A DNA stretch of 64,000 nt from Macrostomum lignano (GCA_002269645.1 NIVC01000001.1:310001-374000), one strand, 5' to 3'. Shown: positions 1 through 64,000, counted from the first letter of the stretch. The notes: a model not told the origin generated them from the letters alone. A program made the numbers and translations.

Positions 1-1119
1 CCCCAATTATCAGCTAAACCCTTCTCTTGACCAAGCGGCAGTCACCCCAATTATCAGCTAAACCCTTCCCTTGACCAAGCGGCAGTCAGCCCAATTATCA
101 GCTAAACCCTTCCCTTGACCAAGCGGCAGTCAGCCCAATTATCAGCCAACCCCTTCCCTTGACCAAGCGGCAGTCAGCGCAATTATCAGCTAAACCCTTC
201 CCTTGACCAAGCGGCAGTCACCCCAATTATCAGCCAACCCCTTCCCTTGACCAAGCGGCAGTCACCCCAATTATCAGCTAAACCCTTCCCTTGACCAAGC
301 GGCAGTCACCCCAATTATCAGCCAACCCCTTCCCTTGACCAAGCGGCAGTCACCCCAATTATCATATCAGCCAAACCCCTTCCTTTGACCAAGCGGCAGT
401 CACCCCAATTATCATATCAGCCAACCCCTTCCTTTGACCAAGCGGCAGTCACCCCAATTATCAGCCAACCCCTTCCCTTGACCAAGCGGCAGTCACCCCA
501 ATTATCAGCCAACCCCTTCCCTTGACCAAGCGGCAGTCACCCCAATTATCAGCCAACCCCTTCCCTTGACCAAGCGGCAGTCACCCCAATTATCATATCA
601 GCCAAACCCCTTCCTTTGACCAAGCGGCAGTCACCCCAATTATCAGCCAACCCCTTCCCTTGACCAAGCGGCAGTCACCCCAATTATCAGCTAAACCCTT
701 CCCTTGACCAAGCGGCAGTCAGCCCAATTATCAGCCAACCCCTTCCCTTGACCAAGCGGCAGTCACCCCAATTATCATATCAGCCAACCCCTTCCTTTGA
801 CCAAGCGGCAGTCACCCCAATTATCAGCCAACCCCTTCCCTTGACCAAGCGGCAGTCACCCCAATTATCATATCAGCCAACCCCTTCCCTTGACCAAGCG
901 GCAGTCACCCCAATTATCAGCCAACCCCTTCCCTTGACCAAGCGGCAGTCACCCCAATTATCAGCCAACCCCTTCCCTTGACCAAGCGGCAGTCACCCCA
1001 GTTATCATATCAGCCAACCCCTTTTCTTGACCAAGCGACAGTCAGCCCAATTATCAGCTAAACCCTTTTCTTGACCAAGCGGCAGTCACCCCAATTATCA
1101 TATCAGCCAACCCCTTCCC
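1..1119. repeat. Minisatellite, 44-bp unit (49-50-bp variants)
   Basis: CCAAGCGGCAGTCACCCCAATTATCAGCTAAACCCTTCCCTTGA in tandem; lies in the neurexin intron downstream of exon 4. Confidence 0.95.
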
Positions 1120-2099
1120 ATCTTTGTATATATGCAAGTGAAATTATCAACACAAAAATTGAACACGGCGTCTCAATATCTAAAGAAAATGCCCAATTAT
1201 AGGGAGACTGATTTATTTATGCACGCCGCAAGATATTTCTAATGACCGGCACCCAAAATTCGTGTCTCGCATTAAGCAGGCACTCCGAACTCCGGGTGTT
1301 AAAGATCAAGATTAGTTCAAAAGCTCGGCCACTGGACCAGCCTCCCTTGCGGCACTAACGATTGCAAAATCCATCCCGGATTTATGGAGTTATCGGCAGT
1401 GGGTGGGGGAAGAGAAAACGCTAAGCATGTCGCTTTTAGCTCCCGTACCGAAAGTATCGAGTTTCCCAGCCCCGGAGCAATTTTCCATTATTTCTGCTTC
1501 GGGGCCGACTTTGCAATCGCTCGCATAGCATTTTCCTAAAGGCTGCAGCTTAGAAGGAGATGCATGATGAAGAAAGAGGCTGAGTTACAGTCTTTCAGAC
1601 GGCATTAGGCTGACGCTGCTAGGAGGCTAAAGCCTGACCGAGGGACCCCGGCACTTAGGGAATCTAAGGAGCGGCCCTGCAGCATCCCACTTGGCTGCAG
1701 GTGCAATTCTTGACTATTTAGGCTGATTGATTCGTTCATTGAATGGGAGAGCCCAGCAAGATGGAGCGGGAGATGCTGGGGGGAATTGCTTGATAAAAAA
1801 GCGCTGCTCCAGGCCGCGTCATAAAATCCCACAAAGCCAACAAGCCGAGGATTCACCCGCGGCCCAGTCGTGACAGTGGTTTACAACCTCAGTAAGTTGA
1901 AAAATGACCGCGACTGCAATATCCAAGAGCCTACAAAATATACTATTGATTTGGGGAACTTAAAAAAATAAAAAAATCCCGACTCTTTGGAGCAATTCCT
2001 GACTAATTGCTGCTTTGCGCAGTAAAACTCTGTCCAGGCCTTTTTGGCGCCACTCTGAGCATAGCTGGGGTATACAAGTATACTCAAATCTCTACTCAC

Positions 2100-2243
2100 C
2101 AACATAAATGAGAAATGCGGTCAGTTGTCGTGTCCGGTACTGCAGGCTGATGGCGTCCGAGCGCCCGGACAGACCCGGCTGGCTGCTCACGTTCAGGTAG
2201 ATGAAGCCCAGTCCGTTGAATGTGGTGGGGAACTCGTGCTTGA
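2100..2243 (-). CDS. Nrx-1: Neurexin-like gene, exon 4: start of LNS2; the gene continues beyond the left edge
   Basis: Acceptor CGCAG|TC, phase 1 matching exon 3. Reads VKHEFPTTFNGLGFIYLNVSSQPGLSGRSDAISLQYRTRQLTAFLIYVG, resembling neurexin 'ATF.G..Y..YDL...IQSSSDEITLSF.T.Q.NGL.LHTG'. Donor TG|GTGAGT. Confidence 0.8.
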
Positions 2244-2344
2244 CTGCGACGTGGGGTTGGGGGTGGCGGAGGTTGCGGCTCATCGGTTTCTTTAGTTTAA
2301 AATGCAGACAAGCAGAAACATGACAGTCAGTCAACAAAGACCGG

Positions 2345-2397
2345 TGGACAGACAGACAGACAGACACACAGACAGACAGACAGACAGACAGGCACTA

Positions 2398-2477
<80 letters not shown>

Positions 2478-2485
2478 CGACAGAC
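2345..2485. repeat. (GACA)n microsatellite
   Basis: Direct read. Confidence 0.95.
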
Positions 2486-3757
2486 GCACAAATTCAGTAG
2501 GCCATTCTGCAATGAAGCCAGAATCTCCGTGACTGTGACCAGAGATAAATTAGAGAGGAGTCCATAGGCAGCGCTCCTGATCACTGGACCAATATTATAT
2601 CCCCAATACCGGTACCCCACACTAATTTTGCGCCGAAGATTAAAGTACAGCAAAAGCGCTTGAATTTGCGCCAGTCGGGCTGCGCAAGCTGCCGGCTTAT
2701 CTGCCGCACTCCCCCCCAACACCCCCCACCCGCTGCTCTCTCGCCAATTCACGGCTCCCTCGGGGGTTTCTCGCCGCGCGTAGCTCCAAGCGAGCGAACC
2801 AAGCTGGCCTCCCGCAGCCCCCGCAGAGGCAGCGGCGGTGGCGGCTCTCGGCTCCAAGGCTGCCCCCAATTTCCCTTGCTAGGCCGGCAGAGGCAGAGAG
2901 AGAGAGAGAGAGAGAGAGTCCAACTCACTGAGAGTGACCTCTGATAATGGCAGCTGGGTGAAGGAATTAAGACCTCACTGAGGGAGGTTCGACAGCTCGA
3001 ATCTCGGGACCGCTGGAGTGTGTTCGGCCGGCATTCTGGACCCCTTCCAGAAGCTACAAAGTTTCAACAGCCGCTCAGCTCAACAGCTAGAATTTGACAC
3101 CTTTATAATAAATTGATTGATGAGGTGAGAATTAAAATCCGTCCCAATTTGGCAGACAACTACGCGCTCGTAACTACATTTTTTTGTTTGCTAATCCTGC
3201 GAAACTGCATGTGGCTCTGGATGGTAGAGCTCTGAGGGTGGGCAGCTGAGAGATGAAGAACGGGCGGGCGGAGCACGGGGGCAGCGGCTCAGGATTTGGG
3301 CCATCCTCAGCAGGCAGTGATGGATGCACGATGGGCAGGCCTGCAGCTTCTCCATTTTCCGCATGGATTCAACAGTTGGAAATGGGATGGGGACAGACAG
3401 ACAGACAGCCGGAGGGAGGGGAAGAGAGAGAGGCAGTTGAGGCCGATTTCAAAATCAGCCTGGTAGGTCAGACGGAGGCTCCAGTCAAGCGTTTTATCAG
3501 GACTTCTCCGGGTCTCCTGCGCAGCTACCCAGTTGTTCTTATTTTAGTGCAGCTCAGCGGCTGGGGTGTCTGCTTTCTTTACTGTCGGAATGGCTCTCTC
3601 GCATCTACTTTAGAATTCAACTCCAGGCCTGATTGATTAGTCCGCTAAGTCTGAAATTCGATTTAAAAACTGTCTAATTGTATTTTTTGTTACTTTAGAC
3701 TGGCTGTTTCACAGCGAGTTGGGATTTGCGTGTTGTACGTGTCTTCGGCTCCGTCTA

Positions 3758-4325
3758 GAGTCCATATTGACCCACCTGAAGAGTCCATATTGACACACCT
3801 GAAGAGTCCATATTGACCCACCTGAAGAGTCCATATTGACCCACCTGAAGAGTCCATATTGTCACACCTGAAGAGTCCATATTGACACACCTGAAGAGTC
3901 CATATTGACACACCTGAGGAGTCCATATTGACCCACCTGAAGCGTCCATATTGACACACCTGAAGAGTCAATATTGACACACCTGAAGAGTCCATATTGA
4001 CCCACCTGAAGAGTCCATATTGACCCACCTGAAGAGTCCATATTGTCACACCTGAACAGTCCATATTGACACACCTGAAGAGTCCATATTGACACACCTG
4101 AGGAGTCCATATTGACCCACCTGAAGCGTCCATATTGACCCACCTGAAGAGTCCATATTGACACACCTGAACAGTCCATATTGACCCACCTGAAGCGTCC
4201 ATATTGACACACCTGAAGAGTCAATATTGACACACCTGAATAGTCCATATTGACACACCTGAAGCGTTCATATTGACACACCTGAAGCGTCCATATTGAC
4301 CCACCTGAAGAGTCCATATTGACCC
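3758..4325. repeat. Minisatellite, 23-bp unit
   Basis: GAGTCCATATTGACACACCTGAA in tandem. Confidence 0.95.
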
Positions 4326-4852
4326 TAAGAGTCCATAAGAGCCATTTCTATCAATTATTTCTTCCCCACAAAAAAGTGCCTGAAATTTGTTATAGCAGAA
4401 CTCATCTTTGTTCTCGTTAAGTCCCTAAACCAGACACGCAATTAGTCAATAGGCTTTCTGCTTTGTGCAAGTTTGCAAGCAGTTATCCTCTGTCCGTCAT
4501 GTCTGCGTTGTCTTCCACCTATCCGAGCCCAAGGCGTCCAGATCTCGGTGGCGCAGAGATATTTGCCCAGCCTAAATTGAAGTGTCACAAATGATTGATT
4601 GATCATCGACTTCTATTTGGCTATTTTGGCGGAAGAAGGAAATTTGAGTTTTGCCCAGTCTTTCGCGCGGGGCAGCGCGGGACGGACCGCTGGCTCTGCG
4701 CATCTCTCGTTCTTCGCTTCCGGAACTTCTGCTGAGAAAGAAGAGCGAGCTTTTTGCAGTGGCCTTCGCAGCGTCTCCTTCCCTCTGCGCTTGTCGAATT
4801 TCGCATATTATTTGTTAAGTCTTAGCTAAGCTAAAAGCCTTAGCTTTATTGG

Positions 4853-5165
4853 TGTCTGGTTTCTGGTGTCTTGGAGTCTGGTGTCTGGTGTCTAATGTCT
4901 TGGAGTCTGGTGTCTGGTGTCTAATGTCTTGGAGTCTGGTGTCTGGTGTCTAATGTCTTGGAGTCTGGTGTCTAGTGTCTAATGTCCTGGAGTCTGGTGT
5001 CTAGTGTCTAATGTCTTGGAGTCTGGTGTCTGGTGTCTAATGTCTTGGAGTCTGGTGTGTTGGTGTCTAATGTCTTGAAGTATGGTGTCTAGTGCCTAAT
5101 GTCTTGGAGTCTGGTGTCTGGTGTCTAATGTCTTGGAGTCTGGTGTCTGGAGTCTGGTGTCTTAA
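4853..5165. repeat. Minisatellite, ~29-bp unit
   Basis: CTGGTGTCTAATGTCTTGGAGTCTGGTGT in tandem. Confidence 0.9.
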
Positions 5166-5194
5166 AGTCTTGTGTCTGACTCCTGTGTCAGGAC

Positions 5195-5415
5195 TCACAC
5201 ACGCGCTCACGCAGGGTGTACAGCAGCCCCGACTTTCTATTCATCAGGCATGTACTCTCTCTGTGCCTTGGGGGTCAGCCCCCTGGAGTGTGAATCGCAC
5301 GATAACCCAAGGTAATTTAGTGCACACAAGCCCCCAAAAAGAATGTGGCCGCGCAGGGAATCGAACCAGACACTCTGCCCCCCATGCCTTGGTGTCTTAC
5401 TGCCTATCTGCCTGC
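5195..5415 (-). mobile_element. SINE family B copy
   Basis: The reverse complement has GGTTCGATTCCC followed by CCCAAGGCACAG..GTACATGCCTG..AAAGTCGGGGCTGCTGTACAC. Confidence 0.6.
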
Positions 5416-5434
5416 CAGCACTCCCCGCACTCAC

Positions 5435-5606
5435 TGCAGTCACAGCAGGGGCAGCAGTCGCTTTTCATCCCGGAGACTCCGTCACCACAGACGGCGGCCA
5501 TCGCAGCGAGGGCGGCAATGAGGGGAACGAAGTCCCACCTGAGCTGCCAGCTCCGCAGCCGCTCTCCAGCCGGAGTCCTGAACCAACGAGCTCGCCGAAT
5601 CGCCAT
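5435..5606 (-). CDS. Candidate alternative first exon inside neurexin intron 3
   Basis: GACATGG start context; MAIRRARWFRTPAGERLRSWQLRWDFVPLIAALAAMAAVCGDG...; donor GCA|GTGAGT in phase 1, matching exon 4. Confidence 0.35.
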
Positions 5607-6214
5607 GTCCTGAAGTCTCTGAAGCCGGCGGCCTGTCTGGACTCTACGGTTTCACTTCTCAAGCCATCAGCCGTTCGATCCGAACCACTCGCAGCAGTTT
5701 TGCATGTCTTCTGCCTAGCCTGAATCTAGATTCTCTCCGCGCTTTATTGTCTCTATGCGGGGAAACTCAAAGCAAATATAGTCCGAGCAAAGTTGGCAAA
5801 TAACAGTCCCGATTAAGACGAGAATTAATTGGCTGTTTGTTCAGTGAGCAGCTTGAGTATAGTTGCTTTATGCAATCGGGGCGAATATCAGTCGCTAAGC
5901 CGGGCTTGGAGTGTCGTGACCGAGCAGAACCGGTCCGCTCTTCTCAGCTGCAGCTTTGCGCGGCGTTTCTGCTTCCACTAATGATCCGGCGGCAGGGGTA
6001 ATTTTTCAATCGGCTGGCCTGACAGTTGCTGGGACTTTTGCTGCGCTGCGTCCGGCCAAGTCCTCAAGCGTTTTTATTGTTTCTGGCTTGACAGCGCCTG
6101 CAGTGAGCGTTGGGGCTGCGGGACTGCCTGTTGTTGGCTGGGACTGCCGGGAGCCAATGGGAGGCGGGGAGTTGGGAATTGGGGATCAGGGGAAGAGAAC
6201 TGCGTGCTGCGGTA

Positions 6215-6858
<644 letters not shown>

Positions 6859-9509
6859 CATTTAACCTGTCCGTGTCCATCATTCCGGCCACTTGACCCA
6901 AAATTATCGAAGTCACTTAAAATCCTTTTCACTTTCCCTTCTTTTCAATCTGTCTTTGTTTTTCCACATTACAAGAGGTAAAAATGCAAAGATATGCCGA
7001 GAGAAAAGTCTGTTTAGCCGGCTGATGGATCGCCTTATTGAACCGGCAGGGCCGGGGGCTGCCAGCTTCACACCTGCGCAGGCTGCTGGGGGAGGCGGCA
7101 GAGCCAAACCAAAACGCTGCCAGGAATTCGTTCTGCTGTTTTCCTGCCCTCTGTCCCCCCTCAGCTTCCTCTCTATTTTTCTTGGCCTTTTATTTCTATT
7201 CAAAAGCAATCCCAGCCACTGTTCCCGCTGCCAGCTTGACTTTGCACAGAATCCCTAAGCTTCATCAATCCTATTGAGGTGGCTTACAATCTGTTTAGCG
7301 GTCAGCTGCATGGAAGCTGGAATTCCCAAGCGCCTCATCAGGTGACTGAGCGGCAGATACTGCAGCCCTTGGCTCCCACCGGCTGATGACTGGTTTTACT
7401 TTATTATCGGAAAGTCCAAATGAATTAGTAAAGAGATTTGTGACTCGTGTGACTCAACAAATTCAGATTGCAAAGGTAACAGCATTCACGGAAAGAGAAG
7501 GTGTACACGCAGACAAAAGGAAATAGGAGAAAGGAGACAAAAATGGGTTTTAGATTTTCCGCGTTTTTTATCAGTGACAAAGCGAGGGAAGTCTTTTGGA
7601 TTTTCTGGGTTTTATTTTTACTATTCAAGACAAATGATCACAACGAGTTTATTTATATTTTCCGGGTTTTATTTTAACGTCGGGTCGGATTGCATTAATA
7701 AAGCCGTTTTTGTCATATAGTCTCTGACAAAATTCTTCAAGTAGTGTACTAGAGGATTTGGTATTTGTACATCGCCGGACATATAAAGAGACGTTGAAAA
7801 TAAAAATCGACAGAGATCGCTGGAGCAGAAACTTATAATTCCTTGTATAGTTAGTATTTTTTCTTTTCCCTTGCTCAGGTGTCAAAATATAAATTTAGGA
7901 TATTTCTTAAAAAATAATCGATATAAATTAATTGTTCCAAGTGGGGCTGTGCATCCCAACCCTTGCTACTTTCCTTCTACTCTAGTTTTTTTTTAACTTT
8001 ATAGTCCTTGGTAAACTGGTTAGTTAGCCGTGCACTCTAATATTTTTTGCAATGGAATTCAATTTAAATCTTAAATTAAAAGGTTTAAGTTAATTTTTTT
8101 TAACTAAAAATATAATAAAGTGCGGGTGTAAAAAAAAAATTAATATACGATTGATATTAATAATTTAAACAATCAGGGTAAATATTGTAAAAAAAGAAAA
8201 AAATATAACAAATCATTGAATAGTGTCAAAATCAAGCTTAAATTTGAAATTTAGACTTCCGCTCGTTGCCTCACACTTAAGACATTGCTAAATATGCAAA
8301 AATAAAGGACAAAGTACTATTGTTAGTCTCAGAAAATTCATGTCTATGGCCTTACTTGGTGATTATTTAGTGGCTTTGATTTTACGAAAAATTAAATTAT
8401 CTTCAAAACTGAGGCAAGAAATAGAATGTTTCACTTTGGTGATTGATTGCTTGATTTGATTGATTGATTTGATTTTGACTAATTGATTGATTCGACTACA
8501 GTGTAAGTGAAAAGTAAAAATTTATTGCCCTTATCATACCCTGAATGTTCTACTGCTTGTACAGTAGTATGGGTAGCGTTTTGAGGACATGTCTCTTTTT
8601 TGCGAACAAATGCAGAAAGCAGGCATTGAAAAGCGATTGGAAATTCTTTAAAATGGCTATTTAGTGCAGATTCGAGCCCATTGGGGCTATTCAGCTTCGG
8701 ATAGGCGGTCTGAGCCATCATCGGAACACGGATTCGCAATATCCCTGCTTTGTGTGCGGAGCGATTCACTATGAAAACATCCCCCATGCTCTACCACGAA
8801 TCCCTCCTAATCTCAGCTCTGAAGAAGAGAAATCTGCTTTAGCAGAAGCAGCAGCAAAACCTCGGACTCTATGCTTGTTAGTCCGGAGCTCTGGAGCCTC
8901 TCATTGAATTTCGAATAAAAGCAGAAGTCACTGAAAGTGGCAGTGATCCGTTTTGCTTCTGCGCTGAGGGCAGCTCAGATTTCTTTGCTGCGAGCCGAGA
9001 ATAACTTGCCCCAGCAACTGCGGTTAGAGCCCCGCTCATACTAATGAGGACTATCAAGCCCTGTGCTTGGGCCTAATGGCGATCCAAATTTGCTTCTTAG
9101 GAGAAAAAGCAATCTCTTTGTAAAGTATAAACCCTGAGAGGAGGAGAGCCGGTCTTCTTCTGGCCAGCGGTATCCTCTTCATCTGGGACTCCGAGCGAAG
9201 AAAACACTTTTGAGAGGCCGAGAGTCGGCGCTGAAGGGCTGGGCCGCGGCAAACACAATCACTGCTGGGGTCTCGCAGGGCCGAGCTCGCCTAGCTTGAG
9301 CAGGGATTCCAAGATTAAGGCTAGATAATATGCCAGTCGGCTGAACTCGCCAGCCAATCGATGGGGTGGGACACAAAATGAAAGTTTTAATTTTCCCATG
9401 CTGCATTGCTGAGAGATGAGATTCACTTTCGGCTGACTTGTCACTTGCCACTTTGATGTTTTCCACCGCCTTAAGAGACATTAGAATTAGTTATGTTTCA
9501 ATAAAACTT

Positions 9510-10010
9510 CGGTGTTGTTGCTTTTGGGGTGTTGTTTTTGGGTTGTTGTTTATGGGGTGTTGTTTATAGGGTGTTGTTTTTGGGTTGTTGTTTATGGGGT
9601 GTTGTTTTTGGGGTGTTGTTTTTGGGTTGTTGTTTATGGGGTGTTGTTTATAGGGTGTTGTTTTTGGGTTGTTGTTTATGGGGTGTTGTTTTTGGGTTGT
9701 TGTTTTTTGGGTGGTATTTTTGGTGTTGTTTTGGGTTGCTGTTTTTAGGGGTATTTTGGGGTGTTGTTTTTTGGGGTGTTGTTTTTTGGGTGTTAGTTTT
9801 GGGTTGTTGTTTTTGGGTGTTGTTTTTGGGTGTTATTTTTGGGGGTTTGTTTTTATGGTGTTGTTTTTGGGGTGTTTTTTGGGGTGTTGTTTTTTGGGTG
9901 TTAGTTTTGGGTTGTTGTTTTTGGGTGTTAGTTTTGGGTTGTTGTTTTTGGGTGTTGTTTTTGGGGTGTTGTTTTTGGGGTGTTTTTTGGGGTGTTGTTT
10001 TGGTTTGTTG
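9510..10010. repeat. Degenerate GT-rich simple repeat (GGGTGTTGTTTTT-like)
   Basis: Direct read. Confidence 0.9.
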
Positions 10011-10981
10011 CTTTTCTGTTTTTCTGGATTCTGCTACCGAGACGCAGTTGTTGTGACGCTGATAATGGGGTACTGTTATTTTTGGGGCGCGTTACTTTTT
10101 AATCATATGTCAGTTTAATCATAGCTTTTAGTTTATAAAAAATCTGCACAGAGTAACATAAAAATTTCGCTGCTAATGTCAATGCTCATTGGCGGACAGA
10201 TCCCAATCAGGAGGGCCTTTGACATCATCGATTCCTGCATTGTTCATATCGATTCTGCCCAGGCACATAGGGAATCGCCTCTATCCTTTGAACTCTTTCC
10301 CTTCGTTTTGCATTTCGGGCAATTTTTAGAAATTTATCACCACCCCATCCTGAGCAGTCTCGGCATCAAATTCTCAGGGCGGTCAATCAATTCCAGACAC
10401 GAGGCCCCAAGGACGGGAAATCAGCCCTTTGATACTAATAGAGAAGAATGGAGCACGTGTCTTATAACCATCTGTACTGGTTTGCTTTTATCAGCTAGCT
10501 GGAGCAATTCAACTTTGTTTTAATCCTCAGCTGTATCCGGCCGGACCTGTGGGCGGCCGCCTCTATCAGCGGGATGGAGCCGCCCTCTGTGCATCGGAGT
10601 GCCGCGGGATTTCATTCATAATTAACCCTACCCCCCCCTAACTAGTCCAGCATCCATCATGTCAGCAGCGCCCCATCGCCAAGCTGCTGCTGTTGTTGAT
10701 TTTTTGCAGCCCACAAGTCCAGCGCAGTTGAGCCGCAGAGCTGAGCCAGTTTTCCACTTAGCAGTTGAAGTGGAGCCGGACTGATAATGGCCGGCTTGAG
10801 TACTTACTCAAGCGCACTGTATGCACTGCTCAGACAGCTCTGACGGCCGCTCGTGCCGCTTCTCCTTTGGCGGCATGTCAATCCGCGTCCCTACTGGCTG
10901 ATTCTGATTGATTCGCGCACCCATGCGGATGAGGGCTGCCGTGAATATCGAATCAGTCAACGGCTTCTTAATAGTGCAAGT

Positions 10982-12360
<1,379 letters not shown>

Positions 12361-13214
12361 TTGTAATAAAAATTACAAATCAACTAAACTGTGAGTTTAA
12401 TTTGCAGAGGAGAGCCCAGAGCCCAGTATTCAGACAGAGAAGGATTGACTCCAGAGACTCCTGAGCGGCAGAGGGAGGAACTGCCGCACAGCCATCAGCC
12501 AAGCCGGCCCCAAGCCACAGCTTGAGGTTGCCCTAGAAAGCAGATCAAGTCTGCAACTCGCCATTCTTTGCTGCTCAGGCTGCTCACCTCATGCCTGAAC
12601 CTGTCATAAAAAATACGCACAGAAACGAAAATCGGGGGGGGGGGCAGCCCTGCAGTTGGCGCGCTGCCGCAAGAGGGGATTCCTATAATTTTAATGGGGA
12701 TCGGATTGTCACCGGGGCCTGGGAGGGCGGGCTTGTCAGGTTTTCGTTTTCTTTAAACTCGCATTATCGCTGCGGAGACCCTCACTTCGCTCCTCCTTTC
12801 CCTGTCCCCGCGGGAGGGCCTGACTAACTAGCCTTAATTCCGGCAGCTGTGCTCACAACATGTCTCAGCCCATAGTCTCTAAGGAGCTGGTCAGCTCACA
12901 GGTTTGACTGTTTAACAGCACAGAGCCTTGAGTCCCCCCTCCCCTGAGTACACGCTGGCGCAGAGGCCAAATTCACTCCCTAAGACAAACTTCTTACTCA
13001 GCAGAACTCCTCACTTTGATTGACAAGTGCAGGCATTGCTGCAAAAGCGTGATTTATTGCCAAGTGTTGATCGCCCTGACAGCTGATCAAACCCCCCCCC
13101 CGAGTCACCTCCGCTCCCGCTGCTTTGGGTTGGTTAAGGAATGGCTCTGCAGATCTCAGCCTCCATGACCTCTTTCTCTCACTTTTGAACTTCTTTCTTT
13201 AACATCTCCTTATC

Positions 13215-13530
13215 TCCCTTCCCTACCCTCTCCTACTCTCCCTACCCTCTCCTAATCTCCCTAACCTCTCCTAGTCTCCCTACCCTCTCCTACTCTCCCT
13301 ACCCTCTCCTACTCTCCCTACCCTCTCCTACTCTCCCTACCCTCTCCTACTCTCCCTACCCTCTCCTACTCTCCCTACCCTCTCCTACTCTCCCTACCCT
13401 CTCCTACTCTCCCTACCCTCTCCTACTCTCCCTACCCTCTCCTACTCTCCCTACCCTCTCCTACTCTCCCTACCCTCTCCTACTCTCCCTACCCTCTCCT
13501 ACTCTCCCTACCCTCTCCTAATCTCCCTAC
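13215..13530. repeat. Minisatellite, 19-bp unit, C/T-rich
   Basis: CTACTCTCCCTACCCTCTC in tandem. Confidence 0.95.
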
Positions 13531-14024
13531 CTTTCTCTTTTCTCGACACTCTGACTTCACACTTGGCCTTCCATTATCGAGGCCACCAGGGTTCCAAATG
13601 TTTATCCGAATACGAATTATAGATTCTCACCACCAGTCCAGCCACCAGCAAAGCCTAATTGATTGCACCTTCCACGCTCCCCAGTTGTGAAAATATTCGC
13701 CCAAAATAGCAGTGTCTTACCCCAGCAACAGGTGGCAACAAATGCCAAAGTTTCCGCTGTCTCCATGCGGAATTCCCCCCCCCCCGCCTCCCTCAAGCCG
13801 AATTCGAGCGAGGCCTGTCGCCAACCTGTAAAAATACGAGCCGCAGACAAGGTTGGCATCCCATATTTCCCCTCGATTTTTCCTCCCAACCTGCCAGGTG
13901 GCCTCAAAGTCTTTCCGCTTTGTTCGAAATATCGCATAAGCACTTCTGTGGCCTACCCGATTAACGCGAACATCTCATATAGCTGACGACTATTTATACG
14001 ATAATTGGGCACCCTGGTGCAAGT

Positions 14025-14092
14025 CCCACAACCCCAGCGCTCACACAGGGGTGCACAGCGACCCTGACTTTCTAATAATCAGGTATGTACAT
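14025..14092 (-). mobile_element. SINE family B core fragment
   Basis: Reverse complement GTACATACCTGATTATTAGAAAGTCAGGGTCGCTGTGCACCCCTGTGT. Confidence 0.5.
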
Positions 14093-15352
14093 AATCGAAC
14101 GGATTGAAGCTGGGGTCGTGGGCGCGATAGTCGGATGCGCGTTTTCCACAGAGAGCTGCTCTGAGATGCGATATATTAATAGAGAAGTAGACAGGAATAG
14201 AAATGGCAGAGAGAGAGAGAGTCAGCTGGCCTCGCCGCTCTCAGCGTCCCATTTCCCGAACAGCGGATGTGATAATGACGAAGTCTTGCTGGGACATTTT
14301 GGCTTCAGAAAATTTACGCTCGCAAATACAATAATAGCAGAAATTATGAGAATAATAATCATATGTTATTCTCTTCCTTCCTTCCGTGCGCGCAGAGCCT
14401 ATGCGGATTTTTTTTTCTCTCCATTGCAGGAATCCCTCTCGCACCTTCGCCCTTCATCGGTCGCGCAGCGTGAGGTCCCGGGGAATCCTCTTAATGAGGC
14501 TCCCCCCGCCGCCGGCTTCCCTCCCAGCCTCCCAGAGCCGCGGCGGCTGGTGAAGCAGAGGATGAAGGGGAAGCTGAAGTGGAGACGGCCGCAGGAGTCT
14601 TTTCTTGCGAGAGAGACGGTCGCGCTCTGTTTTGACAGCTTGGAAAGAAAATATTTGAAATGCGCACCAGTTTCTGGCGGGCAACTAACCGCGCGGCCGT
14701 AATTGCTTTTGTGCCGCATCCGGGATGGGGAAGCCGCTACCCGTGTTACTACGGAACAGGGGGAGTGGGAGGTCGAGTTTCCAGGGATGCCATGGGAAAA
14801 CAGGAACAAGAGCGGGGAGAAATTATCCTCCTCCAGCTGGCTTACCGGCGTAAAAGAACCTTGTTGCACGAAACTGGGTCTTGCAGGCTCTGCTGCCGGC
14901 CCCTCATTGGGGGGGGGGGGTTTAAGCAAGTTTCGCTACAAAAAACTGCTGGACAAGGAAGCTGAGGAGGATGGAGGGGGGGGGGTAAAGACGAGTGTCA
15001 AAGAGGCCTCGCTTACCTAAGTGCGGGACGCGCCGCTTTCCATTTCGGTGGACTGGGTAGAATTTACCGACTGGTTTGCAGACAGGAGAGCTACTTAGAA
15101 AAGATCCCTGACCTCCATCTCGATGAAAGCCGGCCGGGTTTCTAGTGCGGCTCTGGAATTCCCGGGGTGCAGAATGCAGCTCGTATGGCTGGGCCTGCAG
15201 TTCCCCAGCCGAAACTGCTGATCGCCTGGGCGACTCCGATGACACCTTCAGCTGTTGTTGGGGACTGCGGCGTTCATCAGCCTTGCCCGTCACTTTTCCC
15301 TGCCGACCCCAACAAGCCCGCTCAGGGTGCAGCTGCAGTCCATCCCTCTCAC

Positions 15353-15437
15353 CTAGCGCTACCGCTAAGCCGGGGCAGAGAAGGAAGAGGGTCAAGAGTG
15401 CCAGGAGACAGGAAGGCCGATATCGTATATCCCACGT
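15353..15437 (-). CDS. Candidate alternative signal-peptide exon inside neurexin intron 3 (no ATG of its own)
   Basis: Pyrimidine tract plus CAG| acceptor; TWDIRYRPSCLLALLTLFLLCPGLAVAL; donor TAG|GTGAGA in phase 1, matching exon 4. Confidence 0.45.
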
Positions 15438-15591
15438 CTGGGGCGAATAAAGATGGGGAGATTCTATGAGATTAAAGAGGCGCGAGTTTCACGTTTGATA
15501 GCGCCGGAGCTTCTGGTTTAGGACTAGAAGCCTGAATAATAATTATTATTAATATTATAGTAACTTTAATACTTTGACTTTCTAATCGTCA

Positions 15592-15870
15592 GGGGCCGCC
15601 GTAGCCCAGTAGTCCCCCGCCGCTCTGATGTGCCAGCGGCCCAGGCTCGATTCCCAGTGCAGTTGCATTAATTTGGAGCTGAATTGGAATCTCGGCTTGG
15701 CTCTGCTCGTGCAATTAACGACCTTGAGGGCAAGCCCCAAGGCACAGTGAAGTGTACATGTCTAAAGATGAATAAAGTCAGGGCCGCTGTACACTCATGT
15801 GTTGTGTGTGCCTGTGCGTATGACTGGAAGACTGGAAGTGGACACAACTTAAGAACGGAAGCAGAAATTA
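15592..15870 (+). mobile_element. tRNA-headed SINE family B, near full-length copy
   Basis: GGGGCCGCCGTAGCCCAGTAG (A-box-like) and GGCTCGATTCCC (B-box-like); the 60-bp core at 15743-15802 is shared with three other loci. Confidence 0.65.
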
Positions 15871-16204
15871 GAATCTGCATTGACAACCAAATCGAAAAAG
15901 TTTCAAGACTGAAATTTCGATACTTTAGCTGAACAGACTATTTCATTAAACAAAGCCCCGTCAACTTTTTGGGCAATTCGACATCAAAAATGTAATTTTT
16001 ATCCCACAGTCGGATGAATGCACCATCGGCTATGCTTGAAAGTTTTTTTTTCAAATTCCCTGCGCAGTTTTAAATTGGGCTCTCTGGACAGACACAACTA
16101 CACCAGTGCATGGATTCTGTTGATGCACAGTTCGAAATTTCATGCGAGAGATCGTGATGATCCTGCGTTTAGGGGGTGGGGGATTATTAGTGCGGAATTT
16201 CAGG

Positions 16205-16700
16205 ATTCCTAGATGGGGATAATCCAAGAAAGGGGACTCCTAGATGGGGATAATCCAAGAAAGGGGACTCCTAGATGGGGATAATCCAAGAAAGGGGACT
16301 CCTAGATGGGGATAATCCAAGAAAGGGGACTCCTAGATGGGGATAATCCAAGAAAGGGGACTCCTAGATGGGGATTATCCAAGAAAGGTGATTCCTAGTT
16401 AGGGATTATCGTAGAAAGGGGATTCGTAGATGGGGATTATCCTACATAGGGGATTCCTAGATGTGGATAATCCAAGATGGGGATCTCTAGTTTGGGATTA
16501 TCCTAGATAGCGGATTCCGAGATGGGGATTATCCAAGAAAGGGGATTCTTAGATGGGGATAATCCTAGATAGCGGTTTCCTAGATGGGGATTATCAAAGA
16601 TAGGGGATTCCTAGATGGGGATAATCCAAGAAAATGGACAATCTAAGAAAGGGAATTCCTAGATGGGGAACAAAAATTCAAGAGAGGGGATTTTAGGACT
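16205..16700. repeat. Minisatellite, 31-bp unit decaying rightwards
   Basis: CCTAGATGGGGATAATCCAAGAAAGGGGACT. Confidence 0.9.
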
Positions 16701-17329
16701 TTGTAATTTCTCTTAAAAATAGGGATTTCGAAAATGAAGACTCGAGATTGAGTCAAGCATGCGGTTCCTTTAGAGAAGTACATGTACAAGTGACATCATT
16801 GTTTTCTCTCCTTCATCTGCGTACGCGGGTTTTCCTTCTTCCTCGCTGCAGTCTCTCGCTCTCCCCATTCCCAGAGTCGCCAGCTCCATCAGTCTCAGAT
16901 GTGTGCAGGAATCGATTATCGACAATCGCCCAACGAGGCCAGTTGAAGCGGCGGTATGCTCCTCTGCTCTGCACCCTCCTCTGCTTTCTAGTCTTCGCAG
17001 CATCTCAGAGCGGCTGGGGTGGAAGAAGGAATATCGGACACTCCCAGATGAGGAAAGACACTTGCGCCTGTTCCCGTCTCGCCCTTGCCCTCTCTCGAGC
17101 AGGGGCGGTGGAGATTTTGAACTCGAGAGCAAATCGACCTTTTTCTTCCGACGCAGTTTTTCTTTGCTTTGTCGATCTGGCGGGGGGACAGCGGGAGACA
17201 TTGGGGATGGTTTGGAGACAACTGGCTGCCCCTCCTTGCTGACAGCTCGGCGATTCTCAATTGCTGAGTGCATCAAACTGTTCAATAGCTCTCTGCGTTG
17301 CATCATATTTTCTATTCGTGCAGACCCTT

Positions 17330-18150
17330 GATCTATCCTAGAGATCCCTATTCTATCCTAGAGATCCCTATTCTATCCTAGAGATCCCTATTCTATCCTA
17401 GAGATCCCTATTCTATCCTAGAGATACCTATTCTATCCTAGAGATCCCTATTCTATCCTAGAGATCCCTATTCTATCCTAGAGATCCCTATTCTATCCTA
17501 GAGATCCCTATTCTATCCTAGAGATATCTATTCTATCCTAGAGATATCTATTCTATCCTAGAGATCCCTATTCTATCCTAGAGATCCCTATTCTATCCTA
17601 GAGATCCCTATTCTATCCTAGAGATCCCTATTCTATCCTAGAGATTCCCAATTCTATCTTAAAGATTCCCAATTCTATCCTAGAGATCCATACTCTATCC
17701 TAGAGACCCCCATTCTATCCTAGAGGTTCCCATTCTATCCTAGAGATTCCCGATTCTATCCTAAAGATTCCCAATTCTATCCTAAAGATCCCCATTCTAT
17801 CCTAGAGATCCATACTCTATCCTAGAGATCCAAATTCTATCCTAGAGATCCCCATTTTATCCTAGAGATCGCTATTCTACCCTAGAGATCCCATTCTATC
17901 CTAGAGATTCCCAAGTCTATCCTAAAGATCCCCATTCTATCCTAGAGATCCATACTCTATCCTAGAGATCCAAATTCTATCCTAGAGATCCCCATTTTAT
18001 CCTAGAGATCCATACTTTATTATAGAGATCCCTAATCTATCCTAGAGATCCCCATTCTATCCTAGAGATCACCATTCTATCCTAGAGATCCCCATTCTAT
18101 CCTAGAGATCCCCATTCTATCCTAGAGAACCCCAGAGAGCCGAATTCTAT
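17330..18150. repeat. Minisatellite, 20-21-bp unit
   Basis: CTAGAGATCCCTATTCTATC. Confidence 0.95.
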
Positions 18151-18649
18151 CCAGCAGATCCCAAAGCATACCCCAGTGATCCCAGTGCAAGCAGCCCGAT
18201 GCAATTTGGGCATCCCAGCTTCCTAGATGAAGCTTTCCTCATTGGCATTTGGCCGCCCAAGGGTGTAAGTGTAACTCTCCACCTCAATACTGCGCATAGC
18301 TCAGCCGGGACACTTGCACTATAAATTGCTAGCTGGGATTGCAGCCACAGGCGCAGCTGGGAGGCAAACAACCCCAGTCCTCTGACTGATGATGCGCCAA
18401 TGTACTTTTCAGCGTCCCGCCGGCCGAAAGAGAGTCATAGGCGTGTGAAATTAGATTACAAAGGGCCCGAAGAGAGGCGAGCGTGAGCATCGGCGAGGGG
18501 TCACCGGCGCTGCTCTGAAAGCGCTAATGAATTTCTCTTTTTTTGCCCGGAGTTATGACTGACAGGGTTCTGTTAGAGTGTTGTAATCCTCTTTACAGGT
18601 TGCTAGGGTGTGTAGTCTGAGTTTATAGTTCAGAGCTTATAAACCTTCT

Positions 18650-19780
18650 TTCCTGAGTACGGTTTGGACTCATTCCTGAGTAGGGTTTGGACTCATTCCT
18701 GAGTAGGGTTTGGACTCATTCCTGAGTACGGTTTGGACTCATTACTGAGTAGGGTTTGGACTCATTCCTGAGTACGGTTTGGACTCATTCCTGAGTACGG
18801 TTTGGACTCATTCCTGAGTACGGTTTGGACTCATTACTGAGTAGGGTTTGGACTCATTCCTGAGTAGGGTTTGGACTCATTCCTGAGTAGGGTTTGGACT
18901 CATTACTGAGTACGGTTTGGACTCATTCCTGAGTAGGGTTTGGACTCATTCCTGAGTAGGGTTTGGACTCATTCCTGAGTAGGGTTTGGACTCATTCCTG
19001 AGTAGGGTTTGGACTCATTCCTGAGTACGGTTTGGACTCATTCCTGAGTACGGTTTGGACTCATTACTGAGTAGGGTTTGGACTCATTCCTGAGTAGGGT
19101 TTGGACTCATTCCTGAGTAGGGTTTGGACTCATTCCTGAGTACGGTTTGGACTCATTCCTGAGTAGGGTTTGGACTCATTCCTGAGTACGGTTTGGACTC
19201 ATTCCTGAGTAGGGTTTGGACTCATTACTGAGTACGGTTTGGACTCATTACTGAGTAGGGTTTGGACTCATTCCTGAGTACGGTTTGGACTCATTTCTGC
19301 GTAGGGTTTGGACTCATTCCTGAGTAGGGTTTGGACTCATTCCTGAGTACGGTTTGGACTCACTCCTGAGTAGGGTTTGGACTCATTCCTGAGTAGGGTT
19401 TGGACTCATTCCTGAGTACGGTTTGGACTCATTCCTGAGTAGGGTTTGGACTCATTCCTGAGTAGGGTTTGGACTCATTCCTGAGTAGGGTTTGGACTCA
19501 TTCCTGAGTAGGGTTTGGACTCATTTCTGCGTAGGGTTTGGACTCATTCCTGAGTACGGTTTGGACTCATTCCTGAGTAGGGTTTGGACTCATTCCTGAG
19601 TAGGGTTTGGACTCATTCCTGAGTACGGTTTGGACTCATTCCTGAGTACGGTTTGGACTCATTCCTGAGTAGGGTTTGGACTCATTCCTGAGTAGGGTTT
19701 GGACTCATTCCTGAGTACGGTTTGGACTCATTCCTGAGTACGGTTTGGACTCATTTCTGAGTACGGTTTGGACTCATTCC
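18650..19780. repeat. Minisatellite, 23-bp unit (about 49 copies)
   Basis: GAGTA[G/C]GGTTTGGACTCATTCCT. Confidence 0.95.
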
Positions 19781-19859
19781 CCACAGCGCACTCCATCCCA
19801 AACAAGGCATTCGAACATCGGATTACCCGAAAGCCCGCCAAGCAGTTTTCGCAGCTCAC

Positions 19860-20053
19860 CGAGTTCGCAGGCCACTCCTGAGTAGCCGGGCGCGCAGAAG
19901 CAGAAGCCGGGCTCGAGCTCGGCACCGCTCCCCAGCTGCGCCAAGCAGACACCGCCGTTCCGACACGAGTGCCGACACGCTGCCGACTGCCGGCGAAGAC
20001 GGACCCCGTCGCCAACTTCAATGACGCCGGGTGCAAGAAGGCCGGCTTCGTTG
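19860..20053 (-). CDS. Nrx-1: Neurexin-like gene, exon 3: EGF-like domain
   Basis: Acceptor TTCCAG|C; encodes CRHSCRNGGVCLAQ...GFCFCAPGYSGVACEL (six-Cys EGF). Donor CG|GTGAGC, phase 1. Confidence 0.85.
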
Positions 20054-20099
20054 CTGGAATGTTAAATTGAGAAGAAATTGTAGGGTCCATCTAATGTCA

Positions 20100-20530
20100 A
20101 TAGGGATCATCTGACTCAAACAGGGATCATCTGACTCAAACAGGGATCATCTGACTCAAGCAGGGATTCACCTGACTCAAACAGGGATTCCCCTGACTCA
20201 AGCAGGGATTCTTCTGACTCAAACAGGGATTCATCTGACTCAAGCAGGGATTCTTCTGACTCAAGCAGGGATTCTTCTGACTCAAACAGGGATTCACCTG
20301 ACTCAAACAGGGATTCTTCTGACTCAAGCAGGGATCATCTGACTCAAACAGGGATCATCTGACTCAAACAGGGATTCATCTGACTCAAACAGGGATTCAT
20401 CTGACTCAAACAGGGATTCGTCTGACTCTAACAGGGATTCGTCTGACTCTAACAGGGATTCATCTGACTCTAACAGGGATTCATCTGACTCAAGCAGGGA
20501 TTCATCTGACTCTAACAGGGATTCGTCAGA
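20100..20530. repeat. Minisatellite, 20-21-bp unit (neurexin intron 2)
   Basis: CAGGGATTCATCTGACTCAAA. Confidence 0.95.
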
Positions 20531-20682
20531 CTCTGTAGGTGCACCATTTGACTGACTTGCTATAGGCCATCACGACAAAGTTGATCCAGGGACAACTAAA
20601 ACTGAGTTGATCTTAGCGATCTCATTAAACCAAAACTCATGGGGTCTCAAGGGGTCACCTGCCCCCTTCCTGAGGTCCCCAC

Positions 20683-20908
20683 CTGCCGTCGCAGTCGGTG
20701 TACACGGCATTGGCAACAGTGCCCCGGAAGTTGCGCATGACGCCGGCGCCGTAGAAGGCCAGCGACTGCGCATTCTCGGACAGCCGCGGCGGTAGGCCAC
20801 CAACGAAAACTCGGCCAGAGTCGAGCACCCTATCTGGCCGGCCAGATCCGGACAGCGGCGTCCGCTGGGTGTCCAGCAGAGCTGTGCAATTGGTGACGTT
20901 GAGCTGGC
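20683..20908 (-). CDS. Nrx-1: Neurexin-like gene, exon 2: C-terminal half of LNS1
   Basis: Not in the ORF track frame. Acceptor ACGCAG|GC; reads GQLNVTNC...RVFVGGLPPRLSENAQSLAFYGAGVMRNFRGTVANAVYTDC, with the LamG 'FVGGLP...F.G.I' signature. Donor CAG|GTGGGG. Phases 1 to 2 fit both neighbours. Confidence 0.85.
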
Positions 20909-20949
20909 CTGCGTGTTTGGCAAGTCAGTCAGTTTGCTGGGGCTTGGGG

Positions 20950-21345
20950 TGCTGTGTTTTTACCATAGACAGTCTCAGCTTGTCTTGGAATCGGTTGAAA
21001 GCATATGACTGAGTGTGTTTTTACCATAGACAGTCTCAGCGTGTCTTGGAATCGGTTGAAAGCATATGACTGAGTGAGTTTTTACCATAGACAGTCTCAG
21101 CGTGTCTTGGAATCGGTTGAAAGCATATGACTGATTGAGTTTTTACCATAGACAGTCTCAGCTTGCCTTGGAATCGGTTGAAAGCATATGACTGAGTGAG
21201 TTTTTACCATAGACATTCTCAGCTTGCCTTGGAATCGGTTGAAAGCATATGACTGAGTGAGTTGTTACCATAGACAGACTCAGCGTGTCTTGGAATCGGT
21301 TGAAAGCATATGACTGATTGAGTTTTTACCATAGACAGTCTCAGA
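20950..21345. repeat. Minisatellite, 61-bp unit (neurexin intron 1)
   Basis: TACCATAGAC recurs every 61 bp from 20961 to 21327. Confidence 0.95.
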
Positions 21346-21428
21346 CTGTAATACACTACGCGTACTGGGGCTCATAGTCCATAGTCACAATGCAGAACCT
21401 GAATGTTCTATGTAAGGGGAATTCGTAC

Positions 21429-21879
21429 CTCCTCGCCTCCTAGAGATGCAATCGTCCAGTCCTTCGAGCCTCGCCAGTAGAGACTGCCTCTCAAGGGTGA
21501 ACTTTAATCTCAGAAACTCGTATTGTCTAGCGGGTTCGCCCAGCGACAAGCTGATGAGCGTGAGGGAGGCATTCGGTACTCGGTAAATGTTCAGGCGCAG
21601 GTTCAGCCGGCCGTCCACCAGCCAGGCGTACAGAAACAGCGGCAAACCCGGCGATTTCACAGCTTCCTCGTCCTTCATCTCGCTATAGACAAGCAGTCCA
21701 GCTTCTCCTCGGCTGGGCGCGCTGAAGTCCAACTGCAGCGAGGCATTGGAGCAGGGCTGCCAGGCCGGCAGGGCCAGGTAGGCACTGCGGTTGCCGTTGA
21801 ATTCACCGACAAAAGCCGGCGATGCAGCTCCAAAGCAGCTGCGAATTGCCGCTGCCAGGCAGAGAAGGAACCTCAGCAT
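21429..21879 (-). CDS. Nrx-1: Neurexin-like gene, exon 1: signal peptide plus N-terminal part of laminin-G (LNS1) domain
   Basis: ATG at 21879 gives MLRFLLCLAAAIRSCFG (signal-like), then FNGNRSAYLALPAWQPCSNASLQLDF...GLLVYSE...LVDGRLNLRL, a neurexin LNS1 pattern. Donor GAG|GTACGA after 21429, phase 1. Confidence 0.8.
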
Positions 21880-22063
21880 CTCCAGCTGGTTTTCAATTGG
21901 GCTGTTGGCTCTGGCATGGTGAACGTTTGAGTCATCGTGCTCAGCTAGACTGCAGCAGATGTCCGTCTTTAGTGAATTCTATCTAGGCTAATAGAGCTTA
22001 CAGAGCTTTGCCCGCTGATATAAATGTAGAACTATAGCTGAATGGGGGAGCAAGTGAGCGAAG

Positions 22064-22090
22064 CTGATTGGCTGATGGCTCTGATTGGCT
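22064..22090 (-). promoter_or_regulatory. Two CCAAT boxes (AGCCAATCAG) upstream of the neurexin ATG
   Basis: ctgattggct at 22064-22073 and 22081-22090, about 185-210 bp upstream of the start codon; matches the NF-Y consensus. Confidence 0.45.
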
Positions 22091-22139
22091 AAGAGGCTGT
22101 GGCCTGGCTCTGACATGCTTTCTGCTGCTTTCTTAATAG

Positions 22140-22500
22140 TGCTAATCCAATGAGTTTGTGGATGCTAATCCAATGAGATTGTGAATGCTAATCCAATGAG
22201 TTTGTGAATGCTAATCCAATGAGTTGGTGAATGCTAATCCGATGAGTTTATGCATGCTAATCCAATGAGTTTTTGATTGCTAATCCAATGAGTTTATGAC
22301 TCATAATCCAATGAGTTTATGACTCATAATCCAATGAGTTTATGACTGATAATCCAATGAGTTTATGACTGATAATCCAATGAGTTTATGCATGCTAATC
22401 CAATGAGTTTATGACTGATGATCCAATGAGTTTATGACTGATAATCTAATGAGTTTATAAATGTTAATCCAATGAGTTTATGGTTGATAAACTAATGAGT
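22140..22500. repeat. Degenerate 23-bp minisatellite upstream of the neurexin promoter
   Basis: TAATCCAATGAGTTT core. Confidence 0.9.
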
Positions 22501-22913
22501 CTAGGAATGCTAATTTGTTTATCTATTCCGTCTACCTAGCTCTATTTAATGAAATTCTTTTAAATTAAAGAATTTTAGTAATTTTTTCGGCTTGCATGGC
22601 AGCTACCTGGGTGTCGCCGATTGTTTACTTTTAATTAGATCCAGCTTCTTAAAAATATAAGCGGCATATCGTATCTTTAGAGCTGAGTGAGAAACAGATG
22701 CTGTCTGTGAAATTGTTTTTGCAGTGACTGTCATTAATACTGATACAAATATAACAATAACAGTCCTGTGCGAAGGCAGCTGAGATACTGAAATATGATA
22801 GGGCTGCACTGGAAACAACTGAGAGTAACAGAGCGAGATACTTTGAGAAACCCGAGAGACACGAACTATATAATGTTGGCAGACCGATGGACTGACCGTT
22901 TAAGCTAATACTT

Positions 22914-22914
<1 letters not shown>

Positions 22915-22969
<55 letters not shown>

Positions 22970-23080
22970 GGCAGGCAGGCAGACAGACAGGCGGGCAGAC
23001 AGACAGGCAGGCAGGCAGACAGATAGACAGGCAGGCAGACAGACAGACAGGCGGGCAGACAGACAGGCAGACAGGCAGAT
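22915..23080. repeat. (GACA/GGCA)n microsatellite
   Basis: Direct read. Confidence 0.95.
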
Positions 23081-23739
23081 CATGCACCAGTCCCGCAGAC
23101 AACAGAAGACTAGTAATCTTAGGCAGGTGCAGCTTCAGCCAGAGCGGTGCCTGGACAGCCCTGGAGTGGACTGATAGAGCGTTTCTGTGTTTCTGCATTC
23201 GGACCGAACAGCCGACTCCGTGAATGGTTGGTCTGGAAGTCAGCTCTGCCTATTTAGCGAACTTGATACCTGATTGTTTTAGGAAAGGAACTTGTCCGGC
23301 AGGGTGCAGTGGGCCTGATGTTGCAGGCATCGGTCCAGCACATGGAATGAATTCAATTCGGTTCCGATTTCAGCAGAGTTTTCAGTCTGACTCTCTGTCA
23401 CTAACTAAAGTAGAGTTCTGGGACTATTTAGCATCGCCCTGTACTTGTGTATCTAAACTTTCAACTTCAAAACTGCTTGCTTGTCTTCTGAATTGCTTCT
23501 TTTTGAGATAGGACTTCGATCGTTTGAGCTCAACGGTTTCTGCAGCCAGTGAGGATGTCCATTTCAAATGCTGCCTGCTCTGCGTGGCTGCATCTGAGCT
23601 CCCCGATTCACGCTTGGCCCAGCCTGCTTCTGCTGGGCTCGGCTCGACAAAGGGATTTCGGTTGGGAGGATTGCATCCTGTAGATAGGGGAAAGGGAGAT
23701 GGCCGGGAAAGGGAAATGGGGTAGGAAGAGAGGGATATG

Positions 23740-25435
23740 AAGGAGACTGAGAGACACTGAGAGACTGATAGAGACTGAGAGAGACTCAGAGAGACTGAGA
23801 GAGACTGAGAGAGACTGAGAGAGACTGAGAGAGACTGAGAGAGACTGAGAGAGACTGAGAGAGACTGATAGACACTAGGAGAGACTGAGAGACTGAGAGA
23901 CACTGAGAGACACTGAGAGAGACTGAGAGAGACTAAGAGAGACTGAGAGACACTGGGAGACACTGAGAGAGAGACTGAGAGAGACTGAGAGACACTGGGA
24001 GAAACTGAGAGACTGAGACACTGAGAGAGACTGAGAGGGACTGAGAGACACTGGGAGAGACTGAGAGAGACTGAGAGAGACTGAGAGAGACTGAGAGAGA
24101 CTGAGAGAGACTGAGAGAGACTGAGAGAGACTGAGAGAGGCTGAGAGAGACCGAGAGAGACTGAGAGAGACTGAGAGAGACTGAGAGAGACTGAGAGACT
24201 GAGAGAGACTGAGAGACACTGGGAGAGACTGAGAGAGACTGAGAGAGACTGAGAGAGGCCGAGAGAGACCGAGAGAGACTGAGAGAGACTGAGAGAGACT
24301 GAGAGAGACTGAGAGACTGAGAGAGACTGAGAGACACTGGGAGAGACTGAGAGAGACTGAGAGACACTGAGAGAGACTGAGAGAGACTGAGAGAGACTGA
24401 GAGAGACTGAGAGACACTGGGAGACACTGAGAGAGACTGAGAGAGACTGAGAGAGACTGAATGAGACTGAGAAAGACTGAGAGAGACTGAGAGAGACTGA
24501 GAGAGACTGAGAGAGACTGAGAGACTGAGAGAGACTGAGAGACACTGGGAGAGACTGAGAGAGACTGAGAGACACTGAGAGAGACTGAGAGAGACTGAGA
24601 GAGACTGAGAGAGACTGGGAGACACTGAGAGAGACTGAGAGAGACTGAGAGACACTGGGAGAAACTGAGAGACTGAGAGACACTGAGAGAGACTGAGAGG
24701 GACTGAGAGACACTGGGAGAGACTGAGAGAGACTGAGAGAGACTGAGAGACACTGGGAGAGACTGAGAGACTGAGAGACACTGAGAGAGACTGAGAGAGA
24801 CTGAGAGACTGAGAGACACTGAGAGAGACTGAGAGAGACTGAGAGAGACTGAGAGACACTGAGAGACACTGAGAGACACTGGGAGAGACTGAGAGACTGA
24901 GAGACACTGAGAGAGACTGAGAGGGACTGAGAGACACTGGGAGACACTGGGAGACACTGAGAGAGACTGAGAGAGACTGAGAGACACTGGGAGAAACTGA
25001 GAGACTGAGAGACACTGAGAGAGACTGAGAGAGACTGAGAGACTGAGAGACACTGAGAGAGACTGAGAGAGACTGAGAGAGACTGAGAGACACTGAGAGA
25101 CACTGAGAGACACTGGGAGAGACTGAGAGACTGAGAGACACTGAGAGAGACTGAGAGGGACTGAGAGACACTGGGAGAGACTGAGAGAGACTGAGAGAGA
25201 CTGAGAGACTGAGAGAGACTGAGAGAGACTGAGAGACTGAGAGAGACTGAGAGAGACTGAGAGACACTGAGAGACACTGAGAGACACTGGGAGAGACTGA
25301 GAGACTGAGAGACACTGAGAGAGACTGAGAGGGACTGAGAGACACTGGGAGAGACTGAGAGAGACTGAGAGAGACTGAGAGACACTGGGAGAGACTGAGA
25401 GAGACTGGGAGAGACTGAGAGAGACTGAGAGAGAT
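23740..25435. repeat. (GAGAGAGACT)n 8-10-bp repeat, about 1.7 kb
   Basis: Direct read; the source of the spurious SLSQ ORFs. Confidence 0.97.
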
Positions 25436-25809
25436 GGCTTGTCAGAACATGAATTCTTCCCGACCAGAAAAAAGAGCAAGAAAGGAATTTAAAAATGGTG
25501 GGAGAGAAAAGGCAAGAGACGGAGAAGGCACAAAGCAGATGCCAAGAAAGAAAAATGAAAAATAGACACTGCACGTCTGAAACTTTAAACCAGAGAGTTA
25601 CATTTTCAAGTAAGGGCTGAAATTGTTGGAAAAAGCAGGCCACTCACGGTGCCAAGAGGGATTTTGCTGCAGCACTCTGACAAATTGAGACGTCCATTTG
25701 TAGCTCTTCTATTCAAGAATTAACTTAAGCCTCTGCTGTTCCGATAAAACCCTTTTCAGACTGGCTTTAGCGAAGTCTTCATTCTTAGCAGTTGAAAAAG
25801 TACAGAATC

Positions 25810-27115
25810 CACACATAAGTCCGACACAAATTTACATAAGTCAGACACGAATCCACATAAGTCCGACACAAATCCACATAAGTCCGACACAAATCCACAT
25901 AAGTCAGACACGAATCCACATGAGTCAGACACGAATCCACACATAAGTCAGACACGAATCCACATGAGTCAGACACGAATCCACACATAAGTCAGACACG
26001 AATCCACATGAGTCAGACACGAATCCACACATAAGTCCGATACGAATCCACATGAGTCAGAAACGAATCCACATGAGTCAGACACAAATCCACATAAACC
26101 AGACACAAATCCGCATAAGTCAGACACAAATCCACATAAGTCAGACACAAATCCACATCATTCAGACACGAATCCACATAAGTCCGACACGAATCCACAT
26201 GAGTCAGAAACGAATCCACATTAGTCAGACACAAATCCACATGAGTCAGACACAAATCCATATAAGTCAGACACAAATCCACATGAGTCAGAAACGAATC
26301 CACATGAGTCAGAAACGAATCCACATGAGTCAGACACAAATCCACATTAGTCAGACACAAATCCACATGAGTCAGACACAAATCCACATGAGTCAGACAC
26401 AAATCCACATGAGTCAGACACAAATCCACATTAGTCAGACACAAATCCACATGAGTCAGACACAAATCCACATGAGTCAGACACAAATCCACATGAGTCA
26501 GACACAAATCCACATGAGTCAGAAACGAATCCACATAAGTCCGACACGAATCCACATTAGTCAGAAACGAATTCACACATAAGTCAGACACAAATCCACA
26601 TGAGTCAGACACAAATCCACATTAGTCAGACACAAATCCACATGAGTCAGACACGAATCCACATAAGTCAGACACAAATCCACATCATTCAGACACGAAT
26701 CCACATAAATCAGACACAAATCCACATCATTCAGACACGAATCCACATAAGTCAGACACGAATCCACATAAGTCAGACACAAATCCACATCATTCAGACA
26801 CGAATCCACATCATTCAGACACGAATCCACATGAGTCAGACACGAATCCACATAAATCAGACACAAATCCACATCATTCAGACACAAATCCACATAAGTC
26901 AGACACAAATCCACATGAGTCAGAAACGAATCCACATGAGTCAGACACAAATCCACATGAGTCATAAACGAATCCACATAAGTCAGACACAAATCCACAT
27001 AAGTCCGACACGAATCCACATTAGTCAGAAACGAATCCACATGAGTCAGACACAAATCCACATGAGTCAGACACGAATCCACATGAGTCAGAAACGAATC
27101 CACAAAAGTCAGACT
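25810..27115. repeat. Minisatellite, 21-bp unit
   Basis: GTCAGACAC[A/G]AATCCACAT[G/A]A. Confidence 0.97.
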
Positions 27116-27699
27116 GATTTGCAGCAAGAGAAAATAAGAGAAATACTGCAGTAACAACTGATACTAAAAAGCAAGCGAGCTGCATTGCTAAATACGCAGT
27201 ATTCTGACTCTGTCAGGTTTGCATGTTTTGATTTTTACGTCGCCGAAGAGCCTGCAGAGCTCCTAGAGGCAGAAATTTGCAGCCAGGAGGATTCTTCAGA
27301 TTGCGTGCAGCGGCTCCGCTTTCCTTTTCCTCTATCAATTCTGAATAGTATTTAGCTCTCTAGCCGCATCTTGCACAGCATCCCGGCCGGCCCACGCAGT
27401 CATAAATTAAACTGGATTGCCGTGGCTCCGCCAAGCTGCGTCAGGAGTGCAATGCTTGAAGGGGTTTCAAGTTGACAGGCGCAGAGATAAGGTATGGAAG
27501 CGAAGTCTGCATTATACAGCACGGATCGGCGGAATCAAAGAAGAATTTCGCTTCCCAGAAATCCTCAGATCACCTCTTACTGTCTTTAGCCCATCCTGGA
27601 TGGTAAAACATGTTTTCGGTCAGAATTGTAAAGGCGGTAATTACCATGGCTGAAGACTGAAGCCAACTTGGAGCAAGCGTATTTAATTTAATCCACTTC

Positions 27700-28200
27700 C
27701 TCCGCTAACTCCACTGCCAACTGCCAACTCTACTGCCAACTCCACTGCCAACTGCCAATTCCACTGCCAACTGCCAACTCCACTGCCAACTGCCAATTCC
27801 ACTGCCAACTCCACTGCCAACTGCCAACTCCACTGCCAACTGCCAACTCCACTGCCAACTGCCAATTCCACTGCCAACTCCACTACCAACTGCCAACTCC
27901 ACTGCCAACTGCCAACTCCACTGCCAACTCCACTGCCAACTGCCAACTCTACTGCCAACTGCCAACTCCACTGCCAACTGCCAACTCTACTGCCAACTCC
28001 ACTGCCAACTCCACTGCCAACTGCCAACTCCACTGCCAACTCCACTGCCAACTGCCAACTCCACTACCAACTGCCAACTCCACTGCCAACTGCCAACTCC
28101 ACTGCCAACTGCCAACTCCACTGCCAACTGCCAACTCCACTGCCAACTCCACTGCCAACTCCACTGCCAACTCCACTGCCAACTCCACTGCCAACTGCAC
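27700..28200. repeat. Compound 7/12-bp repeat (ACTGCCA / ACTCCACTGCCA)
   Basis: Direct read. Confidence 0.93.
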
Positions 28201-28721
28201 TCCCACTAGCCTTTGTCCACTCCAAAATCCTATTCTCATTTTTGCCGAAAATTTCTTGAGGATTTTCCAGTTTTGAGCTGGGGGCATTGATTTAGCAGAG
28301 CTCAGTGCCATCAAAAATGTGTCCCATTGAAGCCTTCCCGCTCTCTTTCCACCTTGGCCGTCTCAGTCCGTATCTCATTACCTGACTAATCGATGGTTTT
28401 GATACTTCGAACAGATTCTGAGCGGGGATCGCTTGGCCCTCTCGTCTTGTCCACCCACTTGTGCGGTGAGCAGCTCCTCAGCTCCTTAGCCAGGGCTTCA
28501 TCAGAACTCTACAGCACTGGATTACTTATTATCTCTTGGGCTCCGCATCCTGCTCCACTTTCTTAACAGGCGCAGGTCTTCCCTAGCAACCGTAATTCAG
28601 TGTTACAGTGAGTTACAGTGTTTATCCAAGACTATCTAAGTTTATCTAAGTTTATCTAAGTTTATCTAAGATAGACCAAGGTGCTAGTAAATAGTTGTTT
28701 TGAATTAACTTATGAAACACA

Positions 28722-29330
28722 TAGGCTAGATTAGCAATCCATTCCATTCCTGCACCCTTGTGGGCTAGATTAGCAATCCGTTCTATTCCTGCATCCTTGT
28801 GGGCTAGATTAGCAATCCATTCTACTCCTGCATCCTTGTGGGCTAGATTAGCAATCCATTCTATTCCTGCATCCTTGTGGGCTAGATTAGTAATCCATTC
28901 TATTCCTGCATCATTGTGGGCTAGATTAGCAATCCATTCTATTCCTACATCCTTGTGGGCTAGATTAGCAATCCATTCTATTCCTACATCCTTGTGGGCT
29001 AGATTAGCAGTCCATTCTATTCCTACATCCTTGTGGGCTAGATTAGCAATCCATTCTATTCCTGCATCCTTGTGGGCTAGATTAGCAATCCATTCTATTC
29101 CTACATCCTTGTGGGCTAGATTAGCAGTCCATTCTATTCCTACATCCTTGTGGGCTAGATTAGCAATCCATTCTATTCCTACATCCTTGTGGGCTAGATT
29201 AGCAATCCATTCTATTCCTACATCCTTGTGGGCTAGATTAGCAATCCATTCTATTCCTGCATCCTTGTGGGCTAGATTAGCAATCCATTCTATTCCTACA
29301 TCCTTGTGGGCTAGATTAGCAGTCCATATC
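28722..29330. repeat. Minisatellite, 39-bp unit (same family as 48125-48880)
   Basis: GGGCTAGATTAGCAATCCATTCTATTCCTGCATCCTTGT. Confidence 0.97.
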
Positions 29331-30529
29331 CCACATGCAGAGGTCAGTTCAATCTATAATTTCTAGTGACTTTCTGTCTCGACTGTCTCCTTAACTTGAA
29401 CTGCTTTGGTTGGAAGCGAAAGAGCAGTGCCTGTCATATATTGGCATTTTGGCCGATTGAAGATCCGAATTCACAGGATCAGAACTCAAGTGAAAAGTCG
29501 TGTGACATCTGTGGCAGTTTTATTTTTTAAATACAGTTGCTAAGCCTTTGGAAGGCCGAAGCCGCAGCCAGCGAGATAATTGGCCTCTCGCAGTCGAGCC
29601 CAAAGTGCAGCACAGCCGCCATCTGCTTGACAAAAAAGGCAAAAACCGCACGGAAATCAAATTATGACATTTAGCCGCCATCAGGCCCAAGAGAAATTGC
29701 CATTGCGTGCAGAAAACCAGCCCTTATCTATTCCCAAAGTGATGCTCACTTTCTGTTTTGAGCTGTTTTTTTTCAACCCATGTTTGGCTGGGACGCTGTA
29801 CACTACATGGCATGCATTATGTAGCGGTTTTTGATGTAGCAGTTTCAGCTTGAATTGCCGTCGGCCATTAAGGAGGTTGATTGGTACAGCTTCAAAGATA
29901 TTGGAACAGTGTATATTTATTTTTCAGCTTGCAGAATTTTCAAATAATCATTCTTGTAAATTCGTATTTCGAACCCTACATTTGTCCACCCCCGACTTTG
30001 CGACTCTCCCTCCCACTCACATCGGTAAACGCGTGTCCCCAATTCATCAAGGATGATATTGCTGCAGACACCGGATATGCATTTGTCGTGCAGTACAGCC
30101 TGAATACTGGACTGGTGGTTGAATGAGACTGACAGACGGCAGTCAGCTGCTATGCTGAATTGCAGTGTTCCACTACAGCGCCGCTATTGATAAACTTTGA
30201 TTGATCTGATCGATAGCCGAGTTCTAATGCTTTAGCATGTTGTTGGAATTTGTACATGCAAATCTTAGAAAGGTCAGTGCGGTTCTAGGAAGAGTTGGAG
30301 ATGATTGAATGCGCAGCCAGATGAGGCATGCGAGCCGCTGGGCCGATCTTAGGCATGACGGCAGTTAGATAGCGTTTAAATTGATGCGTCCTGCTTTGAA
30401 TCTGATTTTTTAATATCTAGGTGCAACAATCAGTTATAATTAGTGTAATAAATTTAGCTATTTGTCAGGAAGGGAGTAAAGGTGGTCATGAAGAAAATAT
30501 AGTATAGGTCATGGAGGCAGTAGGGTCTA

Positions 30530-30720
30530 CAGGAAATTAGGGAGGGTCTAAAGGAAGTCATGGAGGGTCTAAAGGAAATCAAGGAGGGTCCAAGGGAAGT
30601 CAAGGAAGTCTAAAGGACGTCATGGAGGGTATAAAGCAAGCCAGGGAGGGTATAAAGGGGTCAGAGAGTGAGTGGTATAAAGGGGTAAACGAAGTCAGGG
30701 AGGTGTAAGGGAGGTCTACC
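30530..30720. repeat. Degenerate purine-rich ~20-bp repeat
   Basis: GGAGGGTCTAAAGGAAGTCA-like units. Confidence 0.7.
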
Positions 30721-30965
30721 AATTGTTTCTGTAGCGCTTTCCTCGACGGGAAGTGGTGTGTTGCCGCTGACTACTGACTGACTGTTAGATTTTAACTCAC
30801 CTTGTGCCCTGAAATCCGCGCCAAGCGTACTCGCGTACATCATGCACTTTCTATTTCAACTTTCAACAATAGCTCAAAAATCATTTTGAATGAAAATATA
30901 ACAAATCAGCAAATATAACAGTTCACTGTGTTGTCGCTCTAACTAAAACAAGTTTTCCCGGCGTC

Positions 30966-31585
30966 GCGTCAAGAACGATTGAAGGTCGTGCAGCTCGCGT
31001 CAAGAACGATTGAAGGTCGTGCAGCTCGCGCCAAGAACGATTGAAGGTCGTGCAGCTCGCGTCAAGAACGATTGAAGCTCGTGCAGCTCGCGTCAAGAAC
31101 AATTGAAGCTCGTGCAGCTCGCGTCAAGAACGATCGAAGGTCGTGCAGCTCGCGTCAAGAACGATTGAAGGTCGTGCAGCTCGCGTCAAGAACGATTGAA
31201 GGTCGTGCAGCTCGCGTCAAGAACGATTGAAGGTCGTGCAGCTCGCGTCAAGAACGATTGAAGCTCGTGCAGCTCGCGTCAAGAGCAATTGAAGCTCGTG
31301 CAGCTCGCGTCAAGAACAATTGAAGCTCGTGCAGCTCGCGTCAAGAACAATTGAAGCTCGTGCAGATCGCGTCAAGAGCAATTGAAGCTCGTGCAGCTCG
31401 CGTCAAGAACGATTGAAGGTCGTGCAGCTCGCGTCAAGAACGATTGAAGCTCGTGCAGCTCGCGTCAAGAGCAATTGAAGCTCGTGCAGCTCGCGTCAAG
31501 AACAATTGAAGCTCGTGCAGCTCGCGTCAAGAACAATTGAAGCTCGTGCAGATCGCGTCAAGAGCAATTGAAGCTCGTGTAGATG
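30966..31585. repeat. Minisatellite, 31-bp unit
   Basis: GCGTCAAGAACGATTGAAGGTCGTGCAGCTC. Confidence 0.97.
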
Positions 31586-32694
31586 CGCGTAGAAACTGGA
31601 CAAGCTGTGGTGGTCATTGATGAATGGATTTGACCACCGTAGCAACCAGCGGTGTGAGGGGAGCTGTAGAACCGGCATCTGTTTGTCTGTGGTGTCTGCA
31701 GGGGTGCCGGGAGATCCATGTAAGCTGGACGGTGCTGTACATTGACGTGTGTACGAGATGAAAAATTCCCCTGATTAATCAGTTTCAATAAAGTCCTCAA
31801 CTGGGTAATTACTCTTGCTTCAATTGGTTTCACGCAGAGATTTTAGGTCTATCGAATCTCCAAAGAGATTCATCCCCAGCTATGAGCTGCGGCGCCATCA
31901 ATAGGCCTGGTAACATTATAGCGACATCATTACAGTGCGGCACGTATCTTTGATATTTGATTTTCTGTAGGTTGTTCTTGATCTCTTTCCTCCCTCAGCA
32001 TCTGTTAGCTATCAGATGGGCTGAGCCAACTTAAATATATGTTAAAGAAATATCCAACAAAGTAATATCCAACAAAGCCATCCCAGGAACGAATGAGCTA
32101 TTCTCTAGTGTTGACTAGATTGCTTATACTCGTATTGATAGAATTATAACGATAGAAAAAAGTTTTTGACTTATCCAGTGCCACATATGGTAGAGCAGAT
32201 CGGAGATGGGTCAAGTGTGTGGGGAGAAAGTTAGAAAAGAGTTGATGAATCTCATCACAGACAGTTTTAGTTCAAGACATGGACGGATTGTTAGACCAGT
32301 TCCTGCCGTCATTCAACGTGTCTCCACATGCGCCACAAGTCATTCCCGATCTGTCTCTCCGAGTTTCTGCTGCATCTGCTGAAAAGTCAAATCTATTCAA
32401 ATCTAATGACGTCCATTTTTTTCATTTATAACTAAATTACCAAAAATGGACCATGAAATTTGGAAGTTTGTGCAGTTAATTGCTGCTGACCTACGGTAAA
32501 CGCAGCTGAGCTATCAAAGCGTGGGACACGTGTTCACTTAGGAAACCAATTAAGCTACTCTACTAATGACCACGAAATCGCCAAATGGATTTGATCACAG
32601 CCGCCTGATCTGGTAAGCAAACATACGTGAGTGGTTGGGGCACTTAGCAACGGCACTGCCTATTTTATTTGTTTGAACAGATGAAGCAGAGCAC

Positions 32695-32700
32695 TATAAA
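32695..32700 (+). promoter_or_regulatory. TATA box of the heptad-protein gene
   Basis: TATAAA 80 bp upstream of the ATG. Confidence 0.4.
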
Positions 32701-32774
32701 TGAAAGCCTAAAATGCTGTCAAATCTGCAATTTCTTGCGTAGATTTCGACAACCATTTGAAAAATTCTCCAGAC

Positions 32775-33818
32775 ATGAAAGCCGCCGCACTGCTTTGCTG
32801 CCTGCTAGGCTTCACACTTGTGGCCTCTGGGCAGGGCCGGTACACCAGCTACGTTTCCTACCTGCCGTCGGCTAGTTGCTATCCGAGCCACTATGGTAGC
32901 TCTTATCGGAGCTCTTCTAGCTGGACCACCCACTACAGCTCCTACCGTCCAAGCTACAGCTCCTACCGTCCAAGCTACAGCTCCTACTACCCGAGCTACA
33001 GCTCCTACCGTCCAAGCTACAGCTCCTACTACCCGAGCTACAGCTCCTACCGTCCAAGCTACAGCTCCTACTACCCGAGCTACAGCTCCTACCGTCCAAG
33101 CTACAGCTCCTACCGTCCAAGCTACAGCTCCTACTACCCGAGCTACAGCTCCTACCGTCCAAGCTACAGCTCCTACTACCCGAGCTACAGCTCCTACCGT
33201 CCAAGCTACAGCTCCTACCGTCCAAGCTACAGCTCCTACTACCCGAGCTACAGCTCCTACCGTCCAAGCTACAGCTCCTACTACCCGAGCTACAGCTCCT
33301 ACCGTCCAAGCTACAGCTCCTACTACCCGAGCTACAGCTCCTATCGTCCAAGCTACAGCTCCTACTACCCGAGCTACAGCTCCTACCGTCCAAGCTACAG
33401 CTCCTACCGTCCAAGCTACAGCTCCTACTACCCGAGCTACAGCTCCTACCGTCCAAGCTACAGCTCCTACTACCCGAGCTACAGCTCCTACCGTCCAAGC
33501 TACAGCTCCTACCGTCCAAGCTACAGCTCCTACTACCCGAGCTACAGCTCCTACCGTCCAAGCTACAGCTCCTACTACCCGAGCTACAGCTCCTACCGTC
33601 CAAGCTACAGCTCCTACTACCCGAGCTACAGCTCCTACTACCCGAGCTACAGCTCCTACCGTCCAAGCTACAGCTCCTACTACCCGAGCTACAGCTCCTA
33701 CTACCCGAGCTACAGCTCCTACCGTCCAAGCTACAGCTCCTACTACCCGAGCTACAGCTCCTACTACCCGAGCTACAGCTCCTACCGTCCAAGCTACAGC
33801 TCCTACCGTCGTTACTAG
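32775..33818 (+). CDS. Secreted Tyr/Ser-rich tandem-heptad protein (YSSYRPS/YSSYYPS x41), 347 aa, unknown function
   Basis: ATG at 32775 (the ORF track starts at an upstream TTG). Signal peptide MKAAALLCCLLGFTLVASG, then a non-repetitive Tyr/Ser-rich linker of the same composition, a 21-bp repeat over 32934-33809, and a TAG stop right after the array. Confidence 0.8.
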   Translation: MKAAALLCCLLGFTLVASGQGRYTSYVSYLPSASCYPSHYGSSYRSSSSWTTHYSSYRPSYSSYRPSYSSYYPSYSSYRPSYSSYYPSYSSYRPSYSSYYPSYSSYRPSYSSYRPSYSSYYPSYSSYRPSYSSYYPSYSSYRPSYSSYRPSYSSYYPSYSSYRPSYSSYYPSYSSYRPSYSSYYPSYSSYRPSYSSYYPSYSSYRPSYSSYRPSYSSYYPSYSSYRPSYSSYYPSYSSYRPSYSSYRPSYSSYYPSYSSYRPSYSSYYPSYSSYRPSYSSYYPSYSSYYPSYSSYRPSYSSYYPSYSSYYPSYSSYRPSYSSYYPSYSSYYPSYSSYRPSYSSYRRY

Positions 33819-34664
33819 ACGACTACTGGTCATTCCATCTGCCATGCAAGGATTTCGTCGACTGAACACGGTTAAGGCGGTGTTGGATGAAAAAACTGTC
33901 AATCTATCGATAAAAAACGCTACAATCTTTGCGCTCTGCCACAAAAAGTTCAACTAGGAACCATCAGCAAAAATATAATAAGCTTGTGCGGCCATTGTTT
34001 GAGATCAGATAACACTACAGATGCATGACACATTTCTGTCTGATTCTTTTATTTATTCAAGTTGTCATTCACAATATTAGAAGAAATTTACAGGATATAG
34101 ACGAAAAGCTATAAAGCATTTCTGTTTTATCCGTACTGAGATTCCGAGAAACTAAAAAAGATACTAGCCATGATAAAGTTCCATGATAAAAGTTAAAAAA
34201 TGTCCACTTAATCTTCAATTGCTCGGGAAAAGCTTAAATTTGAATTTTCCATAGTTCGTCAAGACTACTTGCAGTAGAATATTCTGACCTCTATACTTTC
34301 CTGGTACTCAGGCATTTCGACAGTAAAAAAAACAATGAATTTGAAAACAATCTCTGAATTAAAAAATTCTTGCAAAATAATCTGGGCCTTCTTATTTATT
34401 TATTTATCGGTGATTAAATGTAAAATACATTTCTGAGAGGCGCATGGCCTCACATCTTGTGTCACTGCAGCGACATCAAGGAGGTTAGCATTGCACAGAC
34501 ACTGGACACTCTACTGCATGAAAAATACGAGTGGGTGATCGACAGTAAAAACTGAGGAGAAACCGAGTGCAGAGGCATTCAAAAGCTGCTACTGTATGCC
34601 AGAGAGGCTGCTATGGTCGCCTCTCTTCTGTTGGGAAACTCTGCAGGGAAAGAAGTCTCAGGAG

Positions 34665-35600
34665 CTACAGTTGCTCCCGCACGTGACGTCCTGAGCGACG
34701 TCCAGGCGCTACCGAAGTCGGCATCAGCGGCCTGCCGCCGCCAAGGCAGCCTGGCAGGGAGGCCCGAATCACCTGCTGAGCCTGATGCGGCTCCGTTGTC
34801 ACCTGGTGATGCATCGAGCCAGCGGGAGCCAGGCAGGACGACTGTTGGCTGGCCTTGGAGCACTGGCACGACTCGCACTGGCCACAGCCGACCAGCTCCA
34901 GCATCAGGTTCAGCCGGCTGACCACCACCTGCTGGAAATCGTTACTGCTGTTGGTGTGGTGCTGCTGGTGCTGAGGCTGAGGCTCAGAGAAGCTGGCATC
35001 CGGGCCCTGATCCCCAGACGAGAGCATCGGGATGCTGGAGTTCAACTTAGTGCTTGATGAGAAGACTGTCGGCTGGTATTCAGTCGTCATCTTGCCAACG
35101 CGCTGGTGCTGCTGAGGTAGCTGCTGCTGACGGCAGAACTCAGCTGCCTCTTGCTGCATCATGGACGGCACCTGCGGCAGTCGCTGCTGCTGCTGACGAC
35201 GCGACTGCGGCTTGCCGTTGGCTGTGACGGTGGGGCTGCGGCCGTACAGGGTGCTTTGAGGCTCGTCGAACTGAGCGCTTAGTGCAGTCGGATCGGCCCG
35301 GTTTCTGCCGGTAGTGGTCTGCGGTTGCTGCATACAGGTGTCTGGAACCGGAACCTTGCACGATCGCTGACTCTGCTTGTGTGCGCAACCCATGCTGGCC
35401 TTATTGGGTCTCTGCGGCTTCTGCTGCTGAATTTGCATCTCCATTTGCAGTTGCTGCTGCCTGCTGCGAGACTGTTTGCCGCCAGTGGCTCTGGGCTGGG
35501 GACTCTGATCGTACATGGAAATCTGCTGCTGCTGATGGAGGCGGCTGTTCCCACAGCTCCTGATGGCATCTTCTGAGACATTCGGATGTCGCTTCGGAAC
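34665..35600 (-). CDS. Gln/Ser-rich low-complexity protein, exon 2 (about 457 aa total)
   Basis: 86-nt intron ending TTCTGCAG|GTT joins in frame to the 34665-35516 ORF. CAG-rich codon usage like neighbouring genes; the true 3' end could be spliced earlier. Confidence 0.65.
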   Translation of the reverse strand, partial: VPKRHPNVSEDAIRSCGNSRLHQQQQISMYDQSPQPRATGGKQSRSRQQQLQMEMQIQQQKPQRPNKASMGCAHKQSQRSCKVPVPDTCMQQPQTTTGRNRADPTALSAQFDEPQSTLYGRSPTVTANGKPQSRRQQQQRLPQVPSMMQQEAAEFCRQQQLPQQHQRVGKMTTEYQPTVFSSSTKLNSSIPMLSSGDQGPDASFSEPQPQHQQHHTNSSNDFQQVVVSRLNLMLELVGCGQCESCQCSKASQQSSCLAPAGSMHHQVTTEPHQAQQVIRASLPGCLGGGRPLMPTSVAPGRRSGRHVREQL

Positions 35601-35686
35601 CTGCAGAAGTTAGGTTAGAGGTTAGGAGCACAGATACTTCAAGCTTCAGTGTAAATGCAAACTGCATCTGATTTACACGTACTTAC

Positions 35687-36124
35687 CCGAACTTCTAGTG
35701 GAGGATTCTCCAGTGAGCTGCAGTCGCTCTCTTCATTTGAAGACGGTCCTATTGGGTCATTGGCGCTGACGTACTCGACTGGAACTTTACTGCAGGTTCG
35801 CTGCGTTTGCTGGGCTTGCATATCGGATGGCTGCTGCTGATGCATCCTTGACAACGCGGTCTGTCTCTGGTGGAACTGCTGCTGCCACTGCTGAGGCTGT
35901 TGCTGTTTCTGCTGCAGATGTTGGCGCCTGCAGCTGGAAGTGACAACTGATGCCGACTTCTTCGATTTGTAGATCTTTTGAGGCTCCATACTGTACTGAT
36001 CGCCGCTATCCATCGGCCTCATCGGAGGCTGGTAGCTGCTGTCTTCGTCATCGTAGGCATCGTCATCCATCGGGCTGGCACAGTGGTATTGCTGATGCGT
36101 CATCGGCGACATTGATGGCTGCAT
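35687..36124 (-). CDS. Gln/Ser-rich low-complexity protein, exon 1
   Basis: CACCATGC start; 146 codons; donor CGG|GTAAGT, phase 0. Confidence 0.7.
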
Positions 36125-37584
36125 GGTGAGTTGCGCGATTGGGTGAGTTGCAGCTTTTTTGGAGAAAGACGAAAGCTAGCTATAAAGGCTATATCATTTT
36201 GCAAAATATAAGAGTTAACAGTAGATACGAGTACTTCGACGTATTTTCCATAGACATTAATTATTTTCTTGCTTTTGTTTATGTCCCTATGAATGCATGT
36301 AATGTAAGATCAAGCATTTTTCTATACATATACATCCTCACTTTGGCGCAAGCCAACTACTGTTAGAGAACTAACAAAGATCGACGGGTCTGCAGCTAAG
36401 AAGGCTGAAACGTCGAGGCACACGTAGCGCCTGAGGAATTGATGGATCGTTTTTGCCCGAATCTGCAGCATGGACGACTGTAGTATAATAGTGTAGTACA
36501 TGTTGGTCTTTTGGTCTGCAGCTGTATATATATTGGTATCATTTCGAACACACTCATATTTCTCCACACATAATTCGCTTTAAGCTCAAAGTTTCAGCTT
36601 AAACTTGTTCTCGTTACAAGTAAATAGCAGCTAGAAACGTAGAATTTCAAAGCTGACGTACTAGATAAAAGAAGCTTGTAAAATCTGATAAAAGAAGCTG
36701 CTTGCTGCTTCCTAAACATCTTAACTAAATTTTAGCTAATCAAAGCGTAACGTCTCTGTATCCAGACAAAGCTACCGCATATTAAATTCTATAGACCTCT
36801 AACAAATTTCGTTACAATACATAGCTGTATACAGGTAAAAAAAGACAACTTTTGTTGTACTTCCATTACTGTTTTTTTGCAGGCTTTCAACTTACACTGC
36901 TTCTTTGAAAATATGTTTGGTTGTTTAATGTTCGATTCGATCGGTCGATTAGGCCGACTCGAATACTCGCTGGCACTACTGACAGACAATTAATATACAC
37001 AGTTCGTAAATACTAACAGCACACTGGCAACATGTTTATAACTTCATACCACCGTCCGTCACTTCTATAGTGTGCCAAAATACTTTCGTAGAGGAATGTC
37101 TTTTAATATGAATGTACAAAAATATAATTGGGCCTACGCTAAGCAGCATAGTTCTTAGGCCCCTAGTCAATATTTTATATTAAATTAGTTTTTGAATTTT
37201 GTTTTTGTCTTTTATAAATATAATGTCAATCATAAAATTTATGATAAATGGCAAACTTTATCTCTAAACTAAATATATGATGATTTATTAGGAAAATTAA
37301 TAGTAGGGGCCTATTCTCGACCAAATACTATACTCCACTTACTCTAGATCATGTTGAGTCATTTTGAGTAAATGCTAGGGGGGGGCCAAACTAGATGGGT
37401 AAAATAGCTACTGGCCAAGGTAAGTTGCAAAATTGAAAATGCGAAAAACAAAAAATAGGGAGAAAAGAAAGGAGAGGAAGAAAAAAGGAAAAGAAAGGAG
37501 GGAGAGGAAAGAAAGAAGAGAAAGAAGAGAGAAAGAGAAAAAGAAAAAGGCAAGAAAAGTCATGTACAAAGTGAAAATTAAGTC

Positions 37585-37905
37585 GCAATCGGGAAGAACT
37601 AAGTTGCAATCAGGAGGAACTAAGTTGCAATCAGGAGGAACTAAGTTGCAATCAGGAGGAACTAAGTCGCAATCAGGAAGAACTAAGTTGCAATCAGGAG
37701 GAACAAAGTTGCAATCAGGAGGAACTAAGTCACAATCAGGAGGAACTAAGTCGTAATCAGGAGGAACTAAATCGTAATCAGGAGGAACTAAGTTGCAATC
37801 AGGAGGAACTAAGTTGCAATCAGGAGGAACTAAGTCGCAATCAGGAGGAACTAAGTTGCAATCAGGAGGAACAAAGTTGCAATCAGGAGGAACTAGTTGC
37901 AAATC
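37585..37905. repeat. Minisatellite, 21-bp unit
   Basis: GGAACTAAGTTGCAATCAGGA. Confidence 0.95.
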
Positions 37906-39089
37906 TAGACAAAACTAAGTTGCACTAGACAGGTGAAATTTTGAGGTTGAGCATGTATGATTATAATATAAAAGCAAAGATTTATATTATAATATATTAT
38001 TGAATTATTTTATTATATAGCTAGGTTTAATAATGTATATAAAAAGTCCAATAAGTCTTATATGCTAGTTACTATGCTAAAAAACCACAATAATTTGTTT
38101 ATTATGTTCTTATTATACAAAACCTTTGTATGCCAATATTAATATTTGACTTTTTAAGTATGCTTAGTCTAAGCTAAGTCAGAAATAACAAAAAATGTTG
38201 TATAGTATATATGTATATTTAAAAATATATAATTTATGACTAGACTTTGTATTATATTCTAGGCTATTTATAAGCATTAACTTCAAGATTTCATTAATAT
38301 TAATAGATTATTAATATCATACATGTACAACCTCCCTGATTTATACTAGTTGCGCAACTTACTTTTTGACCTAAAATGTGACTTACCTATGAAAGAAACT
38401 CTAAAGCCAAATTAATATACCATCTTGGGTAAACAAAGACTAACTATGATTATATAATTGGGGCTAAATGCCTTACTATCTAATTAGCACTATGTCTATT
38501 TTCTTGGGTGGGCATTTTTGACTTACCTTGACTAAGCCCCTTGCTAGCTGGTAGATTGGCTAGGTCAACTAACTGTTGCACATGTATAATTAAAATTATA
38601 ATTTTTATGATTTCTCTATAATTTTAGTTACATCTATTAAATTAAACAAATATAAAAAACAAACATATAATAAGGCAAAAAAGCAAAACAACAATGAAAG
38701 AAAGCCAGTATAATATTTGTTGTTGTGTATTTCTTGAGCTTTTGCCATAATTTAGTTGTTAAAACCACAATAGAGTTCATTTTTGTTGTATTTATTAAGC
38801 TTTTCTTTGACAAAGTCTCTAATTTTTAAAGTAGTATCGATAATATGAGCATATCAACTATTTTTTAGGTTTAAAAATGAGTAGCATAATAGAACTGCCA
38901 TTTTGACAGCCAACATGCACCTAGAGGCAACTTGGCTTATTTGTATTGTATAATCTGGCACCGCAGTGCAGTCTTCTTAAAAAAATGACTGCAAAGTGTG
39001 CCGCTTAGTTTTTGCTTACACTTGTCAACTGGTTAGCTAGTGTTGAGCAGTTGTGTGGCTTCTATTCATGCCTCCAGCCACGCCAACCA

Positions 39090-39724
39090 ATGTCGCGCTC
39101 CTGTCGACGCAGTCGCGGCGGAGGAGGGCCGGCGGGCAGCAGCGCCGCTGATAATGTCGGCGGCGGCAGAGGCTCCGTTGTCTTTGCAATGCGCGACTTC
39201 TTTCGTCAGATTGGCAGCAGCGGCAGCGGAGACAGCAGAAAGCGGTCTAAAAAGTCAACAGCTTCAGCACCGTCAGGCCCAGCCAGCAGCAGCAGCGCCG
39301 CTGTCCCCGGACCTTCAGGATTGTCCACAGCCGCCGCCGCCGCTGCCGCCAATTCAGCGTCAAGCGACTCCATCGCATCCGGATGCCCCGAGCAGCGCCG
39401 GAGTCCAGCCGCCGCATTCGCGGACATCGCCGGCCTGGTGGAGTGTCCGGTGTGCACCGAGAGCCTGCCGCTGGCCCAGTTCCCTCCTATGCTGCTGGAC
39501 TGCGACCACTTCGCCTGCCACGCCTGCCTGCGCACCAGCCTGCGCCTCTGCATCTCCGAAGGTCTGCCGGCCACCTGCCTGTCCTGCAACAACCGGCTGC
39601 ACCCGGCCGATGTGGATTCCATCGTTGACGAAGAGCGGCTCCGGCTGAAGTACGAGCAGTTCACCCTGCGCCGCGTGCTGGCCGCCGATCCTGACTGCCG
39701 CTGGTGCCCGGCGCCCGACTGCAA
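39090..39724 (+). CDS. RNF19A: RBR E3 ubiquitin ligase RNF19-like, exon 1 (RING1 and start of IBR)
   Basis: CPVCTESL...CDHFACHACL...CLSC (RING1) and LRRVLAADPDCRWCPAPDC; donor AA|GTGAGC, phase 2. Confidence 0.92.
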
Positions 39725-39779
39725 GTGAGCGATGCGGCTGTTCGCTGCCTTCGAACTGCAGAATTTCCCCTGTCTCAGC

Positions 39780-40105
39780 CTCAGTTGCTGGGCCCCCTCC
39801 AGCCTCCCAGATCCTTAGTTGCTGAGCTAGCCTTATAGATCCTCAGTTGCTGGGCCACCGTCCCCATCTCAGATCCCCAGTTGCTGGGCCAGCCTCCCAG
39901 ATCCTCAGTTGCTGTGCCAGCCTCCCAGATCCTCAGTTGCTTGGCCAGCCTCCCAGATCCCCAGTTGCTGGGCCAGCCTCCCAGATCCTCAGTTGCTGTG
40001 CCAGCCTCCCAGATCCTCAGTTGCTTGGCCACCCTCCCCAGATCCTCAGTTGCTGGGTCAGCCTCCCAGATCCTCAGTTGCTGGGCCAGCCTCCCAGATC
40101 CTCAG
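39780..40105. repeat. Minisatellite, 28-bp unit (RNF19 intron 1)
   Basis: GGGCCAGCCTCCCAGATCCTCAGTTGCT. Confidence 0.95.
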
Positions 40106-40175
40106 CTGTTCAGTGCACCGGCAAGCAACCCATTCTCACCGCGGCGGTTCGCACTGGCCTTCTTCCCCATCGCAG

Positions 40176-40728
40176 ATACGCGGTCATCGCCACTGGCTGC
40201 GCCAGCTGTCCCCAACTCCAGTGCCCGGTTTGCCGCATCCAGTTCTGCTACCACTGCAAGACCGAATGGCATCCCAGCACCACGTGCGAGCAGGCCAGGA
40301 TCGAGCGCCAGACGGCCGAAGTGCTGGCGGCCGCCAGGGCTGGCGCAGACATCCTGTCCCTGTCCTCGCGCTCGGAGTCCATCGCTGAAATCAAGCAGTG
40401 CCCCCGCTGCGCCACCTACATTACCAAGGAGAATGACGGCAGCTGCAACCACATGCGCTGCAAGATGTGCGGCTCAGAATTCTGCTGGCTATGCCGAAAG
40501 GAGATCACGGATCTGCACTATCTCAGCCCCAGCGGCTGCACTTTCTGGGGCAAGAAGCCCTGGTCTAGGAAGAAGAAAATCCTTTGGCAGCTGGGAACTC
40601 TGATTGGCGCTCCCATTGGTATAGCACTGCTGGCCGGCCTGGCTGTGCCAGCCATCACCATGGGTGTCCCGGTCTGGGTTGGTCAGCAGGTTAACAATAG
40701 ACTGAAGCGGGGCGATGGACTGCTTCGG
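40176..40728 (+). CDS. RNF19A: RNF19-like, exon 2 (IBR, RING2, TM1)
   Basis: [12 protein letters not shown]...FCYHCK.EWH...C; CPRC...[57 protein letters not shown], a near-diagnostic RNF19 motif. Catalytic SCNH present. Donor CGG|GTGAGT. Confidence 0.95.
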
Positions 40729-40744
40729 GTGAGTGCTTTGGTGT

Positions 40745-41920
40745 ACTTTAATCCCCGATCCTCCAGTTCCGCTTCAATCCCCGATCCTCCAGTTCCGCTT
40801 CAATCCCCGATCCTTCAGTTCCGCTTCAATCCCCGATCCTTCAGTTCCGCTCCAATCCCCGATCCTTCAGTTCCGCTTCAATCCCCGATCCTTCAGTTCC
40901 GCTCCAATCCCCAATCCTTCAGTTCCGCTCCAATCCCCGATCCTTCAGTTCCACTTCAATCCCCGATCCTTCAGTTCCGCTTCAATCCCCGATCCTTCAG
41001 TTCCACTTCAATCCCCGATCCTTCAGTTCCGCTTCAATCCCCGATCCTTCAGTTCCGCTTCAGTCCCCGATCCTTCAGTTCCGCTTCAATCCCCGATCCT
41101 TCAGTTCCGCTTCAATCCCCGATCCTTCAGTTCCGCTTCAATCCCCGATCCTTCAGTTCCACTTCAATCCCCGATCCTTCAGTTCCACTTTAATCCCCGA
41201 TCCTTCAGTTCCGCTTCAATCCCCGATCCTTCAGTTCTACTTCAATCCCCGATCCTTCAGTTCCACTTCAATCCCCGATCCTTCAGTTCCACTTTAATCC
41301 CCGATCCTTCAGTTCCACTTCAATCCCCGATCCTTCAGTTCTACTTCAATCCCCGATCCTTCAGTTCTACTTCAATCCCCGATCCTTCAGTTCTACTTCA
41401 ATCCCCGATCCTTCAGTTCCGCTTCAATCCCCGATCCTTCAGTTCTACTTCAATCCCCGATCCTTCAGTTCCACTTCAATCCCCGATCCTTCAGTTCCAC
41501 TTCAATCCCCGATCCTTCAGTTCCGCTTCAATCCCCGATCCTTCAGTTCTACTTCAATCCCCGATCCTTCAGTTCCACTTCAATCCCCGATCCTTCAGTT
41601 CCACTTCAATCCCCGATCCTTCAGTTCTACTTCAATCCCCGATCCTTCAGTTCCACTTCAATACCCGATCCTTCAGTTCCGCTTTAATCCCCGATCCTTC
41701 AGTTCCGCTTTAATCCCCGATCCTTCAGTTCCACTTCAATCCCCGATCCTTCAGTTCCGCTTCAATCCCCGATCCTTCAGTTCCGCTTTAATCCCCGATC
41801 CTTCAGTTCCACTTCAATCCCCGATCCTTCAGTTCCGCTCCAATCCCCGATCCTTCAGTTCCACTTCAATCCCCGATCCTTCAGTTCTACTTCAATCCCC
41901 GATCCTTCAGTTCCGCTTCA
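40745..41920. repeat. Minisatellite, 26-bp unit (RNF19 intron 2)
   Basis: TTCAATCCCCGATCCTTCAGTTCCGC. Confidence 0.97.
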
Positions 41921-42230
41921 GTCACCTGAATCAATCAGCCTCAGTCACCTGAATCAATCAGCCTCAGTCACCTGAATCAATCAGCCTCAGTCACCTGAAT
42001 CAATCAGCCTCAGTCACCTGAATCAATCAGCCTCAGTCACCTGAATCAATCAGCCTCAGTCACCTGAATCAATCAGCCTCAGTCACCTGAATCAATCAGC
42101 CTCAGTCACCTGAATCAATCAGCCTCAGTCACCTGAATCAATCAGCCTCAGTCACCTGAATCAATCAGCCTCAGTCACCTGAATCAATCAGCCTCAGTCA
42201 CCTGAATCAATCAGCCTCAGTCACCTGAAT
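41918..42230. repeat. Minisatellite, 23-bp unit, perfect copies (RNF19 intron 2)
   Basis: TCAGTCACCTGAATCAATCAGCC. Confidence 0.97.
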
Positions 42231-42253
42231 CCCAGCAACCCCTCTGCCCTAAG

Positions 42254-43207
42254 CAGCGCAGCCGGGCCAGACGGCACTGCCTAGTAACTGTGGCTGTGTG
42301 CGGCAGCGCCCTCCTATCGCCGGTAGTAGCGGTGCTCAGCGTGGGAGTGTCGGTGCCGATCCTGCTGGCCTACGTGTACGGCGTGGTCCCCGTGTCGCTG
42401 TGCCGCTCCAACGGCTGCGGCATCCTGCAGGATGAGGATACCGAATACGACGACGAAGACATGGAGCTCCACGGCACTGCGGATGCCGACCAGGGCCTGT
42501 CGTTCAGCAGTCCAAGCGGCTCAAGGCCCGTCGTAGACCTGATGGCGGGGCATCGCGGAGGCGGCGCCGGCGGGAATTCCTTTGCCGCCGGCTCGACATC
42601 AGGCGCCGTGGCCCCGGCGGCATCTGTGGAACGCGATCTGGCCAGCGGCTGCTCGCAGGCAGACTCGCAGACCGAGGAGTCCATCAGCCTGGTGCTGGTG
42701 TCCTCCGGCCGTGAGGCCAAAGTTGCCGCCGCCGGTGCCGCCGCCTCGGCCGCTGCGGTCGCCCTGCAGCAGCAGAAAAAGCAGAATCTGCAACAGAAAT
42801 TGAAAAAGCAGCAATGGGAGGACGAGTCGCACGGCCCGCTGCTGCTGCAGGACCAGCAGTCTGACGGATCCAATTCTATCGTATCCTTCAGCCTCGTTGC
42901 CAGCGGCTGCAGCTCCGGCCGGCAGCGCCATCCCGCATCTTCATCGTCAAGATGTCACCAGCAGCATCATCAGCATCATCATCATCAACAGCAGCAGCAG
43001 ATGACTCAAGCAGAAGTCCTGGCCCATAATCAGCACTGTTCCAATGCCAACTCGGCAACAGGAGCATCAGCTGCTGCCACTGGCTGTCGCGTTGGCAGCT
43101 TTGAATCGCTTGACGATAAGCGCAGTTGCTCTCTGTCTGTGTACACCGTGGACACTAACGATGCGAGCATGCTGGGACTGACTGGCAGCATTGCGGGCGG
43201 TCGGTGA
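42254..43207 (+). CDS. RNF19A: RNF19-like, exon 3 (TM2 and low-complexity tail)
   Basis: Acceptor CCCTAAG|CAG; SPVVAVLSVGVSVPILLAYVYGVVPVSLCRSNGCG matches RNF19 TM2; TGA at 43205-43207. Confidence 0.9.
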   Translation, partial: QRSRARRHCLVTVAVCGSALLSPVVAVLSVGVSVPILLAYVYGVVPVSLCRSNGCGILQDEDTEYDDEDMELHGTADADQGLSFSSPSGSRPVVDLMAGHRGGGAGGNSFAAGSTSGAVAPAASVERDLASGCSQADSQTEESISLVLVSSGREAKVAAAGAAASAAAVALQQQKKQNLQQKLKKQQWEDESHGPLLLQDQQSDGSNSIVSFSLVASGCSSGRQRHPASSSSRCHQQHHQHHHHQQQQQMTQAEVLAHNQHCSNANSATGASAAATGCRVGSFESLDDKRSCSLSVYTVDTNDASMLGLTGSIAGGR

Positions 43208-43276
43208 GTTGCCGGGCTATCCAAGTATTATTGTTGTGTCGTGGCTGATTTATACGAGTGAAAACATTATATTGGT

Positions 43277-43590
43277 ACTATCAGTAGAGTATTAAAGACA
43301 TCATGGTTTAGATTTAACGTATTTTTCTTGTATTTCTACTATCAGTAAAGGATTAAAGAGATTATATTTTAGATTTAACGTATTTTCCTTATATTTCTAC
43401 TATCAGTAGAGGATTAAAGACATTATGTTTTAGATTTAACGTATTTTCCTTATATTTCTACTATCAGTAGAGTACTAAAGAGATTATATTTTAGATTTAA
43501 CGTATTTTTTTATTTATACTATCAGTAGAGTACTAAAGAGATTATATTTTAGATTTAACGTATTTTTTTATTTCTACTATCAGTAGGGTA
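43277..43590. repeat. AT-rich ~60-bp tandem repeat, 5-6 copies
   Basis: TACTATCAGTAG...TTTAGATTTAACGTATTTT recurs about every 60 bp. Confidence 0.85.
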
Positions 43591-44244
43591 TTATTACTTG
43601 TTATAGATGTGCTTTTTACTCTTAAGTAAATTCTTGTTTTTACTCTAATTAAACAGGGATTAGCTCGTATTGGTTTGGTATAACAGCTTCTCTACTTTTA
43701 GTTCGATAGCAAGGAAGATTGAATGTACATTAGCCAGCACCAATGAGAATGTACATAACGGCTAATTAGGCTGGGACCGCCGGGAAAGGCAATAAAATTT
43801 GTGCGGTGGAGAGCTGGGGTAGAGATTTTGTGTGGAGAGGGGGTCAAGCTAGGGGATAAGAGGGCTAAAAATTAGCGCTGCGCCTGTCTTTAAAAAATGC
43901 GTTAAAATGCTTTTTACTTAATTTACTACTGAACTGACAGTAGCTTACACGCAAATGTGCAGAGTGGCCACATCTGGTTATTCTGGTATCTGCGCTTCTA
44001 TCATCTTATTTCAATGGTCAGGTTGTAAGCTAAGTTGGATAATAGAGTATTTATCACCGGCGCTGCAAGTTAAGCAAAGTTGGTTATGGTTAGTACGCAG
44101 CTGAATAGGCTGCTTGCATCGTCTTTCTTAAGGTGGGTGGATTAATTTTTATCAAAGCGATACTTGGTATTTATATGTAACTTAGGCGTCCTAGAAGTCA
44201 TAAAAAGTACATTTCCGATGGCAAATAACCGTCGCACCGCCCAG

Positions 44245-44500
44245 GGACCCAGACGGCAAGAGCATCAGCATCATTAGCGAGGACCGGCAGCCGATTGAAC
44301 TGCCGACAGCTCAGACTCAGACTCACAATCAGTTAGCAAACTGCGATGCTGCAGCTGGCGAATCAGCCATGGCAACTGTTGCTATGGACGCCAGCGATTC
44401 GGCTTGTCGTCGCTGTTCTTTAAGTGCAGCATCAGCTGGCAATGGGAAAGATCAGGTGGTCGATGAGGCTGCGGAGAGTGAGTTCTCTGCAAGTGGCTGA
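44245..44500 (+). CDS. Possible additional terminal exon of the RNF19-like gene
   Basis: The donor CG|GTGAGT at 43203 overlaps the stop codon. The acceptor GCCCAG|G gives an in-phase 85-codon frame DPDGKSISIISEDRQPIELP...SEFSASG*. Confidence 0.5.
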
Positions 44501-44559
44501 GCTGGAGTCCGGGACTGAATTGATAGTGCGATCTAATGCGTGTAATTTACCGAATAAAT

Positions 44560-45018
44560 CCTCAGTTGCTGGGCCAGCCTCCCAGATCCTCAGTTGCTGG
44601 GTCAGCCTCCCAGATCCTCAGTTGCTGGGTCAGCCTCCCAGATCCTCAGTTGCTGGGCCAGCCTCCCAGATCCTCAGTTGCTGGGCCAGCCTCCCAGATC
44701 CCCACTTGCTGGGCCACCAACCTCCCAGATCCTCAGTTGCTGGGCCAGCCTCCCAGATCCTCAGTTGCTGGGCCAGCCTTCCAGATCCTCAGTTGCTGGG
44801 TCAGCCTCCCAGATCCTCAGTTGCTGGGCCAGCCTCCCAGATCCTCAGTTGCTGGGTCAGCCTCCCAGATCCTCAGTTGCTGGGCCAGCCTCTCAGATCC
44901 CCAGTTGCTGAGCCAGCCTCCCAGATCCCCAGTTGCTGGGCCAGCCTCCCAGATCCTCAGTTGCTGGGTCAGCCTCCCAGATCCTCAGTTGCTGGCCCAG
45001 CCTCCCAGATCCTCAGTT
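44560..45018. repeat. Minisatellite, 28-bp unit (same family as RNF19 intron 1)
   Basis: Same consensus unit and orientation as 39780-40105. Confidence 0.95.
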
Positions 45019-45514
45019 GTAAATTTGTAAGCCACTGAGATCTGCTGCTATTATTTGTGCAATTTGTAATTAAGTGTAGCAATTTTTTGCTTGATTTGCA
45101 ACTTTTCGATGTTTACTATTAGTAGTGTGTGCGTTGCGCGTTGATTAAATAAAGTGCGAGTTAAAAATATATTGCATATTGAACAGCGATAATAGTTGGG
45201 TTGAGTCATGCTTCGCATTTGTCTATATTATCACCTGCGTTCTGATTAGCCCATCTAGTTGATCCATCCTTGTTGTGTCTACAATGCGTCCGCAGTATCA
45301 TGCTTATAAACTGTTGAAATTGGATTTTTTCATTTTTTCAGATTTTCTCGCAAGGTTAACAAGCGAAATTCGGGTATATGTTTATGACTAGTATATTTAT
45401 ATATTTACCTGCGAGTAATTCCTGTAAAACATTTTCTATGCTACAACTGCTTGCTTTTTACAAAGCAATGAGATTTTTTCAAATGGATAATTCAGGGTGT
45501 CTGCTTTGTCAACC

Positions 45515-46480
45515 TGGTGTCAGTGTCTTTGTGTCTGTCAGTGTGTCTTTGTGCCTGTCAGTGTGTCTTTGTGTCTGTCAGTGTGTCTTTGTGCCTGTCA
45601 GTGTCTTTGTGTCTGTCAGTGTGTCTTTGTGTCTGTCAGTGTGTCTTTGTGTCTGTCAGTGTGTCTTTGTGTCTGTCAGTGTGTCTTTGTGCCTGTCAGT
45701 GTGTCTTTGTGTCTGTCAGTGTGTCTTTGTGCCTGTCGGTGTGTCTTTGTGCCTGTCAGTGTGTCTTTGTGTCTGTCAGTGTGTCTTTGTGCCTGTCAGT
45801 GTGTCTTTGTGTCTGTCAGTGTGTCTTTGTGCCTGTCAGTGTGTCTTTGTGTCTGTCAGTGTGTCTTTGTGCCTGTCAGTGTGTCTTTGCGTCTGTCAGT
45901 GTGTCTTTGTGTCTGTCAGTGTGTCTTTGTGTCTGTCAGTGTGTCTTTGTGTCTGTCAGTGTGTCTTTGTGCCTGTCAGTGTGTCTTTGTGTCTGTCAGT
46001 GTCTTTGTGCCTGTCAGTGTGTCTTTGTGTCTGTCAGTGTGTCTTTGTGTCTGTCAGTGTGTCTTTGTGTCTGTCAGTGTGTCTTTGTGCCTGTCAGTGT
46101 GTCTTTGTGTCTGTCAGTGTCTTTGTGCCTGTCAGTGTGTCTTTGTGTCTGTCAGTGTCTTTGTGTCTGTCAGTGTGTCTTTGTGTCTGTCAGTGTGTCT
46201 TTGTGTCTGTCAGTGTGTCTTTGTGCCTGTCAGTGTGTCTTTGTGCCTGTCAGTGTATCTTTGTGTCTGTCAGTGTCTTTGTTCCTGTCAGTGTGTCTTT
46301 GTGTCTGTCAGTGTCTTTGTTCCTGTCAGTGTGTCTTTGTGCCTGTCGGTGTGTCTTTGTGCCTGTCAGTGTGTTTTGTGTGTGTCTGTGTATTTGTGTT
46401 TGTCACTGTGTCTTTGTGTTTATCAGTATGTCTTTGTGTCTGTCAATGTATTGTGTCTGTCAGTATGTCTTTGTGTTGTC
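45515..46480. repeat. Minisatellite, 18-20-bp unit
   Basis: GTGTCTTTGTGTCTGTCAGT. Confidence 0.95.
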
Positions 46481-47084
46481 GGATAACGCCCTATCCCGTC
46501 CGCTTGTTGCGGTCTTTGTTTTTATTACGCAGAGGCGATTTATAAATCAGCTATTTTCTATGCCTATTTACATGCGGATTTTGTTCAATCCAATAATGGT
46601 CAGTCGTAGCTTCGTACAATTTGTTCAACTGCGCAATGCTACATAGATATATTAAGTCTCATAAAGCCTCAATTTGCGAAATCCACATCAAGAGCATTCG
46701 CCTTTATCTTTGCCTGTTTTGTACCTGTCACTGTCTGTGTTTTTTGGCTAAAGTAGAAATTAATGTTGTGTATAAATATAACTCTACACAGCTGTATAAA
46801 GCTAGTGCATATATGCTCTATTTAATTATTGTGTATAGGGCCTGTTGTATCTTTTAAGTTCTGTCGGATATTTCTCAAATTATTTTTTCTCTCCATATTT
46901 GTTGTTTTTGTGGGTTTTGTGAACAAAGTTTTATATTTATACACTATACAATACAGATAGTGGGCTAAATTCGATTGCAATGCTGCATAAATTTAATTTT
47001 CGCGTCCTACACTACTCTTATATGCCTTTTGGTCGTTGTTTCTTTGACTTCTTTATTTCGGCAAGGTATATTTTTCGGTGATTG

Positions 47085-47805
47085 AGTGAGGTTGGTGACT
47101 TAGTGAGGGGAAGTGAGGTGGGTGACTTAGTGGGGGAGTGAGGTGGGTGATGTAGTACATGTAGGGGAGTGAGGTGGGTGATTTAGTAGGGGAGTGAGGT
47201 GGCTGATTTAGTAGGGGAGTGAGGTGGGTGATTTAGTGGGGAGTGAGGTGGGTGATTTAGTGGGGAAGTGAGGTGGGTGATTTAGTGGAGGAGTGAGGTG
47301 GGTGATTTGGTGAGGTAGTGAGGTGGGTGATTTGGTGAGGGAGTGAGGTGGGTGATTTGGTGAGGTAGTGAGGTGGGTGATTTGGTGAGGGAGTGAGGTG
47401 GGTGATTTGGTGAGGGAGTGAGGTGGGTGATTTGGTGAGGTAGTGAGGTGGGTGATTTGGTGAGGGAGTGAGGTGGGTGATTTGGTGAGGGAGTGAGGTG
47501 GGTGATTTGGTGAGGGAGTGAGGTGGGTGATTTGGTGAGGGAGTGAGGTGGGTGATTTGGTGAGGGAGTGAGGTGGGTGATTTGGTGAGGGAGTGAGGTG
47601 GGTGATTTGGTGAGGAAGTGAGGTGGGTGATTTGGTGAGGGAGTGAGGTGGGTGATTTGGTGAGGGAGTGAGGTGGGTGATTTGGTGAGGGAGTGAGGTG
47701 GGTGATTTGGTGAGGGAGTGAGGTGGGTGATTTGGTGAGGGAGTGAGGTGGGTAATTTGGTGAGGGAGTGAGGTGGGTGATTTGGTGAGGGAGTGAGGTG
47801 GGTGA
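47085..47805. repeat. G-rich minisatellite, 25-bp unit
   Basis: GAGTGAGGTGGGTGATTTGGTGAGG. Confidence 0.95.
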
Positions 47806-47927
47806 TTCGTGATAATTGAGCGTAGCGTAAGTCTATGGAGTCGCATTGGGAAGACTGAAGACGTCATGATGGTACAGGTCAGCATTGCAGACATTAAGTA
47901 GCAATTGTTGCTCATCAAACATTGCAG

Positions 47928-48057
47928 CATGCGTTAGCTGCCATCGGGCTGCGCGTGGCACCCAGTTTAAATAAGGCGGTCGCCTTAACGACTGTCGTCA
48001 GGTGCAAATTTGGATCCGCCTCCGTCATACAATGGGATAATCCAGCTTTTGACAAAG
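47928..48057 (+). CDS. Possible upstream exon of the unidentified gene
   Basis: Acceptor TTGCAG|CAT; open frame HALAAIGLRVAPSLNKAV...WDNPAFDK; a weak phase-1 donor AAG|GTTGGG fits the next exon. Confidence 0.3.
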
Positions 48058-48124
48058 GTTGGGAAAGCTTTTTTAGCGCAACTTTGCTGGGTCATGCCGT
48101 TTTTAGGTTATCCTGACTACAAGT

Positions 48125-48880
48125 AGATTAGCAATCCATTCTATTCCTGCATCCTCATTGGCTAGATTAGCAATCCATTCTATTCCTGCATCCTCATTGG
48201 CTAGATTAGCAATCCATTCTATTCCTGCATCCTCATTGGCTAGATTAGCAATCCATTCTATTCCTGCATCCTTGTGGGCTAGATTAGCAATCCATTCTAT
48301 TTCTGCATCCTTGTGGGCTAGATTAGCAATCCATTCTATTCCTGCATCCTTGTGGGCTAGATTAGCAATCCATTCTATTCCTGCATCCTTGTGGGCTAGA
48401 TTAGCAATCCATTCTATTCCTGCATCCTTGTGGGCTAGATTAGCAATCCATTCTATTCCTGCATCCTTGTGGGCTAGATTAGCAATCCATTCTATTCCTG
48501 CACCCTTGTGGGCTAGATTAGCAATCCATTCTATTCCTGCATCCTTGTGGGCTAGATTAGGAATCCATTCTATTCCTGCATCCTTGTGGGCTAGATTAGC
48601 AATCCATTCTATTCCTGCACCCTTGTGGGCTAGATTAGCAATCCATTCTATTCCTGCATCCTTGTGGGCTAGATTAGCAATCCATTCTATTCCTGCATCC
48701 TTGTGGGCTAGATTAGCAATCCATTCTATTCCTGCACCCTTGTGGGCTAGATTAGCAATCCATTCTATTCCTGCACCCTTGTGGGCTAGATTAGCAATCC
48801 ATTCTATTCCTGCATCCTTGTGGGCTAGATTAGCAATCCATTCTATTCCTGCATCCTCATTAGCTAGATTAGCAATCCAA
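48125..48880. repeat. Minisatellite, 39-bp unit (same family as 28722-29330)
   Basis: Same consensus and orientation. Confidence 0.97.
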
Positions 48881-48910
48881 TCTGCTGTATCCCACCTGTC
48901 GTGCTTGCAG

Positions 48911-49161
48911 AGCTCAGCTCTTTAGTCCGTGTGACGGACTTCAGCTGCACCGCGGCATCCAACTTAAGCAGCAAATTGGAGGGAGACGACGGCGCTGAGA
49001 GGCGCGCCGAGTCCAAGGAGCCGGATGGCCTCCGGGTTGTTGAGAGCCGCGACTGTCTGGTGTATCACAGCGAGGCGGCCCAGTGCACGGCCAGTTTAGA
49101 GGTGCTGAACAGCGGCCTTCGGGAGCTGACAGCCGCCGGGTGGAGCTTCGGCTTGGTGCAG
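48911..49161 (+). CDS. Unidentified protein, internal exon (ends at a GC donor)
   Basis: Acceptor TTGCAG|AG; ELSSLVRVTDFSC...LEVLNSGLRELTAAGWSFGLVQ; CAG|GCGAGT. Confidence 0.65.
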
Positions 49162-49254
49162 GCGAGTTTGCTGTGTATTTTCCGGGTTCTCTATGAAGAT
49201 GACAGTCAGGAGTTCGGACAGGATTGTAGAGTGGGTTTAGGTACAGTTATTACA

Positions 49255-49430
49255 GGTAGTTCAGGGACGAGTACTTCAGGACGGGTAGTTCAGGACGGGT
49301 AGTTCAGGACGGGTAGTTCAGGACGGGTAGTTCTGGGACGAGTAGTTCAGGGACGAGTAGTTCAGGGACAGGCACTTCAGGGACGGGTAGTTCAGGGACA
49401 GGCACTTCAGGGACGGGTAGTTCAGGGACT
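49255..49430. repeat. Short degenerate minisatellite (GGACGGGTAGTTCAG-like)
   Basis: Direct read; lies within the GC-AG intron. Confidence 0.85.
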
Positions 49431-49460
49431 TGATTCTTTCATTCCCGCCTGGCACCGCAG

Positions 49461-49711
49461 GCCTGTCGGCAGTCGCGGATCGAGCACCGCTACGGCAGGT
49501 CGGGCAGCGCGCACTGGGTGTTCCCTGAGCTGGCCAGCGGCGCCCGACGTTGGTTGAGCGACAGCGACGGCACCCATTTCCCGTTCTATGGCCGCTACTC
49601 CGTTGCCGGGGCGGCCAGGGGCCAGCGGCTGCCGCGCCAGCGAATCCTGCTCAGCCTGCTGGACTCCTTTCACCCCACCGTGAGCTGGCGGCTCACCTGC
49701 GCCAAGGACAG
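49461..49711 (+). CDS. Unidentified protein, internal exon
   Basis: Acceptor CCGCAG|GCC; ACRQSRIEHRYG...HWVFPELA...HFPFYGRY...LLSLLDSFHPTVSWRLTC; donor CAG|GTACGA, phase 2. Strong GC3 bias. Confidence 0.75.
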
Positions 49712-49727
49712 GTACGACACGGCGGGA

Positions 49728-50225
49728 CTCTAATCTCTCTCCCTGTCTCTCTAATCTCTCTCCCTGTTTCTCTAATCTCTCTCCCTGTCTCTCTAATCTC
49801 TCTCCCTGTCTCTCTAATCTCTCTCCCTGTCTCTCTAATCTCTCCCTGTCTCTCTAATCTCTCTCCCTGTCTCTCTAATCTCTCTCCCTGTCTCTCTAAT
49901 CTCTCCCTGTCTCTCTAATCTCTCTCCCTGTTTCTCTAATCTCTCTCCCTGTCTCTCTAATCTCTCCCTGTCTCTCTAATCTCTCTCCCTGTTTCTCTAA
50001 TCTCTCTCCCTGTCTCTCTAATCTCCTATGAGTATCTCATCTCTATCTCTCTCACCTCCTCATCCCTACCCCTCTCTCATCCCCTATCCCTCACTCATCC
50101 CCTATCCCTCACTCATCCTCTATCCCTCACTCATTCTCTATCCCTCACTCATCCTCTATCCCTCACTCATCCTCTATCCCTCACTCATCCCCTATCCCTC
50201 ATCTCATATCCCTCACTCCCTATCT
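49728..50225. repeat. Two adjacent pyrimidine-rich minisatellites (19-21-bp and 18-bp units)
   Basis: TCTCTAATCTCTCTCCCTGTC, then CTATCCCTCACTCATCC[C/T]. Confidence 0.92.
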
Positions 50226-50284
50226 CCCTGACGCAAACAAGTAACTCACTCCAGCTCACCCAAAACCAACCGCATCATCCCCAG

Positions 50285-50759
50285 TCTCTGTGAGATCATC
50301 CGGCAGCAGAGCTTTCGCATTTGGCTTGTGGCCACTCCGCATTCGCCACGACAAATCCTGGAGCTGCAGCAGAAGCAGCAGCAGCAGCAGCAGCAGGAGC
50401 AGCAGGAGCAGCAGAAGCCAACTGACTTTAGAGTTCTAACCGACAGTCGAGGCTCTGTCTGTGCAGCTGACTGGCAGTTTGAAATGCTAGCGAAATTCGA
50501 CTGTGCCAGGCCCATCGGGCGCAGACTGGTGTCGGTCAGGCGGTCGGTGACGGCTGGCCCAGCAGCGTCCGACATGGACAGTCGCGAGGATGAGGCTGCC
50601 AATCTGCCGCTGCAGGCTGTCACAGGAGTCACGTGCAACGACGCCCAGCAGCTGGTTTGGCGGGCCGCATCAAAGAGTTCTGCGGCTGACGTGCTGCTGA
50701 TACCCGCCAGGAGGCCGGGTGACTCTGGCCGCACAGAGGACAGTAGAAGCGGGGGCTGA
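50285..50759 (+). CDS. Unidentified protein, last exon
   Basis: Acceptor CCCCAG|T, phase 2; LCEIIRQQSFRIWLVATPHS...polyQ...; TGA at 50757-50759. Confidence 0.7.
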
Positions 50760-50864
50760 TGTACTGACTGATTGATTGATTGACCTAAGGAGTTTGGCTC
50801 AACCTAATCAGAGAGGAGAGACCCCAAGAGATCCCAGCCAATCGAAAAGTAGAGTGAGAAAAAA

Positions 50865-51975
50865 AGCTTCCAGCCAATCAGAGACCAGGGTGAAACAGGA
50901 GGTACGATAGCCAATCAGAGCAGTGTGAAACAGAAAAGATATCCCAGCCAATCAGAGCATAGAGTAAGACAGGTGAGATATCCCAGCCAATCAGAGCACA
51001 GTGAGACAAGTGAGATATCCCAGCCAATCAGAGCACAGAGTGAGACAGGTGATATATCCCATCCAATCAGAGCACAGAGTAAGACAGGTGAGATATCCCA
51101 GCCAATCAGAGCACAGAGTGAGACAGGTGATATATCCCAGCCAATCAGAGCACAGAGTGAGACAGGTGATATATCCCATCCAATCAGAGCACAGAGTGAG
51201 ACAGGTGATATATCCCATCCAATCAGAGCACAGAGTAAGACAGGTGATATATCCCATCCAATCAGAGCACAGAGTAAGACAGGTGATATATCCCATCCAA
51301 TCAGAGCACAGAGTGAGACAGGTGATATATCCCAGCCAATCAGAGCACAGAGTGAGACAGGTGATATATCCCATTCAATCAGAGCACAGAGTGAGACAGG
51401 TGATATACCCCATCCAATCAGAGCACAGAGTGAGACAGGTGAGATATTGCAGCCAATCAGAGCACAGAGTGAGACAGGTGATATATCCCAGCCAATCAGA
51501 GCACAGAGTGAGACAGGTGAGATATTGCAGCCAATCAGAGCACAGAGTGAGACAGGTGATATATCCCAGCCAATCAGAGCACAGAGTGAGACAGGTGATA
51601 TATCCCATCCAATCAGAGCACAGAGTGAGACAGGTGATATATCCCATTCAATCAGAGCACAGAGTGAGACATGTGATATACCCCATCCAATCAGAGCACA
51701 GAGTGAGACAGGTGAGATATTGCAGCCAATCAGAGCACAGAGTGAGACAGGTGATATATCCCAGCCAATCAGAGCACAGAGTGAGACAGGTGAGATATTG
51801 CAGCCAATCAGAGCACAGAGTGAGACAGGTGATATATCCCAGCCAATCAGAGCACAGAGTGAGACAGGTGAGATATTGCAGCCAATCAGAGCACAGAGTG
51901 AGACAGGTGAGATATTGCAGCCAATCAGAGCACAGAGTGAGAAGTGAGACAGGTGAGATATTACAGCCAATCAGA
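50865..51975. repeat. Minisatellite, 39-bp unit containing CCAATCAGAG
   Basis: CAGCCAATCAGAGCACAGAGTGAGACAGGTGATATATCC, about 27 copies. Confidence 0.97.
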
Positions 51976-53158
51976 GTTAAGTCAGCCGTTATGTTCACTT
52001 TGTAGTCTTGTGAAAGATATCATATTTATATCATAATTATTAAATGAGAATCGGGAATGCCATTGTTTAAATACTCGATTCAATTGATGTACAGCCATGT
52101 GTATCGCATATGTAATTTAATTTATTAATTATGATATCGCATCTTTATGAGCGATGATTTCAATACAACAATAATGATTAATATCTTCATCTCCTCAATG
52201 TATCTGTCGGTTTTAAAATATTAATATATAAAATTTAAAAATTTCGAACAACATCGCCTCCTTTGAAGCACCAAATAAATCGTGAGTCACCGTCCCAAAG
52301 AGCGTAACTCAAAAGAGATCTAATCAAAAACTTTATACTTTTTATTTCGATTTTTTCCGTGTCAACACGCCAATGGAACTCCAATTGAAATCACAAATAA
52401 TATTGCAGGAAAGTTCACGCTTGAATTCAGCAACCGATTAAACATTTTCCGATATTAAATTTGAAAACAAAAAATCAAAACAAAATCACAAATATAAACA
52501 TGGAATGTCGAACTCTCAAGTTGAAAAAGTAAATTGATAAAAAATGGATTATAGAAATTGGTTGGCCCGCGAGAAATTTTATTCGTCATATTGTGTCAAT
52601 GAGTTTGTTTTATTGGTCTGTGCGCATTTAAACAAATTGATTAAAATTTAAAAAAACAGTTATAATTGTAAGCAATTATAATTGCACCGAAGCTTATCAG
52701 ATAACTGACTGATACTCCTTAGCAGGTGCCATTGCGTGTGTCCAGCACAATGAAAACATTGATCTGATAGATAAATGAATTATTTGATATATTCGTTAGT
52801 GCATAGTAAATTTATGTTCAATATAATGTAGAGAAAGGCTTATACATTTGCTATACTATTCAGTCGTTTTGAAATACACGCAAATACATCAAAAGATTTC
52901 TAATCAAAGTACAAAACTAAACAAAGCCCAATTAAAACAATAAAAGTACAAAAAGGCGAATAAATACTTGGCAATGGGAAGGCATTGATCATTTGACGCA
53001 AAAATATAAACTAATTAATTACCAATTAATTTTTTGTTGCAATCAAAGGCGCCGTGTTGCAGTCGAATGTGTTCGTAAAAATTAACTGATTGACAAGAAT
53101 AATATTTTTATGACTCATTTTGAGCGCAGATGACAAATCAAGCAACCCTGCACACTTA

Positions 53159-54041
53159 CGGTGGCTCATATTTTGCAAAGGTTTGAGTTCCAAAATCGGT
53201 CAGCCCCACAGATACTAGAATAACTACTAGATAGACCATTCAGCACATTTGCGTGCCAGCTACTTTCAGTAGTAAGTTAAACTGAAGCATTTTGATGTAT
53301 TTTTTAAAGACAAGGCTTATTTATTGGCTCTTACCCTCAAGCTTAAACCCTCCGACTCTATACAGAGCTTCTACCCCTGCCCGCCACCCAATTTTTATTG
53401 CCTTCCCAAATCTGTTCATTTCAGTGGCTAATGTACATTATGATGGCTAGCTGAACCAATTACCAATTAATTAAGCTTGGGCTTCTAAACTTATCAAAGT
53501 CATTTAAGCTGCCTTTATTTTTATAAAATAGCTTACGTGTTCTTCATTGCTACTGAACTGAAAGTAGAAAGCTGTTTTTGTGTATTATTTGTGTCTGAGT
53601 ATTTGTGTCTGAGTGGCCCATTTAGTTATTTTAGTATCTGTGGTCAGCCCTTTAATTATCTCACTGCTGTCTACTGACTGCTAATGCATAGAATAAGTTA
53701 CGACTTTTAGCATCATAACTTCATATGAGCCTAATTATAACTTAAACAGTAATTATAACTTAATTATAACTTAATTGTAACTTAAACAGCTGGGTGAACT
53801 GAAGCGATGCGGAGTTAAGTGTCTTGCTCAAGGCCACAAATTATCCCGAGTGGGTCGAGAATCGAACCCCCGACCTTCCAGTCGCGAGTCCGACGCTCTA
53901 ACCACTAGGCTACAACCCCCACTTCATTACAAGCGTAATTTGCACTATAGGACATTGAAGTTGTTCGCTGTATTTATTGGGAATAAAAATGTAAGGGCCG
54001 ACCGATTTAAAATTGAAACCTTTGCAAAATATGAGCCACCC
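53159..54041. mobile_element. Non-autonomous Tc1/mariner-type DNA element (MITE), about 883 bp
   Basis: Imperfect ~50-bp terminal inverted repeats with a 25-bp identical core GGTGGCTCATATTTTGCAAAGGTTT. TA directly flanks both ends (53157-58 and 54042-43). AT-rich non-coding interior. Confidence 0.75.
53730..53919 (-). mobile_element. tRNA-derived SINE with a CORE-like body, nested in the MITE
   Basis: Head GGTTGTAGCCTAGTGGTTAGAGCG (A box) ... GGTTCGATTCTCGACCC (B box), then TGTGGCCTTGAGCAAGACACTTAAC...CTTCAGTT and a simple-repeat tail (AGTTATAATTA)n. Confidence 0.75.
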
Positions 54042-54098
54042 TACTGCACCCAGCACAGGCATTTCGCATTGCCTGACAACCCGTTTGTCTGTGGGTTT

Positions 54099-54461
54099 TC
54101 ACGCCTCCGTTTCCCCGGCGCCGCCACCGCCCGCGTCCTCCAGCAGCCGCAGTGGGATCGGCACCGACTTCAACTGCGTCGCGTCGCGCTGGAATGCCAG
54201 CCGAATTGGCTGCATCTGCTTGACGTCGATGAACAGAGCTTTGGGATCGCGCTGTTGCTGCTGCCGCTGCTGGTGGAGCTCCCTGATCCGAGCTTCCACC
54301 CTGGCGATGAAGTCCGCGCTCACCTTTTGATCGAAGTCATCGTGCGAATTGTACATCTCTAGCAGCTTCTTCACCTGCCCTGGCGCCAGCAGGTTCGTTG
54401 TAGTTGCTATGGTTACAGCATCCTCTGCTGTCTGCTTGTTGGCCTGGAGCAGCTGGCAGGC
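54099..54461 (-). CDS. Myo5: Myosin V last exon (DIL C-terminus)
   Basis: ACACAG|GCC; ACQLLQANK...LAPGQVKKLLEMY...FDQKVSADFI; TGA stop. Confidence 0.9.
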   Translation of the reverse strand, partial: ACQLLQANKQTAEDAVTIATTTNLLAPGQVKKLLEMYNSHDDFDQKVSADFIARVEARIRELHQQRQQQQRDPKALFIDVKQMQPIRLAFQRDATQLKSVPIPLRLLEDAGGGGAGETEA

Positions 54462-54529
54462 CTGTGTGCGGAGCGGCGGCATTGCAGGGCTGTTTTCGTG
54501 CGTTGATTATGCAATTTGAATTTTCAAAA

Positions 54530-54950
54530 TGAAGTAGGACGGCGGATTTTGTAGGGAGAATTTTAGTAGGGGCGGATTTTCTAAAACTTAGCCGGAAGAG
54601 GGGGCGGATTTTGTAGGATGAAGCCATATTAGGGGGGGGGTTTCTAGGATGAAGCCATATTAGGGGGGGGGGTTTCTAGGATGAAGCCATATTAGGGGGG
54701 GGTTTCTAGGATGAAGCCATATTAGGGGGGCGGATTTTGTAAGATTAAGCCATATTAGGGGGGCGGATTTTGTAAGATGAAGCCATATTAGGGGGGCGGT
54801 TTTGTAGGATGAAGCCATATTAGGGGGGCGGTTTTGTAAGATGAAGCCGGATTGGGGTGGGGGCGGATTTTGTAAGATGAAGCCGGATTGGGGTGGGGGC
54901 GGATTTTGTAAGATGAAGCCGGATTGGGGGCGGATTTTGTAGTGTAAGGA
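54530..54950. repeat. ~33-bp minisatellite with G-runs (last myosin intron)
   Basis: GGATTTTGTAGGATGAAGCCATATTAGGGGGG. Confidence 0.9.
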
Positions 54951-54987
54951 GTGAAGCTGTGCACACGGTAGAGGGCGGATTTATTAC

Positions 54988-55197
54988 CTGGACCAGCGGC
55001 TCCAATGCGGTCAGTGCAGCGGAGACGTCCAGCTCTCGCAGGGCGGACTCCAGCTGCGACAGGCAGTAGCGCAGCTGCATACCCCGGGACCAATGGCACA
55101 GCTCCCGCCGCAGCATCAGCTGATTGAAGCAGTGGCCGCACAGCCAGCGCAAAGTTTGCTCAACCAGCTGGGCGAGGGCCTCGTCCGGCAGTCCGGC
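54988..55197 (-). CDS. Myo5: Myosin V Dilute (DIL) domain exon
   Basis: TTTCAG|GCC ... CAG|GTAATA; FNQLMLRRELCHWSRGMQLRYCLSQLE...LEPLVQ. Confidence 0.92.
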
Positions 55198-55688
55198 CTG
55201 AAATTGCGCAATAGCAGAGATTCTCTGGTGAGCACAGAGATCAGAGACCTGCACCGGGCAGCTGCCAATGCCCGATGAAGACGGTACCAAGGTAGCACAG
55301 GTAAAATGGGAGAAAAGTGACTCCAGACGACTTTCAAACGACGGTACAAGTCGCTAAGAAGTAGTTAGAGTCGCTTTTGAATCGCTGAGTTGCGTCTTAA
55401 GCGCATCTGCAACGTCACTTTATGAATAAGAATCGCATTTCGCAATCATAAAAACTCTATTTAGTCTACTTGAGTTAGTAGACACTTTAGCGCTAACACA
55501 ACGACTCTTGGGCGGCTTTTTCACGACTCTTTAACGATTCTGCAGCTCACGTGATGCCCTCGTGACTCAACAGTCGCCTCTCAGTCGCACTGCAGTCGTT
55601 TGAGTCGTTAAAGAGTCAAAAGAGTCGCTAGAGTCACTGGTGAGTGTATTGCAATGACTCCTTAGCGATTCGATCTTGTCACGGTATG

Positions 55689-55790
55689 CTCAGTGAAGTG
55701 TACATGCCTAACGATAAATAAAGTTAGGGCCGCTGTACACTCCTGTGTGACTGCGTACGTATCCGCGCGCTTGTGTGCCTGCTCAGGGGA
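55689..55790 (+). mobile_element. SINE family B core fragment in a myosin intron
   Basis: 54/60 nt identical to 15743-15802 by manual alignment. Confidence 0.6.
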
Positions 55791-56364
55791 GTCGGCGGAA
55801 TGGGCAGGTTGTGAGACAATTAAGGACCACTGTACTCGTAGCATCACAGGATTTGTAATTAAATTGCTGCATTCAGGTACTGTTAAGTTCATAACTCGTA
55901 GTTCCATTTCAATGCATATTAGTAGATATTCCTAGACCTTTCTAAATAATTAAATGCAATTAAATAAAAGTCTCCAAATATTAATTTTTCATATTGTTGC
56001 TCACCTAGTCTTTAGAAAGCCATTAGAAGGCCAATTTTTAAGCCGAGGCCTTGCTTAAGGCTAAGATCGAACATTTTGATTACAAATATACTCGATTTAG
56101 GACGCAACAAAACAAAAATGTTAATCTTCACTGCCCCAGATCAAATGCGATCATTGATTTTATGATAAAAATGATCTGTCCCATCTCCGCAGTGTATTTT
56201 TTCCACGCAGGAAAGTGCCTTCTAAAAATTACACTATCTTTGAGTTTCACGTTCTGTTTATACTACAGTGGTCCTTGGTAACAATGTGCCTAAAGTGCGC
56301 AAGGGTGCACACAGCCCCCCCCCCAGTCTCCATTCTCCATTAAAAACAGACAGGTGCGCCTCAC

Positions 56365-56742
56365 CTGTCTAGCGCAGCGCACGAGCTCGCAGCAGCGCTG
56401 GCTGATAGTCTCAAACGCGGCTCGGCACTTCTCCTGGTCCGGCCGCTTCTTCATGACGTTCGGCAGGCCGGGAATGGCGTCAAACTCCAGCAGGCCGAGC
56501 ACCAGGGTCTGCGAGGGCAGGCTCCGCTGCATGGCGACGCACACCTGCTGGTAGCACCACACGCTCAGCTCGTGGAAGCTTGTCTGAAAGTCTTCGAGAT
56601 CGAATCGGTTCAGCTGAAGGTCGCGCTCCTCCTCGGTGTTGTCGGCTGAGTACTGCTCGATGCCGCCGTACTGACGGAGAAGGTTCAGCAGCCGGTGACA
56701 GCAGGACAGCACCAGCAACTGGCCGGAGAGGTCTTTGGCTTG
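56365..56742 (-). CDS. Myo5: Myosin V globular tail exon
   Basis: CAACAG|CAA ... CAG|GTGAGG; HRLLNLLRQYGG...LNRFDLEDF...LLEFDAIPGL. Confidence 0.9.
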
Positions 56743-57039
56743 CTGTTGTCCACGACAATGAAAATATAGGTCAAATTAATTTACAATTGATAATAAAAAA
56801 CCAAGTATTGCTAAGGAAAAGGCGACATTCTATCTTGTGACTTCTTAGGCCTACAGATATTAGAATAATCTAGATATGCCGCTTGTAGGATATGCTTTTC
56901 AGCAGTCAAATTCGCGTTTCTTCCCATTATCTTTTATTTCTAAAGAGAGAAGAGTACTTGGCGCCCTAACCCCAACCACCAGCCAGGCCGATAACACAGT
57001 TTGGCTTTCCTCTTGCCCGCTTGTGTCTGACTCTCCTTA

Positions 57040-57250
57040 CTGCTCTCTCATTGGCTGAGCTAGATTGGGCCTGCCCCCCCACTAGGCTTGGTTCCGTCCG
57101 TCTGACTTTGACATCTCTCCATGCTGCTCTCTCATTGGCTGAGCTAGATTGGGCCTGCCCCCCCACTAGGCTGGGTTTCATCCGTCTGACTTTGATATCT
57201 CTCCATGCTGCTCTCTCATTGGCTGAGCCAGATTGGGCCTGCCCCCTAGG
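57040..57250. repeat. 84-bp tandem duplication, about 2.5 copies
   Basis: CTCTCTCATTGGCTGAGCTAGATTGGGCCTGCCCCCC recurs at about 57043, 57127 and 57211. Confidence 0.9.
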
Positions 57251-57659
57251 CTGTCTTGTCTGTCTTGCATTCACTTGTGTACATTGTGTTAAATGTTTGT
57301 TGTTCATTCTTGACCCCATGCTCCCGAGGCCAAAAAGAAAGGAAAGAAATTTTTTAAGTAACACCGTGCAGACAAACTACTGAAAAAGACTAGAAGCTCT
57401 ACTTTTCACAACTTCAATTGCAAGTGACATATTTAGATATTCTCTTGCATCTATGGTTGAAGATTTTTAAACATAGACAAAGACAATTCTCTCTTTTAGC
57501 CATGGTTTCAACCATAGACAAATCGAAAAATCGATACGTCAAATCTGGATTGATTTTTCCTATAGTTTAGCTCGCAATATGCAATATGTGATATGTGAAA
57601 ACTTTAACCACAGCCCAAAAGTTCTGCCCACTCCAAAAGCATTGAATATTGCATTATAC

Positions 57660-57938
57660 CTTGCAGTGCTCCCGCCAGGCCTGAACAGTCTGTGACAGCA
57701 GGTGCTCTACAATCTTGTCCTGCTTGTTGGCGTCGCACCAGCGAACTGCGCAGAAGATGAGGTAGGGCGCGTGGCCAGGCTCCTCCAGCTTCAGCACCGA
57801 CCTGGCGAGCTCCGCCGCCTTCTCCATGCTGGGCACGGGGATCAGCGCCTGGTGATCCGTCTCGTTGAGCGCCAGGTCCGAGTGCCGCCTCAGGCGCTTG
57901 TTCTCCGATTCAAAGCGCTCGTTCTCCGCGCGGAGCTC
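57660..57938 (-). CDS. Myo5: Myosin V exon: start of globular tail
   Basis: CCCCAG|GAG ... AAG|GTATAA; APYLIFCAVRWCDANKQDKIVEHLL resembles the myosin V 'PAYILFMCIRHADY.NDD' motif. Confidence 0.9.
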
Positions 57939-57954
57939 CTGGGGGGGGGGGGGA

Positions 57955-58225
57955 AGGAGGATGTCTGAGGATGTGGCAAGGTGTCTGAAGATGTGGCAGG
58001 GTGTCTGAGGATGTGGCAAGGTGTCTGAGGATGTAGCAAGGTGTCTGAGGATGTGGCAGGGTGTCTGAGGATGTGGCAGGGTGTCTGAGGATGTGGCAAG
58101 GTGTCTGAGGATGTAGCAAGGTGTCTGAGGATGTAGCAAGGTGTCTGAGGATGTGGCAGGGTGTTTGAGGATGTGACAAGGTATCTGGGGTGTGATAGAA
58201 TGTCTGGGGATGTGGTAGTGTCTGG
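57955..58225. repeat. Minisatellite, 20-bp unit
   Basis: GTGTCTGAGGATGTGGCAAG. Confidence 0.95.
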
Positions 58226-58239
58226 GAAGGGCTACTCAC

Positions 58240-58668
58240 CAAATTCTCTTCCAGAATTCTCGCAAGCTCAAACTTCACAACGGAGTCAGCGCTGTCCAAA
58301 GCGGACGAACTGAGCAGGGAGTTCATCTGAGTGAGCAGTTTATGCTGCCGGCCCTTGTCATTCTCCAGCTGCTCAATGATTCGAGTTTTGCCGTTCAGCT
58401 TCTCCATGAGCTCGTCCAGCTCATTCTGCAGTCGCCGATTCACCTGCTGCAGAGTCTGGTAGGCCGTCTCCAGCTCACCGTCCTCGTTCAGCAGCTCCGA
58501 GTTGCCGCCGTAGCGCTCGCTGACCAGCTGGTCACCGATGGCGGCCTTCAGCCGGAGACACTCCTCGCGGCGGACCTCGAGCTCCTGGCGGAGGCTGTCC
58601 AGCTGCTGCATCACCGCCTCCTTGCCGCCCACGCCTTTCAGAGCCGCTGATTGGAGCGTTTTCAGCTC
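58240..58668 (-). CDS. Myo5: Myosin V coiled-coil exon
   Basis: CTCCAG|GAG ... TTG|GTGAGT; LEVRREECLRLK and ELLNEDGELETAYQTLQQVNRRL resemble the myosin V medial tail. Confidence 0.9.
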
Positions 58669-58741
58669 CTGGAGAATTTTTCGAAACGCTTTTGTTCAGT
58701 AAATCGATTGACAAATCGAAAAGCATTAATAATTTAGGCAG

Positions 58742-59295
58742 ACTTCCAGCCAATCAGAGATCAGCTGTTACGAGTTATGTAGGGGAATACTGTCAGCCAA
58801 TCAAAGATGAGCTATGATATAGGCAAAGATTTCCAGCCAATCAAAGATCAGCTAGGATGTAGGAGAAGACTTCCAGCCAATCAAAGATCAGCTATGAATA
58901 GGCAAATACTTTCAGCCAATCAGAGATCAGCTATGATACAGGCAAAGATTTTAAGCTAATCAGAGATCAGCTATGATATAGGCAAAGACTTCCAGCCAAT
59001 CAGAGATCAGCTATGATATAGGAAAAGACGTCCAGCCAATCAGAGATCAGCTATGATGTAGGAGAATACTACCAGCCAATCATAGATTAGCTATGATATA
59101 TGCAGACTTTCAGCAAATCAGAGATCAGCTATGATATAGGCAAAGACTTCCAGCCAATCAGAGATTAGCTGTGATATGGGCAAAGACTTCTAGCCAATCA
59201 GAGATCAGCTATGATGTACGCTCGTAGTAGAATACTGCCAGCCAATCAGATATCAGTAGTATGTAGTAGAATACTGCCAGCCAACAGAGATCAGT
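58742..59295. repeat. Minisatellite, 40-bp unit containing CAGCCAATCAGAG
   Basis: TTCCAGCCAATCAGAGATCAGCTATGATATAGGCAAAGAC. Confidence 0.93.
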
Positions 59296-59300
59296 AGTAC

Positions 59301-59599
59301 CTGCTCAAGCTTCTTGATGTACCCCTGCTCAACGACTCTTTGACTTGACAGGCTGGTGCGACCCTTGGCAGCCTGCTGCTCGATCATCTTGTCCACCTGG
59401 CGCTGCAGATTCCGCCTGGCCTGCTCGCTGGCCGACAGGCGCTTCTGCAGCTGCAGCAGCAGTGACACCGGCCCGTCTGCAGCCCGCTCGGCGCCTCCGC
59501 CGTCTGTGCGGGAGCGCGGCCGCTGAAGAACCTGGCTGCTGCTGCCACCGCCGTCTGCAGCGCCGCTGGCACCGTCGGCGATGTCCATTTGAGCCGCGT
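59301..59599 (-). CDS. Myo5: Myosin V medial tail exon
   Basis: AACAG|AC ... CAG|GTACTA; VSLLLQLQKRLSASEQARRNLQ; phase 1 to 0. Confidence 0.85.
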
Positions 59600-59779
59600 C
59601 TGTTTTTTGGGGTTTAAGTAGTCTACTATTAGTAAGATATCGTAGATTTTCTATTACTCAGTTTTATATCCAAAGAGTATAATTCAAAAATATAACAAAA
59701 GTCACTTTGTAGTAATGCTTTTAAACTCTTCTCTCGGTCAGATACAATTAGGACCTTAAAAACCATTACTTTTCAACCC

Positions 59780-60085
59780 AACCAATTAAAGAGCAGCTTG
59801 ATGGCTGAAAACCCTCTCCCACAGCTCCAGCCAATTGGAAAGCAGCTTGATGGCTGAAAACCTCTTCCCCAGCTCCAGCCAATTGGAGAGCAGCTTGATG
59901 GCTGAAAACTCTCGCCCCCAACTCCAGCCAATTGGAGAGCAGCTTGCTGGCTGAAAACTCTCTCCCCCAACTCCAGCCAATTGGAGAGCAGCTTGATGGC
60001 TGAAAACCCTCTCACCCAGCTCCAACTAATTGGAGAGCAGCTTGATTGCTGAAAACCCTCTCACCCAGCTCCAACCAATAGAACA
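59780..60085. repeat. Minisatellite, ~49-bp unit containing CAGCCAATTGG
   Basis: AGCAGCTTGATGGCTGAAAAC recurs every 48-49 bp. Confidence 0.93.
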
Positions 60086-60108
60086 GCAGTTTGACGCTAA
60101 AAACTCAC

Positions 60109-60514
60109 CCTCAGGTTGATGAGACACAACAAAGGCGTACTGCCTGGACAAATTATCGTATCGGTTTTGCAGTTTATCATAATTCTCCATCAGCTTCATG
60201 TAGGAGGCGCCATCGGCCTCCGCCTCGGCTATCCGGTCCCGAGCGGTGCGCAGCTGGTCCTCCAGCTGGCCGATTCGAGTCTCCTGTTCGGCGCAAGTCG
60301 CCCTCAGGCGGGTCAGCTCGGCTTCGTACTGATCCCGCTCCACGGTCAGGGACGCCTCCAGCTGCTGGCGGGCGGCCTGCTGGGCGGCCGAGACCTCCTC
60401 GACTGTGGCGGCACTGGCTTGTCGGAGTCGTTCAGCGGCGGCTTCGGCTTCGCGGCGTTCAGCGGCCAGCTGCTGCTCGCGAGCTGCCGCTTCAGCCAGC
60501 TGCCGTTCCAGTTC
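60109..60514 (-). CDS. Myo5: Myosin V coiled-coil exon
   Basis: CTTCAG|GAA ... GAGG|GTGAGT; heptad-rich; phase 0 to 1. Confidence 0.85.
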
Positions 60515-60564
60515 CTGAAGGACAGCGGCGACAGGTGATTCAGCTTTGAAGGCTAGTTTATGAG

Positions 60565-61105
60565 GTGAGGACCTGTCTAACAGAGATGAGGACCTTTCTA
60601 TAAGAGATGAGGACCTGTCTAAAAGAGATGAGGACCTGTCTAAAAGAGATGAGGACCTGTCTAAAAGAGATGAGGACCTGTCTAAAAGAGATGAGGACCT
60701 GTCTAAAAGAGATGAGGACCTGTCCAACAGAGATGAGGACCTGTCTGACAGAGATGAGGACCTGTCTGACAGAGATAAGGACCTGTCTAACAGAGATGAG
60801 GACCTTTCTATAAGAGATGAGGACCTGTCTAAAAGAGATGAGGACCTGTCTAAAAGAGATGAGGACCTGTCTGACAGAGATGAGGACCTGTCTAACATAG
60901 ATGAGGACCTGTCTAACAGAGAGGAGGACCTGTCTAAAAGAGATGAGGACCTTTCTATAAGAGATGAGGACCTGTCTAACAGAGATGAGGACCTTTCTAT
61001 AAGAGATGAGGACCTGTCTAACAGAGATGAGGACCTTTCTATAAGAGATGAGGACCTGTCTAACAGAGATGAGGACCTGTCTGACAGAGATGAGGACCTG
61101 TCTAA
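60565..61105. repeat. Minisatellite, 21-bp unit
   Basis: GAGATGAGGACCTGTCTAACA. Confidence 0.95.
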
Positions 61106-61122
61106 CAGCAATGCAGGCTTAC

Positions 61123-61788
61123 TTCCAGCTGCCTCTGCTTGGCCTTCCCCGCCTCCAGCTCGGCATTCTGAGTGTCCAGCCTCTGATGCAGCTCGATCAG
61201 CCGGTTCTCCAGGCCGAAATTTTTATTACGCAGGTTGGCAACGTCCCGCGCCTCCGCCCGCAGCTGCAGCAGCTGGCGCTTGGCTCGGCGCCGCCGGAAG
61301 TGACTCTGCAGCAGGGTGATGCCGCGCAGCAGGCGCGCCACGCGCCTTCTCACCAGGTAGCCCCGGATGAGGCGCTGCAAATCCAGCACCATTTGTTCGG
61401 CGCGAAGCGCCAAAAATTTGCGCCTAGCGGCCAGACGGCGCCAAGCCGATTGCAGAGTGACGGCGGCGGCGCGCGCTCGTTGGAAGTTGCGCCTGGCGCG
61501 CACTCCGCGCCACCAAGTCTGCAGGCGGAGAGCGGCCCGGCCCCGACGCAGTGTAGCGGCGTGTCGTCGCGCAAGAACTCCGCGCGCCCGAGCCTGAGTG
61601 AGCAGCACGGCCAGGCGAATTCTGGAGTAGCGGCGCCGCTGCACCCAGCCTCGGTAGCGGCGCTGCACGGTGACACAGGCCCAGTGCAGGCGCTGGCTGC
61701 GCAGCCTCTCCATGTAGGCCACTTGCCCAGCTCGGAAAAATATGCGGGTCTTGCCGCACCGGTACTGTTGCGGGTCACGGATGCTCGC
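61123..61788 (-). CDS. Myo5: Myosin V exon: converter end, six IQ motifs, start of coiled coil
   Basis: YRCGKTRIFFRAGQVAYMERLR (class V signature); six IQ motifs; ANLRNKNFGLENRLIELHQRLD. Splice sites CCGCAG| and GAA|GTAAGC. Confidence 0.95.
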
Positions 61789-61802
61789 CTGCGGTGGGGC
61801 GG

Positions 61803-62165
61803 TGAGATTCTCTGATGGCTTCAGGAAGATTCTCTGTTGGCTTCAGGGAGATTCTCTGATGGCTTCAGGGAGATTCTCTGTTGGCTTTAGGGAGATTCTC
61901 TGTTGGCTTCAGGGAGATTCTCTGTTGGCTTCAGGGAGATTCTCTGTTGGCTTTAGGGAGATTCTCTGTTGGCTTTAGGGAGATTCTCTGTTGGCTTCAG
62001 GGAGATTCTCTGTTGGCTTTAGGGAGATTCTCTGTTGGCTTCAGGGAGATTCTCTATTAGTTTCAGAGAGATTCTCTAAGGGTTTCAGGGAGATTTTCTA
62101 TTAGTTTCAGGGAGATTACCTATTAGTTTCAGGGAAATTCTTTATTAGTTTCAGGGAGATTCTCT
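61803..62165. repeat. Minisatellite, 22-bp unit
   Basis: GAGATTCTCTGTTGGCTTCAGG. Confidence 0.93.
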
Positions 62166-62404
62166 ATTGAACGAATGTTTGCTTAATACAGAATAGTCTA
62201 CTTTTCATTTGTCATTAACCGTATCCCGGCAGTAGAAAAAATTGAAACTGAAATACTGAATAAAGCGACTGTCTTTGACAACCTAGGTTAAGGGGTTAAG
62301 ACTTTCTGATAAGAATTTGCACAGCTCACAAGCGTCGATAAAAATGAGCAGGGGGCACAGAAAGACAGCACTTTTGAAATTCTAACTTAATTAAAGTCAA
62401 ATTT

Positions 62405-63960
<1,556 letters not shown>

Positions 63961-63968
63961 AGCCTCAC

Positions 63969-64000
63969 CTCCAGAATGGCTACGCAGGCCGCCTTGAGCT
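63969..64000 (-). CDS. Myo5: Myosin V, partial exon (end of motor/converter region), truncated by the window edge
   Basis: LKAACVAILE|GTGAGG, phase 0, in frame with the next exon. Confidence 0.7.

Follow-up and report, generated by a model that had tools for sequence, protein, structure and literature searches.

We analysed a window of 64,000 nt of Macrostomum lignano DNA (GCA_002269645.1 NIVC01000001.1:310001-374000); all positions given below are counted from its first letter. The window is metazoan nuclear DNA and contains two recognisable genes, one coding for an RNF19-like RBR ubiquitin ligase and the other for a myosin-V tail, both of which have canonical GT-AG introns. The best relatives of the RNF19-like exon were fish and midge proteins alike, at ~60-61% identity, and the myosin-V tail scored 93 bits against human MYO5A. 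Rfam and tRNA scans of the window gave no matches, and no telomere-type repeats and no tyrosinase or peroxidase gene were found in it. Apart from these two genes, we observed a plus-strand open reading frame (referred to below as the ORF) that consists largely of tandem heptads. The features of the locus are the following:

32695..32700, plus strand: TATAAA box located 80 nt 5' of the ATG, with no second copy in the 500-nt upstream region
32719..32725, plus strand: initiator-like motif TCAAATC with its A at 32721, a motif match, 26 nt 3' of the T that opens the TATA box
32775..33818, plus strand: candidate coding sequence in a single exon, 347 codons plus TAG
32775..32831, plus strand: signal-peptide-like segment MKAAALLCCLLGFTLVASG, with a Lys n-region, a hydrophobic core and A-S-G at -3..-1
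32832..32933, plus strand: linker QGRYTSYVSYLPSASCYPSHYGSSYRSSSSWTTH, 34 residues, with apparently decayed heptad copies (YVSYLPS, [Y]GSSYRS)
32934..33794, plus strand: heptad array of 41 exact 21-nt units, 22 YSSYRPS and 19 YSSYYPS, in the order RRYRYRYRRYRYRRYRYRYRYRRYRYRRYRYRYYRYYRYYR
33795..33818, plus strand: terminal variant heptad YSSYRRY and TAG stop
33972..33977, plus strand: AATATA, a putative and weak variant polyadenylation hexamer, 154 nt past the stop and followed by a GT-rich stretch
39012-43207, plus strand: RNF19-like RBR ubiquitin ligase, with Pfam IBR domains
54099-54482, minus strand: myosin-V tail, DIL domain (Pfam)
61102-61722, minus strand: myosin-V tail, IQ motifs (Pfam)

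The ORF spans 1044 nt (347 codons), from an ATG at 32775 to a TAG at 33816-33818, and its translation comprises, in this order, MKAAALLCCLLGFTLVASG, QGRYTSYVSYLPSASCYPSHYGSSYRSSSSWTTH, 41 heptads and YSSYRRY before the stop. Three types of DNA unit make up the array, namely TACAGCTCCTACCGTCCAAGC (21 copies), TACAGCTCCTACTACCCGAGC (19 copies) and one TAC>TAT variant. The two main types differ by a whole codon (CGT/TAC) and by a silent CCA/CCG exchange; the TAC>TAT change, which is the sole point variant within the array, is silent as well. Tandem Repeats Finder (TRF) reported the array at 32933-33810 with periods of 42, 63 and 105, corresponding to higher-order patterns, and with scores of ~1300. 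A tandem array of this kind is far above chance expectation. The repeat part is composed of 35.4% Tyr, 42.5% Ser, 13.9% Pro and 8.2% Arg, and acidic residues are absent from it. Within the repeats, serines come in runs of 2; the longest run of the protein, SSSS, lies in the linker. The linker also carries C35, the sole Cys of the mature protein, and two further Cys are located in the signal-like segment. The anatomy described in the original prediction (a signal peptide, here called signal-peptide-like, a linker with a single Cys and 41 heptads of biased composition) was fully reproduced from the translation, and its approximate counts of 22 YSSYRPS and 19 YSSYYPS heptads turned out to be exact.

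Minisatellite context and coding potential

Tandem arrays cover 40% of the length of the window. We counted 43 of them, 13 with a period divisible by 3, and the introns of the neighbouring genes are filled almost completely by arrays. An intronic array used for comparison (41918-42231) was 100% pure, and the array of the ORF is equally homogeneous. Moreover, five of the six frames are open across the 21-bp array of the ORF. With a period of 21 and so many open frames, an open frame over the array means little; an open ORF over an array is not far above chance expectation, and the case for a gene thus rests on the flanks. The original reading of this locus as a gene had left the 40% minisatellite content out of account, and with this content a fortuitous ORF has to be taken seriously as the main rival. 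According to this alternative, the array is a non-coding intergenic minisatellite, and the ORF, its hydrophobic start and the TATA box are coincidental. The number, periods and purity of the arrays and the five open frames are consistent with such an origin, as is the observation that spurious period-7 ORFs arising from minisatellites are common in public protein sets, which was apparent from the search matches that we inspected. Taking the flanks and the repeat codons into account, we consider a fortuitous ORF unlikely overall and still a reading to be reckoned with.

A putative promoter precedes the ORF. Based on the density of TATAAA in the window (4.3e-4 per nt per strand), the chance of encountering this motif in a 50-nt promoter-appropriate interval is ~2%. 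The initiator-like motif would place a putative transcription start at 32721, giving a 5'UTR of ~54 nt. The ORF begins at the first ATG downstream of this putative start site, in the context GACATGA with an A at -3; two other ATGs (32700 and 32713) precede the presumed start site. Two AG dinucleotides 5' of the ATG (32741-32742 and 32770-32771) could be splice acceptors of an upstream exon. At the 3' end, a canonical AATAAA was absent within 880 nt, in agreement with the notion of a non-coding array.

The N-terminus of the translation reads MK-AAALLCCLLGFTLV-ASG/Q, that is, a Lys n-region, an uncharged hydrophobic run of 15-17 residues and A-S-G before Gln20. It therefore has the classical attributes of a signal peptide, namely a basic n-region, an h-region of at least 8 residues and small residues at -3/-1. 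An AF2 model contained a helix at residues 4-17, matching the signal segment. Judged by these features, the product would be secreted after loss of a 19-residue signal peptide. A crude signal-peptide test was passed by this ORF; 9 of 172 ATG ORFs pass it (~5%), so that a start of this type can also be met with in a fortuitous ORF. Among the ORFs spanning one of the 43 arrays, this was the only one with such a start, and it had the longest hydrophobic run. The combination of a TATAAA box and an initiator at the right distance (~2%) with a signal-peptide-like start (~5%) that begins at the first ATG and lies in the same frame as the heptads argues against mere coincidence.

As a reference for codon usage, we took 1671 codons from ten complete or partial exons of the neighbouring genes. 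In this set, GC3 is 0.75, TAC accounts for 90% of the Tyr codons, and AGC and TCC are the top Ser codons. In frame 0, the two main unit types have a GC3 of 5/7 and 7/7, and their codons TAC, AGC and TCC are those preferred by the neighbours; in the frame that reads TAPTVQA, GC3 is 2/7 and 1/7. Frame 0 thus has the highest GC3 and the preferred Tyr and Ser codons, which would not be anticipated for a non-coding array. Two repeat codons are rare in the neighbours, CGT (3% of Arg) and CCA (10% of Pro). For the 53 unique N-terminal codons, the log-odds were +2.2 bits in frame 0 versus -17.8 and -21.7 bits in the other two frames. The frame-0 score corresponds to 0.04 bits per codon; known exons score higher (0.27-0.82), and an equal score was reached by 10% of random windows of 53 codons. 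The unique flanks of rival ATG ORFs scored -0.14 to -1.0 bits per codon, with a GC3 of 0.23-0.47.

A competing product would start at the ATG at 32893 and be read in the +1 frame. It would begin with MVALIGALLAGPP, continue as (TAPTVQA/TAPTTRA)n and end with a 47-residue tail at 33957, resulting in a Thr/Ala/Pro-rich, mucin-like protein. Thr/Pro-rich repeats are indeed a frequent mucin type. This frame is open for 354 aa and has an ATG and a weakly hydrophobic start. Pfam matched it to a herpesvirus glycoprotein model, in the part of the model that is rich in Thr and Pro; the match reflects composition and was rejected for this reason. The codons do not fit a coding role: GC3 in the +1 frame is 0.23 in the N-terminal flank, 0.47 in the tail and 1-2/7 in the repeat, compared to 0.75 in the neighbours, and its codon usage gives log-odds of -0.62 and -0.37 bits per codon. 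In addition, its ATG would be the second on the predicted mRNA, 3' of an ATG in good context. We thus regard translation of the +1 frame as very improbable.

Further support for frame 0 came from the divergence between the linker and the repeats. When linker DNA was aligned to the repeat units, its score exceeded that of 299 of 300 shuffles (1/300 reached the score), and the alignment gaps (-4/+1, +6 and +6 nt) are net in frame. The linker heptad YVSYLPS shares 12/21 nt and 5/7 aa with the repeat heptad and includes a TCG-for-AGC serine. A second segment, AGC TCT TAT CGG, differs from the repeat sequence AGC TCC TAC CGT by synonymous third-position changes only. These comparisons favour the view that the linker is an old decayed repeat kept in frame, with differences that are largely synonymous. 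Decayed 5' copies that keep the frame, through indels of multiples of three and synonymous differences, speak against a non-coding minisatellite; so does the 3' side, where the array ends within 8 codons of the stop and no decayed repeat copies were found beyond YSSYRRY and the stop. Promoter, codon usage and the way in which the linker has diverged therefore all back the frame proposed originally. Considering these features together, we favour the interpretation that the locus is probably a real gene read in frame 0.

Database searches and resemblance to known proteins

A phmmer search with the whole protein, performed via a word index of 5.8 G proteins, gave no significant match among the 8000 candidates listed. 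With the N-terminus plus two heptads as the query, the same 5.8 G index returned 1 candidate and no match at E <= 10. An exhaustive phmmer search against 1.84 G representatives yielded 771 matches at E <= 0.001. The 19 of these 771 that we inspected were unrelated low-complexity ORFs with a period of 7 (SGVPNQS, PSYDDCS, SYTSYHM, YRPSHRG and others), and neither the YSSY[R/Y]PS heptad nor the N-terminus of the ORF protein was present in any of the 19. In a metagenome scan, one bacterial ORF matched with 23% identity; it carries WRPTLxH repeats and was rejected as unrelated. The Pfam-A scan of the frame-0 protein returned 0 families at E <= 10, an exact-sequence look-up of the ORF and of two neighbouring ORFs found none of them on record, and a full-text literature search for the heptad and its permutations retrieved no relevant paper.

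As judged from these searches, the ORF protein belongs to no known family, in accordance with the original prediction. The word-index, metagenome, Pfam and full-text searches failed to provide a relative, and so did the exhaustive phmmer search as far as its matches were inspected. A non-coding minisatellite would likewise have no homologue in the 5.8 G or 1.84 G proteins and no exact record. However, missing homologues carry little weight at this locus, because even the conserved RNF19 exon finds nothing above ~61% identity. They also argue only weakly that the gene is young.

In the PDB sequence set, the sole matches were the C-terminal domains (CTDs) of RPB1, the RNA polymerase II subunit, with E = 3e-11. 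The CTD heptad YSPTSPS has the same period as the heptad of the ORF, Y1, S2, P6 and S7 are identical, and PSYS stays in register over ~30 heptads. Taken at face value, this would allow for a secreted mimic of the CTD that engages CTD-binding proteins. Nevertheless, a bias of 154 bits stands against a score of 46 bits, and the match hence reflects periodicity and composition. The CTD code is defined by the dipeptides Ser2-Pro3 and Ser5-Pro6. Both are gone from the heptad of the ORF, which has Ser at position 3 and Arg or Tyr at position 5. Moreover, the signal peptide would direct the product outside the cell, the ORF stands alone instead of forming the tail of RPB1, no RPB1 sequence was found upstream of it, and its DNA is a young minisatellite and no copy of an RPB1 gene. 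We give almost no credence to a CTD mimic; on the sequence comparison, the resemblance is convergent, a periodic PSYS coincidence. The identity at positions 1, 2, 6 and 7 that had been noticed earlier is real, and its explanation by convergence agrees with the high bias and with the loss of the Ser-Pro dipeptides.

We then compared the ORF protein with proteins of similar composition. In the mussel protein MFP-1, the decapeptide AKPSYPPTYK bears DOPA, recombinant MFP-1 self-coacervates via cation-pi interactions, and curing proceeds through DOPA (PMC9999432). Like MFP-1, the ORF product would be a secreted, basic and disordered protein with short, Pro-containing tandem repeats and two Tyr per unit, and it has [K/R]PSY in common with it. 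It differs in having a heptad in place of a decapeptide, Arg for Lys, no Thr, Ala or Pro-Pro, and 41% Ser with 35% Tyr. The tandem decapeptide AKPSYPPTYK itself, with its Lys, Hyp and DOPA, or its hexapeptide variants, is absent from the ORF protein, which shares only the [K/R]PSY tetrapeptide. Homology to MFP-1 was not detected in the word-index search or among the inspected matches of the exhaustive search.

Phase separation of low-complexity domains is driven primarily by Tyr and Arg (PMC10888811). The ORF protein resembles the FUS family in its 41 [G/S]Y[G/S] triplets with Ser spacers, in the presence of these Tyr and Arg drivers and in its predicted disorder. In contrast, the FUS-type domains are intracellular, Gly/Gln-rich and irregular and lack a Pro periodicity, whereas the ORF has a signal-peptide-like start, one Pro per heptad, repeats devoid of Gly and Gln, and Tyr and Arg on one chain; no RNA-binding domain was detected in the ORF protein with Pfam-A. 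The ORF protein may work like MFP-1 or like a FUS-type sticker-spacer domain, by analogy, and would be a member of neither group.

Trematode eggshell hardening relies on Tyr/DOPA chemistry (PMC11727788). The TES proteins involved contain Tyr, are secreted as precursors, coalesce and harden via Tyr/DOPA, properties that are proposed for the ORF product; in contrast to it (33% Tyr, pure heptads), they are ~29 kDa in size, have a conserved TES domain and contain 12-15% Tyr (PMC11727788). The conserved genes next to the ORF showed no affinity to flatworms. This domain (IPR012615) is absent from the ORF protein (Pfam-A, E <= 10), and the earlier assignment to eggshell, cement, rhabdite or glue found no support in our analysis. 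Extensins and extensin-like eggshell regions are likewise secreted and consist of Ser/Pro/Tyr-rich repeats whose Tyr residues are cross-linked by peroxidase (PMC11727788), which for the ORF product is again a proposal. Their units, however, are Ser-Pro(3-5) blocks with Tyr-X-Tyr (PMC11727788), and the ORF protein has 0 Tyr-X-Tyr motifs and a single Pro per unit.

Composition and candidate mechanism

The mature chain would comprise 328 aa, with a mass of 39.4 kDa, a pI of 9.45, a net charge of ~+26 and one Cys. It consists of 33.5% Tyr, 41.5% Ser, 13% Pro and 8% Arg, without acidic residues, and offers 110 Tyr and 26 Arg as potential stickers. We counted 41 [G/S]Y[G/S], 22 [K/R]PSY and 44 S-x-S motifs; Pro-Ser occurs in every heptad, and consecutive Pro residues were never seen. 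In the AF2 single-sequence model, pLDDT was 36 throughout except in the signal helix, and the protein is predicted to be intrinsically disordered.

A structural material that coacervates or can be cross-linked is plausible, judged by this composition (Tyr, Arg, charge and predicted disorder) and by analogy with what has been published on the chemistry of materials rich in Tyr. Our preferred reading is a lineage-restricted, intron-less gene for a secreted polycation that coacervates via Tyr and Arg and is hardened by oxidative Tyr coupling; as a whole, it falls somewhat short of an even chance. We infer secretion, condensation, cross-linking and the biological role from the features described above, as follows. 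A 21-bp minisatellite would have expanded in frame, very recently, from an older Tyr/Ser-rich coding sequence, with the linker as the surviving remnant of that sequence. One Pro per heptad would keep the chain extended and unfolded and argues against a helix or sheet. Tyr and Arg would act as stickers, through aromatic-aromatic and Arg-aromatic contacts, and the secreted protein would condense into a dense liquid phase. Oxidation of Tyr, either by tyrosinase to DOPA/quinone or by peroxidase to dityrosine, would then set the condensate into an insoluble matrix, comparable to resilin, which is set through dityrosine cross-links (PMC9999432). The single Cys would permit a disulphide-linked dimer. 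Such a protein might be the precursor from which a structural or adhesive material outside the cell is made, for instance a coat, an envelope or a cement. The fuller evolutionary version, namely that the gene is young and that minisatellite growth in a small secreted Tyr/Ser-rich gene gave rise to a 41-heptad extracellular sticker polymer capable of self-coacervation and oxidative curing, which would be a biomaterial precursor of a new type, is one that we put forward as a doubtful possibility.

As the main functional alternative, a secreted protein could instead work via its serines. If these were O-glycosylated, the product would be mucin-like; if phosphorylated in the secretory pathway, it would become a polyampholyte or polyanion able to bind Ca/Mg or mineral. 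Its analogues would then be Pc-3 of the sandcastle worm or the matrix proteins of biominerals, and Tyr oxidation would be secondary or absent. The 41% Ser, the 44 S-x-S spacings, the Pro-Ser in each heptad and the predicted disorder are compatible with a role of the serines. Indeed, in Pc-3B, blocks of phospho-Ser with a single Tyr act by complex coacervation (PMC9999432). Pc-3B and the ORF product would thus have in common that they are secreted, low-complexity Ser/Tyr precursors acting via coacervation, which for the latter is a proposal. Several features of the ORF protein nevertheless point away from its serines. No acidic residue is available to prime S-x-E/pS phosphorylation, and the repeats contain no Thr. 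Ser runs in the repeats are short compared to the blocks of 6-12 (phospho)Ser in Pc-3B (PMC9999432), Arg and Pro also occur, and without modification the chain would be polycationic. Finally, 35% Tyr is the most extreme feature of the protein and is conserved in the decayed copies. Taken together, we consider a serine-based function improbable and retain the Tyr/Arg-based polycation as the preferred reading.

If expressed, the protein would add a very simple design to the Tyr-based extracellular materials known from mussels, sandcastle worms, fluke eggshells and resilin. The design makes use of four amino acids in a strict heptad, with no Lys, Gly, His or acidic residues and with Tyr and Arg stickers on one chain, and would for this reason lend itself as a minimal model of how a protein phase-separates outside the cell and is then cured by oxidation. 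Its Tyr density, ~1 residue in 3, would be among the highest recorded, and the locus would represent the birth of a structural protein via minisatellite dynamics, over a short evolutionary time and in a minisatellite-rich genome. If the ORF is not expressed, it would still be a cautionary case of how convincing a minisatellite ORF can appear. With regard to proteolysis, every Arg of the repeats precedes Pro, so that trypsin would hardly cut the protein and chymotrypsin would shred it; standard proteomics of glues and egg coats systematically overlooks proteins of this kind.

Genes neighbouring the heptad ORF

The following coding and putative coding features were recognised around the heptad ORF (32775-33818, forward strand), which would encode the YSSY(R/Y)PS repeat protein.

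Coding and putative coding features in the vicinity of the heptad ORF
39012-43207, forward strand: RNF19A/B-like RBR E3 ubiquitin ligase gene (Pfam, sequence comparison)
54099-61722, reverse strand: class V myosin gene, tail half (six IQ motifs, coiled coil, DIL/globular tail)
34665-36124, reverse strand: two Gln-rich ORFs (283 aa and 161 aa), oriented convergently to the heptad ORF
21385-21879, reverse strand: first exon of a putative LamG-like gene, with its own signal-peptide-like start (MLRFLLCLAAAIRSCFG...; ORF reading)

The RNF19-like gene carries just two introns over the RING1-IBR-RING2-TM region, and its C-terminal exon is long and of low complexity, with His/Gln runs. The myosin-V-like tail is rather divergent, scoring 93 bits over 187 aa against human MYO5A; its motor domain would be expected past the terminal (GTAA)n tract of the window. 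The introns of both genes have canonical GT-AG ends and consist almost wholly of one or two minisatellite arrays (39799-40105, 40745-42231 and 60562-61105). Such near-total minisatellite content is an unusual intron composition and might serve as a clue to the lineage.

The two Gln-rich ORFs, in which no Pfam domain was found and for which the sequence look-up returned no record, probably represent exons coding for a low-complexity, uncharacterised protein. Exon 21385-21879 of the LamG-like gene looked, by eye, like a laminin-G/pentraxin-type domain, and no Pfam match was obtained for it at E <= 0.01.

Tandem-repeat load and a false annotation

Micro- and minisatellites made up about 40% of the window in a tandem-repeat scan (43 arrays with periods of 4-84 nt), very long tracts such as (TCTA)~346, (GTAA)~389 and (CTAT)~161 being among them. 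Two pairs of arrays had a common unit after rotation: 28724-29327 with 48124-48883, and 39799-40105 with 44558-45019. The members of these pairs are spaced about 20 and 5 kb apart and the units are a 39-mer and a 28-mer, which points to either local duplication or families of dispersed minisatellites.

Translation of the heptad array in the +1 frame (32893-33957) gives (TAPTVQA)n, which matched a herpesvirus glycoprotein Pfam model with an E value of 5e-20. We rejected this identity, since the match is purely compositional and falls on the Thr/Pro-rich part of the model. It illustrates how false annotations arise from minisatellite arrays.

Possible tRNA-derived and CCAAT-box-like stretches

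ORF translations at 53850-53930 and 5343-5400 open with GRESNPRP... or RRESNQ..., peptides of a type produced when tRNA-like DNA is translated. ARAGORN found no tRNA gene; the two stretches may be remnants of tRNA-derived SINEs.

In several arrays a CCAAT-box-like motif recurs in perfect form (AGCCAATCAGAG or CCAATTGG), with up to about 27 copies.

CCAAT-box-like motifs
50909-51942, 58794-59299 and 59778-60094: motif arrays (repeat and motif scan)
about 22060-22090, reverse strand: two copies of CCAATCAG, the motif of the arrays, directly upstream of the LamG-like gene ATG

These are possibly arrays of sites of the NF-Y type.
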